Positions 1 to 64,000 are shown, counted from the first letter of the stretch. The stretch: 64,000 nucleotides of DNA from an uncultured Alteromonadaceae bacterium (GCA_964620555.1 CAZUGZ010000001.1:13667-77666), one strand, 5' to 3'. Program-made: numbers and translations. The notes: generated by a model not told the origin, from the sequence alone.

Positions 1-1296
1 CGTGCTGACGTGGCTGGAGAAGAAATATTTCAGTTCATAGATGCCGCGCGGGGTGTGCAGGTACTTTTGGGTGGTCACTCGCGACACGGTGGATTCGTGC
101 ATTTCAATGGCTTCGGAGACGTCGCGCAAAACCAGGGGTTGCATGGCCGCGTCGCCGTACTCCAGGAAGCCCTGTTGCAGCTCAACGATTTTGCCGGCGA
201 CCTTGATCAGGGTTTCGTTGCGGCTCTGCAGGCTCTTCAGAAACCATCGTGCCTCCTGCAAGTTGTCGCGCAGGTAGGTATTTTCAGAACTGTTGTTGGC
301 GCGCTTCACCAGGCTGGCATAGTGGGAGTTGATGCGCAACTTTGGCGCCAGTTCCGGGTTCAGTTCCACGACCCAGTTGCCCTTCTCCTTGCGCACATAG
401 AGATCCGGGACTATGTATTCGGTGTGAGCGATTGCCAGGCTTTGGCCGGGATTGGGCGAAAGCTGCTGAATCAGTTCCAGGGCCGCCTGCAATTCCGCCT
501 CCCCGATCCTGGTACGGCGCATGATCTGAGCGTAATCGCGCGTGCCCAACAGGCCCATGTAGCGGTTGACCAGCAGTTTGGAGAGCGACAGCCAGGGCGT
601 GTCATCCGGCATTTGTTGCAGTTGTACCAGCAGGCATTCCCGCAGGTCATGGCAGCAGACTCCGATTGGATTGTACCGCTGCAGGCGGTGCAATACCGCC
701 ATCACTTCGTCCAGTTCAATGCCCAGTTCCGGATTGAAACTTTCCCAGATTTCCCGGGCCGGGAGAGACAGCCGCCCGTTATCGTCGGTGGCGTCAATAA
801 TGGCCAGCGCGATGGCGCGATCCAGATCGGAAAATCGAGTCAGATTCAGTTGCCAGAGCATGTGCTCACGCAGGGATTCCGGGTTGGGGAAGCGACCGTC
901 CAGATCCAGGTCCGGACCCGTGCCGCGACTCAGGCCCGGGTCATTGTAGGCACTGCTGGTCTGGCCGGAAGCGGCCGGTATCCGGTTTTCATCGTCCCAG
1001 GGCGCAGGGGTCGACGATTCGTCGGCAAAGTCATCCACCCATTCGGGGTCGCCGGCCTGGACTTCACTGGGGTTGTCGGCAGCGCTCTGTCGCAGCGGCT
1101 CACCACCGGGTTGGTCGTCTCCGGAGCTTTCTTCCGCGCCGTCGTCCTGAATCTCCAGCATCGGATTGTTGTCCAGGACCTGCTGTATTTCCTGTTGCAG
1201 ATCCAGGGTAGACAATTGCAACAGACGGATGGCTTGCTGCAACTGTGGCGTCATTGCCAACTGTTGGCTGAGCTTGAGCTGGAGGGTTTGCTTCAT
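1..1296 (-). CDS. rpoN: RNA polymerase sigma-54 factor RpoN, C-terminus cut by window edge
   Basis: Reverse-strand translation from ATG at 1296 gives MKQTLQLKLSQQLAMTPQLQQAIRLLQLSTLDLQQEIQQ..., the canonical sigma-54 N-terminus. The frame stays open to base 1 (...STVSRVTTQKYLHTPRGIYELKYFFSSHVST) and the RpoN box is not yet reached. It is absent from the ORF track because there is no stop in the window. It lies downstream of lptB, as in the conserved operon. Confidence 0.93.
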   Translation of the reverse strand, partial: MKQTLQLKLSQQLAMTPQLQQAIRLLQLSTLDLQQEIQQVLDNNPMLEIQDDGAEESSGDDQPGGEPLRQSAADNPSEVQAGDPEWVDDFADESSTPAPWDDENRIPAASGQTSSAYNDPGLSRGTGPDLDLDGRFPNPESLREHMLWQLNLTRFSDLDRAIALAIIDATDDNGRLSLPAREIWESFNPELGIELDEVMAVLHRLQRYNPIGVCCHDLRECLLVQLQQMPDDTPWLSLSKLLVNRYMGLLGTRDYAQIMRRTRIGEAELQAALELIQQLSPNPGQSLAIAHTEYIVPDLYVRKEKGNWVVELNPELAPKLRINSHYASLVKRANNSSENTYLRDNLQEARWFLKSLQSRNETLIKVAGKIVELQQGFLEYGDAAMQPLVLRDVSEAIEMHESTVSRVTTQKYLHTPRGIYELKYFFSSHVST

Positions 1297-1434
1297 TGAT
1301 GGACTGAGGCTTTGCACATGGCTCCGCAAGACGCTTTGACCCTGCGTTTCAGTGTAGTCCGGCCCCTCAACGGGTGCAACTGCGAGTGACCCGATATTGG
1401 CGAGAATTTGGCGTGTTACTTTGGCAGGCGCGGT

Positions 1435-2160
1435 CTAGAGACGGAAATTATCTCCCAGATAGGTGCTGCGGACTCGCTGGTTCGCGAGAATATCCTCGGC
1501 GCTGCCGGTGGCGATGATATTGCCCTCGCCGACGATATAGGCCCTCTCACAGATGTCCAGCGTATCCCGTACGTTGTGATCGGTAATGAGGATGCCGATG
1601 CCTCGCCGCTGCAAATGCGTGACCACCTGCTTGATATCGTTGACCGAGATGGGGTCCACTCCGGCAAAGGGCTCATCCAGTAGAATGAAATCCGGGTCGG
1701 TAGCCAGGGCACGGGCGATTTCAACCCGCCGCCGCTCGCCTCCGGACAGGCTGACGCCGGAATTATTGGCGATGTGGTCGATGTGAAATTCGGCCAGCAA
1801 TTGTTCCAGCTTCTGCCCCCGTTGGTGGCGATCGAGATCTTTGCGGGTTTGCAGTACCGCGAGGATATTGTCCCTGACCGACAGTTTGCGGAATATGGAC
1901 GCTTCCTGGGGCAGGTAACCGATACCCATTCTTGCGCGCTGCGACATGGGCAGCTCGGTCAGGTCCCGGCCATCGATTGCCACCGTGCCCCGGTCGGCGG
2001 CGACAATGCCGACGATCATGTAGAAACAGGTGGTTTTCCCGGCCCCGTTGGGGCCCAGCAGGCCGACGATCTGGCCACTTTCCACGCTGATGGAGACATC
2101 GATAACCACCTTGCGGCCCTGGTAGCTCTTGCCGAGGTGGGCTGCGCTGAGTTGACCCAT
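1435..2160 (-). CDS. lptB: LPS export ABC transporter ATP-binding protein LptB
   Basis: 241 aa. Walker [10 protein letters not shown], signature [15 protein letters not shown], Walker [13 protein letters not shown]. Positioned between lptA and rpoN. Confidence 0.95.
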
Positions 2161-2167
2161 GTGCCGG

Positions 2168-2707
2168 TCAATCCGCCTTGTCCAGTTCGAGTCTGCCGGG
2201 CGGTATCACCACCTTGACTCGACCCTGCGCCTCTCCGCTGACCGATTCGTCGGCAAGGGCCTTGACCAGTTCCCGGTTGATGAAGTATTCGATCGAGTCG
2301 GATTGTACCGTGGAGCCATCCTGTTCCAGTCTGGCCTGGTGGCTGATGTAGAGCCGCTCCTGTTCCTTGTAGTACTCGATGATCTTCCCTTCGGCGTGAA
2401 TGGGCTCGGTATCGGGCTGCCGCTGCATTTGCATGCGGGCCGGCTGGCCCTCGGCGACGATCTTGTCGGCCGGTGAGTCGAGGTGATAGAGGGTGACGAA
2501 GTCGGCGGCAATGCGAATGCTGCCCTGGCGAATCCTGACATTGCCACGGTAGCGGGTAACCCTGTTCTTTTCATCGCTGACCACTTCTTCCGACTCGATG
2601 TGAATCGGCTGCTCCTTGTCGTCGGGAAGAGCCAGGCCCGTCGTGCCAGGGACCAGCAGTCCCACGGCGAGCAGGCAGACCGGGAAAGTGCGCAACAAAC
2701 TGCTCAT
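2168..2707 (-). CDS. lptA: Periplasmic LPS transport protein LptA (OstA-like)
   Basis: 179 aa with a signal peptide ([16 protein letters not shown]). [12 protein letters not shown] and [22 protein letters not shown] match the LptA motifs DTDQPIHIESDQ and FTGNVIVTQGTIKINADKVVV of E. coli. ATGA overlap with the kdsC stop. Confidence 0.85.
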
Positions 2708-3225
2708 GCCCGAAAGCTCTCCTGGATTACCTGCAGTTTCCCCTGGCAGTGCAGGATGAACTCACAAGCTTCGCGTACCGCACCCATGCCGCCCTGCGCC
2801 TGACTGACCCAGTCGGCGTGCCGGGCGACATAGCGGTCGGCATTGGCTACGGCCATGCCCAATCCGGCCCTTTCGATGGCGCCGAGATCCGGCAGGTCGT
2901 CTCCCAGATAGGCGATGTGGCGCAGTGGAATTCCCACGTTTTCAGCCAGTGAATTCAGCGCGTCCAGCTTGTCTTCACGATCCTGGATCACATGGGATAT
3001 CCCGAGTTCCCGGGCCCGCTGCTCGACCATGGGTGAACTGCGGCCGCTGATGATGGCGACTTCAATGCCCTGCTCGAACAGCAGTTTGATTCCCAGGCCG
3101 TCGCTACTGTGGAAGCTTTTCAACTGTTCGCCCCGCTGGTCATAAAACAGCAGACCGGTGGACAGCACGCCGTCGACATCCAGCACCAGCATGCGGATGG
3201 CTGCCGCCCGTTGTTCCGCGTTCAT
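2704..3225 (-). CDS. kdsC: KDO-8-phosphate phosphatase KdsC (HAD-IIIA)
   Basis: 173 aa. LVLDVDGVLSTG HAD motif I, ISGRSS, YLGDDLPDL. 4-nt overlap with the kdsD stop. Confidence 0.9.
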   Translation of the reverse strand: MNAEQRAAAIRMLVLDVDGVLSTGLLFYDQRGEQLKSFHSSDGLGIKLLFEQGIEVAIISGRSSPMVEQRARELGISHVIQDREDKLDALNSLAENVGIPLRHIAYLGDDLPDLGAIERAGLGMAVANADRYVARHADWVSQAQGGMGAVREACEFILHCQGKLQVIQESFRA

Positions 3226-4229
3226 GCGATCCCGGCTTTGAGCAGGTCGTGCAGATGGAGGGCGCCGACCGGCTGCTCACCGTCGGCCACCACCAGGGCC
3301 GAGATTTTGTGTTCGTCCATAATGTGCAAGGCCTCGGCAGCGAGGCTGTCCGCGGTGATGGTAATGCAGTTGCGGGTCATGAGCTGGTCGATGGGGGTCT
3401 GGTGAATGTCGATTTCGTCGTCCAGCGCACGGCGCAGGTCGCCATCGGTAAACACCCCCAGCAGTCTGCCCCGGTCATCGACGACGCTGGTCATGCCCAG
3501 CCCCTTGTTGCTGACCTCCAGCAAAGCCTTGTCCAGCGTCGCCCCGCTGACCACGGCGGGTAGCGCCGGCCCCCGATGCATGATGTCTTCGACCTTCAGC
3601 AGCAGGCGGCGACCGAGATTGCCGCCGGGGTGCGAAAAGGCGAAATCTTCCGCCGAAAAGCCACGAGCTTCCAGCAACGCGATGGCCAGCGCATCTCCCA
3701 CGACCAGGCACACGGTAGTGCTGGATGTTGGCGCCAGGTCCAGCGGACAGGCCTCGACGCTGACCCCGGTATCGAGGTTGACGTCAGCAGCCAGTGCCAG
3801 CACCGAATCGGCCTCCCCGGTCATGGTGATCAAGGGTACGGCCATACGTTTGAGCAGGGGCAACAGGGTGACGACTTCGTCGGTATTGCCGCTGTTGGAA
3901 AGAGCAATCACCGAGTCGTGCCTGGTGATCATGCCCAGGTCGCCGTGACTGGCCTCGGCCGGGTGGACAAACAGGGCAGGGGTGCCGGTGCTGGCCAGGG
4001 TGGAGGCGATCTTGCGGGCGATGTGTCCCGACTTCCCGATGCCGGATACCACCACCCGTCCCCGGGTGGCCATGAGAATCTCGCAGGCCCGGCTGAAGCC
4101 CTCGTCCATGCGTTCCAGCAGATCGGATATGGCGTCCCGCTCCATGCGAACGGTGCGCTGTGCAGAGCCCAGATAATCCGGATTTTCGACAATCGACACG
4201 GGTATTTTCCTGTCAGAAGCGGTCAGCAC
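3222..4229 (-). CDS. kdsD: Arabinose-5-phosphate isomerase KdsD (SIS + tandem CBS)
   Basis: 335 aa. SIS motif VVVSGIGKSGHIARKIASTLASTGTPALFVHPAEASHGDLGMI, with C-terminal CBS-like repeats. Confidence 0.9.
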   Translation of the reverse strand: MLTASDRKIPVSIVENPDYLGSAQRTVRMERDAISDLLERMDEGFSRACEILMATRGRVVVSGIGKSGHIARKIASTLASTGTPALFVHPAEASHGDLGMITRHDSVIALSNSGNTDEVVTLLPLLKRMAVPLITMTGEADSVLALAADVNLDTGVSVEACPLDLAPTSSTTVCLVVGDALAIALLEARGFSAEDFAFSHPGGNLGRRLLLKVEDIMHRGPALPAVVSGATLDKALLEVSNKGLGMTSVVDDRGRLLGVFTDGDLRRALDDEIDIHQTPIDQLMTRNCITITADSLAAEALHIMDEHKISALVVADGEQPVGALHLHDLLKAGIA

Positions 4230-4232
4230 CGT

Positions 4233-5213
4233 TCATACCGTGAGGTACAGCCAGTAATAATACAGCGCGAAGGTAACTAGTAACAGCGCACCAAGGCCGC
4301 GCCCGACATACATCTGGCGGGTGGAATTGCCAAGGGAAATCCGCAGCCGGCTCGCGTAGAGGGCCACGGCCAGCAGCAGGGTGATCCCCGTCATGCTGGA
4401 GTAATCCCGCAGCAGTACCAGGGAGTCCAGCACCTGGGTTTCGAACAACCCCGGCAGTGACATTACGCCCAGCAGGTTGAAGAGGTTGGAGCCCAGCACG
4501 TTGCCCAGCGCGATCTGGCCATGTCCCTTCAAGGCGCTGGCCACGGACGCCGCCAATTCGGGAAGGCTGGTGCCGATGGCGACGATGGTCAAACCGATTA
4601 CCAGGGGGCTGACTCCGAGCCCCACGGCGGCGGCGGCAGCCCCCCAGACCAACAATTTGGCACTGGCGCTGAGCAGGACCAGGCCAATCAGAAAACTGAC
4701 CCAGGCACGACCCAATGGCAGTTCGGGGAGTTGCTTCATATGGTCCGGCGTGGTTTCGTCGGGGCTGTTGACCTGGCTGTTGATCATCTCGATCAGGATA
4801 AACGTCAAGGCGGCCAGCATCAGCAGGCCGTCTACCGCACTCAGATCGCCATCCAGCATCAGCAGGCCGCAACCCAGAGTGACTGTCAGCAGGATGGGCA
4901 TTTCGCGTTTCAGCCGATTGGGGTGCACCGGCAGTGGAGCCACCAGCGCCGTCACGCCGAGGACCAGACCCAGGTTGGCCAGGTTGGAGCCAATGGCGTT
5001 GCCGATCGCCAAATCGCCGGTATCGGACAGGGCGGCGTTGATCGAAACCAGTACCTCCGGCGCCGAGGTACCCAGGGAAACAATGGTAAGACCGATCAAC
5101 AGGGGGGGCATACCCAGGTTGCCGGCCACCGAGGCTGCACCGGCAACGAACAGGTCCGCACTCCAGATTAATACGATAAAGCCCACCACAATGGCGACTG
5201 ACGCGATCAGCAT
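4233..5213 (-). CDS. yrbG: CaCA-family Na+/Ca2+ antiporter (YrbG-like)
   Basis: 326 aa polytopic protein with two alpha-repeats (GTSAPEVLVS and GTSLPELAASV). Sits next to kdsD, as in E. coli. Confidence 0.85.
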   Translation of the reverse strand: MLIASVAIVVGFIVLIWSADLFVAGAASVAGNLGMPPLLIGLTIVSLGTSAPEVLVSINAALSDTGDLAIGNAIGSNLANLGLVLGVTALVAPLPVHPNRLKREMPILLTVTLGCGLLMLDGDLSAVDGLLMLAALTFILIEMINSQVNSPDETTPDHMKQLPELPLGRAWVSFLIGLVLLSASAKLLVWGAAAAAVGLGVSPLVIGLTIVAIGTSLPELAASVASALKGHGQIALGNVLGSNLFNLLGVMSLPGLFETQVLDSLVLLRDYSSMTGITLLLAVALYASRLRISLGNSTRQMYVGRGLGALLLVTFALYYYWLYLTV

Positions 5214-5351
5214 GAAAGTTTCGATCCTGTTGGTTGCAAACCGACGGCTGCAGCCCGCGCGAAATGACTACGGCGACGATGGTGAAAGTCCGGGAGAAAC
5301 GATAGCATGATAACGGTCAGCTTTGGTACAGTTCGACCTGGGAGGTTGACC

Positions 5352-6038
5352 ATGGGATACCACCGAACTTTGCGCTGGGCCTGGTTGCTGGGAATGGGCC
5401 TGCTGGGCTCCACCTGGACGCTGGCGGAGCAGAAGCCGAACGACGCCTACCAACTGGTGGAGGATGCCACCGCCCGGGTCATGGCGGTGGTTGAATCGGC
5501 TTCGTCCGACAGCGAGGCACAACTGGAAAAATATTACGACGATTTACAGGCGGTTCTCGACGACGTGGTAGATTTTTCGGGTTTTGCCCGCGCCGTGATG
5601 GGTCCCTTTGCCAGCCGCGAATACTACCGGTCGCTGGATGCCGCCGGCAAGGCCAGGTTGCGTGCCCAGGTCGACAGCTTCACCGCCAAGATGCGTGTGG
5701 GCCTGGTGCGCACGTATGGCAAGGGTCTACTGGTATTTGGCGGCAGCCGCACCGAAATCCAGCGCCCGGAGGGGGCTGGTGCTGAGGGCAATCGGGCAAC
5801 CGTGCTCCAGTACATCTACAGCGACAACCCCCAGCCCTATGAGATCCGGTATCAGGCGCACCGCAACCGGAAGGGTCAATGGAAATTGCGCAACCTGATT
5901 GTCGAATCCATCAACCTGGGTCAGATTTATCGCAATCAGTTTCAGGCCGCCGCCCGCGACGCCGGAGGCGACCTGGACCAGGTAATAGACAATTGGGACA
6001 TCGTGGATGCCTCCCCTTCCACCCCGCCATCGGGTTAG
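5352..6038 (+). CDS. mlaC: MlaC/Ttg2D-family periplasmic phospholipid-binding protein
   Basis: Start chosen at the ATG preceded by GGGAGG. Signal peptide WAWLLGMGLLGSTWTLA. VDFSGFARAVMGPF...WKLRNLIVESINLGQIYRNQFQAAARD matches the MlaC pattern (W-K-hydrophobic-x-D/N-hydrophobic-x-V-E-G-hydrophobic-S/N-L...R.QF). Confidence 0.75.
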   Translation: MGYHRTLRWAWLLGMGLLGSTWTLAEQKPNDAYQLVEDATARVMAVVESASSDSEAQLEKYYDDLQAVLDDVVDFSGFARAVMGPFASREYYRSLDAAGKARLRAQVDSFTAKMRVGLVRTYGKGLLVFGGSRTEIQRPEGAGAEGNRATVLQYIYSDNPQPYEIRYQAHRNRKGQWKLRNLIVESINLGQIYRNQFQAAARDAGGDLDQVIDNWDIVDASPSTPPSG

Positions 6039-6172
6039 GGCCGAATGTGGGTGGCCCCCATTTCCTCGCCATCCCCGGCGCGGACGAAACAACTATCGAT
6101 AGCAACCGTGGTGACGGGGTACAGTAAAACACCCGGAACCGCGCCAGTGATCGAATACGGGAACGCGGTGGT

Positions 6173-6188
6173 GAACGCTGCGCAGCGT
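6173..6188. repeat. 16-nt palindromic motif GAACGCTGCGCAGCGT, copy 1
   Basis: Read directly. An identical 16-mer recurs at 6991-7006. The two copies bracket the vapBC module. Confidence 0.8.
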
Positions 6189-6198
6189 CTCCCGATTC

Positions 6199-6591
6199 TC
6201 AGTACCAATTCTCAACTCGCAAACCCTGTACGCGGTTAAACTCCCGGATATTATTCGTCACCAACGTCGCGTCGATGCTGCGAGCATGTGCCGCAATCAG
6301 CGTATCATTCGGCCCGATCGGTGTCCCTTTCCGTTGTAGTTCGGCCCTTAGCTTCCCATACTCCATAGCCGCCTTATCATCGAAAAACAGCACCGACACG
6401 CGCCGGGTGAAGTCGAGCGCGTTATCAAGATTCCTGAGACGATTCCCTGATTTTTCAACACCAAACATCAGTTCTGCCAGTGTAATCGACGAAATCGCCA
6501 GTTGTTGGAAATACCGGTTAAACGTTGCCTTCAATTCAACAGGATTCTCATTGATGACGTACACGCATATATCCGTATCAAGCATATACAT
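6199..6591 (-). CDS. vapC: PIN-domain toxin VapC
   Basis: 130 aa. MYMLDTDICVYVI (first acidic PIN residue), LAELMFG, PIGPNDTLIAAHARSIDATLVTNNIREF. 1-nt overlap with the upstream antitoxin. Confidence 0.9.
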   Translation of the reverse strand: MYMLDTDICVYVINENPVELKATFNRYFQQLAISSITLAELMFGVEKSGNRLRNLDNALDFTRRVSVLFFDDKAAMEYGKLRAELQRKGTPIGPNDTLIAAHARSIDATLVTNNIREFNRVQGLRVENWY

Positions 6592-6839
6592 CAGTCGAAG
6601 AATTCCCGTTTCTCATATTCCAACTCCTCGATATCCGGTATCCGTTCATCTACAGGTAGCGTCTCCCTCGCGAAAAAATCATCCCAACAATCTGTCCTGG
6701 GGCTGATAATCACATTGTCGCCAAGTTTCTGGATCATGACTTCATCGGCATCGAACCGGCATTCTGCCGGCAATCTCACAGCCTGGCTGCGACCATTCAT
6801 AAAGAGCTTGGCAACACTTGAAAATGCTTTTTCTGTCAT
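6591..6839 (-). CDS. vapB: VapB antitoxin (AbrB/SpoVT-type)
   Basis: KLFMNGRSQAVRLPAECRFDADEVMIQKLGDNVIISP is the typical VapB/AbrB fold signature. ATG at 6839 is preferred because GAGGTG lies 4 nt upstream. An alternative ATG is at 6851. Confidence 0.8.
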   Translation of the reverse strand: MTEKAFSSVAKLFMNGRSQAVRLPAECRFDADEVMIQKLGDNVIISPRTDCWDDFFARETLPVDERIPDIEELEYEKREFFD

Positions 6840-6940
6840 GTCACACCTCATTGTGAAAACAGGAATTTCGGGGCGAAAACAGTATAACCATGTTGCTGAT
6901 ATATATCAAATGGCATATCACAAAATGTCAATCCAATTTT

Positions 6941-6980
6941 AAAATGTCCCCTTTTCTCCCAGTTTAAAGTGTCCCCTTTT
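6941..6980. repeat. Two direct copies of A(A/G)TGTCCCCTTTT, 25 nt apart
   Basis: 6943-6955 is aatgtcccctttt and 6968-6980 is agtgtcccctttt. A weaker aaaatgtc lies at 6922-6929. Located in AT-rich DNA upstream of vapB. Confidence 0.6.
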
Positions 6981-6986
6981 GGCCTT

Positions 6987-7012
6987 CTTCGAACGCTGCG
7001 CAGCGTTCGAAG
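6987..7012. repeat. 26-nt perfect palindrome CTTCGAACGCTGCGCAGCGTTCGAAG containing 16-mer copy 2
   Basis: Read directly. Contains the same GAACGCTGCGCAGCGT as 6173-6188. Confidence 0.8.
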
Positions 7013-7214
7013 ATTTCGAGAGTCTTGTTCTTGGGTGTATGTGCCGGTGAAAAACCGCGATTAATTGCCGCTGTTCCTCTCCAGGCCGACAGGCTACCGT
7101 GCTGCGATAATGGCGTAATTGGTTGCTAACCCTGCCGTTGGATCGGACTGCCACTTTTGTGGCTGTGTGACATTTGTTCGCAAAAAGGGTATGGGGGGGG
7201 GTAGCCGAAGAGAC

Positions 7215-7385
7215 AGGCACAGCGCCAGCCAGGCAATGGAGTTGCTCTTGCCGCTGCCGGCCGAGTTCGAACAGTTTTTCCCGTGGATTGCGGTCCCGGC
7301 GGTATTGCGCGATTGCGTCGTCAACAGTCTGCTTGGTGAGGTTGTTCTTCAGTTCGAAGGTGATGACCGGCAGGCCGTTGATTTC
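7215..7385 (-). pseudogene. hsdR: Type I restriction enzyme R-subunit (HsdR) remnant, internally deleted and frameshifted
   Basis: One reverse frame reads EINGLPVITFELKNNLTKQTVDDAIAQYRRDRNPREKLFE (HsdR N-terminal nuclease-domain pattern). The +1 frame continues directly with NSAGSGKSNSIAWLA (helicase Walker A of this HsdR family). Homology stops after that. Confidence 0.6.
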
Positions 7386-7612
7386 GCTGAAAGCAATATG
7401 ACAATGCCGAGTTTTTTGCCCGAGATATTCTGTTGATGTCTCAGGCTCTGGTCGGTAGTAACGAGTACCTGATACCCCTCCATCTCAGCCAGATCGAGCA
7501 ACTCGCCGTTACTCTTTTCCGACCAACCTTTTTCCGCGAGCGTATCCACGGAGTGCGTTGGGAGGTGATTCCGGAGAGGGGCTGGCGTGCCCTGGTCAAA
7601 TAGCAGCCTCAA
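7349..7612 (-). CDS. DUF5615-like (PIN/Mut7-C-like) putative toxin, 3' end probably replaced at a deletion junction
   Basis: 87 aa. MRLLFDQGTPAPLRNHL...YQVLVTTDQSL fits the DUF5615 pattern. The tail (LLSAKSTACRSSPSN) runs into the hsdR remnant in another frame. 4-nt overlap with the DUF433 gene. Confidence 0.55.
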   Translation of the reverse strand: MRLLFDQGTPAPLRNHLPTHSVDTLAEKGWSEKSNGELLDLAEMEGYQVLVTTDQSLRHQQNISGKKLGIVILLSAKSTACRSSPSN

Positions 7613-7836
7613 CGTGCCAGAGCCGTTCTAAGCGCACGGGCCTCGTATTCAAGTACAGCGCGAACCTGCTTTTCATCTACGCCCGGGAACCACTCAACGA
7701 ACTCCTCGACCGTGGCGCCACTGGCGAGGTTCTCATAAAGGGCATACAACGGAATACGTGTGCCCGCAAAAACCCAGGCGCCACTGACTTTCCCCGGCTT
7801 TCGTTCCACCGCCGAGCAGGTGTCCCAGTTTGTCAT
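7609..7836 (-). CDS. DUF433-family putative antitoxin
   Basis: 75 aa. GKVSGAWVFAGTRIPLYALYENLASGATVEEFVEWFPGVDEKQVRAVLEY matches the DUF433 consensus (G.p.i.GTRIpv..i...l..G.s.eEi...yP.l....i.aal.y). Confidence 0.75.
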   Translation of the reverse strand: MTNWDTCSAVERKPGKVSGAWVFAGTRIPLYALYENLASGATVEEFVEWFPGVDEKQVRAVLEYEARALRTALAR

Positions 7837-8270
7837 TGGTTCGCCTCCCCGGCGCTGCCGAATTTGACCTTTGGGGCTTTCGACTCAGCCTGCATTATAT
7901 CGGTTTCGTCGACGGAACTGGATAGGTCTCCGTTCGGCAGTGTTTTGGCCGCCTCGCGGACATCGAGCTTGCCGGTGACGACATCGGCGATGAGACGGGT
8001 GCGGTATTCGCGGATAAGATTGATCTCACGTTGGCACCCATCAATCATCGTATCCACATCAGTTTTAACCTTGTCCAGAAAACGGACGATTACCGCTTGC
8101 TCATCGACAGGTGGTAATGGTACCCGAAAGGTCTTGAGCACTTCAGCGTTGATGTTGGGCTGACCTCCGCCAAAGCTACGACCTGTCAACTCCTGTCGAG
8201 CGGAGATAATTGCTGCCTGACAGAACATGGTATTTACTTTTTGCTGATTTCGCTGAACAGCCGGTATCAA
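7833..8270 (-). pseudogene. hsdS: C-terminal fragment of type I R-M specificity subunit (HsdS)
   Basis: GGGQPNINAEVLKTFRVPLPPVDEQAVIVRFLD...INLIREYRTRLIADVVTGKLDVRE is the end of a target-recognition domain plus the conserved C-terminal helix of HsdS. No N-terminal TRD, hsdM or intact hsdR is present. Confidence 0.7.
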
Positions 8271-8388
8271 GAAGTTTCGCGAGCATTATGCTGGTCACGA
8301 AAAGCAATATGCCTTGATCGGCGGCGCTGCGGCTCGCCTTTGGGGGAAATTTCTCCTAGAATGTGCGGCTTTTTGCGGCGGAGCGGCA

Positions 8389-8634
8389 ATGCAACCGGAG
8401 CAACTTCAGGTTTTGCTGGCAGAGCAGTTCCCGGGCTGTGAGGTCAGGGTTTCCGCCGTGGACAATCACTTTGACGTACTGGTGGTCGGTGAAGTCTTCG
8501 CCGGGCTCAGGCCGGTCAAGAGGCAACAACTGGTCTATGCCGTGCTGGGCGAATACATCGCCGACGGCAGTATCCATGCGGTGCAGATCCATGCCGTCAC
8601 TCCGGCGGAGTGGTCGGCCCGCCAGGAGGGCTAG
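8389..8634 (+). CDS. ibaG: BolA-family protein IbaG
   Basis: 81 aa. HFDVLVVGEVFAGLRPVKRQQLVYAVLGEYIADGSIHAVQIHAVTPAEW closely parallels E. coli IbaG ([49 protein letters not shown]). Confidence 0.9.
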   Translation: MQPEQLQVLLAEQFPGCEVRVSAVDNHFDVLVVGEVFAGLRPVKRQQLVYAVLGEYIADGSIHAVQIHAVTPAEWSARQEG

Positions 8635-8638
8635 CACT

Positions 8639-9274
8639 GTGTCCGCCGAACTGACCCTGGCTTTGACCAGGGGACGCATCCTGAAGCAGGCCCTGCCGTT
8701 GCTGGAGAGGGCGGGAATTGTCCCGACCGTACAGATCGCCGGCAGCCGCAAGTTGATCTTCGAGACCTCCCATCCTCAACTGCGTCTGTTGGTGCTGCGT
8801 GGCGTGGATGTTCCCACCTACGTTCGCCAGGGCGCTGCCGACCTGGGTATCGTGGGTAAGGATGTCCTCCTGGAACAGGGCGCCGAAGGCATGTACGAAC
8901 CGCTGGATCTGCGCATCGCCCGCTGCCGCTTGATGACGGCCGCACCGGTGGGCTGGCAGCCGGGCCGCCGGCGCATTCGCGTGGCAACCAAATTCACCTC
9001 GGTGGCGCGGCGTTATTTTGCGGAGCGTGGCCTGCACGCCGATGTCATCAAGCTCTCCGGAGCACTGGAGCTGGCTCCCATGATGCAGTTGGCGGACATG
9101 ATCCTGGACCTCGTCGAAACCGGCAACACCCTGCGCGCCAACGGCATGGAACCGGTAGACCTGGTGGCTGAAATAAGCTCCCGCCTGGTGGTCAACAGGG
9201 CGGCGATGCGGTCCAACCGGACGGCCATCGGGGATCTGGTAACGGCCCTGTCCCAGGCTCTCCCGGAGATCTGA
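8639..9274 (+). CDS. hisG: ATP phosphoribosyltransferase, short form
   Basis: GTG start 4 nt after the ibaG stop, about 211 aa. [65 protein letters not shown]. Confidence 0.9.
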
Positions 9275-9276
9275 TC

Positions 9277-10581
9277 ATGCGCCGTCTGGATAGCACCAGT
9301 GCGGACTTTTCCAGGCAATTGCGGCGTCTGACCGACTGGAGTGAAATCCTGGACGCCGAACTGCTGGCGGTGGTCGACGGGGTGTTCGAACAAATGCTGG
9401 AGCGGGGCGATCAGGCCCTGCTGGAATTCACCCGCCGCTACGACGGCTTGTCCGTGGCCACTGCCGCCGAACTCGAGTTGCCGCCGGAGCAGATGCCGGC
9501 GGCCCTGGACGGGTTGGACGAAGCCGCCCGCGAGGCGCTGTCGATCGCCGCGGAGCGCATTCGCGACTACCATCAACGCCAGGTTCAGGAGTCCTGGAAC
9601 TACCGGGATCAGTACGACAACCTGCTCGGCCAGCAGCTTCAGCCAATGGATCGGGTCGGTGTCTACGTGCCGGGCGGCAAGGCCAGTTATCCATCGTCGG
9701 TATTGATGAACGCGATTCCCGCCAAGGTGGCCGGAGTGCGGGAAGTGGTGATGGCGGTGCCGGCCTCCGGCGGCACCCTCGACAGCCTGGTGTTGGCCGC
9801 GGCGGCGGTCGCCGGGGTAGACCGGCTGTTTCGCATCGGTGGCGCACAGGCCATTGCGGCCCTGGCCTACGGTACCGAAACAGTACCGGCGGTCGACAAG
9901 ATCGTCGGCCCCGGCAACCTCTACGTGGCCGCTGCCAAGCGCAAGGTTTTCGGCCAGGTAGGTATCGACATGGTGGCTGGGCCATCGGAAATTCTGATCA
10001 TTTGCGACGGTTTGTGCGAGCCGGACTGGATCGCCATGGACCTGTTTGCCCAGGCCGAGCACGATGAAAACGCACGGGCCATGCTGCTCTCGCCCGATGC
10101 GGATTTCCTCACCCGGGTAGAGGCGAGTATGGATCGCCTGCTACCGGAAATGGAGCGCAGCCGGATCATTCGGGCCTCGCTGCAGCGGCGCGGCGCCCTG
10201 ATCAGGACCCGCGATATCGCCGAGGCGGTGGCCATTGCCAACCGGGTCGCCCCGGAACACCTGCATCTGGCCGTCGACCAGCCGCGCCAGTGGCTGCCCC
10301 AGGTGCGCAACGCCGGGGCCATTTTCCTGGGCAGCGATACTGCGGAAGCGTTTGGCGATTATTGTGCCGGCCCCAACCACGTATTGCCCACCGCCGGCAC
10401 AGCGCGCTTCTCCTCTCCCCTGGGGGTGTATGATTTCGTCAAGCGCAGCTCGGTAATCATGGCCTCCAGTGACGGTGTGCGGGCCATGACACCGGTGGTT
10501 ACGGAACTGGCCCGGGCCGAATCACTATCGGCTCACGCCCGTGCCGCGCAATACCGGGCGCAGGCGCTGGACGAAGCCTGA
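9277..10581 (+). CDS. hisD: Histidinol dehydrogenase
   Basis: 434 aa. [59 protein letters not shown]. Confidence 0.95.
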
Positions 10582-10585
10582 TGGA

Positions 10586-11101
10586 TCAGCGCCGACCTGG
10601 CTCGGTGCCGGTTTCGGTGTCGACCAGCACCGCCCGGGGTTCATTGGAAGCGGATTTCTCCAGGCCGAACTCCTCGTTCAGCATGCCCCGTTCGTAGGGA
10701 TAACTCTTGGGTGCGTAATCCAGCGGCTGACGCACGGAAACGGGGCTTGCAGGATCGCCCGCGGCAGCGGATTCGGGTTCGGGCAAGGGTTGCAGAAGCG
10801 TAGTGGGGTGACCGTCGGTGAGCGTGCGGGCACCGGATGCCAGTTGGTTGTGTACGTCCCGATAGCTCTCCGTCAGTTTGTTGAGCAGTGTCGCCGTGTC
10901 GCTGAAGTGCTGCATCACCTGGCCGCGATACTCCCGTTGCTGCTGAGTCAACAGCTCCAGGCTGTTCTGCAGCTCGCGCTGCTTGCGGCCGTCAGCGGAC
11001 CAGTGACGGTAGGCCAGCAGAGCGGATACGGCACCGACCAGCAGGGCGCTGGCAATGGAAAAAAACAGGGTTTCGAAACTGTACACGAATTCCTCCCACA
11101 T
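10586..11101 (-). CDS. zapG: YhcB/ZapG-family (DUF1043) inner-membrane protein
   Basis: Start at ATG 11101 (MWEEFVYSFETLFFSIASALLVGAVSALLAY). Single N-terminal TM segment, then a coiled-coil (QRELQNSLELLTQQQREYRGQVMQHFSDTATLLNKLTESYRDVHNQL). Divergent from zapE, as in E. coli. Confidence 0.7.
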   Translation of the reverse strand: MWEEFVYSFETLFFSIASALLVGAVSALLAYRHWSADGRKQRELQNSLELLTQQQREYRGQVMQHFSDTATLLNKLTESYRDVHNQLASGARTLTDGHPTTLLQPLPEPESAAAGDPASPVSVRQPLDYAPKSYPYERGMLNEEFGLEKSASNEPRAVLVDTETGTEPGRR

Positions 11102-11256
11102 CCTACGGCCCCGGCTGTCAGTATACCCGGCCGGGCTGTCCGGTGCAGCAGTTTCCCGTAGTTTTCGCGGTTGCCGGCGACCACGAGCCGCGCCGACATT
11201 GCCAGCAATCCGGTGGCTGGGTAGAGTGTGTCGCCGTGAGCCAGTCCGACCCGCAC

Positions 11257-12363
11257 ATGAGCACACCCCTGCAATACTACCGGCAGCAACTTCGTTGCCA
11301 GGATCTGCTGCCGGACCAGGCTCAACTTCGAACCGTGCAGGTGCTGGACCAACTCTATCACCAGTTGCTGCAGGCCGAGCGGGAGACGGCCAGCCGCGGC
11401 CGCTTCGCGCGCTGGCTGAAACGCTGGCGCCGGCGCCCCCAGCCCCTGGTGCCGGGCCTGTACCTGTGGGGTGGAGTGGGCCGCGGCAAAACCTGGTTGA
11501 TGGACAGCTTCTATGAATGCCTGCCCTTCGAGCGCAAGTTGCGTCTGCACTTTCACCGTTTCATGCAACGGGTTCACAACGAGCTGAAAAGGTTGCAGGG
11601 GCACCCTTCGCCGCTGCTGGAAATAGCCGACCGGCTGGCGGCAGAAGCGAGAGTAGTGTGTTTCGACGAGTTTTTTGTCTCCGATATTACCGATGCCATG
11701 ATTCTGGGAGGACTGCTGGAGGCACTGTTTCAGCGGGGCGTTACGCTGGTGGCAACTTCCAATGTTGCGCCTGCCGACCTGTATGAAAATGGCCTGCAGC
11801 GGCAACGCTTTTTGTCCGCAATCGCCAGCCTGCAGCGGCACACCCGCGTCCTGAACATGGAGGTGGGGACCGATTACCGGTTGCGTGCGCTGGAGCAGGG
11901 CGAGCAGTACTACTGGCCGCTGGACGCCGGGGCGGAACAGCATTTGCAGCGCTGTTTCGAGCGTCTGGCCCCGGAGCCAGGCCAGCCCCGGGCGCAATTG
12001 GAAATCAATGGCCGCAATCTGCTTTCCCGTTACCTCGCCGACGATGTGGTGTGGTTTGAATTTGGCGAATTGTGTGACAGCCCCCGCAGTCAGAATGATT
12101 ACATCGAGTTGGCCCGCATCTACCATGCCGTGTTATTGGGCAATGTGCCCCAGCTCGGCAGAGACACCGAAGATCAGGCCCGGCGCCTGGTGAGCCTGGT
12201 GGATGAATTTTACGATCACAACGTGAAGCTGCTGATTTCGGCAGCGGTGCCCTTGGGCAGACTCTACTCCGGCGGCAGGCTCGACGCCCTGTTCGAGCGA
12301 ACCCGATCGCGGTTGCGGGAAATGCAAAGCCACCAATACCTGGCCCGGCCGCACAAACCCTGA
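11257..12363 (+). CDS. zapE: AFG1-like ATPase ZapE
   Basis: Start at MSTPLQYY. Walker A LWGGVGRGKTWLMD, Walker B VVCFDEFFVSDITDAM, TLVATSNVAPADLY. Confidence 0.9.
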   Translation: MSTPLQYYRQQLRCQDLLPDQAQLRTVQVLDQLYHQLLQAERETASRGRFARWLKRWRRRPQPLVPGLYLWGGVGRGKTWLMDSFYECLPFERKLRLHFHRFMQRVHNELKRLQGHPSPLLEIADRLAAEARVVCFDEFFVSDITDAMILGGLLEALFQRGVTLVATSNVAPADLYENGLQRQRFLSAIASLQRHTRVLNMEVGTDYRLRALEQGEQYYWPLDAGAEQHLQRCFERLAPEPGQPRAQLEINGRNLLSRYLADDVVWFEFGELCDSPRSQNDYIELARIYHAVLLGNVPQLGRDTEDQARRLVSLVDEFYDHNVKLLISAAVPLGRLYSGGRLDALFERTRSRLREMQSHQYLARPHKP

Positions 12364-12463
12364 TTCCAAATTGCCGGAATGACCTCCCTACCGTCCTGCC
12401 GGGCCCGATTCGGCACCCGGCGCCGCCACTCTTCGGCAGTTGCAGGGGGCGTCACTGCATCAG

Positions 12464-13417
12464 CTATGCTCCGCCTCTGCGTGGCCTCGAGGAGCAGTCC
12501 TTGGGCCAGCGCCGCTTCAGGCACATCCATTGCTCGGGAGCTTCGCGGATCCACTGCTCGAAATGGCGATTGACCAGGGTCGTCATGGCAATCGCCTGGG
12601 ACCGGATATCCGCCTCGGGATCGGGATTGTCGATGGGGTCGTGGACGCGAATGAAAAAGCGACCTGGTTCCAGGCGCCCGGCACGAACGGGAATCAGCGC
12701 CGCACCGGTTTTCAGCGCCAGCCGGGCAGCGCTGATATTGGTGTACGCATCGACTCCGAAGAAGGGAATTGGCTGACCGCTGTCGAGCCGGGTATCCGTG
12801 GCCAGGCCGATGCTGTTACCCGCCGTCAACTCCCGATAAAGCGGCCTGACCCCCTCTTCCGAAGCGACCAGTTTGCTACCGAAACTGGTCCGCAGGCGTA
12901 GCAAATGTCGCTGCAGGAAGGCATTGGATTCGGCCGCGTACACGGTACTGACGGTCATTCCATACTGGCGGAAAATCAGGTTGGTCAGTTGCCAGGCGCC
13001 GACGTGAGCGGTGACGAACACGTTGGCTCTGCCCGGTTGCAGGCGGCTGCGGGCAGCCGGGGAGACTTCGAACTCGATGCGCTGTTTGCGCTCTCGCCAG
13101 ATCTGGGGCAGCTTGACCAGTTCCGCCGTGGCGACCCCGAGATAGCCGAAGGTCTGGCGACACAACTGCCGGATGTGGCGTTCACCGGCTTCGGGATAGA
13201 TGACCCGCAGATTGCGCTTTACTGCCTTGGCCTTGTTGCTGAACGGGCCCAGACAGCGGAACACTGCGGCGGCGAGGGAGGCGGCACGTTCCGGCGAAAG
13301 GCGCCCGAGCAGTCGAAACACCAGGCCCACGCAGCACGCTTCCAGTTTTTGCGTCATCCGTCCAAGTGCCGGGGCCGCCCTGGCCAGGCGCTTGGGAACC
13401 AGGTAGAACTCAGCCAC
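12464..13417 (-). CDS. LpxL/HtrB-family lipid acyltransferase (Lip_A_acyltrans), copy 1
   Basis: VFVTAHVGAWQL (H-x4-type acyltransferase motif region), GLATDTRLDSGQPIPFFG, PEQWMCLKRRW (the family's C-terminal W..RRW). GTG at 13417 overlaps the hydroxylase stop by 8 nt. An alternative ATG is at 13357. Confidence 0.75.
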   Translation of the reverse strand: MAEFYLVPKRLARAAPALGRMTQKLEACCVGLVFRLLGRLSPERAASLAAAVFRCLGPFSNKAKAVKRNLRVIYPEAGERHIRQLCRQTFGYLGVATAELVKLPQIWRERKQRIEFEVSPAARSRLQPGRANVFVTAHVGAWQLTNLIFRQYGMTVSTVYAAESNAFLQRHLLRLRTSFGSKLVASEEGVRPLYRELTAGNSIGLATDTRLDSGQPIPFFGVDAYTNISAARLALKTGAALIPVRAGRLEPGRFFIRVHDPIDNPDPEADIRSQAIAMTTLVNRHFEQWIREAPEQWMCLKRRWPKDCSSRPRRGGA

Positions 13418-14024
13418 TGGGGCTGCCGGTACTGCGAAACACCAGGTCCCAGAGTGGGGAACTGACGCCGTAGCGTGCCTTCTCTCCCGAGTAGTGATGC
13501 TTGAGGTGATGTCGCTTGAGATAGGCGGCAATCGGGTTGCGCATGGGAAAGTGGTGAACGCCGTAGTGTATGTAGTCGTAGCACAGGTAGCCGGCGATAA
13601 AGAAGGCAAACAGGGGTTGCAGCCAGGGTTGTGGCACCGCCAGCGAAAACAGGTAATAGAGGGCGAGCATGATGGGTATGGAACCGCTGGGAGGCATCAC
13701 CAGGCGAGTCTTGTCCCTGGGGTCCTGGTGATGATTGCCGTGGAACAGGAACACCAGCCACTTGCCGGGTTTGCTCCTGGCGGGAAAGTGAAAGGCGAAA
13801 CGGTGAAGCAGGTATTCGGTGAGGGTCCACAATAGTAGCCCGGCGATGGCGCACCCGAGGATTCCGGTTGCCGGTAGCAGCTCCACGGCGATGCTGCGCC
13901 CCAACAGAAAGCCGGCGATGGGTGACCACAGGAGCAGGGGCACCAGCGGGTGTACGTGGGTCAGGCTTTCGAGAAAATCGTTCTCGAACAGGCGGATGGA
14001 TCGATGTTCCGGGTTAGCCTGCAT
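13410..14024 (-). CDS. Fatty-acid hydroxylase superfamily (sterol desaturase-like) membrane di-iron enzyme
   Basis: 204 aa, hydrophobic. Histidine boxes LLHRFAFH, FHGNHHQDP, HYGVHH, HHLKHHY. Confidence 0.75.
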   Translation of the reverse strand: MQANPEHRSIRLFENDFLESLTHVHPLVPLLLWSPIAGFLLGRSIAVELLPATGILGCAIAGLLLWTLTEYLLHRFAFHFPARSKPGKWLVFLFHGNHHQDPRDKTRLVMPPSGSIPIMLALYYLFSLAVPQPWLQPLFAFFIAGYLCYDYIHYGVHHFPMRNPIAAYLKRHHLKHHYSGEKARYGVSSPLWDLVFRSTGSPSG

Positions 14025-14991
14025 GGCCGTCTGCCTCCACAGGTGATCGCTGGTCGCCCGCTCCGGGCGCGGTTCCCGGCCAGATTCGCTGTGGGCAGAA
14101 CCAGGCCTCCGGGGCCTCGCTGATCCAACTCTGAAAGTGGTGGTGGAGTTGCGCCGTCATGTCCCGGGCCCGTTGATTTTCGTCGCCATGCCCCTCCGTG
14201 GCAAGTACCGGAGCATGAAAAGTGACTCGAAACTCGGCATCCCGGAGCCTCTGCACCTGGGTCGGGATCAGGTCCAGACAGAATTTCAGGGCCAATTTTG
14301 CCGGCAACAGGCTACTGGGCTTGGGTATGCCGAAAAAGGGAATTTCGGTGCCGCCATCCAGTCGCCGGTCGATGACCACGGCCACGGAGCGGCCGCTTTG
14401 CAGGTTTCGTACCATTCCCCGGGCGGCACGCTGGCGGGGCACCAGTTCGCAGTTCATTTGCCGCCTGGACTCAAACAGCATCCGCTCCAGCAGTGGATTG
14501 GACGGGGGAGTATACAGCGCCATACTGGGGATGCTAAGCCGATTCAGGGCGCAAATGATCAACTCCCAATTGCTTTGGTGGGCGCCTACAAAAATTGCCG
14601 GCCGTTGCCGGTCGCCCTCGCCAATCCACCGGATATGCAGCCGCTCCCGGTCCCTGGAGTCGACGATGGTACGGAAGTGGGGATATTCCGCCAACACCCG
14701 CCCCCCATTGCCCCAGCCCGCAGTAACCAACTGCTCGAGTGCGGCCGCGGACCGCTGGGGAAACGCCCGTGACAGATTTTCACGATACACGGCAGTCTTG
14801 TGCTTCAGCCGACGCCCCACCACTCGGCCCAGGTGCCAGCCGAGTCGCGAGGCGCGGTCCACCGGCAGCAGGGCGAACAGCTTGACCAGCAGCCATACCA
14901 GGACAAAGTCGAGACGCCACAGAAATTTCTGCAGACCCGGGTAACGTGTTGCGGTCTTGCCAATTGCATGGCCGATGAGGAACTGTGCCAC
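14014..14991 (-). CDS. LpxL/HtrB-family lipid acyltransferase, copy 2
   Basis: GTG start, 325 aa. N-terminal membrane anchor (FVLVWLLVKLFALLP), IFVGAHQSNWEL, VVIDRRLDGGTEIPFFG, PEAWFCPQRIW. 11-nt overlap with the hydroxylase start. Confidence 0.75.
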   Translation of the reverse strand: MAQFLIGHAIGKTATRYPGLQKFLWRLDFVLVWLLVKLFALLPVDRASRLGWHLGRVVGRRLKHKTAVYRENLSRAFPQRSAAALEQLVTAGWGNGGRVLAEYPHFRTIVDSRDRERLHIRWIGEGDRQRPAIFVGAHQSNWELIICALNRLSIPSMALYTPPSNPLLERMLFESRRQMNCELVPRQRAARGMVRNLQSGRSVAVVIDRRLDGGTEIPFFGIPKPSSLLPAKLALKFCLDLIPTQVQRLRDAEFRVTFHAPVLATEGHGDENQRARDMTAQLHHHFQSWISEAPEAWFCPQRIWPGTAPGAGDQRSPVEADGHAG

Positions 14992-15004
14992 GACTCTTCC
15001 CGCC

Positions 15005-15946
15005 TCAGCCCCGTGCTGTCCGCAGATTCTTCAAACCCCGGGCCAGGGAGATCGAGGGCCGCCATTCAATCTTCGCCTGGATTTCCCGGTTATCCACCAC
15101 CCAATCCGGGTATCGCAGTTCGCGCAACTTGGCGGGAGTCAGCATCGGTGCGTAATGCAGTTGGCGCGCCAGTTTCAGGTTGGTCCAGGCCAGCAGGTCC
15201 AGCAGTTGTGCCGGCAGACGCAGCAGGCGCACCCGGCGACTCTCGACCTGTGCTGCCACCGTGGCCAACTCGTGCCAGTCGTATCCTTCCGCCCGGTCGT
15301 CCGCCAGGCTCAGTATCTGCCGGGGCAGGGCCTCGGCATCCACCAGCAGCACCAGGGCCCGCACCAGGTCGGCAACGTGCAGCAGTGAGAAGCGATTTGC
15401 GGGAGCGCAGGGTATGGGCAGCAAGCCGTGTGCCAGCCAGCGGAAAATCGGTGTCAGTTCCCGGTCCCCGGGGCCGTAGACCGGCGGCGGGCGCAGTATG
15501 GTCCATTCCAGTTGGTCGGCCTGCTCCTGTACGAGCCGTTCCGCCCGCTGTTTGCTGGACGCATACCAGGATAGTTGCGGCTGCCGGGCCGCCAGTGTAG
15601 ACAGCATGATCAACCGGGGGGATGGTTGTCGCTGCTGCAGGGCGGTCAGCAAACGGGAGGTTCCCTGGAGATTGGTGCGGTCGAATTCCGCCTGGCTGGC
15701 ACCGCGTACCGCCCCGGCACAATGGACAACTGTCCCGGCATTTTCCAGCAGTTGCGACAGCGCCTGCGGGGCAGCCAGGTCACCGACCACCAGGCTGGCG
15801 CCGGCCGCCTCCAGTTCCCGGGCGGCATCGGGGTCGCGCACCAGCACCCGCAGTGAGCTGCCACTGCCGAGCAGGGAGTTGCAAAGATGAAAGCCGATGA
15901 ATCCGGTTGCGCCGGTAACCGCAACCAATTGAGCAGACGAATTCAA
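15005..15946 (-). CDS. NAD(P)-dependent epimerase/dehydratase-fold reductase, CerR-like candidate
   Basis: 313 aa (TTG start, exact start uncertain). Rossmann motif VAVTGATGFIGFHL and YASSK (catalytic Y-x3-K). Starts 3 nt after the acyl-AMP ligase stop. Confidence 0.75.
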   Translation of the reverse strand: MNSSAQLVAVTGATGFIGFHLCNSLLGSGSSLRVLVRDPDAARELEAAGASLVVGDLAAPQALSQLLENAGTVVHCAGAVRGASQAEFDRTNLQGTSRLLTALQQRQPSPRLIMLSTLAARQPQLSWYASSKQRAERLVQEQADQLEWTILRPPPVYGPGDRELTPIFRWLAHGLLPIPCAPANRFSLLHVADLVRALVLLVDAEALPRQILSLADDRAEGYDWHELATVAAQVESRRVRLLRLPAQLLDLLAWTNLKLARQLHYAPMLTPAKLRELRYPDWVVDNREIQAKIEWRPSISLARGLKNLRTARG

Positions 15947-15949
15947 GGC

Positions 15950-17878
15950 TCAGGCCGAGGCGACCTTGAGTTCCCTCTCTCCGCTGCGGACAGTGCCGTC
16001 CTCGCCGCCCTGGGCTGCGATGAAATCCAGGCGCGCCTTGGCCCGCGATAATTTGCCGGATGAAGTCTTCGGCAGGGAACGCACCGGCACCAGTTCCACG
16101 TGGCAGTCCAGGCTCAACTCCATGCGGATCAGGGCGCGCAGACGACGTATCAGGTTGTTGCGCAGTTTGGCATCGGATTCCCGGCACTGCACCAGCAATA
16201 CGCATTGTTCATCACCGTTGGTATTGGGTGTGGAGAATGCCAGGGCGTCGTTGCGGCGCACTTCGGGCTGGGTCTCGGCGATGTGCTCGAGGTCCTGGGG
16301 CCAGATGTTGCGCCCGTGGATGATGATCAGGTCTTTCTTGCGACCGGTGATGGTCAGAATGCCGTCCACCAGGTAGCCGTAATCGCCGGTATTGAGCCAG
16401 CCGTCCTCGCTCAGCACCTCGCTGGTTTCTTCCGGCAGGTTGTAATAGCCGGACATGACACTGGGGCCGCGCAAATGCACCACACCACTGTGCCAATCGG
16501 CCAGCGGTTGGCCCTGGTCATCGCGAATTTCAATTTCGAAACTGGGCAGGGGTTTGCCACAGTTGACGAAATGGCGGCCCCGTCCACCCGGCAGGTGTTC
16601 TTCCAGCAGCAGCGCCCGATGGTGGTCGGCCAGGTGGTCGCTGTCGATATAGTGAGTGGAATAGGTTTTGTCCAGGGGTGAAAAGCTGACGCCGAGCGTA
16701 CATTCCGCCATACCGTAACAGGCGGTGAAGGCGCGTGGGTCGAAACCCACTGGTTGCAGCGTGTCGGCAAAGTGCTTCAGGGTCTGGGGATGGATCATTT
16801 CGGCACCGATGCCGGCGACCCGCCAGTGGCGCAGGTCGTATTGTTCGATATCCTGGGGACGCAGACGGCGGGTTACCAGGTCGTAACCGAAAGAGGGCGC
16901 AAAGGAGATGGTTGCCTTGCTGAGCGTCATCAGCCTCAACCACTGGCGCGGGCGCAAGGCAAACTCGCGGGTATCCAGGAAATCGATGGAGAGCTGGGTT
17001 GCCGTGGGCGTCAGCACAAAACCCACCAATCCCATATCGTGGTAGAAGGGCAGCCAGGACATCATCCGGTCTCCCTCCTCCAGGGCCAGACCGTGCTGCG
17101 CTATTCCCTGAAGGTTGGCCAGTACCGTGCGGTGTTTGATGACGGTACCGCGGGGGAAACGGGTGCTGCCGGAGGTGTACTGAATGTAGGATATGTCTTC
17201 CGCACTCGGTGTGGGCAGGGTCAATTCTGTTGTGGGCAATTGCTGGAAAGCCGCGGGCTGATCCACCATGAGCAGGTTCAAATCCGCGCAGGCCTCCCGC
17301 AAAATCGTCAGGTACCCCTCGGAGGCAACCGCCACCGAAGCTTCACTGGCCTTCAACAAACGCCGCAATTGTTGCGTGTAGACATTCTGGCTGCCCATAT
17401 TGATGGTGGCGGGCAGCGAGACCGGGATCAGGCAGGCATACTGGCAGGCATAGAAAAATTTCAGGAAATCCGGCGTCGTCTCAGCCACCAGCCCGACCCG
17501 GTCGCCCGGACTCAGGCCGAGGCCCAGCAGCTTGCGGGCCAGTTCTCGCGCTGCTTCACGCAGTTCGAAATAGGTCAAAACAGTCTGCAGCTTGCCGCGG
17601 CCACTGTAGAAATTGGCGCCGGTTTCGCCTTGCGCAGCGTAATCCAGCGCCTCGGCCAGGGTGACAAAGTCAGCCGGCCGGCGGGCGAGATCATGGGAAG
17701 TCGGTGTGGCGAGTACGGTAGTGGGTTCTGAATGCAAAACTGGTTCCCCGGAAATTTGATAGGTAGATGCTGCCAACCCGGCCCAGGCTGCGTCGCGTGG
17801 TCGTTTCCCTCTGCGGACGCTGCTGGACAATCGGATAGTACCAAAATCGGAAGTGGTCCCTGTAGGTAATAATACCAA
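15950..17878 (-). CDS. Fatty acyl-AMP ligase / acyl-ACP synthetase-type adenylating enzyme
   Basis: Motifs YIQYTSGSTRFPRGTVIKH (A3), FYHDMGL, ACYGMAE, NTGDYGY, ITGRKKDLIIIHGRNIWPQDLE, SSGKLSR (A10). N-terminus uncertain: ATG 17878 gives a low-complexity leader, and TTG 17737 is an alternative. Confidence 0.85.
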   Translation of the reverse strand: MVLLPTGTTSDFGTIRLSSSVRRGKRPRDAAWAGLAASTYQISGEPVLHSEPTTVLATPTSHDLARRPADFVTLAEALDYAAQGETGANFYSGRGKLQTVLTYFELREAARELARKLLGLGLSPGDRVGLVAETTPDFLKFFYACQYACLIPVSLPATINMGSQNVYTQQLRRLLKASEASVAVASEGYLTILREACADLNLLMVDQPAAFQQLPTTELTLPTPSAEDISYIQYTSGSTRFPRGTVIKHRTVLANLQGIAQHGLALEEGDRMMSWLPFYHDMGLVGFVLTPTATQLSIDFLDTREFALRPRQWLRLMTLSKATISFAPSFGYDLVTRRLRPQDIEQYDLRHWRVAGIGAEMIHPQTLKHFADTLQPVGFDPRAFTACYGMAECTLGVSFSPLDKTYSTHYIDSDHLADHHRALLLEEHLPGGRGRHFVNCGKPLPSFEIEIRDDQGQPLADWHSGVVHLRGPSVMSGYYNLPEETSEVLSEDGWLNTGDYGYLVDGILTITGRKKDLIIIHGRNIWPQDLEHIAETQPEVRRNDALAFSTPNTNGDEQCVLLVQCRESDAKLRNNLIRRLRALIRMELSLDCHVELVPVRSLPKTSSGKLSRAKARLDFIAAQGGEDGTVRSGERELKVASA

Positions 17879-17979
17879 GGAACTGGGGAAATTTGCCTAT
17901 ATTATTGAGGTCTTTCCAATTTCATTCGTTACAGCCCCTTCGCGGGCCGGGGACGGCTGGAAATTGATGTTTCAATCGC

Positions 17980-17985
17980 TATACT
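17980..17985 (+). promoter_or_regulatory. Possible -10 element (TATACT) for the bCerS-like operon
   Basis: TATACT lies 40 nt upstream of GTG 18026 in the 147-bp divergent intergenic region. No convincing -35 element. Confidence 0.25.
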
Positions 17986-18025
17986 GCCCGGTCGCGTCGA
18001 GTCTGTCTACCGGAGTTTTTCCCCT

Positions 18026-19171
18026 GTGTCCAAGGTAGCAAGCCATTCCCTGACCCTGTTGCCGGTCGACGATGCGGCTACCCTGCGGCAATTCATTCGC
18101 GTTCCCCATCGCGTGTACCGGGATGACCCCAATTGGATTGCGCCACTGAATTTTCAGGAAAAACATCGTTTCAGCCCGGCTCGTCCCTTTTTTGAGCACG
18201 CCCGCTGGCGGGGCTGGGTGGTGCTTGGCGACGGCCGGCCACTGGGCCGGATCAGTGCCCAGGTGGATGATCTTCATCAACAGCGCTATCGGGACCATAC
18301 CGGCAGCTTCGGCATGCTGGAGGCGATAGACGACCCCGAGGTGTTTCAACTGCTGTTCGAGGCCGCGCAGAACTGGCTGCGCGAACAGGGCATGCGGCGG
18401 GTGCGTGGCCCCTTCAACCTGACCATCAACGAGGAGGTGGGTATGCTGGTGGAAGGCCTGCAGTACCCGCCCTGTTTTTTGATGGGACACGGTCGTACCT
18501 ATTACGACCTCAGGGTCAGGGACCAGGGCTTCGCCAAGTGCAAGGATGTGCTGGCCTTCCGCATCAATCCGGATTTTGAGGCACCACCGGTAATGACGAA
18601 GCTGGCGCAACGTGCGTCGCGAAAAGTCAGCGTACGGCCGCTGAACCGGAGCCGGCTGGCCCAGGACACCGAAATCATGCGCACCATTTTCAATGACGCC
18701 TGGCAGCACAACTGGGGTTTTGTGCCCTTTACCGACAACGAGTTCAGTGACCTGGTAAAGTCCCTGATCCTGGTGTTGCCCGAAGACTATGTGCAAATCG
18801 CCACCTATGAAGGTCGGCCGGCTGCCTTCATCGTCATGCTGCCCAACCTCAACGAGGCCATACGGGGCCTGCGCGGGCGCGTTTTTCCCCTGGGATGGCT
18901 CACCATACTGTGGCGCTTCAAGGTTCGTGGCCTGCGCTCCGGGCGGGTACCCCTGATGGGTGTGTGCCAGGAATTCCAGAATTCTCCAGCGGGTCCGGTC
19001 ATGGCCTTTCTGGTGATCGATGCCGTGCGCAAGCGGGCCGCCGCACGGGGTATGGTGGAAACCGAAATGGGCTGGGTGCTGGAAGACAACCAGGCCATGT
19101 GCAATATCATCGAGACCATTGGGGGCGAGGCCTACAAGCGCTATCGAATCTACGAGAAGGAGCTGGACTGA
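18026..19171 (+). CDS. GNAT-fold N-acyltransferase, candidate bacterial ceramide synthase (bCerS-like)
   Basis: GTG start, 381 aa. LRQFIRVPHRVYRDDPNWIAPL, GRISAQVDD, FGMLEA, VRGPFNLTINEEVGMLVEG, WQHNWGFVPFTDNEF, MGWVLEDNQAM...YKRYRIYEKEL. Family assignment is by pattern memory. The functional call rests on the genomic context. Confidence 0.55.
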   Translation: MSKVASHSLTLLPVDDAATLRQFIRVPHRVYRDDPNWIAPLNFQEKHRFSPARPFFEHARWRGWVVLGDGRPLGRISAQVDDLHQQRYRDHTGSFGMLEAIDDPEVFQLLFEAAQNWLREQGMRRVRGPFNLTINEEVGMLVEGLQYPPCFLMGHGRTYYDLRVRDQGFAKCKDVLAFRINPDFEAPPVMTKLAQRASRKVSVRPLNRSRLAQDTEIMRTIFNDAWQHNWGFVPFTDNEFSDLVKSLILVLPEDYVQIATYEGRPAAFIVMLPNLNEAIRGLRGRVFPLGWLTILWRFKVRGLRSGRVPLMGVCQEFQNSPAGPVMAFLVIDAVRKRAAARGMVETEMGWVLEDNQAMCNIIETIGGEAYKRYRIYEKELD

Positions 19172-19175
19172 GACC

Positions 19176-19997
19176 GTGCAACTGGACCCGAAATCAAACC
19201 GCCTGTCGGCCATAGTGCTGGCCGGGGACCGAACCAAAGCCGATTCGCTGATCGCCCATTCCGGGGTCCCTTGCAAAGCACTGATCGATGTCGATGGCAC
19301 TCCCATGGTGCATCGGGTGATCAATGCCCTGAGGAGTTCCCAACTGGTCAATGGCATCCTGTTGTCCGGCCCGGAACGCGAGGAACTTGCCGGCGATGCC
19401 ACGCTGAGCGACTGGGTTGAACGGGGCGAAGTAGCCTGGCATTCGCCGCTGCATACTCCCAGTACCAGTGCCTTTGCCGCGCTGCAATCCCTGCCCAGGG
19501 AGGCCCCGGTATTGCTTACCACTGCGGACCACCCCCTGCTCAGCAAGGAAATCATCGATGCCTACGGCCGCCAGAGTCTGACGGATGACGTGGATGTAAC
19601 TGTGGCTCTGGCCCCCTACGCGCTGGTGCGGGAGGCCTATCCCGGCATGAAAAAGACAGTCCTCCGCTTCAGCGACGGCGAGTTCTGCGGCTGCAACCTG
19701 TTCGCCTTCCTCACTCCGGAGGGTCGCCGGGTCGCCCATTTCTGGCAAAAGATTGAACAGCAGCGCAAGAAGCCGCTGGCGCTGATTGCCCTGTTGGGCT
19801 GGTGGCCCCTGCTGCGCTATCACTTCGGCCTGCTGCCGCTGGAGGAGGCCCTGGCGAAGTTGAGCAAGCGTCTGGGTTTGCGGCTGCGCGCGATCATCCT
19901 GCCCTACGCCAATGCGGCGGTGGACGTGGATTCGATTTCCGACCTGATGATGGTGCGTGGTTCCTTCGAAAAACTGACTGGCGAGCAACGTCTGTAG
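19176..19997 (+). CDS. MobA-like nucleotidyltransferase-fold protein (NTP_transf_3-like)
   Basis: GTG start 4 nt after the preceding stop, about 273 aa. AIVLAGDRTKADSL...PCKALIDVDGTPMVHRV resembles the LAGG-x-SxR-hydrophobic...K.L..hydrophobic.G.phi-hydrophobic N-terminal NTP-binding pattern. TTADHPLL. Confidence 0.6.
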   Translation: MQLDPKSNRLSAIVLAGDRTKADSLIAHSGVPCKALIDVDGTPMVHRVINALRSSQLVNGILLSGPEREELAGDATLSDWVERGEVAWHSPLHTPSTSAFAALQSLPREAPVLLTTADHPLLSKEIIDAYGRQSLTDDVDVTVALAPYALVREAYPGMKKTVLRFSDGEFCGCNLFAFLTPEGRRVAHFWQKIEQQRKKPLALIALLGWWPLLRYHFGLLPLEEALAKLSKRLGLRLRAIILPYANAAVDVDSISDLMMVRGSFEKLTGEQRL

Positions 19998-20010
19998 ACG
20001 ACGACCCCGC

Positions 20011-21261
20011 TCAAACGCGGCGGATGTCGGCTCCCAGACTGGCCAGCTTGGCGTCGATATTGGCGTAACCCCGGTCCAGGTGGTAGACGCGGTCAATGGC
20101 GCTTTGGCCATCGGCAGCCAGCGCCGCGATGATCAGCGAGGCGGAGGCACGCAGGTCGGTGGCCATTACCGGCGCGCCCTGTAACCGGTCGCGGCCGCGG
20201 ATGACGGCGGTGTGCCCCTGCAGTTCGATGTCCGCACCCATGCGCTGCAGTTCGGCGACGTGCATGAAGCGGTTCTCGAAGATGTTTTCGACGATGGTGG
20301 CGGTGCCCTCGGCCACTGCGTTCAGTGCCATGAACTGGGCCTGCATGTCGGTGGGGAAAGCTGGATAGGGAGCGGTGCTGATGCTGACTGCCCGTGGACG
20401 GCGACCGTGGCTTTGCAGGCGCACCCAGTCTTCCCCCTGCGTCAATTCGGCGCCACTGGCCCTCAGTTTGTCCAGTACGAAGCCCAGATGCGCGGGTTGC
20501 GTCCGGCGAATGGTGACGTCGCCACGGGTGGCGGCCGCCGCGGCCAGGAAAGTGCCGCTCTCGATGCGGTCCGGCGGCACTCGATGGCGGGCCGCATGCA
20601 GTTGCCTGCGCCCGGAAATGCTCAGTGTACTGGTGCCGATTCCCGCGATCTTGCTGCCCATGGCATTCAGCATGGTGGCGAGGTTACCGACTTCCGGTTC
20701 CAGCGCGGCATTCTCGATGGTGGTATCGCCCTGCGCCAGGCTGGCCGCCATCATCAGATTCTCGGTGGCGGTTACCGAGGGCATGGTGAGGCGAATGCTG
20801 GCCCCCTGCAGACGCCGGCACCTGGCTTTGATATAGCCGCCCTCTATCTCGATCTCGGCGCCCATGCGCTGGAGACCTGAGATGTGTTCGTTTACCGGGC
20901 GGGAACCGATGGCACAGCCCCCGGGCAGGGAGACCACCGCTTCACCGAAGCGGGCCAGCAGCGGGCCCAGCAACAGAATCGAACCGCGCATGGTGCGGAC
21001 CAGTTCATAGGGTGCCCGTAGCGAATGAACTCCCGCCGCGTCGACGTCGAGTTGGTCGCCATCCCGTTCCAGGGTGCATCCCAGCAGTTCCAGCAATTCC
21101 AGCGCGGTGCTGATGTCCCGTACCTGGGGAATATTGCTGATGGTGACCGGTTCCGCACTGAGCAGGGTGGCGGCGATGGTGGGCAGGGCGGCATTCTTGG
21201 CGCCGGCGATGGTAGTTTCCCCGAGCAGTGGTTCGCTGCCGCCGACGAGCAATTTTTCCAT
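20011..21261 (-). CDS. murA: UDP-N-acetylglucosamine 1-carboxyvinyltransferase homologue (enolpyruvyl transferase, MurA family)
   Basis: Start MEKLLVGG at 21261, about 416 aa. Collinear with E. coli MurA along its full length: GAKNAALP (Lys22), [12 protein letters not shown] (catalytic Cys115/Arg120), PDRIESGTF (Asp305), [24 protein letters not shown] (Arg397), HLDRGY. 1-nt overlap (TGATG) with the Spt stop. Confidence 0.9.
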
Positions 21262-22463
21262 CAGGCGACCCGTCTGGCGCGGATCAGATCGGAATCCAGC
21301 AAGCCTGCGTAGGCCCCGATGATGTGCTCGATCTGCTCGGGATTGTGGGCGGCACTCAGGCTGCAACGCAGCAGGCAGGTGGTGGAGGGAGAGGCGGGGG
21401 GAATTACCAGGTTGACGTACACCCCGGATTGCATGAGCGCATTCCAGCATTGGATGGCCTGATCCCGGCTGTCCAGTTCCACCGCCACCACCGGGCTCGG
21501 GGTCGGGCCCAGTTTCAGGCCCAGGGCCTGCAGACTGTCGTAGAGTCGGTGCGAGTACTCCCACAGGCGGGTGCGCAGCTCCGGTTCCTGGCGCACAATT
21601 TTCAGTGCCTCGCGGGTCGAGGCCACCACCGAGGGAGCGGAGGAAGCAGTGAAGATGTAGGCCCCTATGCAATAGCGGATACTCTCGAGCTGTGAATGTC
21701 GACTGACACAGTAGCCGCCGGTACCGCCCAGGCTCTTGCTGAAGGTGCCGACCGTGAAATCCACATCGGCCTCGATTCCAGCGGCTTCACTGGCACCGCG
21801 ACCCAACTCGCCCAGCACTCCCAGGGAGTGCGCCTCATCCACCATCAGGTAGCCACCGTATTGCCGTTTGACCGCGGCTATCTCCTGCAGCGGCGCGGTA
21901 TCTCCCAGCATACTGTAAATGCCCTCGACCACGATCAGGGTGTCGTCGGCGCGTTCGCCGAGGCGCCGCAGGCGCTTGGCGAGATCCTGGGGATCGTTGT
22001 GCTTGAAGCGGATGATATCGGCTCCGCTGAGTTTTACCCCGGCATAAATGCTTGCGTGGCTGTCGGCATCCAGCAGGATGACGTCGCCCGGGCCCGCCAG
22101 GGTGGCACACATGCCCATGGTGGAAGAGTAGCCGGTAGTAAAGCAGATGGCGTGGTCAACCCCGTGGAATTCGGCCAGTTCCCGTTCCAGCAACTCGTGC
22201 TCCAGGAAGGAACCATTGGCCACCCGGGACCCGGTGGTGCCGGTGCCCCAGCGTTCGGCGGCGGCCTGGGCCGCGGCGATACAGCGGGGATGCCAGGCCA
22301 GGCCCAGGTAGTTGTTACTGCCCGCCAGGATGACCCGAAAGCCGCCGACCATGCCTTCCGTGGCGGACAACAGGCGCTCGGTAACGGCGCCAAAGGGCTT
22401 GACTTCACGCTCGGCCAGTTGCCGCTGAAACTCGATCATGGATTGGAATTTGTCGAACAGCAT
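21261..22463 (-). CDS. spt: Alpha-oxoamine synthase, serine palmitoyltransferase-like
   Basis: 400 aa PLP enzyme. [20 protein letters not shown]-lysine motif [14 protein letters not shown] associate the TFSKS form with Spt; BioF/Kbl typically have G-K-A. A dedicated ACP gene lies 5 nt upstream. Confidence 0.75.
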
Positions 22464-22468
22464 GGGCT

Positions 22469-22711
22469 TCAGTCCTGCAGTTCCCCCAGCTTGGTGGCGA
22501 GTTGGCCGATAGTGCTGATGGCGGGAAGAATATTCAAGGGGATGGATAGATCGAACTCATCTTCTATCTGCTCGATGAATTCCATTACCTCCAGTGAACT
22601 CATGCCGAGGTCGCCGACCAGTTCGGTGGTCTCCGACAAGCCCGGTTCCGGGGTCTGCGCGGACCCGAGCTGGCGGTAGATGAAGTCCAGGTATTGCTGG
22701 TAGTTCGCCAT
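22469..22711 (-). CDS. Acyl carrier protein (dedicated)
   Basis: 80 aa from MANYQQYLDF. Phosphopantetheine site region GDLGMSSLEVMEFIEQIEDEF. Confidence 0.8.
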   Translation of the reverse strand: MANYQQYLDFIYRQLGSAQTPEPGLSETTELVGDLGMSSLEVMEFIEQIEDEFDLSIPLNILPAISTIGQLATKLGELQD

Positions 22712-22850
22712 GGTTGTCACATTCCCGACTGCGCCGTTGGAGTAGAACCTGTCTGGCACTGTCGAGGGCGAGTCGCCAGCACAGCCCAGATGCCATACAC
22801 TGGTGCGGGGACTCCCGTTATTCCAGCATCGAAACTATACCGACCGTGAC

Positions 22851-23936
22851 ATGCCAATACCAGTAGTCTGGGTGATCGACGCCTACCGGGCCGGAGAACG
22901 CAGCCAGGTGCTGGCGCTGGCAGAGGCGCTGGACTGGCCATTTGCGGTGAAGCGTCTGCGCTATCGAAAATACGAGTTCGCGACCAATATTCTGCAGCGC
23001 AGCGACCTGCGTGGGATTCGCCGCGCAACTTCCGATGCGCTGGCGGCGCCCTGGCCGGACCTGGTGATTTCTTCGGGGCTGCGCAATGAGGCGGTATGCC
23101 GGTGGATCAGAAACCAGTCCGGCGGCGCCACGCGCATCGTCCACGTGGGTAACCCCTGGGCTGATCCGGCGCGCTTTGATCTGGTGATTACCACTCCCCA
23201 ATACCGTATCCCGGTGCGTGACAACGTGCTGCAAAACCGTTTGACCCTGAACGCGGTCAGCCGGGATCGATTGCGCGCTGAAGCGGCTGTCTGGGAGCCG
23301 CGCTACCGCGATTTGCCCACTCCCTACACTACCGTGGCGGTGGGCGGCAACAGCGGCCCCTTCACCTTCGGCAAGCGCGCTGCCGCCCGTCTGGCACGGC
23401 AGGTCAACCAGTTGGTGCGGCACAGCGGCGGTTCGGCCCTGGTGACCACCAGTGCGCGCACCTCCGCCGCTGCCGCCGCAGTGCTGCAGGCCGGGTTACA
23501 GGTGCCCAACCACTACCACCGGTGGCGCGCGGACGACCCGGCCAATCCCTACTTTGGCATGTTGGCAGTGGCCTCACAATTGGTGGTAACCGGTGACAGC
23601 ATCGGTATGATTTCGGAAGCCTGCGCCACCGGCAAACCGGTGTACCTGTTTGACCTGGGCCGCGGCATGCTGGCCATGGAGGACGCCGCCGACGGAGCGT
23701 GGTACGAAAACGACTGGCGTGTGGGCGGGGTACTCTACCGCCTGTTGATGCGCCTGCTGTGGCGCAAGCTGAGCCGTGATATCCGCCTGGTTCACAGACC
23801 CCTGGTGGCGCAGCGGCGCGTGGCCTGGCTGGGCAAACCGGCACCTTCACCAGCCCACACCGACGCCGACATGGACTCGGCAGTGGCCGCAGTGCGGAAT
23901 TTATTTGCCGATTTCCCCCGCCTCGACCGACACTAG
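22851..23936 (+). CDS. ELM1/DUF1022-family putative glycosyltransferase, paralogue 1
   Basis: Start MPIPVVWVI. PWPDLVISSGLRNE, HVGNPWADPARFDLVITTPQY, VAVGGNSGPF, LVTTSARTS, NPYFGMLAVASQLVVTGDSIGMISEACATGKPVYLFDL. The 3' end overlaps the convergent ABC exporter by 36 nt. Confidence 0.75.
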   Translation: MPIPVVWVIDAYRAGERSQVLALAEALDWPFAVKRLRYRKYEFATNILQRSDLRGIRRATSDALAAPWPDLVISSGLRNEAVCRWIRNQSGGATRIVHVGNPWADPARFDLVITTPQYRIPVRDNVLQNRLTLNAVSRDRLRAEAAVWEPRYRDLPTPYTTVAVGGNSGPFTFGKRAAARLARQVNQLVRHSGGSALVTTSARTSAAAAAVLQAGLQVPNHYHRWRADDPANPYFGMLAVASQLVVTGDSIGMISEACATGKPVYLFDLGRGMLAMEDAADGAWYENDWRVGGVLYRLLMRLLWRKLSRDIRLVHRPLVAQRRVAWLGKPAPSPAHTDADMDSAVAAVRNLFADFPRLDRH

Positions 23937-25640
23937 TTCGGCGCCACCGGCTTCCAGGCGGTAGACCCGGTCTGCCGCTTCCATCATCGAGCGATTGTGG
24001 GTGATGGCGAGTATGGTCAGTTGTCCCTTGAGACTCTCCAGGGTACGCCGCACCGCCGCTTCGCTGTCGGCATCCAGGGCGCTGGTGGCTTCGTCGAGTA
24101 TCAACAGTTGCGGCCGATTGATCAGCGCCCTGGCGATGGCGATGCGCTGGCGCTGACCACCCGACAGTTTGCCGCCGCCTTCCCCCACCATGGTGGCACA
24201 GCCCTGGGGCAGGGGTTCGATGAATTGCCAGGCACCGGCCGCTCGCAGTGCCTGTTCCACGTCGCCGGCATCGAGTGCGGGATCGCCCAGGGTGACATTG
24301 TGCTCGATAGTGTCGTGCAGCAACACGGTTTCCTGGGGCACGTAACCGATCAGGCTGCGCCAGGCCCGGATGTCCAGTTCTCCCAGCGCGGTACCATCCA
24401 CCGCCACCGTCCCGGAATCCGGTTGTATCAAACCGATGGCGAGATCGATGAGACTGGTCTTGCCGACACCCGAGGCGCCCACCAGGGTGGTGAGTCGGCC
24501 CGCCTCCAGGTACAGATTCAGATTCGCAAATACCTGCCGCCGATCGTAACTGAGGTCGATGGCGGAGAAGGAGACGCCTCGCTTCAGGCTCGGGGTGGCG
24601 CCACCAAACAGATGTTCCCGCTCCTGCTCCGCGGCTTCGACCGATTCCAGCATCGCCCAATAGGCGCTTTCGCCCTGGGCCAGCTTCTGGTACTGCTTCT
24701 GCACTTTGCCGAGGAAGGCAAAACCACGCCCCAGGGTCAGTACCAGTACCATCACCGTGGGCAAATCCATGGTGAACAGTTGCAGGGCGGCGTAAATTCC
24801 GAGCGCGATGAAAACCGCGAACAGAAATTCCTGGGCGCCGTCCAGTACCGCACCGCTGAGCACTGCCTTGCGCAACGCCTTGTTGAGTCGCAGCGTGTCC
24901 CCGGCCAGGGCCCGGTCCGCCAGGTGCTCCCGGGCCATGGCCTTGAGCGGTTTGACCGATTGCAGGGTGTCGGTCAGGTTGGCCATCAGGGAAGTGAGCA
25001 GCTTGGTCTGGCGCTTGCCGGCCCGGCGCGTGATGCGGACCAGGAAGTGTGAGCACAGCATGACCAGGGCACCCGCCGCCACCGCCGCCAGGCTGGCACT
25101 CCAGGACACCGCAAACGCCACCCCTCCGTACACCGAGGCCTGCACCAGGTAGGTCAGGGCGGTGGCGCCGTGGACGAAAGAAGCGGATGCGCGCTGGGCC
25201 TCCGTGGCCAGGGAATTGGTCAACTTGCCGATCGGTTGGTGCAGGAAATACTTCCATTTGCTGCGCATTACCGCCCGCAACATTCGCAGCCGCAGGTCGG
25301 TGCCGACCTGGGCGGCGGTGTAGCCCACCTGGCGGTTGGCGACGATTAGCAGCAGGCTTTTCAGCAGCACCATGAGGACGATGATCAACAACAGGTTGAC
25401 CAGGCTGGGGTCGATATCCATGCGCCCCAACAGTTCCAGTACCTGGCGTTCGAAATCGTTTTGCATGGCGCTGTCCGGCAAGCCCGCGGCGCTACTGGCC
25501 TGGGACCCCAGTGCCACGTTCAGCAGCGGCAGCAGGGCGGACAAACCCAGGCCTTCCATCAATCCGGACAACAGCAGCGCCATCAGCATCAGCACGGTTT
25601 GCAGTGGGTAGGCAGAGAAAAAACTCAGCATCAACCGCAT
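23901..25640 (-). CDS. ABC exporter, fused TMD-NBD half-transporter (MsbA-like lipid flippase family)
   Basis: 579 aa. Six predicted TM helices, Walker A GASGVGKTS, signature LSGGQRQRIAIARAL, Walker B LLILDEATSALD. Confidence 0.9.
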   Translation of the reverse strand: MRLMLSFFSAYPLQTVLMLMALLLSGLMEGLGLSALLPLLNVALGSQASSAAGLPDSAMQNDFERQVLELLGRMDIDPSLVNLLLIIVLMVLLKSLLLIVANRQVGYTAAQVGTDLRLRMLRAVMRSKWKYFLHQPIGKLTNSLATEAQRASASFVHGATALTYLVQASVYGGVAFAVSWSASLAAVAAGALVMLCSHFLVRITRRAGKRQTKLLTSLMANLTDTLQSVKPLKAMAREHLADRALAGDTLRLNKALRKAVLSGAVLDGAQEFLFAVFIALGIYAALQLFTMDLPTVMVLVLTLGRGFAFLGKVQKQYQKLAQGESAYWAMLESVEAAEQEREHLFGGATPSLKRGVSFSAIDLSYDRRQVFANLNLYLEAGRLTTLVGASGVGKTSLIDLAIGLIQPDSGTVAVDGTALGELDIRAWRSLIGYVPQETVLLHDTIEHNVTLGDPALDAGDVEQALRAAGAWQFIEPLPQGCATMVGEGGGKLSGGQRQRIAIARALINRPQLLILDEATSALDADSEAAVRRTLESLKGQLTILAITHNRSMMEAADRVYRLEAGGAELVSVEAGEIGK

Positions 25641-25691
25641 CGACTGAAAGCTCCCGGATTGGCGTGTGCGACTGTATTCTCGATCATTCCG

Positions 25692-26765
25692 TCACCAGCG
25701 CATGGAGAGCAGCGACAGGCCGGCGCACAGCAGCACGAAGAGTATCGGGATGGATGCCGTAAGCTGCGGGCTGAGCTGGGCCATTTGCCCCAACGCCCAG
25801 ATGATCTGGGTGGCCATGAAAAACCCCACGCCAATCAGCGCTCCCAGCGCCAGCCGGATACCGATGACCGGTCCGCGCTGGGTACTGACGATGGCGCTCA
25901 TGGGGATGGCCAGCAGTACCATTGCGGCCACCGCCAGGGGCAGGGTCGCCCGTTGCCAGAAGTTCATGGCGTGGGCCGCGTAGGGTTGCCGGTTGCGCTT
26001 GAGGTAGGCGATGTACTCTCCCAGTACCGACAGCCGGATGCTGTCGCTGCTAAGCGACAGGGTAGGTAACTCGGCGGGTGACCAGAGGTTGTCGATTTCC
26101 ACTTCCCGCCGCAGGGTGGTGACCAGTTCACCGTCCTGCAACCGCTTTTGCCTGACCTGCTGGAACTGCCAGCGGCGATCCTCGCTGACGCTGGCGCTGG
26201 ATGCCTCCAGCGCCAGCAGCAGGCGTCCCTGGTCATCGAATTGAAACAGACTGATGGCGCCGGGCTGGTGCCCCTTGCCCATGGCGCCCAGGTGAATAAA
26301 GCGCTGCTCCTGCCGGGACCATACTCCGCCGTCGGGCAGCAGTTCGGGAAGCTCGTTGCGGGCGGCGGATTTCATTTGCTGGGCAGACTGAAAGAGTACG
26401 GGCGAGATCAGTTCCGTCAGTATCCAGAGCACTGCCAATAGTCCGCCGGTGGGTAGTGCAATGGCTTTGAGCAGTGAACTTCGCGACACTCCGGATGCGC
26501 AAATGACGGTCAACTCATGGTGGCGGCCCAGCCCCGCCAGGGCCAGGATGGTACCCAGCAGGAAGATTACCGGCGCCAGCGCCAACAGGCGATTGGGCAG
26601 AGTCAGCAAGGCGAACTGAATGACCTGTGGGATCCCGTACCCGCCGTGAACGCGTTCCAGTTGTTCCATCAGGCCGATGATGGCAAACACCGTTCCCACT
26701 ACCAGCAGCGCCGACAGCCAGCCGCTGAGCAGACGGGTAGCGAGATAGCGGGTCAGGATCGTCAT
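25692..26765 (-). CDS. LptG-like permease (YjgP/YjgQ family)
   Basis: Start MTILTRYLATRLL at 26765 (ATGA overlap with the upstream gene), about 357 aa. Three TM segments, a periplasmic middle domain, then three TM segments. Confidence 0.8.
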   Translation of the reverse strand: MTILTRYLATRLLSGWLSALLVVGTVFAIIGLMEQLERVHGGYGIPQVIQFALLTLPNRLLALAPVIFLLGTILALAGLGRHHELTVICASGVSRSSLLKAIALPTGGLLAVLWILTELISPVLFQSAQQMKSAARNELPELLPDGGVWSRQEQRFIHLGAMGKGHQPGAISLFQFDDQGRLLLALEASSASVSEDRRWQFQQVRQKRLQDGELVTTLRREVEIDNLWSPAELPTLSLSSDSIRLSVLGEYIAYLKRNRQPYAAHAMNFWQRATLPLAVAAMVLLAIPMSAIVSTQRGPVIGIRLALGALIGVGFFMATQIIWALGQMAQLSPQLTASIPILFVLLCAGLSLLSMRW

Positions 26766-27829
26766 TCCGGGCCGGTTCCGGGCCGGCGCAACAGGTACAT
26801 CAATACCAGGAATATGAAGGCATAGGCGGACCACAATCCGGGAACCGTCGGTATGCGGCCCTGTTCGATAAAGGTTCGGGTGACGCTGGTGAGGCCGAAC
26901 AGGACCACGTAGAGAGCACTGGCCATAAAAAAACAACGCAATCGGGAATCTCCCGGGTTCGAGCGGCCCAGCGGCACCGCTACCAGGGCCAGCAGCAGGG
27001 TGGCCAGCGGCGTGGACAGGCGCCATTGATATTCGGCTATGTCCTTGGCCTGGTCGGATTGGCCCAGTTGCGCGGTAGTTTCCGCCTTGCGCCGGTAGTT
27101 GACCAGATCCTCGTCGTGTTCCATGTCAATTGTCAGATGGTCGAAACGAACGGTGATGTCCCGGGATGCCCGCCGATCCAGAAGGTAGTGATAACCGCGA
27201 TAAAAATGCGCGGTGAGCGCTGCTCCGGGGTTCAGTGCGGGCAGAGCGGCCTGCTCGGCAACGATGATTTCAGTACGCTGCTCGCGCGGGTGCTGCTGAT
27301 GCAGGAAGACGTTCTCGTGCAGGCCCTGTTCCAGGTCGATATCCTCGGCGATAAACAGGTAGTCGCTGTTGCCCATGTTAACGAATTTTCCGGTGGCCAT
27401 TTTTTTCAGGTCGAAGCGCGCCGCAGCTTCCGCCTCCAGGCGGTACATTTCGCGGTAGGCCCAGGGCCGGCCCTCGATGGAGATGAACCCGGTGATCACC
27501 GCCACCAGCAGCGAGAGCTGGAATACCGCTCCCAGTATGCGCCGGCGGCTGATTCCACAGGCGTGCAGAACATGCATTTCCGCGTCCCGGTGCAGCCTGC
27601 TGATGGCCGCCAGCACCGAAAAAAACAGTGCAGAGGGCATCAGAACCTCCAGGGTGACGAAGGTATTGAGGGCGACCAGGTTGAAGGCCGTGGCAAGATT
27701 CATTTGCCCCTGGGCGGCCAACTGAAGTTGCACCGTGGTCACGTAACCGACAAATATCAATACCAGCAAACCCAGGCCGCCGAGGAAGGGGCGCAGAATC
27801 TCGGCGTTGATATAGCGGTCGACAAGCAA
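26762..27829 (-). CDS. LptF-like permease (YjgP/YjgQ family)
   Basis: TTG start, 355 aa. (M)LVDRYINAEILRPFLGGLGLLVLIF, HACGIS (conserved LptF motif, compare E. coli MHACGLS), and a C-terminal three-TM bundle. Confidence 0.8.
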   Translation of the reverse strand: MLVDRYINAEILRPFLGGLGLLVLIFVGYVTTVQLQLAAQGQMNLATAFNLVALNTFVTLEVLMPSALFFSVLAAISRLHRDAEMHVLHACGISRRRILGAVFQLSLLVAVITGFISIEGRPWAYREMYRLEAEAAARFDLKKMATGKFVNMGNSDYLFIAEDIDLEQGLHENVFLHQQHPREQRTEIIVAEQAALPALNPGAALTAHFYRGYHYLLDRRASRDITVRFDHLTIDMEHDEDLVNYRRKAETTAQLGQSDQAKDIAEYQWRLSTPLATLLLALVAVPLGRSNPGDSRLRCFFMASALYVVLFGLTSVTRTFIEQGRIPTVPGLWSAYAFIFLVLMYLLRRPGTGPE

Positions 27830-27946
27830 AACCGGGCTCCCGGGGACAGCGCGTTTGCCGCCGATTGTAACACCACGGCGAAACTGGCCATTTTCCCGAC
27901 CTTGTCACATACTTTGCTCAACGCTGCAGCCCGAGCAGGACACTAC

Positions 27947-29059
27947 ATGTCACAGCCACACACCTGGATCATGGTCGGCGACAAACGCGGCGACAACGGC
28001 CAGGTGGAGACCATTGCCGCGGCCTTGCCCTGGTCCTGCGAGCACAGATACCTGCACATGAAGCCGCGCTACAGGCAGGGAAAGCCGCGCTTTTCCGCCT
28101 CTCTGCACCACCTGGACCGGGATCGTTCCGACCCGCTGCAGGCACCCTGGCCGGACCTGATACTGACCGTTGGCCGGCGACCCTCGATGGCGGCCCTGTG
28201 GGTGAAGCGACAGTCCGGGGGACACAGCAAGGTGGTGCTGGTGGGCAAGCCCACGGCGCGCATGCTGGATTTTGATCTGATCGTATGCAGTGCGGAAAAA
28301 CTCCTGCCGCCGATGCCCAACTGTCATCCCGTGACCCTGCCACTGATGCGGGTCGACGCCGGGGAGGTGGCGCAAGAGGCCGAACGCTGGCACCGGCGGC
28401 TGGCCGATCTGCCGCGCCCGCTGGTGGCCTTTTTCATCGGTGGCTCGACCAGCCCCTACGTCCTGAACCGGCGGGTGGCCCAGCGGCTGCTCGCCCTGGC
28501 CAGACAGGTATGCGAAGAACTGGGCGGTACCGCCTATGTGGTCAGCAGTCGGCGCACTTCTTCAGCGGTGTTGCAAACCCTGCGCCAGGATCTTCCCGCC
28601 GGGGCGCGCTTCTATCAGTGGTCCGAGCGCGGCGAAGACAACCCCTACCGGGCGCTGTTGGGACTGGCAGATGGTTTTGTGGTCACCGGTGACAGCATTT
28701 CGATGCTGGTGGAGGTGGTCTATCTGCGTCGTCCCCTGGCCATTTTCCCGCTGCCCTATGCTGCCCTGGGCCGCCTGGACCAGTACCGCCGCTCCTTCGC
28801 CCGCTGGCTGTTCAACCCGCGCCTGTCGTCCTCGGGCGACCGCCTGCGCCACCGCCTGGCGCGGCTCGTCTTTCACCTGGACGTTTTTACCCTGTTGTCT
28901 TCGACCCGCGATTTTCGGGCCTTTCACCAGTTGCTGGTGGACCGGCAACTGGCGGTCTGGAGTGGACAACCACTGTGTGAGCCCAGCGGTTCACTGCCCG
29001 AAGATGTTCCACTCGCCATCGAGCGGATTCAGGCCCTGTTCGGAGGCCGGTTTGACTGA
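27947..29059 (+). CDS. ELM1/DUF1022-family putative glycosyltransferase, paralogue 2
   Basis: Start MSQPHTWIMVGDKRGDNGQV. PWPDLILTVGRR, FFIGGSTSPY, VVSSRRTS, NPYRALLGLADGFVVTGDSISMLVE. The N-terminal 307 aa of the 677-aa track ORF are antisense to lptF and were discarded. Confidence 0.75.
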   Translation: MSQPHTWIMVGDKRGDNGQVETIAAALPWSCEHRYLHMKPRYRQGKPRFSASLHHLDRDRSDPLQAPWPDLILTVGRRPSMAALWVKRQSGGHSKVVLVGKPTARMLDFDLIVCSAEKLLPPMPNCHPVTLPLMRVDAGEVAQEAERWHRRLADLPRPLVAFFIGGSTSPYVLNRRVAQRLLALARQVCEELGGTAYVVSSRRTSSAVLQTLRQDLPAGARFYQWSERGEDNPYRALLGLADGFVVTGDSISMLVEVVYLRRPLAIFPLPYAALGRLDQYRRSFARWLFNPRLSSSGDRLRHRLARLVFHLDVFTLLSSTRDFRAFHQLLVDRQLAVWSGQPLCEPSGSLPEDVPLAIERIQALFGGRFD

Positions 29060-30143
29060 ACCTCGCGTCTGGCTGTTGTTGGGGCGCAAGGCGGGAGACA
29101 ATACCCAGGTGCGAGCGCTGGCAGCGGAACTGGGGTGGCCGTGGGAGGAAAAGCACCTGGTTGCCCGCCCCTGGGAATTGCTTCCCCACCTGCTGTTGGG
29201 CACTACGCTGGCGGGCATCGACCGGCGCGCCTCGAGTGCGCTGACGCCCCCCTGGCCCGACCTGGTGATCAGCGCCGGGCGCCGCAATGAACCGGTGGCG
29301 CGCTGGGTCCGGGCGCGCAGCCGGGGCCGCAGCCGCCTGGTACACGTCGGCAGACCCTGGGCCGAGCCGAAGAACTACGACCTGGTGGTCACCACCCCCC
29401 AGTATTTTCTGCCCGATGCTGCCAATATCCAGCGCAATCGCCTGCCATTGTACCGCTTGCAAAGCCGTCAACTGGAGGCGGCCGCGACCAGGCTGGAACC
29501 GCACTTGGCCGATTTGCCGCGTCCCTTCACCGCGCTGCTGGTAGGGGGCAGCAGCGGACCGAGCGTGTTCACCGGGGCCAAAGCGTGTCGCCTGGGACAA
29601 CTGGCCCAACGACTGATTGGCGAACTGGGGGGCTCCCTGCTGATCAGCAATAGTGCGCGGACCCCGCCGGCGGCCTGGCGGGCACTGCTCGCCCAGCTCT
29701 CGGTGCCGCGTTTTACCCACGATTACGGACAGGCGGGAGTCGACAACCCCTACCTGGGAATGCTGGGAATTGCCGATCGCTTTATCGTTACCGGCGACAG
29801 TGTGTCGATGCTGGCCGAAGCCTGCGCCATGGGCAAGCCATTGCACATCTTTGACCTGGAGGATCCTTCCGGGCCCTGGTGGCGTCACCGGCACAACTAC
29901 CGCTACCGACCCCTGGTTCATCACCTGGTCTCGGCCTGGGCGCCCCGGCGCCTGCGGCGGGACGTGAGTCGAATTCGCCAGGCCCTGCTGGAAGCCGGGC
30001 AGGCAGTGTGGCTGGGTCAGGACGAGACGGTATTGCGGCCCGCCGCCGGCCGCGAACCCGGGGAACTGGTGGCGACCGCCCGGCGGGTGCGGGAACTACT
30101 GTCCCGGGATGCCCCTTCGCCTAATCCGCCAGACGGTAATTGA
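29052..30143 (+). CDS. ELM1/DUF1022-family putative glycosyltransferase, paralogue 3
   Basis: TTG 29052 chosen by N-terminal alignment with the paralogues ((M)TEPRVWLLLGRKAGDNTQV). An alternative ATG is at 29004. PWPDLVISAGRRNE, HVGRPWAEPKNYDLVVTTPQY, LLVGGSSGP, NPYLGMLGIADRFIVTGDSVSMLAEACAMGKPLHIFDL. Overlaps paralogue 2 by 8 nt. Confidence 0.7.
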   Translation: MTEPRVWLLLGRKAGDNTQVRALAAELGWPWEEKHLVARPWELLPHLLLGTTLAGIDRRASSALTPPWPDLVISAGRRNEPVARWVRARSRGRSRLVHVGRPWAEPKNYDLVVTTPQYFLPDAANIQRNRLPLYRLQSRQLEAAATRLEPHLADLPRPFTALLVGGSSGPSVFTGAKACRLGQLAQRLIGELGGSLLISNSARTPPAAWRALLAQLSVPRFTHDYGQAGVDNPYLGMLGIADRFIVTGDSVSMLAEACAMGKPLHIFDLEDPSGPWWRHRHNYRYRPLVHHLVSAWAPRRLRRDVSRIRQALLEAGQAVWLGQDETVLRPAAGREPGELVATARRVRELLSRDAPSPNPPDGN

Positions 30144-32190
30144 GCACCACCCCGACGTAGAAATTTCGTTCCGGTGCGGGCTCGAAGTAGCGCCCGCCGA
30201 AGGCGTTGATGCGAATATTGCCGTGATAGCTTTGGTCGAACAGGTTATTGATGCCCGCATAGGGGCGGATACGCCAGCGGCCCGCTGCAAATTCCCGCGC
30301 CAGGCGGAAATTTGCGACCGAGTACGCCGACACCTCGGTGGTGTTGGCATTGTCTGCGTAGAGATCCCCGGAGTAACGGGCTTCCAGGGTTCCGCTGAAG
30401 CCGCTGTCGGACCGGTACGACAGACCGAGGTAGGCGAATCGTCGCGGCAGCCCGGGCAGCCGGTTGCCGCCGAAGTCGTTGCCGCCGTCGTCGACGAAGT
30501 CGTCGAAGTTGAAGTCGGACCAGGTCGCGGCAGCGTCAATGCGCAGTCCGTTGGCAAACTCCCACTGCAGCGCTGCCTCGATGCCATTGCGTGAGGAACT
30601 TCCGCTGTTGGAATAAAAGGTTCGCCCCGGGAACTCCGGCAACTCGAACGGAATCAGTTCCTCTTCGAGCTGGATAGTGAACCACGCCAGTTCGTAGTAG
30701 AGGGCGCCCCCGGTGTGCCGGTAGCCGATCTCGAAGTTGTCCGCGGTCTGCGCATCGAGTTGCGGATTGAAGCCGCCACCGGCATCGGGATTGGCCAGCT
30801 CCGTGGTGGTCGGCGTCTCGAATCCGCTGCTGTACGAAGCAAACAGAACGCCGTCGTCCATCCGGTAATTCAGGGCCACCGAAGGACTGGCCTGGTCGAA
30901 TTCGAGATCGCCCGAATCGTCGCCATTGGCCAGGAAACGGTCGCCGATGTCGTAGCGAATCCGGTCGTGGCGCAATCCCGCGAGAATGGCCCAGGCCGCG
31001 TCGAGTTGATAGCGTGCCTGCACATAGATACCGGTACTGTCGACTCGCTCGCGTTGCGCGAAGGCCAGGGCTCCCGGCTGGCCCTGGTCGTTGTCGAAAC
31101 GTTTTCGATTGTCGTCCTGCCGGTCGAGGTCCACGCCGAAGCTGAGGTGTAACGGCACGGCTGAACTTTCAGCGATGCTGTATTGCGCGCCGAAGCCATG
31201 GACGAATCGGTCGAGGTCCACGGAACCGCCCGCGACGAACGGCAGCCGGTTGGCAAACTCGCGCCAGGTGTAATAGGTGCGCAAGCGCAACTCGCCCGCG
31301 GGCCGCGAGCGCCGATAGACGACGCCGAATCTCTGCTGCTCCAGTGCCTCACCCCCGTCAAACTGCACATTGCGTTCCCGTGCCGAGGTTGGATCGGCGG
31401 CGGCCTGAGCGGCGGTAATGGCGCCGGGATCCTCTGCCTTTGGCTGGTCGCTGAGGTTGAGCGAGAAAATCAGTTCGTCCGCGGTGCCCAGGGGCACGCT
31501 CAGTTTCGAATTGACCACCCTGCCGCGGGCTTTGGAATGATCGCGGTAGCCGTCCAGCGCGCTGCGCGAGAGATTGACGAGGTAGTTCGCGGCACCGAGC
31601 TTGCCGGCGGATTTGAGCTGCGTTTGCGAATAGCCATGATCGCCGGTGGCGATTCGGCCCTCCAGGTAGGGCATGTCAGTCTCCAATTCGCTGGAAATCG
31701 CGATGACACCTCCCGCCGCATTGCCGTACAGCGACGCCGCCGGGCCGCGCAACACTTCAATGCTCTGGATCGAACCGATGTCGATGCTGTCCACGCCGGC
31801 CTGACCGTCGGGAAGAGTTTCCGGAATGCCATCGACCAGAATCCTGATGCCGCGAATGCCAAAACTCGAACGAGCGCCGAAGCCACGCAGCGAAATTCGC
31901 AAATCCTGGGCAAAGTTGTAGCCATTTTGCAGGTAGAGGCCGGGAACACCGGCCAGGGCTTCCTGGAGCCCCAGTTGCTGCGTATCCAGTTGGATGCGGT
32001 CTTTGTCGATGATGGATACCGAACGCGCGACGTCGCGCACGGAGGATTCCATTCGCGTTGCGGTGATCACGATTTCGTCTACTGGCGCGCCGTTCGCAAG
32101 CTGTGCCGAACCGGGTGAGACCCCCAGCAAAAGCGTGAGCATCGGCGCCAGCCATGCTGAAACTCCCGCGCCAACGTTTCTGGAGCGCAT
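30121..32190 (-). CDS. TonB-dependent outer-membrane receptor
   Basis: Start MRSRNVGAG with a signal peptide. Plug domain (EIVITATRMESSVRDVARSVSIIDKDRI, IEVLRGPAASLYGNAAGGVIAISS) and a long beta-barrel ending ...FYVGVVLNYRLAD. Confidence 0.85.
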   Translation of the reverse strand: MRSRNVGAGVSAWLAPMLTLLLGVSPGSAQLANGAPVDEIVITATRMESSVRDVARSVSIIDKDRIQLDTQQLGLQEALAGVPGLYLQNGYNFAQDLRISLRGFGARSSFGIRGIRILVDGIPETLPDGQAGVDSIDIGSIQSIEVLRGPAASLYGNAAGGVIAISSELETDMPYLEGRIATGDHGYSQTQLKSAGKLGAANYLVNLSRSALDGYRDHSKARGRVVNSKLSVPLGTADELIFSLNLSDQPKAEDPGAITAAQAAADPTSARERNVQFDGGEALEQQRFGVVYRRSRPAGELRLRTYYTWREFANRLPFVAGGSVDLDRFVHGFGAQYSIAESSAVPLHLSFGVDLDRQDDNRKRFDNDQGQPGALAFAQRERVDSTGIYVQARYQLDAAWAILAGLRHDRIRYDIGDRFLANGDDSGDLEFDQASPSVALNYRMDDGVLFASYSSGFETPTTTELANPDAGGGFNPQLDAQTADNFEIGYRHTGGALYYELAWFTIQLEEELIPFELPEFPGRTFYSNSGSSSRNGIEAALQWEFANGLRIDAAATWSDFNFDDFVDDGGNDFGGNRLPGLPRRFAYLGLSYRSDSGFSGTLEARYSGDLYADNANTTEVSAYSVANFRLAREFAAGRWRIRPYAGINNLFDQSYHGNIRINAFGGRYFEPAPERNFYVGVVLNYRLAD

Positions 32191-32329
32191 TGATTCCCCT
32201 GGCTGGAACAGCAGTGTGGTGTTGGCAGCCGCGCGGATGATACCGCAATTGATCAGGTGATTCAGGTCAGACTGTGCTACCGTGATCGCCCTCAGCGGAT
32301 CTGTCCACCATGCCGGGGAGAAGGAGCCG

Positions 32330-33616
32330 ATGCCCTTGGGCAATGCCACGACCAGGCGGGGTCTCGAGACCACGACGGATTACCAAAACCCCCATCGCCC
32401 GCTTCCGGTCAGGGTCTTCAACCGTATCGGAAGGTCGTGGAATGACCCGGGAGTGTTTGCCGCTCCGGGCACGGGGCGACTCCTGGACGATGCCCGAAGA
32501 AAGACCGGCCTTTTGGATTTCGGTGACGACGGTCACTTTGAGGCCCTGCAGGTTCTGCTGCAGTCCATCGGGGACGAAGCCGAGTTGACTGCAACGGGCC
32601 GGCTCATACAGAGAAACCGCCTCTCCGGCGCACTCGCCTGTCGGCTGAGGATCGAGCACCTGCTGAACAAACATCCCGAAATTCTTGACGTCGATCTCGG
32701 CTCGGTCATCGTGATTACCGGATTGCAGCGCACCGGCACCACGCTGCTGCACCGTCTGCTGCATTGCAACCCGGATATTCGCGGTGTTTCGGGTGAGGAA
32801 GCGCTCGATCCGGTGCCGGCGGGCGGGGCGGCAGGCCGGATGGCCGCGGGCCGCAGACGGCGTGCGCTGCTGGCCCAGCGGGCCATTGCCTACCTGTCAC
32901 CACAATTCATGAAAGTCCATCCCATCGACCACGGCGAACCGGAGGAAGACGTCCTGTTGCTCGATTTGAATTTCATGAGTCAGGCACCGGAAGCAACCAT
33001 GCATGTACCAACCTACTCCCGCTGGCTTGAGCAACAGGACCATACCCGCAACTACGAATATTTTCGGAAAATCCTGAAGATCCTCTGCTGGCAACGTCCT
33101 GCCGGCCGGTGGGTACTCAAGACGCCACACCACATGGAATATCTGGACGCACTACTGAAAGTTTTTCCCGAAGCCACAATTGTGCAAACCCACCGTGACC
33201 CGCAAATGGCGCTGCCGTCCTTCTGCAGCATGGTTGCCCACAGCCGCGCCATCTTCAGCGATCGGGTCGATCCCGTGGAAATTGGTGATCATTGGTGCCG
33301 AAAGACCCGCAGGATGGTCGAGCTGACTATGGAGACCCGGGCCGCAGCCGATTCCGAACGATTTGTCGATGTCTCCTACCACCACCTGTTGGATGATCCG
33401 ATGGCACAGCTCAGGCGCATCTACGATCGGATCGGGTTAGAATTTGACCATGAAGCCGAGCGAATCGCCCGGCAGTACCTGAAGAAAAATCCAAAAAATC
33501 GCTATGGCAAACACACCTATCGACTGAGCGATTTCGGATTGAACGGGGAAGTCGTCGAAAGACAGTTTGCGGATTATCGGGCGCAGCATGCCATTCCGTT
33601 TGAACGGTCAGGTTGA
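32330..33616 (+). CDS. P-loop sulfotransferase family protein
   Basis: ATG preceded by GGAGAAGGAG (an alternative GTG is at 32282). 5'-PSB motif ITGLQRTGTTLLHRLL. LKTPHHMEYLDALLKVFPEATIVQTHRDP (3'-PB region). Confidence 0.7.
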   Translation: MPLGNATTRRGLETTTDYQNPHRPLPVRVFNRIGRSWNDPGVFAAPGTGRLLDDARRKTGLLDFGDDGHFEALQVLLQSIGDEAELTATGRLIQRNRLSGALACRLRIEHLLNKHPEILDVDLGSVIVITGLQRTGTTLLHRLLHCNPDIRGVSGEEALDPVPAGGAAGRMAAGRRRRALLAQRAIAYLSPQFMKVHPIDHGEPEEDVLLLDLNFMSQAPEATMHVPTYSRWLEQQDHTRNYEYFRKILKILCWQRPAGRWVLKTPHHMEYLDALLKVFPEATIVQTHRDPQMALPSFCSMVAHSRAIFSDRVDPVEIGDHWCRKTRRMVELTMETRAAADSERFVDVSYHHLLDDPMAQLRRIYDRIGLEFDHEAERIARQYLKKNPKNRYGKHTYRLSDFGLNGEVVERQFADYRAQHAIPFERSG

Positions 33617-33651
33617 GATGGCAGCGGCGCGGGACAAACTGGGGTGAAGCG

Positions 33652-34680
33652 ATGTCTGGCAGAAGCAGACAAACCAGAGCGGTAGGCGATGGTACCGTAG
33701 CCAACGCCCTGTTCACTGCGGTGCGGGAGCTCAGGCAACCCAAGATTTTGGACCTGGAACCCGTTGCCGCCGATGTGCGGATCGATGGCAGGACCTGTCT
33801 GGTCACGGGAGCCAGCAGCGGCCTGGGCCTGGCAGCGGCTGTTCAACTCGCGCGGCGGGGAGGGCGCGTTATCGTCGCCTGCCGGCCCGGACATTGCGGG
33901 ATCCGCGAAAGGATAATGCGCCTGTCCGGTTCCGATTCCGTGGAATCCATGGAGGTCGACCTCTCCGACACGGATTCTGTGCATCGATTTTGCGACCACT
34001 TGAAGGCGCGCAATGTCCGCCTCGACATCGCATTGCTGAACGCCGGTCTGGTGCCGCCCAGGGCGAGAAAGACGCGGCAGGGGTACGACGTGATGTTCGC
34101 GGTTCATTTCCTGTCTTCACGGATAATGATCGAGCGATGGCTGCGGGATAAGCTGATCGAACCTCCCGGCGGGAACGGGGAGATGCCTCGCATCGTCTTC
34201 GTCGCATCCGAATCGCATCGCTCCTCGCAGCAAATCGATTTCGACCGTCTCGGCGAGTTCACCGATTACCGGATAAAAGAGAGCATGAAATACTACGGCT
34301 TGAGCAAGCTGGTTCTGTGTACCTACGCAACCGAACTTTCCCGCCGTTTGAATCCGGACGGCAAGCCACGGGTTGCGGTTCACGCCCTGTGCCCCGGTGG
34401 TGTGGCCTCGAATATCGCCAGGGACGCGCCGCTGCTGTTGAAGCCGGTCATCAACCTGCTGTTGAGGTGTTTCCTGCAATCTCCCGAACAGGCCGTTGGC
34501 CCCGTGGTCTACCTGTGTTGCTCGGAGGAGGCCGGCCGCGCTACGGGAATGTACCTGCACCTCATGCAGCGGAAATCCGTATCGCCGGCAGCATCGGATC
34601 CGGAAAACGGAACCAGGTTATGGGAAGCCAGTGAGCGCCTGGTGGAAATTTCAGGATTACCGCCCGACGGCGGCTCCTGA
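33652..34680 (+). CDS. Short-chain dehydrogenase/reductase (retinol-dehydrogenase-like)
   Basis: CLVTGASSGLGLAAAVQLARRG, LLNAGL, YYGLSKL (Y-x3-K). Start uncertain (33613 or 33652). Confidence 0.75.
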   Translation: MSGRSRQTRAVGDGTVANALFTAVRELRQPKILDLEPVAADVRIDGRTCLVTGASSGLGLAAAVQLARRGGRVIVACRPGHCGIRERIMRLSGSDSVESMEVDLSDTDSVHRFCDHLKARNVRLDIALLNAGLVPPRARKTRQGYDVMFAVHFLSSRIMIERWLRDKLIEPPGGNGEMPRIVFVASESHRSSQQIDFDRLGEFTDYRIKESMKYYGLSKLVLCTYATELSRRLNPDGKPRVAVHALCPGGVASNIARDAPLLLKPVINLLLRCFLQSPEQAVGPVVYLCCSEEAGRATGMYLHLMQRKSVSPAASDPENGTRLWEASERLVEISGLPPDGGS

Positions 34681-34792
34681 GCGATGACGAAGAAGGGGAC
34701 GGAATGACGAAGAAGGGGGGTGTGATCGAAATTCGCCAACGCTGCCTCGCTCGCTTACCATACCGGCATCCAGGGTAAGGGCGGAGTGATCG

Positions 34793-36379
34793 ATGAGTAA
34801 ACAGTACGACATCGTCGTGGTCGGCGGCGGCAGCAACAGCCTGGTGGCGGCGGCCTATATGGCCAAGGCCGGCAACAGCGTGCTGGTGCTGGAGAAAAAC
34901 GACCAGTGTGGCGGCGGGGTAGTGTCCATCGAAATCGCCCCCGGCTTTATCAACGATCCCCACGCCAGCGGCTATTACGTTTGCGTGGCCAACCCGGCCG
35001 TTACCCACGACGAATTGGGGCTGTTTTCCCGACACGGGCTTGAGTTCAAGTACTGGAAGGCCGGCTTTGCCACCATCTTTGACGATGGAACCACGCTGAC
35101 CGCGTACTCGGACCTGGACAAGAGCTGCGAGGACATCGCCAAATTCTCCCACAAGGATGCGGAAACCTACCGCGCCTTCGCGGCGGACTGCGCGGAGCTC
35201 CTGCCCATCCTGACCCGGGGTTTTTCCACACCCCCTCTGCCCACCGGCAATTTCCTCAACATGCTGGAGGCCACGCCCCTGGGCCGCAAGCTCGCTGCCT
35301 CCCTGTTTACCAGCGCGTACGAGATAATCGATCACCTGTATGAGTCCCCCGAGCTGAAGATTCATATCATGAAGTGGTGCTCCGAGATGATGGAGAATCC
35401 CGAAATCAAGGGCACCGGTGTGGTGATGTACCAGTTGTTCGGGCTCGCCCACGCGTACGATGCGGCCATTCCCGTCGGTGGCTCCAAAGCCCTTAGCAAC
35501 GCCCTGCTGCGTTGTATCGAGCATCACGGCGGCGAGATCCGCACCGGGGCGGAGGTCACCAGCCTGAAGATACGCTCTGGTGACGTGGAAGGGGTTTACG
35601 TGGGCGACGAACTGATCGAGGCGAAAAAATCCGTGATCGCCAATATCCACCCCTGGCGGCTGAAGGACTTTATTCCTGAAGTCGACCCCGATGTTGCCGA
35701 AGCTGCGCGCCGCGTACACCTCAGTAATCACGGCGCGGTGAACCAGCAGTTCGCCCTCTCCGAGCGCCCGAAGCTGAAGGCCGGGCCCCAGTTCGATGAA
35801 TCACTGTGTGTGGAGTTCGTGGAGAAGGATGTGGAGGGTTGCCGGCGGGTGTTCGACGAGTATCGCTATGGCCATATCCCGAAACATCACCTGAGTCCGT
35901 TGACCATGATCAACAGCAATCTCGACCCTACGCGTGCTCCGGAGGGTCAGGCCACAATGTACCTGTACCATTTCGCCCCGTGTGTATTGGCCGATGGCGG
36001 CCTGGAGGCCTGGGCGCGGCCGGAAAACGGGCAGGCCTTCGCCGACGCGATCCTGGAGAACTACACGCAGTACACCACGAATATCGACAGTTCGAAGATT
36101 ATCGCCCGCCACATCGAGACGCCGTTGGAGCATCACCATCATTCCATGAACATGATGCATGGCGACATCTACGGTATCGGTACGACTTTCGGCCAGTTAC
36201 TGGGCCGCCGGCCGACACCGGAACTGTCGCAGTACAAGGTACCGGGCATATCCTCCCTGTACCTGGTGGGCCCCACGCAACACCCGGGCGGCACCGTGAC
36301 CCTGGGTGGCCGCGCTACCGCCATGCGCATGGCAATGGACTGGGGTATGGACCTCAAGTCCGTGTTCGAGGCCTACTGA
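34793..36379 (+). CDS. FAD/NAD(P)-dependent oxidoreductase, phytoene-desaturase (CrtI)-like family
   Basis: 528 aa. Dinucleotide fold YDIVVVGGGSNSLVAAAYMAKAGNSVLVLEKNDQCGG. C-terminal LYLVGPTQHPGGTV. Confidence 0.75.
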   Translation: MSKQYDIVVVGGGSNSLVAAAYMAKAGNSVLVLEKNDQCGGGVVSIEIAPGFINDPHASGYYVCVANPAVTHDELGLFSRHGLEFKYWKAGFATIFDDGTTLTAYSDLDKSCEDIAKFSHKDAETYRAFAADCAELLPILTRGFSTPPLPTGNFLNMLEATPLGRKLAASLFTSAYEIIDHLYESPELKIHIMKWCSEMMENPEIKGTGVVMYQLFGLAHAYDAAIPVGGSKALSNALLRCIEHHGGEIRTGAEVTSLKIRSGDVEGVYVGDELIEAKKSVIANIHPWRLKDFIPEVDPDVAEAARRVHLSNHGAVNQQFALSERPKLKAGPQFDESLCVEFVEKDVEGCRRVFDEYRYGHIPKHHLSPLTMINSNLDPTRAPEGQATMYLYHFAPCVLADGGLEAWARPENGQAFADAILENYTQYTTNIDSSKIIARHIETPLEHHHHSMNMMHGDIYGIGTTFGQLLGRRPTPELSQYKVPGISSLYLVGPTQHPGGTVTLGGRATAMRMAMDWGMDLKSVFEAY

Positions 36380-38727
36380 TGGCGTGATGCAGTCTCGTGG
36401 GGCAGAGGTGGCGGAACCGCAGCGGTTCCGGACAGGGACAGCAGCGGCGCGACGAGCAGCAGGCAGACACCCAGGGCCAGGACAAAGGTCATGGCACTCA
36501 TGACCCCCAGCGTCGCGTTGGGGGTGTAATCAGCAAAACTCAGAATGAAAAAGCCGATTCCCATGACGGCGGTGTTGACGATCAATGCCGGCGCCACATT
36601 GTTGATGCTGTACTCCAGAGCACTGTATTTGTCGGCGCCGTGGTGCAGGCGCGCATAGTTGAATTTGCTGATCAGGTGAACGGAATTGTCCACCACGATG
36701 CCGAGCGAAATGCCCAGTACGATTACGGCGGCAAGGCCGACGTAGCTGGCGAACACTCCCCATATCCCGAACATCAGGACCAGTGGGCAGGTAACGCCGA
36801 GCATGCCCAGCAGGCCCTGGCGCAACGATTGAAAAGCGATGATCAGGATCAGGCCTATACAGGCGAAAGACAGCAATGAAGTGGACAGGGAATCTCTCAT
36901 CACCCCGTAGAGGAGGTCGTTGACCAGAAAAACACCACCGGCAGTGTAGACTGAATACTCTGGAAACGCCTCGGACAGCTTTTCTTCCAGCCTGACTGCT
37001 GCGGCATGGGTGTTGACCGAGTCTTCGTCGTTAATGGTGGCAACCAGTCGAATCCCCGATTTGTCCATATTCAGTTGATTGGTCAGATCCAGGCCGTAGG
37101 GCAGGGACATTTCGTAGAGCAAATGGTACTGCGATGCCAATTCGCGGCTTTCCGGCAGCCGGTAGTAGTCCGGATTGTCACCGTGCAGGTTCCTGTTGAT
37201 ACGCTTTAGCGCGTCGGTGTAGCTGAATACGTGTCGTACGGAGTCCTGTTCCCGCAGCCAGTCTGCGAAGGCGTCGATCCGCTCCAGGAATTCCACCTCG
37301 TGTACCGAGTCAGGGGTATCCGATTCGATGGCGACGATCAGATTGCCGCTTCCGGTCAGGTGGGCCTGGTTGAACTCATGGTTCTGCCGGTAGAGCGAGT
37401 CGGGCCCGTAGAACCAGATCATATTGTCTTTCGGACTGTTCAGGGGCAGCAGCAAGGCCGCCACCACACAGGCGGTGACGCTGATCGCCGTGAGTTTTCG
37501 CCGGTGGACGGGAATGCGGTCGGCGAGAAACGCCGCGAATTGCGTGGCTCTGTCGGTGCGACTGCTCGCCTCGATATGAAACGGGACACAGGACAGGAAT
37601 GCGGGAAGAAAAATTATTGAGAAGAGCAATGCCAGGACGATACCCACGGATACGATGTTACCCAGCCCGACCAGCGGTTCGAAAGAACTCAAATTGAACA
37701 TCAGAAAGCCGATTGCCGTGGTTACCGTGGTCAGCAGGATGGCGACGATATTCTGTTTTACTGCCTGCACTATGGCAGGGTTCTTCTCGACCCCCTGCAG
37801 CATCAGTTTCTTCAGCGTCATCAAAATGTGAATGGAATCGGCGACTGCCAGTGTCATGATCATGATCGGCGCACTGGAGGTTGGCAGCGTAAAGGGTGTG
37901 CGGCTGTAGCCGACCAGACCCGTGGTCGACAGGATGGTGAGGGCGATCACTGCGAGGCAGGCAATGGTGATGACCCAGTTTCCGAGGAAAAAGTAGATTC
38001 CCAGAATCACCAGCACGCTGGCCAGGGTGAACAGGGTGAGCACATCGTGAAGGGCCAGGAAGGCTGTCTCGGCGTGCCCGGTTACTATTCCCACATGCCT
38101 GAATTCCATATTCGGGTAGCGTTTGACAAAGCCGTCGAGCATGGTTCGAAACTCGTTTTCCAGTTCGATATTGGCGATCACGTCCCGATCGTCATAGTGG
38201 AAGATGATATTGATCGCAGCCGCACCACCGTCTTCGCTCACATGGAGGTTTCTCAGTTGCGGTTCCCGGCTGGCGATGCGGGCGATGCGCTCGATATTTT
38301 TCCGGGACAGTTCCAGGTCGGCGGGCACCAGATCGTCGACAATGAGTTCATCTCCCTCTGCGTAGGTGTATTGATAGTTGTTGAGCGAGTCGACCCGCCG
38401 CACGTGGCTGAGGCCCCAGGCCGCCTCGGTGATTTCGCGCATGACTCCCAGCACTTCCGGCTGGTAGACAGTGCCGGACCCGGGGCGCACGATGAGGAAG
38501 ATATTGTCGTCTTTGACGTAGTTGTCCTCCATGTGATCGATCATCAGCCGGTAGCGGTGATCGTCTGCCAAATAGGACTTGTAGCTGTGGTCGAGGGTGG
38601 CGTGACGCAGGCCGCTGGACATCGCGCAGGCGGCAATGACTGTGAGAAACAGCACCAGGTAGCGATGCCGGATAACGCCCAGTACCAGATCGTCGACGAA
38701 TCTGTAGGCAAATTTCTCCACCGGCAT
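36373..38727 (-). CDS. RND-superfamily lipid exporter (MMPL/HpnN-like)
   Basis: Start MPVEKFAYRF at 38727, about 784 aa. Two six-TM bundles, each preceded by a periplasmic domain. Only the C-terminal 784 aa of the 1264-aa track ORF are used. Visibly less GC-rich than its neighbours. Confidence 0.8.
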   Translation of the reverse strand: MPVEKFAYRFVDDLVLGVIRHRYLVLFLTVIAACAMSSGLRHATLDHSYKSYLADDHRYRLMIDHMEDNYVKDDNIFLIVRPGSGTVYQPEVLGVMREITEAAWGLSHVRRVDSLNNYQYTYAEGDELIVDDLVPADLELSRKNIERIARIASREPQLRNLHVSEDGGAAAINIIFHYDDRDVIANIELENEFRTMLDGFVKRYPNMEFRHVGIVTGHAETAFLALHDVLTLFTLASVLVILGIYFFLGNWVITIACLAVIALTILSTTGLVGYSRTPFTLPTSSAPIMIMTLAVADSIHILMTLKKLMLQGVEKNPAIVQAVKQNIVAILLTTVTTAIGFLMFNLSSFEPLVGLGNIVSVGIVLALLFSIIFLPAFLSCVPFHIEASSRTDRATQFAAFLADRIPVHRRKLTAISVTACVVAALLLPLNSPKDNMIWFYGPDSLYRQNHEFNQAHLTGSGNLIVAIESDTPDSVHEVEFLERIDAFADWLREQDSVRHVFSYTDALKRINRNLHGDNPDYYRLPESRELASQYHLLYEMSLPYGLDLTNQLNMDKSGIRLVATINDEDSVNTHAAAVRLEEKLSEAFPEYSVYTAGGVFLVNDLLYGVMRDSLSTSLLSFACIGLILIIAFQSLRQGLLGMLGVTCPLVLMFGIWGVFASYVGLAAVIVLGISLGIVVDNSVHLISKFNYARLHHGADKYSALEYSINNVAPALIVNTAVMGIGFFILSFADYTPNATLGVMSAMTFVLALGVCLLLVAPLLSLSGTAAVPPPLPHETASRHQ

Positions 38728-38925
38728 ATGGTCCTTTCCTGTCACGGCGTCGCCGGAGCGACGTTGGCTGGCAATTGCCCACCATGATAGTACGATTACT
38801 GTATCTACCGTTATGAAAAAGTGACGTAGCGTTGCCGCTTGTATTCCATTCAGGTGGTAATCCATGTAACGATATTTCCGATGGTGTATCTTGATTGAAT
38901 CGATGACAGACAGAGGTGAATACTG

Positions 38926-40329
38926 ATGACCGGGATAATCGAAGGTTTCGGCACGAAAGAGAGCCCGCTGGTGCGGGATCTGTTGGCCAGTGACTCGCAA
39001 ACTGTGCCCGACTGCCTGAAGGCGGAGGGCAATTACTACCCCGAGCCGCGAACTGTGCCCTTCAGTACCTATTTCGATTCCGCCTATGCCGAGTTGGAAA
39101 TGGAGCATGTGTGGAAGAAGAGCTGGCAGTACGCCTGCCGGGAGGAAGACATCCCGGAAACAGGCGACCGCTATCCCTACGAGGTGGGGCCCCTGTCTTT
39201 CATCATCATCCGCAGTGGCGACGACGAATTCCGCGCCTTTCACAACAGTTGTCTGCACCGCGGCACCAAGTTGTGCAGCGGCATTTTCGGCGGCGACCAC
39301 ATCCGCTGTCCCTTTCACGGCTGGACCTGGAACCTGGACGGTTCCGTGCACAACATTCCCGGCCGCTGGGACTTTCCCCAGGTGGACGACAGCTACCGCC
39401 TGGTGGAGGTGAGGTTGGAGCGCTGGGGTGGCTGCCTGTTTATCAACCCGGACCCGGACGCGGGCCCCCTGGAAGATGCCCTGGGCATCCTGCCGGAGCA
39501 CTTCAATCACTTCGACCTGGGCAACCGCTTTACGCTGGCGGTGACGCAAAAGAAAATTCGCGCCAACTGGAAGCACGTGTGGGCCGCTTTCCTGGAGTCC
39601 TATCACGTGGCGGAGACGCACTTTGATGCGGTGGATTTCAACGGTGACGCCAATACCAAGTACGACTGTTACGACAACGGCAAGACGGTGATTAGCCGGC
39701 TGATCACCCCCTCGGCGGTACCCAGCCCGAGTCTTGGGGACGAGGTCAGCGCGCGCCAGGCGGCAATCAATGCAGCGCGATCCTTCGCCAACGCCCTGGG
39801 CCCGGCGGCGGAGGCCAGCCTGCCCGCCTTCGACGAGATGCCGGATTTCGGGCGCAGGGATGTGGCGGCCTGGCGGCGAGAGCTGTTCAAGACCCTGGGT
39901 GCGGATACCAGCCACCTGTGTGACTCGGAATTGCTGGACAGCACCCAGTACGCCATGTTCCCCAATTTCGGGCCCTGGCTCGGTGAGGGGTTGCCCCTGA
40001 TGTACCAGTTCCTGCCCCTGGGGGACAACCCGAATGAATCGCTGTTTACCGTGCGCCTGACCGCTCCCTGCCCCGACGGGGCGCCGCGGCCACCGTCGGC
40101 GCCGGTGACCTACCTGAATTTTGACGAGTTCTTCTCGAGCCTGCCGGAGTGGGGGCGCATCGCCCACGTATTCGACCAGGACATGTCAAACCTGCCGCAT
40201 ATCCAGGCGGGTATGCGCGCTGCCGGCGCGGAGCGCTCCCAGGTGACCCTGGGCCGTTACCAGGAGCAGCGTATTACCCTGATGCACGAGTTCGTGGACC
40301 GCAAGATCGCCGAGGGGCAGGGCGGCTAG
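38926..40329 (+). CDS. Rieske [2Fe-2S] non-haem-iron oxygenase, alpha subunit
   Basis: 467 aa. Rieske motif CLHRGTKLC...CPFHGWTW. Mononuclear-iron region ESYHVAETH. No beta subunit, ferredoxin or reductase gene nearby. Confidence 0.85.
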   Translation: MTGIIEGFGTKESPLVRDLLASDSQTVPDCLKAEGNYYPEPRTVPFSTYFDSAYAELEMEHVWKKSWQYACREEDIPETGDRYPYEVGPLSFIIIRSGDDEFRAFHNSCLHRGTKLCSGIFGGDHIRCPFHGWTWNLDGSVHNIPGRWDFPQVDDSYRLVEVRLERWGGCLFINPDPDAGPLEDALGILPEHFNHFDLGNRFTLAVTQKKIRANWKHVWAAFLESYHVAETHFDAVDFNGDANTKYDCYDNGKTVISRLITPSAVPSPSLGDEVSARQAAINAARSFANALGPAAEASLPAFDEMPDFGRRDVAAWRRELFKTLGADTSHLCDSELLDSTQYAMFPNFGPWLGEGLPLMYQFLPLGDNPNESLFTVRLTAPCPDGAPRPPSAPVTYLNFDEFFSSLPEWGRIAHVFDQDMSNLPHIQAGMRAAGAERSQVTLGRYQEQRITLMHEFVDRKIAEGQGG

Positions 40330-40413
40330 GCGTCTGCGCGATTGCCGCTCACCGAGCTTGGTGTTACGGTGGCCTGGTCTGTCCCCCTGGACGTTTCGGA
40401 TTCGGAGGAAAAA

Positions 40414-41073
40414 ATGACTTCAGCGCACGGGTCGCCGGGTTGGGCCTGGCGGGCAACAGCTATGATTCTCCTGCCGCTGCTTTGCCACGGCGCGTACGGG
40501 GTGGACGAACCCCAGCCGGACGAAATCAGGGAAATCACGGCGACGGCGACCATCATGAGTTGCGACTCGCAAAGGCGGATTGGCCGGGCCCTGCTGCGCG
40601 AGCGGCCCTCCGCCGAGGGCGTGAAGACCGTCGATGTGGAGATCGATGTGCGGCGTGGCCTCAGCGGAGGGAACCATGCCGTTCACATTCACGAAACGGG
40701 AGCGTGCGAACCATGTTCCGCGGCCGGCGGGCACTTTGATCCCGGGCCTCACGGCAACACGAGTCCCGACGGCAACCATCCGTTTCATGCGGGCGATCTG
40801 GTGAACCTGAAAGTCTGCGACCCGTCGGCGGAGGAGTGCGACAGCGAGGGGGAACGGGTCGGCGGAGGTACACTCACGACGCTGACCACTCGCGTCACCC
40901 TGTCGGACGGACCGCTGACGCTGTTCGACGAGGACGGCAGCGCCTTCATAATCCACACCAAGCCCGACTCCTACTGTCCGGGCGGAGAAGTGGCCGGTTG
41001 TGCCGGCGGAAGTCGGGCCGCCTGCGGGGTGATCGTGAAGGACGCCGGATTGACGAAGCGGGGGCCGGGGTGA
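40414..41073 (+). CDS. sodC: Cu/Zn superoxide dismutase family protein (periplasmic)
   Basis: ATG preceded by GGAGGA. Signal peptide WRATAMILLPLLCHGAYG. Metal ligands HAVHIHETG, GGHFDP, HPFHAGDL, FIIHTKPD. Confidence 0.8.
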   Translation: MTSAHGSPGWAWRATAMILLPLLCHGAYGVDEPQPDEIREITATATIMSCDSQRRIGRALLRERPSAEGVKTVDVEIDVRRGLSGGNHAVHIHETGACEPCSAAGGHFDPGPHGNTSPDGNHPFHAGDLVNLKVCDPSAEECDSEGERVGGGTLTTLTTRVTLSDGPLTLFDEDGSAFIIHTKPDSYCPGGEVAGCAGGSRAACGVIVKDAGLTKRGPG

Positions 41074-41110
41074 TCTGTAAAGAATGTCTCCGGTACAGAC
41101 CTTGATTTAT

Positions 41111-41201
<91 letters not shown>

Positions 41202-41238
41202 ACACGGGAAGTGAATTCTACTGAAATTTCGCCACCTG

Positions 41239-42186
41239 TCAGGCGGCTTTTTCGATGGGGTCGGAGAGGGGGTGAAGCGGCGCCGGCGGCAACTCGCGGG
41301 TCTGTGCCAACACTTCGAACAGGTCGTGGCGCACATGATTCTGCGCCATCTCCTGGCGCAGGAACTGCTCGCTTATGCGGTCCGATTCCAGGCACTCCTT
41401 GAGCAGGGCCAGGAAAAAATTCTCCTGGTTGCGGTCGGGGTGGGGCTTGTAGTTGCCGAGAAAGGCGTATTCGCCGAACAGGTGACGACGGGCGCGCAGC
41501 AGCCAGGCAGCCGGGGGGAACAGCCGAAAGCGTTCGGCCGGACGCCAGTCGGTGGGCAGTCCGGTCTTCCAGGGCTGAGTCTTGCGGCGCGTGGTGTGCA
41601 GCAATCGGGTGGCGGTTGTGAATCGGTCAAAATCATTCCACTCCGCCTCAAAAAAACCGATGCTGTCGCGGTCCTCCTGCTTCAGACAGATCCATGGCTG
41701 ATAATCCTGCTCGAGGTCGAACATGGCGTTGAAGGTGGCTTCCGCATCCCAATGCCGCAGGCGGGCACAGTCCAGCAGCATGACACTGCTGGCAAAGCAG
41801 CGGTCGACCAGCCCCTTGGGACCCGAACGCATCCGGCAGAGGATGGCCTTGCCCTGCATGTCCCGGGACAGTAACTCCCAGACATCAGCGCTGGCGAAAA
41901 TGTCGGGATCGATGACCAGCGCCCGGCCCTGGTACCCCATCAACTCGGGTGGCATGAAGCGGGTGGGAGTAAAGGATTGCAGGTCGTCGTTGCGCCAGAC
42001 GCGTTTGACCCCGTCGCGCAGGTACAGTTGGCCCTCGCGGGCGGCGAACATGGGGTAGTCGCGGCTGTCGATGATCCTGATTTCAAAGCGGTCGTTATGG
42101 CTTGAATAACGCCGCAGGGCGTATTCGCCGACGATGGCCCCGGTCATCTGCTTGTGATTGGTCTGTATGAAAACGCAGTAGTCCAT
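41239..42186 (-). CDS. GT8-like nucleotide-diphospho-sugar glycosyltransferase, paralogue A
   Basis: Start MDYCVFIQTNHKQ at 42186, 315 aa. DxD-type motif ALVIDPDIFA, SSVMLLDCARLRHW, HTTRRKTQPWKTGLP. Clearly paralogous to 47353-48255. Confidence 0.6.
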   Translation of the reverse strand: MDYCVFIQTNHKQMTGAIVGEYALRRYSSHNDRFEIRIIDSRDYPMFAAREGQLYLRDGVKRVWRNDDLQSFTPTRFMPPELMGYQGRALVIDPDIFASADVWELLSRDMQGKAILCRMRSGPKGLVDRCFASSVMLLDCARLRHWDAEATFNAMFDLEQDYQPWICLKQEDRDSIGFFEAEWNDFDRFTTATRLLHTTRRKTQPWKTGLPTDWRPAERFRLFPPAAWLLRARRHLFGEYAFLGNYKPHPDRNQENFFLALLKECLESDRISEQFLRQEMAQNHVRHDLFEVLAQTRELPPAPLHPLSDPIEKAA

Positions 42187-42257
42187 GGTGGTTTCTGGTC
42201 GCTGCCGGAGCCTGCCGACTATAGAGGATAGCGTCGGCCATTTCCATTGCCGGCGCG

Positions 42258-43079
42258 TCAGCGCCGGGTGTTCTGATAGAGTATGCGGTTGCGCCTGATG
42301 TCGGCGTGGCGCGGAACAAAGCCGTGATCGTAGAGAAAGACATTGGTCTCGATAAAGGTATGTGCCTGCTGCTGGCCCCGTTCGTAGCCGCAATCCAGCG
42401 CCACCCAGTCGATGCGGGCCAGCGATTTGGTGGCGCCTTCGAGGACTTCCGGCTCCGCTCCCTCGGCTTCCACCTTGAAAATGACGGTTCCCTCCACGCC
42501 GGACAGGTCGAGTGCGCCGTCCAGGGTTACCGCCGGCACCTCGGTGCGCGAGACGGAACCGGGCATGTCGATTATTGAGCTGTCGGCCGACTCCGGTTTG
42601 GAGTAGAACGAGAGCGTCGTCTCTTCGTTCCACAGGGCCTCGCGTCGCGTGCCCGGCTGGCCACCGAAATTGTTCAGGTCGCAGCAGCGCGCCTCCAGCG
42701 GCTCTGGTTCGAAGGCAATATAGTCGAGTTCATGGGCTCGCGCCCACAGGCCGAGTTCCCCAATATTGGCGCCGGAGTCGACGAACAGGCCGCCATTGCT
42801 CAGGTCGATCACTTCCAGGTGGTACTCGTGGGCGAGGTCGCGTACCCGCCGCATCACCCCGCGCTTGAAGCGGTAGCTGCGCCGCAGCCGGCAGAAATGG
42901 ATGCGCGTTTCGCCGTCATCGGCACGAAATACCGGTTCCCCGGGGAGCGGAGAGATCCGGTGCCGGTTGCCGAGCGCGGCGTAAACAGTATTTGCCAGCA
43001 GGCAGTACGGCTTGCGTGGTATCCGGTTGCGGGTGCTCCGGGCAAAGTTGAGGAGCGCATCAGATTGCAGTTTTTTCAC
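42258..43079 (-). CDS. FkbM-family methyltransferase
   Basis: 273 aa. SAM-binding FVDSGANIGELGLWA, IAFEPEP, IFKVEAEGAEPEVLEG (the FkbM pattern K.D.EG.E..vL.G). Confidence 0.75.
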   Translation of the reverse strand: MKKLQSDALLNFARSTRNRIPRKPYCLLANTVYAALGNRHRISPLPGEPVFRADDGETRIHFCRLRRSYRFKRGVMRRVRDLAHEYHLEVIDLSNGGLFVDSGANIGELGLWARAHELDYIAFEPEPLEARCCDLNNFGGQPGTRREALWNEETTLSFYSKPESADSSIIDMPGSVSRTEVPAVTLDGALDLSGVEGTVIFKVEAEGAEPEVLEGATKSLARIDWVALDCGYERGQQQAHTFIETNVFLYDHGFVPRHADIRRNRILYQNTRR

Positions 43080-43205
43080 GTCGATACACTGTCCGGAGGC
43101 GGCAATGAAAGCGCCGGGCGCTGAAATGGTTGGCTGATGGCAGCGGCGAATAGTGGACTAGTTCGGGGTTGATTTCCAGTAGGGGATTGCCGGCACCGCC
43201 CGCGG

Positions 43206-43233
43206 TTGACTCGCATGGGGGGGTATGGATAAT
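43206..43233 (+). promoter_or_regulatory. Candidate sigma-70 promoter (TTGACT, 16-nt spacer, GATAAT)
   Basis: Read directly. Lies 50 nt upstream of the TTG at 43284. Confidence 0.35.
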
Positions 43234-43283
43234 TCGCGGCCTATGAGGGAATACCCATCGATACCGTCAGTTCGATTTTCAGT

Positions 43284-44576
43284 TTGAACGGTTCCCGTTT
43301 CGCGACCATCAATTCACTATCCTGGCTGGTCATGCTCATGCTGGCCACGGTTTACGTCGTTCCCATGCCCTTCGATGCCCTGTTCTTCGGGGTGCTGCTG
43401 TACGCGCTGTGCAAACTGCCCGCCGGTGAGCGCAACCACTGGCAGATAACCGGCGACCCCCTGTTCTGGCTGGGCACCGCACTGCTGGCTTACCTGAGTC
43501 TGAGCACGCTGTGGTCGGTGGAGGTCAGTGTGAAAGGTGTCGGGCAGGTGTGGCTGCGGGCGGCAATGGCCGCCACTTTCGTTCTTGCAGTGGTGATAGT
43601 GATCGGTCGGCGCGCAGACTTTGGTGTCGCGCTGAGTCGGGCGGTGGTGGCGGGGGCAGTGGCCGGTGCCGCAATCGCCCTGTTCTGTTACCTGGTCGAG
43701 CCTCCCGGGGATGGCCGCCTGCAGGGTTTGCTCCGCTTCGACAACGCCGGCCGCGCCGGGCGCATATTTTGTGCCGCGCTGCCCTTTGCCTTGACCCTGC
43801 TGTTTGCCGATCATCGCCACTGGCGGGTGTTGGGCGCTTTCGCCGTGCTCATCCTCTGCCTGGCGACCTTGTTGACGGATACCAGGGCGGCGTGGCTGGC
43901 CGCCGCGACTTGCCTGGCGGTTTACGGTATCGCCGTGCTGCGGCCACGGCTGCACCGCCTGCTGGCGGGCCTGGCGGGCGCGGCGGCGCTGGCCCTGGGT
44001 ATTTTCTACCTGGCGCTGCACAACCTCGACCTGTACGCCCTGATTTTACCGCGCGGAGGGAGTCTGCGGCTGGATATCTGGTCTGCTGCCACAGCAGACC
44101 TGATCGCCAGCAAGCCGTGGTACGGCTGGGGCCATCTCACCGATTACTGGACCACCGTTGGTGACCGGGAGATTCGAGGTACCCACAACATGTACCTGAC
44201 GGTGCTGTGGCAGGGTGGCCTGATCGGGCTGCTGCTGTTCGTCGGGACCCTGTTGGGTGTCGGGCTGCGCTTGACGAGATACCTGGATGACGTGAATGCG
44301 CGAATCGGCCTGAGCCTGCTGGCGGCAGGGTGCGTGGCCTTTGTATTCGGCGGCGACAGGATCATCGAAAAGATCGAATTTGTGCTGTTTGTGCTTTGGC
44401 TGCCACTGGGCATCGCCCTGTCGCTGCGATTGAAAAGCACCGCAGGAATGGCCCCGATGATGCAACGCGGGCCCCGCGTCCAGTCACCTACCGGAATACC
44501 CCCCGTCGATACAGCCGCCAGAAAAACCCCCAGCAGTAGAGAAGTGGTCGCTCCCGCACGCGTGGTGGAATGCTGA
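43284..44576 (+). CDS. O-antigen ligase/polymerase-like (Wzy_C) integral membrane protein
   Basis: About 12 TM segments. TDTRAAWLAAATCLAVY and a loop with GTHNMYLTVLWQGGLIGLLLF typical of the Wzy_C domain. Start is TTG 43284 or ATG 43332. The non-conserved tail overlaps the convergent gene by 89 nt. Confidence 0.7.
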   Translation: MNGSRFATINSLSWLVMLMLATVYVVPMPFDALFFGVLLYALCKLPAGERNHWQITGDPLFWLGTALLAYLSLSTLWSVEVSVKGVGQVWLRAAMAATFVLAVVIVIGRRADFGVALSRAVVAGAVAGAAIALFCYLVEPPGDGRLQGLLRFDNAGRAGRIFCAALPFALTLLFADHRHWRVLGAFAVLILCLATLLTDTRAAWLAAATCLAVYGIAVLRPRLHRLLAGLAGAAALALGIFYLALHNLDLYALILPRGGSLRLDIWSAATADLIASKPWYGWGHLTDYWTTVGDREIRGTHNMYLTVLWQGGLIGLLLFVGTLLGVGLRLTRYLDDVNARIGLSLLAAGCVAFVFGGDRIIEKIEFVLFVLWLPLGIALSLRLKSTAGMAPMMQRGPRVQSPTGIPPVDTAARKTPSSREVVAPARVVEC

Positions 44577-45423
44577 TCTGCTGACCGGAGTGGCGTTCCA
44601 GTTTCCAGGCGATGTAGTCGAGCCCGCCGTCAAAAGTGAACAATGCCTTGAGCAGGCGCAGCACCGAGCGCGCCTTGCCGAGGACGACTCGCAACGGCCA
44701 TGCCAGCCGGGCGCGGGCACGTTGCAGAGCGGTGCAGTGGCTGCGGTAGTGGCTTTGGCCGGCGTCGCTCCACAGTTCCAGTGCCAGTCCCTGCGCCTGC
44801 GCCAGGCGGGTTACCTGCTCGAAATGCCCGCTGCCACTGGCACTCAGTTGCCCGGCACGGCTGTCGCGTTCGGCGCGCAGTTCGGTGCGGTAGCTCAACC
44901 ACAGGCTGTGCTGCCAGAGTTGTTGCACTGTGCCGCTGGCGGGCAGCGTGGGCAGTCCGGCCCGTAACAGGGTAGTGACCGCACGCAGCAGGCATTCCCT
45001 CACCTGGCGGCCGCTGTCCTGGTCGCGCTGCCAGGCAATGGCAACCGGCTGCGCAAAACGCCCCCAAAAATAGGATTCCAGGGTGGTGCCGCCGGTAGCG
45101 CGGGCCAATTGCGCGGAGGACAGCAGCGCGTACTTGCAGCGCACCACCCGCTGCCGGTGCGTCGTCTCGGCGTAGAACACATTGGGTGGCAACAGCCAGT
45201 TGGCGGTGGCCGAAAGCCCCGCCCCGTAGGCCGAACGATAGTCGTCGCAGATCAGGTACAGGTCCAGCAAACCGTCGTGAATGTCGCCACTGCGCAGACA
45301 CGAGCCATACACCAGGACACAGTTGATGGCGCCGCGGTACCGCTCCAGCAGTGGCGCCAGTAGTGCGGCCAGGGCCGGGTCGGTGTCCGCGCTGGGTCCG
45401 GCGATGGTGGGAAAGCCGCTCAT
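44488..45423 (-). CDS. Pol-beta-type nucleotidyltransferase, Tam41/Mmp37-like (candidate lipid-phosphate cytidylyltransferase)
   Basis: 311 aa. VLVYGSCLRSGDIHDGLLDLYLICDDY (a G-S...D-x-D nucleotidyltransferase motif) followed by PPNVFYAETTHRQRVVRCKYALLSSAQL. This parallels the Tam41 pattern (...vYfn......g..iKYGvvs...L). ATGA overlap with the kinase stop. Confidence 0.5.
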   Translation of the reverse strand: MSGFPTIAGPSADTDPALAALLAPLLERYRGAINCVLVYGSCLRSGDIHDGLLDLYLICDDYRSAYGAGLSATANWLLPPNVFYAETTHRQRVVRCKYALLSSAQLARATGGTTLESYFWGRFAQPVAIAWQRDQDSGRQVRECLLRAVTTLLRAGLPTLPASGTVQQLWQHSLWLSYRTELRAERDSRAGQLSASGSGHFEQVTRLAQAQGLALELWSDAGQSHYRSHCTALQRARARLAWPLRVVLGKARSVLRLLKALFTFDGGLDYIAWKLERHSGQQISIPPRVRERPLLYCWGFFWRLYRRGVFR

Positions 45424-46370
45424 AACCTGATGAAAGTGACCGGTTGGCTGGCGCTGATGGTGATCGTACCGTCAGCGGCTCGGCTGCGCAGTATCTCTCC
45501 ATCCAGGTTGAACTCGGAGTCCAGCCGCAAGGTGATGTGGTCGGAGTTGTAGCTGAAGTAGCCGTATTCGGGCCGGGCGAAGCGATTGGGCCTGCCCCGT
45601 AGAATGGATTGCAGGCTGTACAGCAATCGCCGGCAGTGCTGCTCGATCACGGTCGTTCTCAGGGCCCCTGGCTCCCGACCCCAGAACGGATTGCTGCCCA
45701 GGAACAGGCGTTGCAGGCTGCTGATGAGGAGAACCAGGGCCTGGTGGTGGCCCGATAGCTGCTGTAACTGAAGTTCCACGTCTACCGGACGGTGAAATTG
45801 CGCCTCCCTGCGCAGCAGGCCCCAAATGGTGCGCAGCACCCCGAGGGCGACACTGAAATCGTCGCGCAGACCTCGCGAATGCAGTTCCCGATGTGCGTAT
45901 TCGGTACCCTGGATAACCGCCCCGGCGCCCAGGAACATGCCGTAGTGGGGTGGGCTGTCCGGGTCGATACAGACTCGCATCATCACCCGTTGAATGCGCT
46001 CGGATGGCACCGGATCACCGTTGCTCCAGGCGCAGAACTTTTTCAGGGCGGTTGCCGGAGTGCCGCGCACACCGACATCGCCGGCGCTCATGTTGGCGGT
46101 GCCCGCGGGCAGCAGAAGCACCGGCGGCAACTCGTTGAAGACCCGCTGTTCCAGGGCGTGGCCCAGCGTGGCAGCGAGCGTGCCGTCGCCCCCGTTGATG
46201 GCCAACGCCTGCAGTGGCTGTCGCCGCAGGCGGTCGAGAGCGGCTGCTATCTGCTGCGCATCGTCGGTAACGCAGTGGACAATATTGGGCTGGTCATCCA
46301 GCCGGCGCGTCCAGCGCTCGAAGCGGTCCCGGTTGTGGCCACTGTTCGGATTGCTGATCAGGCCGATCAA
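45420..46370 (-). CDS. DAGK_cat/LCB5-type lipid kinase
   Basis: 316 aa. LISNPNSG, ALAINGGDGTLAATL (GGDGT catalytic motif), LPAGTANM. ATGA overlap with the upstream gene. Confidence 0.8.
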   Translation of the reverse strand: MIGLISNPNSGHNRDRFERWTRRLDDQPNIVHCVTDDAQQIAAALDRLRRQPLQALAINGGDGTLAATLGHALEQRVFNELPPVLLLPAGTANMSAGDVGVRGTPATALKKFCAWSNGDPVPSERIQRVMMRVCIDPDSPPHYGMFLGAGAVIQGTEYAHRELHSRGLRDDFSVALGVLRTIWGLLRREAQFHRPVDVELQLQQLSGHHQALVLLISSLQRLFLGSNPFWGREPGALRTTVIEQHCRRLLYSLQSILRGRPNRFARPEYGYFSYNSDHITLRLDSEFNLDGEILRSRAADGTITISASQPVTFIRL

Positions 46371-47227
46371 AGGCTGGCACCGGACAGATCGATATGGGTC
46401 TCGCCGAAATGGGGTACCCGCCCGGAAATTCGCAGCGGCAGGCGAGTTTCCCGGTCCACCAGGAAATACACCTGGTCGCGCAAGCCCATCAACTCAAAAT
46501 CGTTCTGCTCGGGCTGCCGTACCGGCACTACCTGCAGTTCGATGCGGTCCGCGGAGACGGTCCCTTCCACCAGTTGCCCTCCTTCTCCCTGCAATCGGTA
46601 GCGAACGGCAACTGGCTGTTGGCCCTGGTTGCGCAACGTTGCCCGGTAAAAATTGTGGTCGGTGTGCAAATAGACTGTCAGGCTGTTGTCTACCGCGGTC
46701 AATTCGCCGGCAGTTGCCAATAGCAGCAGAGCGTACGGTGTCAGCAGGGGAGCGTCCATTTCGGGCAGGGCCAGTGACTCGCTGCTGGTGTCACTCCACT
46801 GCTGGTGGGGCAAGCGGTGTTCGCCCTGGGCCGGTTCCCTGCGCTGCCGCAGAATGTTCTCGGCCGCGTAGTCGAAGGACTTGAAACGCCGGTTCAGGCG
46901 GCCTTCGCTATAGCGCCGTTTGGCAAGTATGTTGCCGCGTGGAGAGGCCAGCAGCAGGGTAACCTGTTCCCGATTGTGTCGCCCCAGGCTGGCGTCCACC
47001 TGCAACTGCCAGTGGCAGCTTCCCCGCGCGTTGCGAACCGGCTGCAGTGCCAATTCGGCGGTGACGCCTCCCAGCGGAGAGGCCTGGTGATAATGCAGCG
47101 TTTGCCAGGGTGGAGCGGCAGTTGCCGGCGCGGCCATCGGCAGTAGCCAACAGCTGACGACAACGGCTGCGCAAAGGCTTGCGATGTTCCGTTCCGGCAG
47201 ATGGCGCTGCCACTTCATCAGCTTCAT
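46367..47227 (-). CDS. Exported protein of unknown function (possibly DUF3108-like)
   Basis: 286 aa. Signal peptide LCAAVVVSCWLLPMAAPATAA, then a predicted beta-rich body. First gene of the three-gene overlapping operon. Confidence 0.5.
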   Translation of the reverse strand: MKLMKWQRHLPERNIASLCAAVVVSCWLLPMAAPATAAPPWQTLHYHQASPLGGVTAELALQPVRNARGSCHWQLQVDASLGRHNREQVTLLLASPRGNILAKRRYSEGRLNRRFKSFDYAAENILRQRREPAQGEHRLPHQQWSDTSSESLALPEMDAPLLTPYALLLLATAGELTAVDNSLTVYLHTDHNFYRATLRNQGQQPVAVRYRLQGEGGQLVEGTVSADRIELQVVPVRQPEQNDFELMGLRDQVYFLVDRETRLPLRISGRVPHFGETHIDLSGASL

Positions 47228-47352
47228 GTCGGATACGCAATGGCACGGAACGGGCCGTCCAATCTATCACAAGCTTGAGAGCGGGGCGATCATCTTGTAG
47301 CCTGCACCCCTGTTGCAGTGCCCGCCCGCACTGCCAGTGAGGAGGCCGATTT

Positions 47353-48255
47353 GTGACCAACTGCGTCTTCATCCACACCAACGAGCGTCAGTGGCTGGGC
47401 GCACTGGTTGCCGAGTATTCGCTGCGCCGCAACAGTCGCACTGCGGACGAGTTTGAAGTCCGGTTGCTGCATACCCGTGACTTCGACTATCTCAGTGCGC
47501 GCGAAGGCCAGGACTACCTGCGTGCCGGCAGTTCACGCACCTGGCGCATGGACGATCTGCAATCCTTTACTCCCTTGCGTTTTCTGCCTCCCGCGCTGAT
47601 GCAGTGGCAGGGCCGGGCAGTGGTGATGGACCCCGACATTTTTGCGGTGGGCGATATCTGTGAACTGCTGGGCCGCGATATGGAGGGCGCCGCGGTGATG
47701 GGCAGGCACCGCTACCGGCAGGCTGCCAAGCAACACCTCGTGGCTACCAGCGTCATGCTGCTGGACTGTGCCCGGCTGCGGCATTGGGATGGGCCAGCCC
47801 AGTTCGAGGAACTGTTCCGATTCGAGCGCGATTACAAGGAGTGGATGGTACTGGCCCATGAGGACCCGGCCAATGTCGGCTTTCTGGAGCCCTGCTGGAA
47901 CGACTTCGACCACTTCGATGACGACACCCGGCTGCTGCACAACACCAAGCGTCGCACCCAGCCCTGGAAGACCGGTCTGCCGGTGGACTACACGCCCGCC
48001 GACAAATTCAAGCGCCTGCCGCTGCTGCGGCGGCTAAACCGCGCCCGCGCCCGCTGGCTGGGGGAATACGCGCTGCTGGGGCGCTACCGCCAGCATCCCG
48101 ACCAGCGCCAACAGGACTACTTTTTTGGCCTGCTCAAGGAATGCCTCGACTGCGGCCAACTGACGGAAGGCCTGCTCAGGGAAGAAATTGCCCGTCGCCA
48201 CCTGCGCCCCGACGCACTGCAGGTGTTGGCGCGCACTCCCGACCTGCGGCACTGA
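47353..48255 (+). CDS. GT8-like nucleotide-diphospho-sugar glycosyltransferase, paralogue B
   Basis: GTG start, 300 aa. MTNCVFIHTNERQ, AVVMDPDIFA, TSVMLLDCARLRHW, HNTKRRTQPWKTGLP. Collinear with paralogue A. Confidence 0.6.
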   Translation: MTNCVFIHTNERQWLGALVAEYSLRRNSRTADEFEVRLLHTRDFDYLSAREGQDYLRAGSSRTWRMDDLQSFTPLRFLPPALMQWQGRAVVMDPDIFAVGDICELLGRDMEGAAVMGRHRYRQAAKQHLVATSVMLLDCARLRHWDGPAQFEELFRFERDYKEWMVLAHEDPANVGFLEPCWNDFDHFDDDTRLLHNTKRRTQPWKTGLPVDYTPADKFKRLPLLRRLNRARARWLGEYALLGRYRQHPDQRQQDYFFGLLKECLDCGQLTEGLLREEIARRHLRPDALQVLARTPDLRH

Positions 48256-48296
48256 TTCAGCATCATCCAGGACCTCAAAAGACACGGAATTCCGTC

Positions 48297-48325
48297 TTGT
48301 ATTGCCGTGGTCGGATAGGTAGAAT
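48297..48325 (+). promoter_or_regulatory. Candidate sigma-70 promoter of rplM-rpsI (TTGTAT, 17-nt spacer, TAGAAT)
   Basis: Read directly. The -10 element lies 40 nt upstream of the rplM ATG. Confidence 0.45.
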
Positions 48326-48364
48326 CGCCGCTCTCAAAACGGAAGGCCCGGCAAGGCAGGAACA

Positions 48365-48793
48365 ATGAAAACCTACAGCGCCAAGGCGCACCTGGTCGAG
48401 CGCGACTGGTACCTGGTGGATGCGGAGGAAAAGACGCTGGGCCGTCTGGCCAGCGGAATCGCACACCGCCTGCGCGGCAAGCACAAGGCCGAGTACACGC
48501 CACACGTCGATACGGGTGATTACATCGTCGTTATCAACGCCGCCAAAGTGAAAGTCAGCGGCAACAAGCGCAGTGACAAAATCTATCATCACCACAGTGG
48601 ATACCCGGGTGGGCTCAAGTCCATTTCCTTTGAGAAACTGTTGGACAAGGCTCCCGAGAAGGTGCTTTCGCGTGCGGTAAAAGGCATGCTGCCCCGCAAC
48701 CCCCTGGGTCGGGCCATGTTCAGGAAACTGAAAATCTATGCGGGTAGCGAGCATCCCCATGCCGCCCAGCAACCACGCCCGCTCAACATCTAA
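48365..48793 (+). CDS. rplM: 50S ribosomal protein L13
   Basis: 142 aa. [59 protein letters not shown]. Confidence 0.97.
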
Positions 48794-48801
48794 GGACTGC
48801 C

Positions 48802-49194
48802 ATGCCAGCCAAGCAATATTACGGAACCGGTCGCCGCAAGACCTCGACAGCTCGAGTGTTCCTGCGCACCGGGAAGGGCAGCATCACTATCAACCGCCGT
48901 CCTCTCGACCAGTACTTCGGCCGCGAGGTGGCACGCATGATCGTACGCCAGCCTCTGCAACTGGCTGATCTGGAGTCCAATTTTGACATCCGGGTCACAG
49001 TCAACGGCGGTGGCAGTTTCGGTCAGGCCGGCGCCATTCGGCACGGCATTACCCGGGCACTGTTGCACTACGATGAATCGTTGCGCCCCACGTTGCGCGC
49101 CGCGGGTTTTGTTACCCGGGACGCGCGCGAGGTCGAACGCAAGAAGGTCGGTTTGCGCAAGGCGCGCAAACGCCCGCAGTATTCCAAGCGATAA
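48802..49194 (+). CDS. rpsI: 30S ribosomal protein S9
   Basis: 130 aa. [16 protein letters not shown]...[19 protein letters not shown]...[17 protein letters not shown]. Confidence 0.97.
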
Positions 49195-49301
49195 CTGCCA
49201 GTCGTGTACGGTGGCATTCGGGGTCATTGTGGCGGCGTTCCATGCCTTGTATCTGAATGCCGATATCAACAACGGAAATGTAGACGGGGGAATATCCAGT
49301 A

Positions 49302-49898
49302 ATGAGTAGTGACGGTGTCAACACCGGTCGCAGGCGCTTCCTGAGTGTGGCCACCAGCGCGGTTGCCGCCGCGGGCGTGGCGGGTGCGGCGGTGCCGTTT
49401 GTGGCGTCCTGGAACCCCAGCGCTCGCGCCAGGGCGGCGGGAGCGCCGGTAAAGTTCGATGTCAGCAAAATCGAACCCGGTCAGATGGTGGTTGTGGAGT
49501 GGCGCGGCAAACCGGTGTACGTGATGCGCCGCACCAGCGAACAGGTTGCCGAACTCGATGCCCTCGAACCCGAACTGAAAGACCCGGATTCAGAAATTTC
49601 ACAACAACCGGACTACGTGGCGATGCCGACGCGTTCCATCAGGCCCGAAATCCTGGTGGTGATCGGCCTCTGCACCCACCTGGGATGTACACCGAAATTC
49701 CGCCCCGAGGTCGGGGTTGCAGATCTCGGTGGTGAAAGCTGGCGGGGCGGGTTTTTCTGTCCCTGCCACGGCTCCCGTTTCGACCTTTCGGGTCGGGTCT
49801 ATGCCGGGGTGCCGGCATCGACCAACCTGGAGGTTCCACCCTATGCCTTCCAGGACGATCAGGTCATCGTCATCGGCGTCGATCAGGAGGCTGCCTGA
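49302..49898 (+). CDS. petA: Ubiquinol-cytochrome c reductase Rieske iron-sulfur subunit
   Basis: 198 aa. Tat-like leader RRRFLSVATSAVAAAG. CTHLGC...CPCHGSRFD. Confidence 0.95.
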   Translation: MSSDGVNTGRRRFLSVATSAVAAAGVAGAAVPFVASWNPSARARAAGAPVKFDVSKIEPGQMVVVEWRGKPVYVMRRTSEQVAELDALEPELKDPDSEISQQPDYVAMPTRSIRPEILVVIGLCTHLGCTPKFRPEVGVADLGGESWRGGFFCPCHGSRFDLSGRVYAGVPASTNLEVPPYAFQDDQVIVIGVDQEAA

Positions 49899-51919
49899 TG
49901 ACTAAAGTACTGATCGGCTTGCGCGACTGGGTCGATGCACGCCTGCCCATTCAGCGTGGCTGGGATACCCACCTGGGCCGCTATTACGCCCCTAAAAATT
50001 TCAATTTCTGGTACTACTTTGGTGCGCTGTCACTGTTGGTGCTGGCAAATCAGTTGATTACCGGCATCTGGCTGACCATGAGTTATGTACCCTCCGAAGA
50101 GGGCGCCTTCGCCTCGGTGGAGTACATCATGCGCGACGTCGATGGTGGTTGGCTGCTGCGTTACCTGCACTCCACCGGCGCCTCCGCCTTCTTTATCGTG
50201 ATCTACCTGCACATGTTCCGGGCCCTGCTGTACGGCTCCTATAAAAAACCCAGGGAACTGATCTGGGTTTTCGGCATGTTGATATTCCTGGTGGTGATGG
50301 CCGAGGCTTTCTTCGGCTATGTGCTGCCCTGGGGCCAGATGTCCTACTGGGGCGCCCAGGTCATCATCTCTCTGCTCGGGGCCATACCCGTGGTGGGGGA
50401 GGAACTGGTGGTGTGGGTGCGCGGAGACTACCTGATTTCCGGTATTACCCTGAACCGCTTTTTCGCCCTGCACGTGGTGGCGTTGCCGATCGTCCTGCTG
50501 GCGCTGGTGTTGCTGCACCTGCTGGCGCTGCACGAGGTGGGTTCCAACAACCCCGACGGGGTGGATATCAAGCGCCACAAGGATGAGCAGGGCCGGCCGC
50601 TGGACGGTGTCCCCTTTCACCCCTACTACGTGGTACACGACCTGCCGGCGGTGGCGGTCTTTCTGTTCGTGTTTTGCACCGTGTTGTTCTTCTTCCCGGA
50701 GATGGGGGGATTGTTCCTGGAATACCCCAACTTTGAACGGGCCAATTCCCTGAAAACCCCCGAGCACATCGCCCCGGTCTGGTATTTCACTCCATACTAT
50801 TCGATCTTGCGGGCGGTGCCCGACAAGTTCTGGGGTTTCATTGGCTTCGCGGCGGCCCTGGCGCTGCCCTTCGTCCTGCCCTGGCTGGACCGCAGCCCGG
50901 TCAGGTCCTGGCGCTATCGCGGCCTCATGACGCGGCTGATGCTGGTACTGTTCGTCTCCGCTTTCATCATCCTGGGAGTACTGGGAGTTCGGGTGCCGAC
51001 ACCGGCGCGCACCCTGTTGGCACAAATCTGCTCGGTGATCTATTTTGCCTTCTTCCTGTTGATGCCGGTATGGACTGCCATGGAGAAAACCAAACCGGTA
51101 CCCGAGCGTACCACCGACGACGGCGGCATCGGCTTCTGGGGTTCCATGGCGGCGCTGCTGCTGATCCTGGGGCTGGTATTCCTGCCCTTGAAGGCCGTGG
51201 GCGCAGAGCAAGCCGAGCTGGATCACATGCAGGTGGACCTGGAGAACCGCTCGTCCCTGCAGGCCGGCGCCCACAGCTACATCAACTACTGTATGGGCTG
51301 TCACTCCCTGCAATATTCCCGCTATGAGCGCGTCGCCGATGACCTGGGTATTCCCCATGACCTGATGCTCGACAACATGGTGTTCGATCCGGAACTGAAA
51401 ATCGGCGCACTGATGGAAAACAACATGGACGAGGACCAGGCCAAGCGCTGGTTCGGTGTCGCACCACCCGACCTGACGCTGGTGGCACGTGCGCGCGGGG
51501 TGGATTGGCTATACACCTACCTGCGCGGGTTTTACGCGGACCCGCAGCGACCCTACGGGGTCAACAACCAGCTCTTTCCCGATGTGGCCATGCCCCATGC
51601 CCTGCTGGACCTGCAGGGGTTGCAGGAATGTGATCCGGATCCGGTGGCGGTAGCCCGTGGCAATATCCGGCGCGATCCCCTGACCGGCCGCGACATTCCC
51701 CTGGACCCCTGCGCCAAACTGCGTCTGGCCGAGGAGGGAGAATTGTCCGCCGAGGAATTTGACGGCGCAGTGTACGACCTGGTCAATTTCCTCGCCTACG
51801 TGGGTGAGCCCGCCGCCCTGAAACGGGAACGCCTCGGTGTCTACGTGCTGTCGTTTATCGCCGTATTTTTTGTTTTCACCCGGCTGCTGGACCGGGAATA
51901 CTGGAAAGACGTTCACTGA
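49898..51919 (+). CDS. Fused cytochrome b / cytochrome c1 (FbcH-like single ORF)
   Basis: 673 aa continuous ORF. The N-terminal ~410 aa are cytochrome b ([40 protein letters not shown]). The C-terminal ~250 aa are cytochrome c1 (haem site [20 protein letters not shown]-terminal anchor [15 protein letters not shown]). Confidence 0.9.
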
Positions 51920-51950
51920 CCCCAGCCGGGTAAAATACGAGGTTTTTTAC

Positions 51951-52583
51951 ATGGGCACCGTGGCAAAACAGTCTTCCATGACCTTTTACTCCGATAGTAA
52001 TAGCCACTACAGTCACCGGGTGCGTATTGTGCTGGCAGAGAAGGGGGTAACTGTCGATGTGGTACCGGCAGATGAAGCCCGACCACCCCGGGAACTGGCG
52101 GACCTCAACCCCTACAACAGTTTGCCCACCCTGGTGGACCGCGATCTGGTGCTGTATGAATCCAAGGTGATGATGGAGTACCTGGACGAGCGTTTCCCCC
52201 ACCCGCCGCTATTGCCGGTATACCCGGTTGCGCGTGCCGAAAGCCGCCTCTACATTCACCGCATCGAGCGGGACTGGTGTTCCCTGACCGATGCCATCCT
52301 GCGCAGTCGTTCCGAAAAAGTGGTGAGCAAGGCCACCCGCGAACTGCGTGAGGGACTGCTGGCGGTGTCGCCCATTTTCGCCGAAAAGAAGTTCTTCATG
52401 AGTGAGGAATTCACCCTGGTGGACTGTTGCATCGCACCCCTGCTGTGGCGCCTGCCAGTGCTGGGTATCGAATACCGGCTCAACAAGCAATCCCGGCCTC
52501 TGTTTGACTACATGGACCGCCTGTTCCAGCGGGAGCCGTTTCAGGCCAGCCTGTCCGAGCAAGAGTATGAAATGCGTCTGTGA
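51951..52583 (+). CDS. sspA: Stringent starvation protein A
   Basis: Start [17 protein letters not shown] fold. [40 protein letters not shown]. Confidence 0.93.
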
Positions 52584-52612
52584 ATCGGCGGGCCTGAGGG
52601 TGGGTTGACGGC

Positions 52613-52999
52613 ATGGCAATGAGTTCCAGCAGAGCCTACCTGATGCGCGCCCTGTACGACTGGATACTCGACAATGAGTGTACGCCCTACGTGCTGGTCA
52701 ATGCCATGGCCGACGGGGTGGAAGTGCCCCAGCAATACGTCAAGAATGGTCAGATCGTCCTCAATATCTCACCACTGTCGGTGGCCGACCTCGATATCGG
52801 CAATACCTGCATGAGCTTCAACGGTCGTTTCGGTGGGATTGCCACCGATGTGGTAGTCCCCTCCGCCGCAATCATCGGTATCTATGCCCGGGAAAACGGT
52901 CAGGGCATGATGTTTGAAGGGGAGGTAGGCCCCGAGTCTCCCACGCCCCCCACTTCGCCCCGGCAGCAGCGCAAACCCTCGCTGAAAGTAGTCAAGTAA
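52613..52999 (+). CDS. sspB: ClpXP adaptor SspB
   Basis: 128 aa. RAYLMRALYDWILDNECTPYVLVNA...IVLNISP, and a C-terminal ClpX-binding tail ...KPSLKVVK. Confidence 0.93.
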   Translation: MAMSSSRAYLMRALYDWILDNECTPYVLVNAMADGVEVPQQYVKNGQIVLNISPLSVADLDIGNTCMSFNGRFGGIATDVVVPSAAIIGIYARENGQGMMFEGEVGPESPTPPTSPRQQRKPSLKVVK

Positions 53000-53011
53000 G
53001 CTGCTCCGATA

Positions 53012-53779
53012 TCAGCGGGTCGGCGGGCGCACCCGCAGCGTCTGGCCGTGCAGCGTAGCGCCGTCTTTACCCATCAGGTACAGGTAGGCGGGCATGAGCT
53101 GCTCCGCACCGGGCAGGCTGGCGGGATCTTCCGCCGGGTAGGCGGCGGCCCGCATGGCGGTGCGGGTGGCCCCGGGGTTGAGACTGTTGACGCGAATGCC
53201 ACTGGTGTTTTCCAACTCCTCGGCCAGAACCTGCATCAGTCCCTCGACCGCAAACTTGGAGACCGCGTAAGCACCCCAGTAGGCGCGTCCGCGACGACCC
53301 ACCGACGACGAAGTGAAAACCACCGATGCCTGCTCGGCTCTTTGCAGAGCCGGCAGCACGGCCTGGGTGAGAAGCATCTGCGCGGTGACGTTTACCGTCA
53401 GCACCTGTTGCCAGGTATTCAGGTTTGCACTGGCCAGCGGAGCGCGTTCTCCCAACATGCCGGCATTGTTGAGTAGGCCGTGCAGAGAACCCAGTTGGGA
53501 GTCGACTGCATCACCGAGCCGTTGGTAATCAGCCAGATCGGCGCTGAGCAGGTCCAGTTCGAACAGCAGTGGCTGGGGCTGGCCGGCAGCGACGATTCCA
53601 TCGTATACCGTTTCCAGTTTGGACAGGGTTCGCCCCAGCAGAATCACCGTGGCGCCGTGGCCGGCAAAGGCTTGTGCGGCAGCCCTGCCGATACCGTCTC
53701 CAGCACCACTGACCAGTATGTTGTGGCCCTGCAGCAACTTCGCCGGGGCCCGATAGTCGGTTCCAATGTCGCGTTCCAT
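53012..53779 (-). CDS. yciK: YciK-family SDR oxidoreductase
   Basis: Start MERDIGTDY at 53779. ILVSGAGDGIGRAAAQAFAGHGATVILLGR, NNAG, YAVSKFA. Confidence 0.85.
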   Translation of the reverse strand: MERDIGTDYRAPAKLLQGHNILVSGAGDGIGRAAAQAFAGHGATVILLGRTLSKLETVYDGIVAAGQPQPLLFELDLLSADLADYQRLGDAVDSQLGSLHGLLNNAGMLGERAPLASANLNTWQQVLTVNVTAQMLLTQAVLPALQRAEQASVVFTSSSVGRRGRAYWGAYAVSKFAVEGLMQVLAEELENTSGIRVNSLNPGATRTAMRAAAYPAEDPASLPGAEQLMPAYLYLMGKDGATLHGQTLRVRPPTR

Positions 53780-53789
53780 CAGGTTTTCC

Positions 53790-54473
53790 TCAGTCCAGCA
53801 GGGTAGCCAGGGTGGGGGCCAGTTCGAAGCAGTCGCGAACCACGGCGTCCGCGCCCCAGTGGCCGGGGTCGTCGCCCGCCGCCAGGTAACCGTAGGCAGC
53901 GGCAATGGTGCCCAGGCCGGCGGCGCGCCCCGCCTCGATGTCCCGCGGGTGGTCACCCACGTACACCGCCTGCTTCGGGTCGCAGCCAAGTTGCCGGCAA
54001 TTCAGCAGCAGCGGTTCCGGGTCCGGTTTGGGCCGACTGACGTGGTCGGGGCAAACCAGGCTCTGGGGAGCGGGTTCCAGGCCCACCCGTTGCAGCAACG
54101 GTTGTGCGTAGATGCTGGGTTTATTGGTGGAAACTCCCCAGCGAATGCCACCCCGATGCAGTTGTGACAGCAGCTCCTGCATACCGTCATAGGCGGTGGT
54201 TTGGGTGCCCAGAACCTCTCCGTAGAGTTCCAGCAGGCGCAGGCGTTCTTTTTCGAACTCCCGGTCCTGCGGTTCCAGCCCCAGCGCCAGTGTGACCAGG
54301 GCGCGGGCACCATTGGATACCGAGGCGCGAATGCGCTCGGCGGGCAATCCGCCCATGCCGTGCTCGTGCCGCAACTGCTGAACCGCTGTGATGAATTCCG
54401 GTGCCGTGTCGAGCAGGGTGCCGTCGAGGTCGAAGATCACTGCCTGCAAGCGCGGGGAAAACTTCTGGCTCAC
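53790..54473 (-). CDS. HAD-IA phosphatase, phosphoglycolate phosphatase-like (Gph/MupP family)
   Basis: GTG start overlapping the ubiG stop (GTGA). [36 protein letters not shown]. The position ubiG-HAD-yciK matches the pseudomonad arrangement. Confidence 0.8.
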
Positions 54474-55183
54474 AGGGGTTTGACCGCATGCAGCAGATAA
54501 TTGACGCTGACATCGTGCTGTTCCAGCCAGTAGCGTTTGCTCAGCGGGTTGTAGCGCAGCCCGGTGATGTGCCGCAGCTCCAGGTTGGCGGCGCGAAGCC
54601 AGCCATGCAATTCCGAGGGTTTGATGAACCTGGCGTAATCGTGGGTTCCCCGGGGAAGCAGCCCGAGCACGTACTCGGCGCCGACCACCGCGAATAACCA
54701 GGATTTGGGATTGCGATTGATAGTGGAGAAATAGAGGTTGCCCCCGGGTTTGCACAGGTCGGCGCAGGCTGCCACCACTGCGGCCGGGTCCGGCACGTGC
54801 TCCAGCAGTTCAAGGCAACAGACCAGGTCAAAGGACTGGGGAGCAGCGGCCGCCAATTCTTCGGGACTGCTGTTTCGGTAATCCACCGTCAGGCCGGATT
54901 CCAGTTGATGGATGCGGGCTACGGCCAGCGGCGCCTCCCCCTTGTCGATTCCGGTCACCTCGGCACCCCGCTGGGCCAGTGCCTCGGCCAGGATGCCGCC
55001 GCCGCAGCCGACGTCCACCACCCGCTGGCCGACTACGGGCGAACGCTGGTCTATGTAGTTGGCGCGCAGGGGATTGATGTCGTGCAGGGGTTTGAACTCA
55101 CTGCCCCTGTCCCACCAGCGCGAGGCCAGGGCCTCGAATTTGGCGATTTCCGCAGGGTCCACATTTTGCCCGGTGGCATTCAT
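54470..55183 (-). CDS. ubiG: Bifunctional 3-demethylubiquinol 3-O-methyltransferase / 2-polyprenyl-6-hydroxyphenol methylase
   Basis: 237 aa. [22 protein letters not shown] motif [22 protein letters not shown]. Confidence 0.93.
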
Positions 55184-56505
55184 GCGGGTGCCTCAAAGCG
55201 GCGAATACGCGTTTGCCAGGCGGCTGCCCGGGCACTGATCTGTTCCAGGTTCAGGGTGTGTACCTGGCGCCGGGACATCAGGTTCCTGCCCGCCACCCAG
55301 CAGTGGCTGACCAGGTTGGCGCCGCCAGCGTAAATGAGTTGTGAAATGGGGTGATACAGCGGCTGGGTTTCCGGGTGGGACAGGTCCAGTGCGATCAGGT
55401 CTGCGAATTTGCCGACTTCCAGGCTGCCCAGTCGCTCCTCCTGGCCCAGTGCCCGGGCGCCGTCGATGGTTGCCATGCTCAGCAGGCGGCTGGCGGGGAG
55501 GGCAGCGGCATCGCGGTTGTGCAACTTGGCGAGCAGGCCGGCGCTGCGCATTTCGCCCAGCAGGCTGAGATCGTTGTTGCTGGCGGCGCTATCGGTGCCC
55601 AGGGCGACATTGACCCCGGCGGCCTGCAATTCGACTACCGGGCAAACTCCGGATGCCAGTTTCATATTGGAATCCGGGCAGTGCACCACGTGGGCACCGG
55701 TGGTCGCCAGCAGTGCAATATCCTCCGGGTTCACTTCGGTCATGTGCACGCACTGGGTGCGAGGTCCCAGCAGCCCCAGTTGGTTCAGGTCCGACAGCGG
55801 GCGGCTGCCGCCGGCAGCAACCGCGTGGGCGACCTCCCGGGCGGTTTCGTGCAAGTGAATCTGAACCGGCAGGTCCAGTTCGTCGGCCAGGATGGCGATT
55901 TTTTCCAGCGTCGGCCTGGACACGGTGTAGGGCGCGTGTGGCCCAAAGGCTACCTGCAACAGCTCGCTGTGCCGGTAGTCGTCGTGCAGGGCCAGACCCC
56001 GGTCGATGTAGTCCTGGGCGCCACTGGCCCAGGCACTGGCGAAATCGAGTATGGGGAAGCTGAGCTGGCAGCGCATTCCGGCCTGCAGGCAGCAGCGGGC
56101 CGCGATATTGGGAAAGAAGTACATGTCACTGTAGCAGGTGGTGCCGGAACGGATCATTTCCAGCAGCGCCAGATTGACCCCGTCGCGGACGAATTCCTCG
56201 CTCAGGAATTCGCTCTCCAGCGGCCAGATGCGTTGCTCCAGCCACGGCTCCAGGGGCAGGTCGTCGGCGTAGCCGCGCAGCAGGGACATGGCGGCGTGGC
56301 CGTGGCAGTTGATCAAACCCGGCAACAGGGCGTGGCCGGGCAGTTCAATCACTTCCCCGGCCTCCACCGAACCCAGTGCGTCCGGCGGCCATATACCGCT
56401 GATGCGCTCGCCGGTGATGCCCAGGGCATGTCCCTGCCACACCTGTCCCTCGGGAACCACTGGTATCAGCCAACCCGGGACGATCAGTGTATCTACGGTT
56501 TCCAT
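55180..56505 (-). CDS. mtaD: TRZ/ATZ-family amidohydrolase (5'-methylthioadenosine/SAH deaminase-like)
   Basis: Start [12 protein letters not shown] at 56505. [17 protein letters not shown] metal-binding Hx[18 protein letters not shown]. Confidence 0.8.
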
Positions 56506-56781
56506 ACTGGGGCACAGTATAACCCGTGGCCGGAGGTTTGCTCGCGCACGTGCGGCTCGGCTGCAAGCGGAGATTTCCTCGTATCTGGTCACCCCTGCTC
56601 AGAGTTGGCTGCGCCGCGGTTGCGATTCTGCGAATCGGCCTGCATACTCGAAAAATTGACTACAGAGCTCAGTTCGGTGCCCCGTTTCGTGTACTTGTGA
56701 ATAAGTGGAGGGAAGGGTCAGGTCTGGAAGTAGCGGAATGTTTGGGGTACGCGGCGGCGCATTGAATCAAGAATAGACACG

Positions 56782-57804
56782 ATGGCAAGCCTGCGCTCAA
56801 AACTACTGAACACTGCTACCCGCTTTGCAAGCCGGTTGCTGTTTCGTCCGAGGGAGGATGTGACCGGCTTCCGGAAGATGTTCGCCCGTACTGATCGGCG
56901 CCGGGCAGGCGCCCTGGCGGCGGGTATCTGCACCGAAGAACAGGAAATGCCGGTGGCCGGTCGCTGGTTGCACAACGGCGACGGCGCGCCGGACAAAGTC
57001 ATTCTCTACCTGCACGGCGGGGCCTTTATCCTGCGTCTGCCCGAGAGTCACACTGCCATGGTGTCTCTGCTGTGCCGGGAACTCGGCGCATCCGCTTTTT
57101 TGCCCTGGTACCGCCTGGCGCCCGAGCACCCGTTCCCGGCGGCCCCCGAAGATTGTCTGGCGGCCTATCGTTACCTCCTGGAGAGCCATGCACCGGGTGA
57201 TATCGTGGTGATGGGAGATTCCGCGGGAGGCAACCTCACCCTGTCACTGCTCAACCAGCTCAAGCGCGAAGGGCTGCCGCAGCCCGCCGCTGCCGTGGCT
57301 TTGTCTCCGCCCCTGGACTTTGCCCAGATCAGCGCCACCTGGTTGCTGCATCGCTGGACGGATCCCATGTACGTGGTACAGCCCGCCGTGGCACCACAGC
57401 GGTACTACCTGAATGCGGACCAGCTCACCGATCCAATCGCCTCGCCGGTATACGGGGATCTGGCGGGTCTGCCGCCGGTGCTGTTGCTGGTGGGGAGTGT
57501 GGAAGCCCTGAGGGACGACGTAATGGGTTATGCCCGCGCCGCCACACTGGCGCGCACCCCCGTGCAGGTGCATGTCTGGGGGGGTATGCCGCACGTGCAC
57601 ATGTTGCAGCCCTTCCTGCCGGAGACGGCCCTGGCGCGGGAGCGGGTGTGCGATTGGGTGCAGTGCGCGTTGCGCGGCGAATTCGCGGGTTCCGGGCCTT
57701 CCTGCCTGAAAGATGTGGTGATTCTGTTCAATCGACGGCCCCTGCTGGGGGGCGTATCGCGATTCAGCAACAGTGATGCGGACTACATGAGAGATGTATT
57801 GTGA
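56782..57804 (+). CDS. Alpha/beta hydrolase, hormone-sensitive-lipase-type esterase
   Basis: 340 aa. Oxyanion LYLHGGAF, nucleophile elbow GDSAGGNL, and GMPHVH near the C-terminus. Confidence 0.8.
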   Translation: MASLRSKLLNTATRFASRLLFRPREDVTGFRKMFARTDRRRAGALAAGICTEEQEMPVAGRWLHNGDGAPDKVILYLHGGAFILRLPESHTAMVSLLCRELGASAFLPWYRLAPEHPFPAAPEDCLAAYRYLLESHAPGDIVVMGDSAGGNLTLSLLNQLKREGLPQPAAAVALSPPLDFAQISATWLLHRWTDPMYVVQPAVAPQRYYLNADQLTDPIASPVYGDLAGLPPVLLLVGSVEALRDDVMGYARAATLARTPVQVHVWGGMPHVHMLQPFLPETALARERVCDWVQCALRGEFAGSGPSCLKDVVILFNRRPLLGGVSRFSNSDADYMRDVL

Positions 57805-58574
57805 GAGCCAAAAATGAGGGCGCGAGTGCTGGGCGCCTGCAGGGTAAGACGGCGCTGGTAACCGGCGCCGCCAGCGGTATTGGCCTGGCGATTGCCCGGC
57901 GTTTTGCCCGCGAGGGGGCGCTGGTGGCGTTGGCGGACCTCGATGAACCCCTGGTCACCGAACGGTCCGCGGAGCTTGCGAAGCAGGGTGGCAATGCTCT
58001 TGGTCTGCGGCTGGATGTCAGTGTCGAGGCGGATTGGGAGCAGGCCTTCGCCTCGTTGCAGGCCACCGGGGTGAGTCTGGATATTCTGGTCAACAACGCC
58101 GGCATACCTGCCCAGGGCTCCATCGAGGAAACCGATCTGGCGAGCTGGCGCAAGGTGATGGCGGTCAACCTGGACGGCACCTTCCTCGGTTGCAAGTACG
58201 CCGTCGTTCATATGCAGGAGCGCGGTGGCTCCATCGTCAACGTGGCCTCCATCGGCGCCCTGCGGGCCAGCGTGGTAGGGCCCGCCTACGGCGCATCCAA
58301 GGCGGGTGTGTGGAACCTCACCCGTACCGTCGCGCTGCACTGCGCGCGCGCCGGTTACGATATTCGTTGCAATTCGGTGCACCCGGGACTGACCCATACG
58401 CCCATGATGAACGATGTACCCGAGGACATGATTGCGAAAATGGCCGCCAGTGTGCCCACCGGCCGGATTGCGGAACCGGAGGATATCGCCAACGCGGTGT
58501 TGTATTTCGCCAGCGACGAGGCCCGCCAGGCCACTGGCTCCACCCTGGTGGTGGACGGCGGCATGCTGGCGTAG
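57801..58574 (+). CDS. SDR-family oxidoreductase
   Basis: GTG start overlapping the previous stop. ALVTGAASGIGLAIARRFAREGA, NNAG, YGASKAG, and a C-terminal GSTLVVDGG. Confidence 0.85.
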   Translation: MRAKNEGASAGRLQGKTALVTGAASGIGLAIARRFAREGALVALADLDEPLVTERSAELAKQGGNALGLRLDVSVEADWEQAFASLQATGVSLDILVNNAGIPAQGSIEETDLASWRKVMAVNLDGTFLGCKYAVVHMQERGGSIVNVASIGALRASVVGPAYGASKAGVWNLTRTVALHCARAGYDIRCNSVHPGLTHTPMMNDVPEDMIAKMAASVPTGRIAEPEDIANAVLYFASDEARQATGSTLVVDGGMLA

Positions 58575-58654
58575 AAGCGGGCTCCGGACGCAACTCCTGA
58601 TCAAGGTAGACACAATGACAAAAAAGCCTGATTACTCAAAGGCGAACCCGGGTC

Positions 58655-60112
58655 GTGAATAGGTCGATCGGGAAGACAATCCGGTGCCTGGAGAGGAAAC
58701 TGGACGAGGCCCAGAGCTATGCGCAGTGGAGCGAAATAGCGCAACAGCACGACCAATTCACCGGTATGGAGCAGTGGAGGGATACCGACCACACATCGCT
58801 GTACGACCACGCCGAGATTCGACTGCGCCTGCAGCAACTTCAGGACCAGCACCATCAGCAGGATCACGCAGGCCTGCTGTTCACCCTGAACCAGGGCATA
58901 CACGGCAATATGGGCGGTATGGGGCGCCCCGCCCTTTACAGCCAGGCGCGCTTTGGCACCAAGCGGCTGGTTACCGAGTATATCGACGAGATCGCCCATG
59001 CCCTGGATATCCTGTCCAACAGCGACAGCCCGCAACTGGATACCCATGAGAAACTGGATTTCTTTCACCGGGCGCGGCACTGCTTTGGCAGCTCCGCCCT
59101 GATGTTGAGCGGTGCCGGCACCCTGGGTTTTTTCCACATGGGGGTGATCAAGGCTCTGGTGGAGCAGAGTCTGTTGCCGCGGGTGATATCCGGTTCCAGC
59201 GCCGGTGCCATGATCGCCGCGACGGTGGGTACCCACACCGACGAGGAACTGCGGCACTTTTTCGATCCGGCCAATATCCCTGTGGAAGCGGGGGAAAACC
59301 GGCGCATTCTCGATGCCCTGTTTCTTGGGCGCGAGGGCCGCCTGGACAGGAACTATATCGAGGCCATGCGCGAGCACTTTGTGCGGGATTTGACTTTTCA
59401 GGAGGCGTACGAACTCACCGGCCACGCGGTGAACATTTCCGTGTCGCCCGCCGAAACCAACCAGACCTCGCGGCTGCTCAATGCGGTAACCTCGCCCAAT
59501 GTCACTATCCGTTCCGCGGTCAGTGCCTCCTGCGCCGTGCCGGGAGCATTGGAACCGGTGATGCTGGAGGCCAAATCCAAGCGCGGTGAGCGCGTGCCCT
59601 ATTTGCCCAGCCGCCGCTGGGTGGACGGTTCGGTGAGCAGCGATCTGCCGGCCAAGCGCCTGGCGCGGCTGTATGGTGTGAATCACTTTATCGTAAGCCA
59701 AACCAATCCATTGGTGTTGTGGGCAATGTCCGACCCGAAAACGGAACAGGGTGTGCAGTTCAGCCTGAAACGCTTCTCCAGGCGGATGGGCCGGGAGCTG
59801 ATCGAACTGAATTACCAGGCGCTGAAACCCTTGTTGCGGCGCTCGCCGGCCCTGGGTACCGCCATGGGCCAGTTGCACTCCATGGTCACCCAGGATTACC
59901 TGGGGGATATCAATATTCTGCCGAGCTACCGTTTTTTTGATCCGCGCAAGCTGGCCAGGCGCTGGTCGGAGGAAGAATTGCGTTTCCTGCTGCGCGAGGG
60001 TGAACGGGCCACCTGGCCCAAGGTCGAGATGATCCGCAATTGTACGAAGGTGAGCCGCAAGCTGGAAGAGATACTCGGACGCTACGAGGTGGTTGGTGCG
60101 GAGCCCGATTAG
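58655..60112 (+). CDS. Patatin-like phospholipase with N-terminal DUF3336-like region
   Basis: GTG start, 485 aa. Oxyanion LSGAGTLGFFHMG, nucleophile GSSAGA, catalytic Asp region VDGSV. Confidence 0.8.
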   Translation: MNRSIGKTIRCLERKLDEAQSYAQWSEIAQQHDQFTGMEQWRDTDHTSLYDHAEIRLRLQQLQDQHHQQDHAGLLFTLNQGIHGNMGGMGRPALYSQARFGTKRLVTEYIDEIAHALDILSNSDSPQLDTHEKLDFFHRARHCFGSSALMLSGAGTLGFFHMGVIKALVEQSLLPRVISGSSAGAMIAATVGTHTDEELRHFFDPANIPVEAGENRRILDALFLGREGRLDRNYIEAMREHFVRDLTFQEAYELTGHAVNISVSPAETNQTSRLLNAVTSPNVTIRSAVSASCAVPGALEPVMLEAKSKRGERVPYLPSRRWVDGSVSSDLPAKRLARLYGVNHFIVSQTNPLVLWAMSDPKTEQGVQFSLKRFSRRMGRELIELNYQALKPLLRRSPALGTAMGQLHSMVTQDYLGDINILPSYRFFDPRKLARRWSEEELRFLLREGERATWPKVEMIRNCTKVSRKLEEILGRYEVVGAEPD

Positions 60113-60176
60113 CCCGCATATCTACCCGGGCTTGTGCGGCAAACGTCGCTACGAACCCCGGTGAGATATGCGGGCT

Positions 60177-61028
60177 CTATTCTCCCGCCAGGAAATTTTC
60201 CAGTACGAGCAGGCGATCCTGCGCTTCATCCGGCAACAACCGACTGGCGTAGTTGATCAGCGAGGGTTGCACACCCACCGTGTACCGTGCCGCCGGCCGC
60301 TTCTCTTCCAGCGCCTTCAGAATCGTTGCCGCCACGGCTTCCGGCGCCACGCCATGGCGGTAGCCGTATTCCATGCGCTTCCGGTGCCCGCGATAGAGCT
60401 TCAGGTATTCCTCGGGCTCGTCCCGGGGATTGTCGGTGATGATGCCGTCGATTTCCTTCAGGTGGTGCAGCATCATACTGGTCTTGATGGGGCCGGGTTT
60501 CACCAGGCTGACGGGAATCTTCCAGAGCGCCAGTTCCCGCCGCAGAGCATCTGACAGGGCCTCCAGCGCGAATTTGGAGGCACTGTAGCCACCCAGGGCG
60601 GGCAGGGCGATATCGCCCCCCGAGGAGCCGACGAAGATCAGCCGTCCCTGCCCGTGCCGCAACAGTGGAATCGACAACTGCGCAGCCCGCAGTGTGCCGG
60701 CAACGTTGATCTGCAGGATCTCCCTGAAGTCGGCCTCGCTCATCGTTTCCAGCATGGCGGCCCGGGTGATGGCCGCGCAGTTGATACTGCCGGCCAGGGC
60801 GTCGATGCCTTCCTCTTCCAGCACTGTGAAGGCGGATTCAATACTCCGGGTGCGCCCCAGGTTCATCTGTATGGTCCGCTCGCACAGTCCATCCGACAGC
60901 AGCCGCTGACCCTGTTTTTTGGTGCGGCAAGTTGCAATCACCCAATACCCACGGGACATCAGGCTCCTGGCCAGGACCTTGCCGACACCGCCGGTAGCCC
61001 CGATCAGGAGAATGCTTCGCTCGTTCAT
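60177..61028 (-). CDS. SDR-family oxidoreductase
   Basis: Start MNERSILLIGATGGVGK at 61028. YSASKFALEAL. Confidence 0.8.
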   Translation of the reverse strand: MNERSILLIGATGGVGKVLARSLMSRGYWVIATCRTKKQGQRLLSDGLCERTIQMNLGRTRSIESAFTVLEEEGIDALAGSINCAAITRAAMLETMSEADFREILQINVAGTLRAAQLSIPLLRHGQGRLIFVGSSGGDIALPALGGYSASKFALEALSDALRRELALWKIPVSLVKPGPIKTSMMLHHLKEIDGIITDNPRDEPEEYLKLYRGHRKRMEYGYRHGVAPEAVAATILKALEEKRPAARYTVGVQPSLINYASRLLPDEAQDRLLVLENFLAGE

Positions 61029-61133
61029 ATTACCGGACAAAATATAGCTGGCAGAATATAGTGAGCACCATATCTGTAGTATTCTTCCCTGTCCACCTGC
61101 TACCACTCAGCGGGGAAAGAGGAGAGAAGTGCA

Positions 61134-62570
61134 ATGCCCGCTGTAAATGCAGTGAACCAACTGGAGGGAATAGACGCAAACTTTATTCATCTGGATGGGC
61201 CCCGAACCCCGCTGCAGGTGGGTACCCTCATGTTTTAAGATGTGTCCACCGCGAAGAAAAGCTTCTTGCGCTTAAAGGACATACTGGCCACGTTTGATGA
61301 CCGGGTCGGCAAGCAAAGTGTGCTTCGCAAGAAATTGCGCAAGGTGCCCTTTGATCTGGACCATCCCTATTGGGTGGACGACGTGGACTTCAATATCGAA
61401 CACCACATACGACATATTGCCCTGCCCAAGCCGGGCGACTGGCGCCAGCTCTGTATCCAGGTGGCGCGGCTGCATGCCCGCCCGCTGGATATGGCCCGGC
61501 CACTGTGGGAGGTGTATGTCATAGAAGGGCTCGACAATATCGAGGGCCTGCCAAAGGGCGGCTTCGCGCTCTATGTGAAGTTGCACCATGCCTCGATCGA
61601 CGGCGTTGCCGGCAACGAACTGGTGACTGCCATTCACGATCCGGAGCCCTTTCCGGAAGTTCCGGAGAACGAGGATAGAGAACCTCGGGTGATGGCAAGC
61701 GGCCCCAGCGATTTCGAAATTCTGGCGCGTGGATATGTCAACCTGTGGCGCCAGCCGAGGCGCGTGTTTGATCTGGCTTCCCGGGCCTTTCCCGCCTGGC
61801 GCCGCCTGCGCAAGGGCCGGGAGGAAAAGCGCTTCGCTCCGCTCGGCCCCCCCCTGCGCACCTGTCTGAATGGCCGGGTTTCCGGCCACCTGGTGATGGA
61901 TGCCGCGATCTTCAGGCTCGATGACATGAAGCAGGTAAAGAACGCCTTTGACGGAGTGACGATCAATGACGTAATGCTCGCAATTGTGTCCGGCGCGATG
62001 CAAAGGTACCTCACTCACCGCGGTGAGTCGCCGGAGGGAAACCTGTCGGCGGGCATGCCGATCAATATCAGGCCCATGATCGACAAACCGGACTACTCCG
62101 ACGCCAGTAACCTGGTGAGCGTGGTCAAGGTGAGCCTGCAGAACCTGGTGGAGGATCCCGCCCAGCGTTTACTGGCCATCCACAGGAGTGCCGGCGAGTC
62201 CAAGGCCTACCAGGATGCCCTGGGGGTGGAGGTGATGCTGGAGGTGAGTAAATCCATGCCCGCCCTGCTGACCTCTCTGGCATCCCGGGCCCTGCCCACT
62301 TTGATGACCAAGTTGGTGAATACGATAGTGACCAACGTACCGGGTTCTCCGGTCCCCCTCTACATGGGCGGCGCGAAACTGGCGGGTATGTGCAATATCG
62401 GCGCCATACTGGACGGTCTGGGTCTGTTCCACGCAGTGAGCAGCTACTGCGGCACGGCGACCGTGTCGTTCCAGGCCTGCCGCGAGGCCATGCCCGACCC
62501 GGAGTTCTACCGGCAGTGCCTGCAGGAGTCCTTTGCGGAACTGCAGAAGGTGGCCGGGGAACAGCGGTAA
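61134..62570 (+). pseudogene. WS/DGAT-family wax-ester synthase/diacylglycerol acyltransferase interrupted by an in-frame TAA at codon 35
   Basis: ATG 61134 (RBS AAGAGGAGAG) gives MPAVNAVNQLEGIDANFIHLDGPRTPLQVGTLMF, then TAA (61236-61238). The same frame continues DVSTAKKSF...KLHHASIDGVAG (the HHxxxDG active site) to 62570. The track ORF starts at GTG 61242. Confidence 0.7.
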
Positions 62571-62767
62571 TCCGTCAGCAAAGCAGAGAACGAATTCATG
62601 TCAGGGGCATCGACCAAGACTGCGACCAGGAAAATCTTTACCGGGAAGTCGAGGCCCAATCCTGCGGGAAACTGAAGGAACACCTGGTAGACGCAATGGA
62701 CAAGGACGACGACCCGAAGGCGCGTCTGCGGGCCTGATCAGTTACCCCCCAAAATACAGTCTCTCTC

Positions 62768-63901
62768 CTACGCGACGATGTTTCTGACGTAGAGATCGTC
62801 AATATGCGCTTCGTCATAGCCGAATTCGGCCAGGATTTCCCGGGTATCCTCCCCTGCTTCGGGCACGCGGCCGGCGCGTTCCCTGTCTGGTTCCATGTCT
62901 GAGAACCGCAGGCAGTTGCCGATCTGTCGGGTGACGCCCCAGGGACCATTGGGGTGATCCCGCAGCAGGCCGGCCTGCTCCCAGGCATCTGAGTTGAACA
63001 GGATGGCTTCGAAGTCATCCCGGCAACGCTCCGCCCATACGCCCGCCTCATGCAGCAGAGACAGGAGTTCCCCGGTGTCGTGGCGGGCCGCCGCCCCGGC
63101 GAGATCATCGTGAGAGAAGTCTGCTGTCAGGTCCAGGGTCCTTTGCAGTGCCCGCTGCTGATCCGCACTCCGGGCGACTATTGCTACCCAGCCGTCCTTC
63201 GCCTGGTAAATGGATTGGGCGGGGTGGTTGCCGGTCAGGGTAGAATTGATGGTCGTCGCGCCATCGAAACTTTGGTCGCTATTCTGCAGAAGTTCCGAGT
63301 TCAACATGAGGCCGCTGTCGAGGAGATTGACGCACAGCCTTCCCCCCCCGCCCGAGCGCAGTCTGCGGAAATGACCCGCCAGCATGCCGATGGTACCGAG
63401 GTAGCCCCCGGTAAAATCCACTGGAGCCCAGCGCAGCCAGAGCGGATCGTTATCCTCACCGCCACAGTGGCTTTCCAGGCCGCACATGGCCTGTATGATC
63501 ATGTCGAAGCCGGGTAATTTCGACATGGGGCCGGTATCACCGTAGGCGCTGCTCTCCATATAGGTGAGCCCCGGGTTGCCTTCCTTCAGGTCGTCATGGC
63601 CCAGCCCCAGGCGCTCGGCCACGCCGGGACGAAAGTTGTGGCTTACCACGTCCGCGCTGAGGCAGATTTTTCTGGCGATCCCGATACCCTCCGGCTGCTT
63701 GAGGTCGAGCAGAATGGAGCGCTTACCGCGGTTGCAGCAGGCGAAGGGTCGCCACAGGTTTCGTTGCGGATCGCCGGTCAGGGGTTCGATCTTGATGACA
63801 TCGGCGCCGAGATCCGCCATGGGCACGGAGGCGTAGGGGCCTGCTACATACATGCCCAGATCCACGACGCGCATGTTCTGTAATGGCGCTTTCATCGTCA
63901 T
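62768..63901 (-). CDS. Family III CoA-transferase (CaiB/BaiF)
   Basis: 377 aa. MRVVDLGMYVAGPYASVPMADLGADVIKIEP, and a GYLGTIGMLAG region. Confidence 0.85.
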   Translation of the reverse strand: MTMKAPLQNMRVVDLGMYVAGPYASVPMADLGADVIKIEPLTGDPQRNLWRPFACCNRGKRSILLDLKQPEGIGIARKICLSADVVSHNFRPGVAERLGLGHDDLKEGNPGLTYMESSAYGDTGPMSKLPGFDMIIQAMCGLESHCGGEDNDPLWLRWAPVDFTGGYLGTIGMLAGHFRRLRSGGGGRLCVNLLDSGLMLNSELLQNSDQSFDGATTINSTLTGNHPAQSIYQAKDGWVAIVARSADQQRALQRTLDLTADFSHDDLAGAAARHDTGELLSLLHEAGVWAERCRDDFEAILFNSDAWEQAGLLRDHPNGPWGVTRQIGNCLRFSDMEPDRERAGRVPEAGEDTREILAEFGYDEAHIDDLYVRNIVA

Positions 63902-64000
63902 AGCCCCCGCACCGGAAAGCCGACGTATTGCCGACCTTTGTCATCGGTTTCCAATATCCCGTTGTGCGCCACCTGCGGATTGCTCCAGCAGTCGCCGGGA
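63898..64000 (-). CDS. 3' end of an unidentified upstream gene (partial)
   Basis: The reverse frame is open from the window edge and ends ...ILETDDKGRQYVGFPVRGL. Its TGA overlaps the CoA-transferase ATG (ATGA). Too short to assign. Confidence 0.3.
   Translation of the reverse strand, partial: PGDCWSNPQVAHNGILETDDKGRQYVGFPVRGL

Follow-up and report, generated by a model that had tools for sequence, protein, structure and literature searches.

We analysed a three-gene operon on the minus strand of a 64-kb stretch of DNA (the window). The operon and its immediate neighbours comprise the following features.

41239-42186, minus strand: second copy of the 300-aa conserved protein (ORF, paralogy)
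42258-43079, minus strand: FkbM-family methyltransferase, assigned to the head-group module (Pfam; NCBIfam TIGR01444, 51.2 bits vs 37.7)
43284-44576, plus strand: Wzy_C (O-antigen ligase/polymerase-like) membrane protein, convergent with the operon (Pfam Wzy_C, 59.6 bits)
44488-45423, minus strand: Tam41-like gene (ORF, 311 aa, ATG start)
45420-45423, minus strand: ATGA overlap, kinase stop and Tam41-like gene start
45420-46370, minus strand: DAGK_cat kinase gene (ORF, 316 aa, TTG start)
46367-46370, minus strand: TTGA overlap, exported-protein gene stop and kinase TTG start
46367-47227, minus strand: exported-protein gene (ORF, 286 aa, ATG start)
47353-48255, plus strand: 300-aa conserved protein, divergent from the operon, with its paralog at 41239-42186

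The three ORFs were present on the minus strand where an earlier note on this DNA had placed them, and both junctions are 4-nt overlaps. The earlier note had read both overlaps as ATGA, which held at 45420-45423 but not at 46367-46370; because the latter reads TTGA, the kinase start codon is TTG rather than ATG. The GC3 of the three genes was 0.72-0.79, and codon-position GC backs all three frames. The operon observation was partly confirmed as a whole. Overlaps of 4 nt likewise occur in two relatives (L001 and L002) and in a Roseomonas plasmid. The gene order in both relatives is Wzy_C, exported protein, kinase, Tam41-like gene and GT2, with Wzy_C on the same strand and directly upstream of the exported-protein gene. 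The two 300-aa paralogs are 54% identical to each other; the one at 47353-48255 had no match in Pfam or PDB, and its homologs (54-74% identity) were found at 10 sphingolipid loci.

The 286-aa product of the first gene has a signal-peptide-like N-terminus, comprising basic residues, a hydrophobic stretch and A-x-A, followed by a conserved PPWQ. Its AF2 model (pLDDT 78.5) shows a low-confidence N-terminal helix and then an all-beta body, and the protein is predicted to be secreted and open beta-barrel-like. The closest PDB fold was weak (6ntr DUF1849 from Brucella abortus; E=1.3e-3, TM 0.40-0.45), followed by RseB/MucB/LolA-like folds. The 286-aa protein resembles these periplasmic lipid-binding proteins in its secreted, all-beta, open-barrel-like architecture, although it has no sequence similarity to them and no match in Pfam or NCBIfam, and the fold likeness is a lead only. 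Seven homologs were found in 5.8 billion proteins, in addition to the syntenic genes of L001 and L002, and the gene was not found at the loci of 80 other genomes. This beta-barrel-like protein is lineage-specific, being found in Halieaceae relatives only.

The second gene was correctly described as encoding a DAGK-type lipid kinase, since its product exceeds the Pfam cut-off for DAGK_cat (E=1.8e-11, 44.1 bits against 23.6), and the reported GGDGT motif lies at residues 60-64. The top PDB sequence match was YegS (E=0.0055). The kinase shares the DAGK_cat catalytic domain and the GGDG nucleotide-binding motif with the soluble bacterial lipid kinases of the YegS/DgkB/BmrU type; however, YegS and the other NCBIfam lipid-kinase equivalogs matched far under their cut-offs (22.8 against 284 for YegS), and its gene is locked to a Tam41-like gene and to sphingolipid loci.

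The 311-aa product of the third gene contains both motif strings that the earlier note had taken as a nucleotidyltransferase (NTase) of the Tam41/Mmp37 pattern, YGSCLRSGD...LDLYLICDD and NVFY...VRCKYALLS. This recognition failed for the single sequence, which scored below the Pfam Tam41_Mmp37 gathering threshold (13.4 bits against 24), but stood for the family and the fold. PF09139 was matched by 11 of 40 family members, and no other Pfam family was matched. The family profile found PDB Tam41 with E=0.023 (profile A1) and 6ig2, the S. pombe Tam41, with E=3.2e-7 (profile A2); in the latter alignment, the YGS, single-Asp, K-Y-x-V-x-S, G-R-F-x-x-P and S-Y-x-x-[ED]-x-R blocks are collinear. The AF2 model (pLDDT 86.6) was searched against the PDB with Foldseek, and the best five matches were all Tam41 (E about 3e-10 to 3e-9; TM 0.48-0.59; 14-16% identity), with a gap of five logs to the next fold.

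In the 311-aa protein, an NTase domain is combined with a winged-helix-like domain, and together they form the fold common to the mitochondrial CDP-diacylglycerol synthase Tam41/TAMM41 (6ig2, 6ig4) and Firmicutes Tam41 (7ecd); the C-terminus is basic and amphipathic. The NTase motif of the family holds a single conserved acidic residue (D54), as likewise reported for Tam41 (PMC11646218). The C-terminal 80 aa (net charge +13, hydrophobic moment 0.62) resemble the basic amphipathic membrane-binding region of Tam41, which has an amphipathic C-terminal membrane helix (PMC7018664). The model shows a Tam41-fold nucleotidyltransferase, for which we infer the substrate and nucleotide. Due to the failed Pfam match, the low identity and a TM of about 0.5, the protein belongs to a remote branch and may act on another substrate; in contrast to phosphatidate in Tam41, the genomic context suggests ceramide-1-phosphate (C1P) as the acceptor.

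This context consists of sphingolipid genes elsewhere in the window.

15005-15946, minus strand: NAD-dependent epimerase/dehydratase-family reductase, CerR-like position (Pfam Epimerase)
15950-17878, minus strand: fatty acyl-AMP ligase, AasR-like acyl-ACP synthetase position (NCBIfam NF006624, 760 bits vs 600)
18026-19171, plus strand: bCerS-like N-acyltransferase candidate, positional equivalent of CC_1154 (homology and co-location)
19176-19997, plus strand: MobA-like NTP transferase, CC_1153-like (Pfam NTP_transf_3)
21261-22463, minus strand: serine palmitoyltransferase (Spt), first sphingolipid-synthesis step (NCBIfam equivalog NF047599, 574.8 bits vs 500)
22469-22759, minus strand: acyl carrier protein (ACP) beside spt, AcpR-like position (sub-threshold ACP matches, E=2.9e-10)
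23901-25640, minus strand: MsbA-like ABC exporter adjoining the LptF/G pair (Pfam ABC_membrane and ABC_tran)
25692-27829, minus strand: LptG/LptF-family permease pair (Pfam LptF_LptG, 195.6 and 192.4 bits)

The ACP gene adjoins Spt at other loci too. The bCerS-like candidate itself had no Pfam match; its homolog at locus L019 gave a weak GNAT match, and the candidate shows 42% full-length identity to the Roseomonas (L085) gene at the CC_1154 position. The MobA-like NTP transferase showed 43% identity to the L085 gene at the CC_1153 position and 39% to the N-terminus of the fusion protein P0249. The LptF/G pair is possibly of the sphingolipid-dedicated LptF2/G2 type. The window also has canonical lptB/lptA, at 1435-2707.

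For the gene associations, 83 loci were fetched, with a reach of 10 kb for the kinase, and adjacency was counted among 80 other species' genomes. Of the 83 loci, 78 had a kinase homolog no more than 10 kb from the Tam41-like gene; the corresponding numbers were 60 for Spt, 59 for bCerS-like, 57 for CC_1153-like NTase, 55 for CerR-like and 53 for acyl-AMP ligase genes. In 74/80 genomes the kinase gene immediately preceded the Tam41-like gene in the same orientation, and Spt was within 1.5 kb in 53/80. The Tam41-like domain also occurs in natural fusion proteins, with the kinase (P0172), with a CDP-alcohol phosphatidyltransferase (P0270, a 21-member cluster) and with a MobA-type (CC_1153-like) NTase (P0249). 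The adjacency and the kinase fusion show that the pairing of kinase and Tam41-like protein is more than chance. Additionally, the guess that ceramide is the substrate was strongly backed by context that the earlier note had not mentioned, namely by an equivalog-passing Spt and the rest of a ceramide pathway in the window, and by the position of the pair beside spt in most genomes.

The pair is the marine gammaproteobacterial counterpart of cpgB-cpgC of Caulobacter crescentus (CC_1160/CCNA_01218 and CC_1161/CCNA_01219), genes that equip bacterial sphingolipids with a phosphate-based head group. There, a DAGK/LCB5-type kinase gene likewise precedes a Tam41/Mmp37-like gene of about 300 aa, and the locus further holds spt, acp and cerR, genes for an acyl-ACP synthetase and a MobA-like NTase, cerS, and LptF/G paralogs. 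We regard the kinase and the 311-aa protein as the positional equivalents of the ceramide kinase CpgB and of CpgC, an equivalence based on synteny and published descriptions, not on sequence alignment. The order cpgB-cpgC-spt-acp is shared by many alphaproteobacterial genomes, and the Roseomonas locus, annotated in RefSeq as CDP-alcohol phosphatidyltransferase, DAG kinase, hypothetical protein (the 311-aa family), aminotransferase and ACP, follows the published cpgA-cpgB-cpgC-spt-acp order. In contrast, the host here is a Halieaceae-type gammaproteobacterium, the upstream gene encodes the beta-barrel-like protein instead of the CDP-alcohol phosphatidyltransferase CpgA, and 22 kb separate the pair from spt, with glycan-type (Wzy_C, FkbM) and conserved genes around it. 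No cpgA-, cpgD- or CC_1158-like gene was found in the 64-kb window; the absence of cpgA and cpgD from it is a lineage-specific trait.

The ceramide kinase activity of CpgB is proven biochemically, the enzyme phosphorylates diacylglycerol in vitro at a comparable rate, and deletion of cpgB leaves phosphatidate unchanged (PMC10331486). Loss of cpgC retains C1P and abolishes ceramide phosphoglycerate (PMC9393093). The earlier note had seen no description of its CDP-ceramide route; however, homologs of CC_1161 (CpgC) were noted in 2024 to carry the Tam41-like IPR015222, and an NDP-activated ceramide was proposed (PMC11324152; Olea-Ozuna et al.). The idea is already in print and is not new.

A CDP-ceramide route would begin with ceramide made by the products of the Spt, ACP, acyl-AMP-ligase, bCerS-like and CerR-like genes, 22-32 kb upstream in the window. 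The kinase, judged from the position of CpgB and family homology, would use ATP to convert ceramide to C1P on the cytoplasmic side of the inner membrane. The 311-aa protein, docked through its basic amphipathic C-terminal helices, would then transfer CMP from CTP to the lipid phosphate, yielding CDP-ceramide and pyrophosphate, as modelled on Tam41 with phosphatidate. An alcohol (glycerate or phosphoglycerate in Caulobacter) would attack the activated lipid and displace CMP, which yields a phosphodiester head group; no transferase for this exchange was found in the window. Wzy_C, the FkbM methyltransferase, the two 300-aa proteins, ELM1-type glycosyltransferases, a sulfotransferase, the LptF/G pair and the MsbA-like transporter may further decorate or export the lipid, and the translationally coupled first gene product possibly handles it in the periplasm. 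The proposed logic, a CTP-activated lipid phosphate from which an alcohol displaces CMP, is that of the CdsA-dependent CDP-diacylglycerol (Kennedy) pathway; however, the Tam41-type fold is unrelated to CdsA, an integral membrane protein, and the lipid here would be ceramide.

A rather unlikely alternative is that the Tam41-fold protein acts on C1P without making CDP-ceramide, either by using another nucleotide (ATP, GTP or UTP) or by joining C1P directly to glycerate or to an NDP-glycerate that the adjacent MobA-type nucleotidyltransferase would supply. This recalls the original Klein-lab model, in which CpgC is 'adding glycerate' by an unspecified mechanism that does not require a liponucleotide. 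Genetics place CpgC only between C1P and ceramide phosphoglycerate (PMC9393093), papers of 2025-2026 still term its mechanism 'unidentified' (PMC12275187, PMC13228409), and CpgD makes CDP-glycerate (PMC12275187); nevertheless, esterification of an unactivated phosphate monoester with free glycerate is energetically unfavourable (PMC11324152). Pol-beta-fold NTases, including Tam41, move NMP from NTP onto an acceptor, and the Tam41-specific motif blocks and single-Asp active site are kept. The fusions point both ways, as P0249 and the 57/83 co-location tie the CC_1153-like NTase to the pair, whereas the P0270 cluster fits a hand-off of a CDP-lipid. The expected consumer of a CDP-lipid, a CDP-alcohol phosphatidyltransferase, was not found in the 64-kb window, as this alternative would have it.

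It is improbable that the operon serves glycerolipid salvage, in which the kinase would form phosphatidate from diacylglycerol for the Tam41-like enzyme to turn into CDP-diacylglycerol, with the sphingolipid neighbourhood incidental or reflecting regulatory coupling. The pair is not next to spt in the window, but it lies beside spt/acp/cerR/cerS genes in most of the 80 genomes, and Proteobacteria make CDP-diacylglycerol with CdsA. The closest folds are solved Tam41 enzymes, including the bacterial 7ecd, that make CDP-diacylglycerol (PMC11646218, PMC7018664), and CpgB accepts diacylglycerol; against this stand the unchanged phosphatidate of the cpgB deletion (PMC10331486) and the specific block of C1P conversion in the cpgC deletion (PMC9393093). 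True Tam41 and the 311-aa family share only 14-16% identity. A role in LPS, O-antigen or capsule assembly, in which the kinase and NTase activate a polyprenol or sugar-linked intermediate for a Wzy_C-type ligase/polymerase and the exported protein is periplasmic, is very improbable: Wzy_C and FkbM adjoin the operon, Wzy_C and GT2 share one gene string in the relatives, and ELM1 glycosyltransferases and sulfotransferases lie close by, but the Wzy_C association was found at 0/80 loci outside Halieaceae, the pair goes with spt, cerS-like and cerR-like genes, the undecaprenol kinases known to us are of the DgkA type and not DAGK_cat, and glycan-type genes could equally modify a sphingolipid head group.

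The CDP-ceramide step proposed in the earlier note is plausible, and its interpretation as a whole was partly supported; nucleotide specificity cannot be read from sequence, CpgB also takes diacylglycerol (PMC10331486), and both the 22 kb between the pair and spt and the failure to find a CDP-alcohol phosphatidyltransferase in the 64-kb window count against it. Within these limits, we consider it fairly probable that the host, a Halieaceae-type gammaproteobacterium, has a bacterial sphingolipid locus in which this operon, akin to Caulobacter cpgB-cpgC, initiates the head group, and that the operon would act through CDP-ceramide.

All three minus-strand open reading frames called from the raw sequence were confirmed, and GC content by codon position backs each reading frame (GC3 of 0.72-0.79). 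The genes are arranged as follows.

46367-47227, minus strand: exported-protein gene, 286 aa
45420-46370, minus strand: kinase gene, 316 aa
44488-45423, minus strand: Tam41-like gene, 311 aa

Both junctions are 4-nt overlaps. An ATGA had been claimed for each; 45420-45423 does read ATGA, but 46367-46370 reads TTGA, which makes TTG the start codon of the kinase. Two Halieaceae relatives (loci L001 and L002) and a Roseomonas plasmid show matching 4-nt overlaps. The promoter and terminator scan of 44000-47600 returned counts at or under shuffle expectation.

The operon sits between a tRNA-Ser gene and rplM-rpsI, together with genes for a Wzy_C membrane protein and an FkbM methyltransferase, in a head-group gene module that spans from the tRNA to rplM at 48365. 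Two paralogs of about 300 aa, 54% identical to each other, flank the operon.

41111-41201: tRNA-Ser (anticodon CGA), adjoining the head-group gene module
41239-42186, minus strand: paralog of about 300 aa
47353-48255, plus strand: paralog of about 300 aa

The paralogs matched nothing in Pfam, NCBIfam, or the PDB. Ten sphingolipid loci of Alpha- and Gammaproteobacteria contain homologs with 54-74% identity, and the family is strongly conserved, uncharacterised, and tied to such loci. The tRNA-Ser at 41111-41201 suggested a mobile island; this was rejected, as the GC content is flat and the placement beside rplM-rpsI is syntenic in both relatives, and the head-group gene module bears no sign of a recent island. 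The Wzy_C gene (plus strand, end at 44576) and the Tam41-like gene (minus strand, end at 44488) share an 89-nt tail-to-tail overlap (44488-44576). In the two relatives, Wzy_C lies upstream of the operon on the same strand; due to this difference in orientation, a local inversion seems to have happened here.

The kinase matched Pfam DAGK_cat (PF00781) over residues 4-113 with 44.1 bits against a gathering threshold of 23.6 (E=1.8e-11), and the GGDGT motif was located at residues 60-64; the call of a DAGK-type kinase is thus sustained. The protein fell below all cut-offs of the NCBIfam YegS/BmrU/Rv2252 equivalogs, the best being 26.7 bits versus 274 (NF009604), and scored 21.6 bits versus 118.65 for TIGR00147. 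Its closest PDB sequence match was YegS (E=0.0055).

For the 311-aa protein, the motifs quoted in the earlier note are present in the sequence, and an HMM search against Tam41_Mmp37 had been proposed there as the check. As a single sequence, the protein reached only 13.4 bits (E=0.051) against Pfam Tam41_Mmp37 (PF09139), short of the gathering threshold of 24, while the family profile and the fold do match Tam41. Some relatives clear PF09139, for example P0124, a homologous protein, with 34.3 bits; 11 of 40 diverse family members matched it at E<=0.01, and no other Pfam family was matched. A phmmer search of the PDB with the protein alone returned chance matches only. A profile of 26 close homologs ranked Schizosaccharomyces pombe Tam41 first (E=0.023), and a profile of the 40 diverse members matched Tam41 (6ig2) with E=3.2e-7. 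In the latter, the blocks YGS, a single Asp, K-Y-x-V-x-S, G-R-F-x-x-P, and S-Y-x-x-[ED]-x-R are collinear with Tam41. The link to Tam41 is therefore visible through family profiles or structure and not by a single-sequence PDB search.

The AlphaFold (AF2) model of the 311-aa protein (pLDDT 86.6, pTM 0.84) comprises a nucleotidyltransferase (NTase) domain and a winged-helix domain, and the structural comparison asked for earlier placed it closest to solved Tam41. Foldseek ranks 1-5 against the PDB were all Tam41, from S. pombe (6ig4, 6ig2) and a Firmicutes bacterium (7ecd), with E-values of 3e-10 to 3e-9, TM-scores of 0.48-0.59, and 266-279 aligned columns. The next fold, the aminoglycoside nucleotidyltransferase ANT(4'), was five orders of magnitude weaker (5.6e-5). 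Within the NTase motif G-S...D-x-[DE], D54 (window numbering) is the sole invariant acidic residue among the 40 diverse members, and the second position is Tyr. For Tam41, a single acidic residue out of the canonical NTase triad has been reported (PMC11646218). The last 80 residues (232-311) carry a net charge of +13, with helices at 244-262 and 292-309 that have a hydrophobic moment of 0.62; a positively charged amphipathic C-terminal membrane helix has been described for Tam41 (PMC7018664). The one-Asp NTase motif and the basic amphipathic C-terminus are thus shared with Tam41. Taken together, profile, structure, and motif evidence indicates a distant Tam41-fold nucleotidyltransferase, without threshold-level Pfam membership, and bears out its recognition from raw sequence.

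A complete bacterial sphingolipid locus, which the earlier note did not mention, was found at 12464-29059, 15-32 kb upstream of the operon, and implies sphingolipid synthesis in the Halieaceae-type host.

15005-15946: CerR-like reductase of the epimerase family
15950-17878: fatty acyl-AMP ligase (760 bits versus 600)
18026-19171: bCerS-like gene (42% identity to the Roseomonas gene at the CC_1154 position)
19176-19997: MobA-type NTase (43% identity to the Roseomonas gene at the CC_1153 position)
21261-22463: serine palmitoyltransferase, Spt (NCBI equivalog model, 574.8 bits versus 500)
22469-22759: ACP, adjoining Spt
within 12464-29059: fatty-acid hydroxylase and two LpxL-like acyltransferases
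within 12464-29059: two ELM1-type glycosyltransferases
within 12464-29059: MsbA-like ABC exporter and LptF/LptG pair
within 12464-29059: EPSP-synthase-like gene

The canonical lptB/lptA-kdsC-kdsD genes are separate from this LptF/LptG pair, at 1.4-4.2 kb. The region between the two sphingolipid modules (29100-41073) encodes a TonB-dependent receptor, a sulfotransferase, an SDR, an FAD amine-oxidase-like protein, an MMPL/RND transporter, a Rieske oxygenase, and a periplasmic Cu/Zn superoxide dismutase. At 6001-8000, the GC content drops to 0.53 against about 0.62 elsewhere.

The Tam41-like family is large, with 2,303 matches among 90%-identity clusters and 1,407 clusters at 50% identity (E<=1e-3). 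A pattern built from eight sequences (alignment A3) gave at least 600 family matches in species-representative genomes. The best 80 of these loci came from Alphaproteobacteria (Kiloniellaceae, Pelagibius, Geminicoccaceae, Hyphomicrobiales, Sphingomonadales), Nitrospirales, Deltaproteobacteria, Binatia, and Gammaproteobacteria, and no Caulobacter locus was among them. We searched 83 fetched loci by tblastn with the window proteins and counted homologs lying no more than 10 kb from the Tam41-like gene. The kinase was found in 78 of the 83 loci, Spt in 60, the bCerS-like protein in 59, the MobA-type NTase in 57, the CerR-like protein in 55, and the acyl-AMP ligase in 53. The exported protein was restricted to two of the 83, the Halieaceae relatives, and Wzy_C was found in none (0/83). 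For the best 80 of the at least 600 matches, the kinase was directly upstream of the Tam41-like gene on the same strand in 74 genomes, and Spt was within 1.5 kb in 53. Among these best 80 loci, the pairing of kinase and NTase next to spt is near-obligatory across phyla. The earlier guess of a ceramide substrate is backed by this pairing and by the ceramide pathway in the window.

The usual order is kinase, Tam41-like gene, and then convergent Spt, ACP, CerR-like gene, and ligase; kinase, Tam41-like gene, Spt, and ACP follow each other in loci of Alphaproteobacteria, among them Sphingomonadales MAGs and the Roseomonas plasmid. The RefSeq annotation of that plasmid lists a CDP-alcohol phosphatidyltransferase, a DAG-kinase family protein, the Tam41-like protein ('hypothetical protein'), an aminotransferase, and an ACP. 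At the CC_1154 position of the Roseomonas marmotae plasmid p1318-4 (L085, 1309-2460), the RefSeq name 'dATP pyrophosphohydrolase' is probably misleading; the Tam41-like genes there carry the label 'hypothetical protein'. The IncP-type plasmid pPNP1 of Pseudomonas sp. JS425 (L084, NZ_CP073662.1 63823-82632) carries this gene set as a sphingolipid cluster adjoining an IS5 transposase, with an acyl-AMP ligase, epimerase, NTase, lptF/lptG, kinase, Tam41-like gene, metallophosphoesterase, ELM1 gene, CDP-alcohol phosphatidyltransferase, and cytidylyltransferase; this suggests horizontal spread of the pathway. Four loci from Nitrospirales and deltaproteobacterial MAGs (L054, L061, L071, and L081) had no Spt within 10 kb and keep the kinase, Tam41-like gene, LptF/G, NTase, and bCerS-like gene together. 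Either these genomes carry spt at another site, or the module acts on a different lipid.

Gene fusions were found among metagenome proteins of the family and at L003 3135-6378. P0172 joins DAGK_cat to the Tam41-like domain, and its locus has a CDP-alcohol phosphatidyltransferase gene just before it. P0270, from a 21-member Lysobacterales cluster, is a fusion of CDP-alcohol phosphatidyltransferase and the Tam41-like domain. In P0249, a MobA-type NTase is fused to the Tam41-like domain, with an N-terminus 39% identical to the window NTase. With fusions to these three partners, the CDP-ceramide hypothesis becomes more precise and open to direct testing.

The gene arrangement was matched to the Caulobacter sphingolipid locus CC_1152-CC_1168, and the proposed orthology to CpgB and CpgC rests on synteny and published descriptions. 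There, the Tam41/Mmp37-type gene cpgC (CC_1161/CCNA_01219) has the cpgB-type kinase gene on one side and spt on the other. In the window, the kinase gene overlaps the CpgC-type gene by 4 nt and spt is 22 kb away from the pair, so the placement of the kinase is of the CpgB type, with Spt in the same window. Purified CpgB (CC_1160) is an ATP-dependent ceramide kinase that also acts on DAG in vitro (PMC10331486). Deletion of cpgC (CC_1161) in Caulobacter leaves ceramide-1-phosphate (C1P) and abolishes ceramide phosphoglycerate (CPG) (PMC9393093), and CpgC is required for the conversion of C1P to CPG (PMC9393093, PMC11324152). Zik et al. described CpgC as having 'no conserved domains', and its mechanism was still termed unidentified in 2025-2026 (PMC12275187, PMC13228409). 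Olea-Ozuna et al. noted the domain entry IPR015222 in CC_1161 homologs, proposed an NDP-activated ceramide, and named Azotobacter vinelandii, Pseudomonas luteola, and Nitrosomonas eutropha as carriers of orthologous clusters (PMC11324152). The CpgD product is CDP-glycerate (PMC12275187), and lipid export proceeds by LptF2/G2 paralogs (bioRxiv 10.64898/2026.04.12.717747).

The earlier note presented a sphingolipid analogue of the CDP-DAG pathway as something not seen described. This claim does not stand: the cpgB-cpgC module is known, and a liponucleotide has been proposed in earlier literature. The operon represents a further, somewhat modified version of this module rather than a new pathway, and CDP-ceramide as a genuine liponucleotide intermediate is likewise not new. 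None of the papers searched used the term 'CDP-ceramide'.

By analogy with Caulobacter, the operon likely encodes a CpgB/CpgC-type module acting on ceramide. The kinase would convert ceramide to C1P; the Tam41-fold enzyme, attached to the membrane through its basic amphipathic C-terminus, would transfer CMP from CTP onto the phosphate of C1P to yield CDP-ceramide; and a transferase would then exchange CMP for an alcohol head group. For the use of CTP and CDP-ceramide specifically, we put the chances at about even; the scheme as a whole is our best explanation and fairly probable. Searching the 64-kb window by tblastn with CpgA-type (CDP-alcohol phosphatidyltransferase), CpgD-type, and metallophosphoesterase queries from other loci gave no match, and such genes may be located elsewhere in the genome. 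As the cpgA, cpgD, and CC_1158 types are absent from the window, the product may stop at the mono-phosphodiester stage, as Olea-Ozuna et al. argued for Zymomonas (PMC11324152). Alternatively, the lipid may be decorated differently, with Wzy_C, FkbM, ELM1, and sulfotransferase genes nearby.

The enzyme might also take C1P as its substrate and use other chemistry, either a different nucleotide or direct joining with glycerate or NDP-glycerate. The fusion of MobA-type NTase to the Tam41-like domain and the absence of any CDP-lipid-consuming enzyme from the 64-kb window speak for this option, which we consider rather unlikely. A salvage route from DAG through phosphatidate to CDP-DAG would fit the activity of true Tam41 enzymes; however, sphingolipid synteny and Caulobacter genetics argue against it and make it improbable. 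Involvement in LPS or O-antigen assembly alongside Wzy_C is highly improbable, since the Wzy_C association is limited to Halieaceae.

The exported protein begins with a signal-peptide-like N-terminus ending in A-x-A, followed by a conserved PPWQ, and matched no family in Pfam or NCBIfam. Apart from the syntenic genes of L001 and L002, a large protein database yielded just seven homologs. The model, built with 8 sequences, is all-beta (pLDDT 78.5), and the PDB fold search returned nothing at E<=0.001. The top weak match was 6ntr, a beta-barrel-like DUF1849 protein of Brucella (E=1.3e-3, TM 0.40-0.45), followed by RseB/MucB/LolA-like proteins. Due to the lack of a fold match at E<=0.001, it was assigned neither to DUF1849 nor to LolA, and the idea of a periplasmic lipid-binding barrel is no more than a lead.

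The cpgB/cpgC-type pair of Halieaceae has gained a translationally coupled, secreted beta-barrel-like protein and, in the relatives, also an upstream Wzy_C-type ligase/polymerase within one gene string. One joint reading is that the exported protein would be a periplasmic protein dedicated to sphingolipids, binding them as a carrier or acting as an assembly factor, and that Wzy_C would ligate or polymerise glycan on phospho-ceramide; we regard this as quite unlikely. If true, the exported protein would be a candidate for the missing step from the LptF2/G2-type extractor to the outer membrane, and the Wzy_C product would be an LPS-like surface polymer anchored on sphingolipid.

In the outer membrane, bacterial sphingolipids can stand in for part of the LPS, and they can influence polymyxin sensitivity. 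CpgC, the enzyme acting between C1P and the first phosphodiester-linked head group, marks the largest gap in the biochemistry of the pathway. The evidence supports the earlier coupling of a DAGK-type kinase to a Tam41-like nucleotidyltransferase, correctly made from raw sequence, and what is added here is a CpgC-type family with a Tam41 fold and an unusual one-aspartate active site. The analysis brings the biochemical question around CpgC into sharper focus, and the Tam41-like fusions are a possible guide to pathway reconstitution. Of further interest are the secreted protein specific to this lineage, a candidate for carrying sphingolipids through the periplasm, and the Wzy_C gene with which it is linked in relatives. 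No paper in the literature searched linked Halieaceae and sphingolipids; the locus in this window marks these abundant marine bacteria as likely sphingolipid producers.
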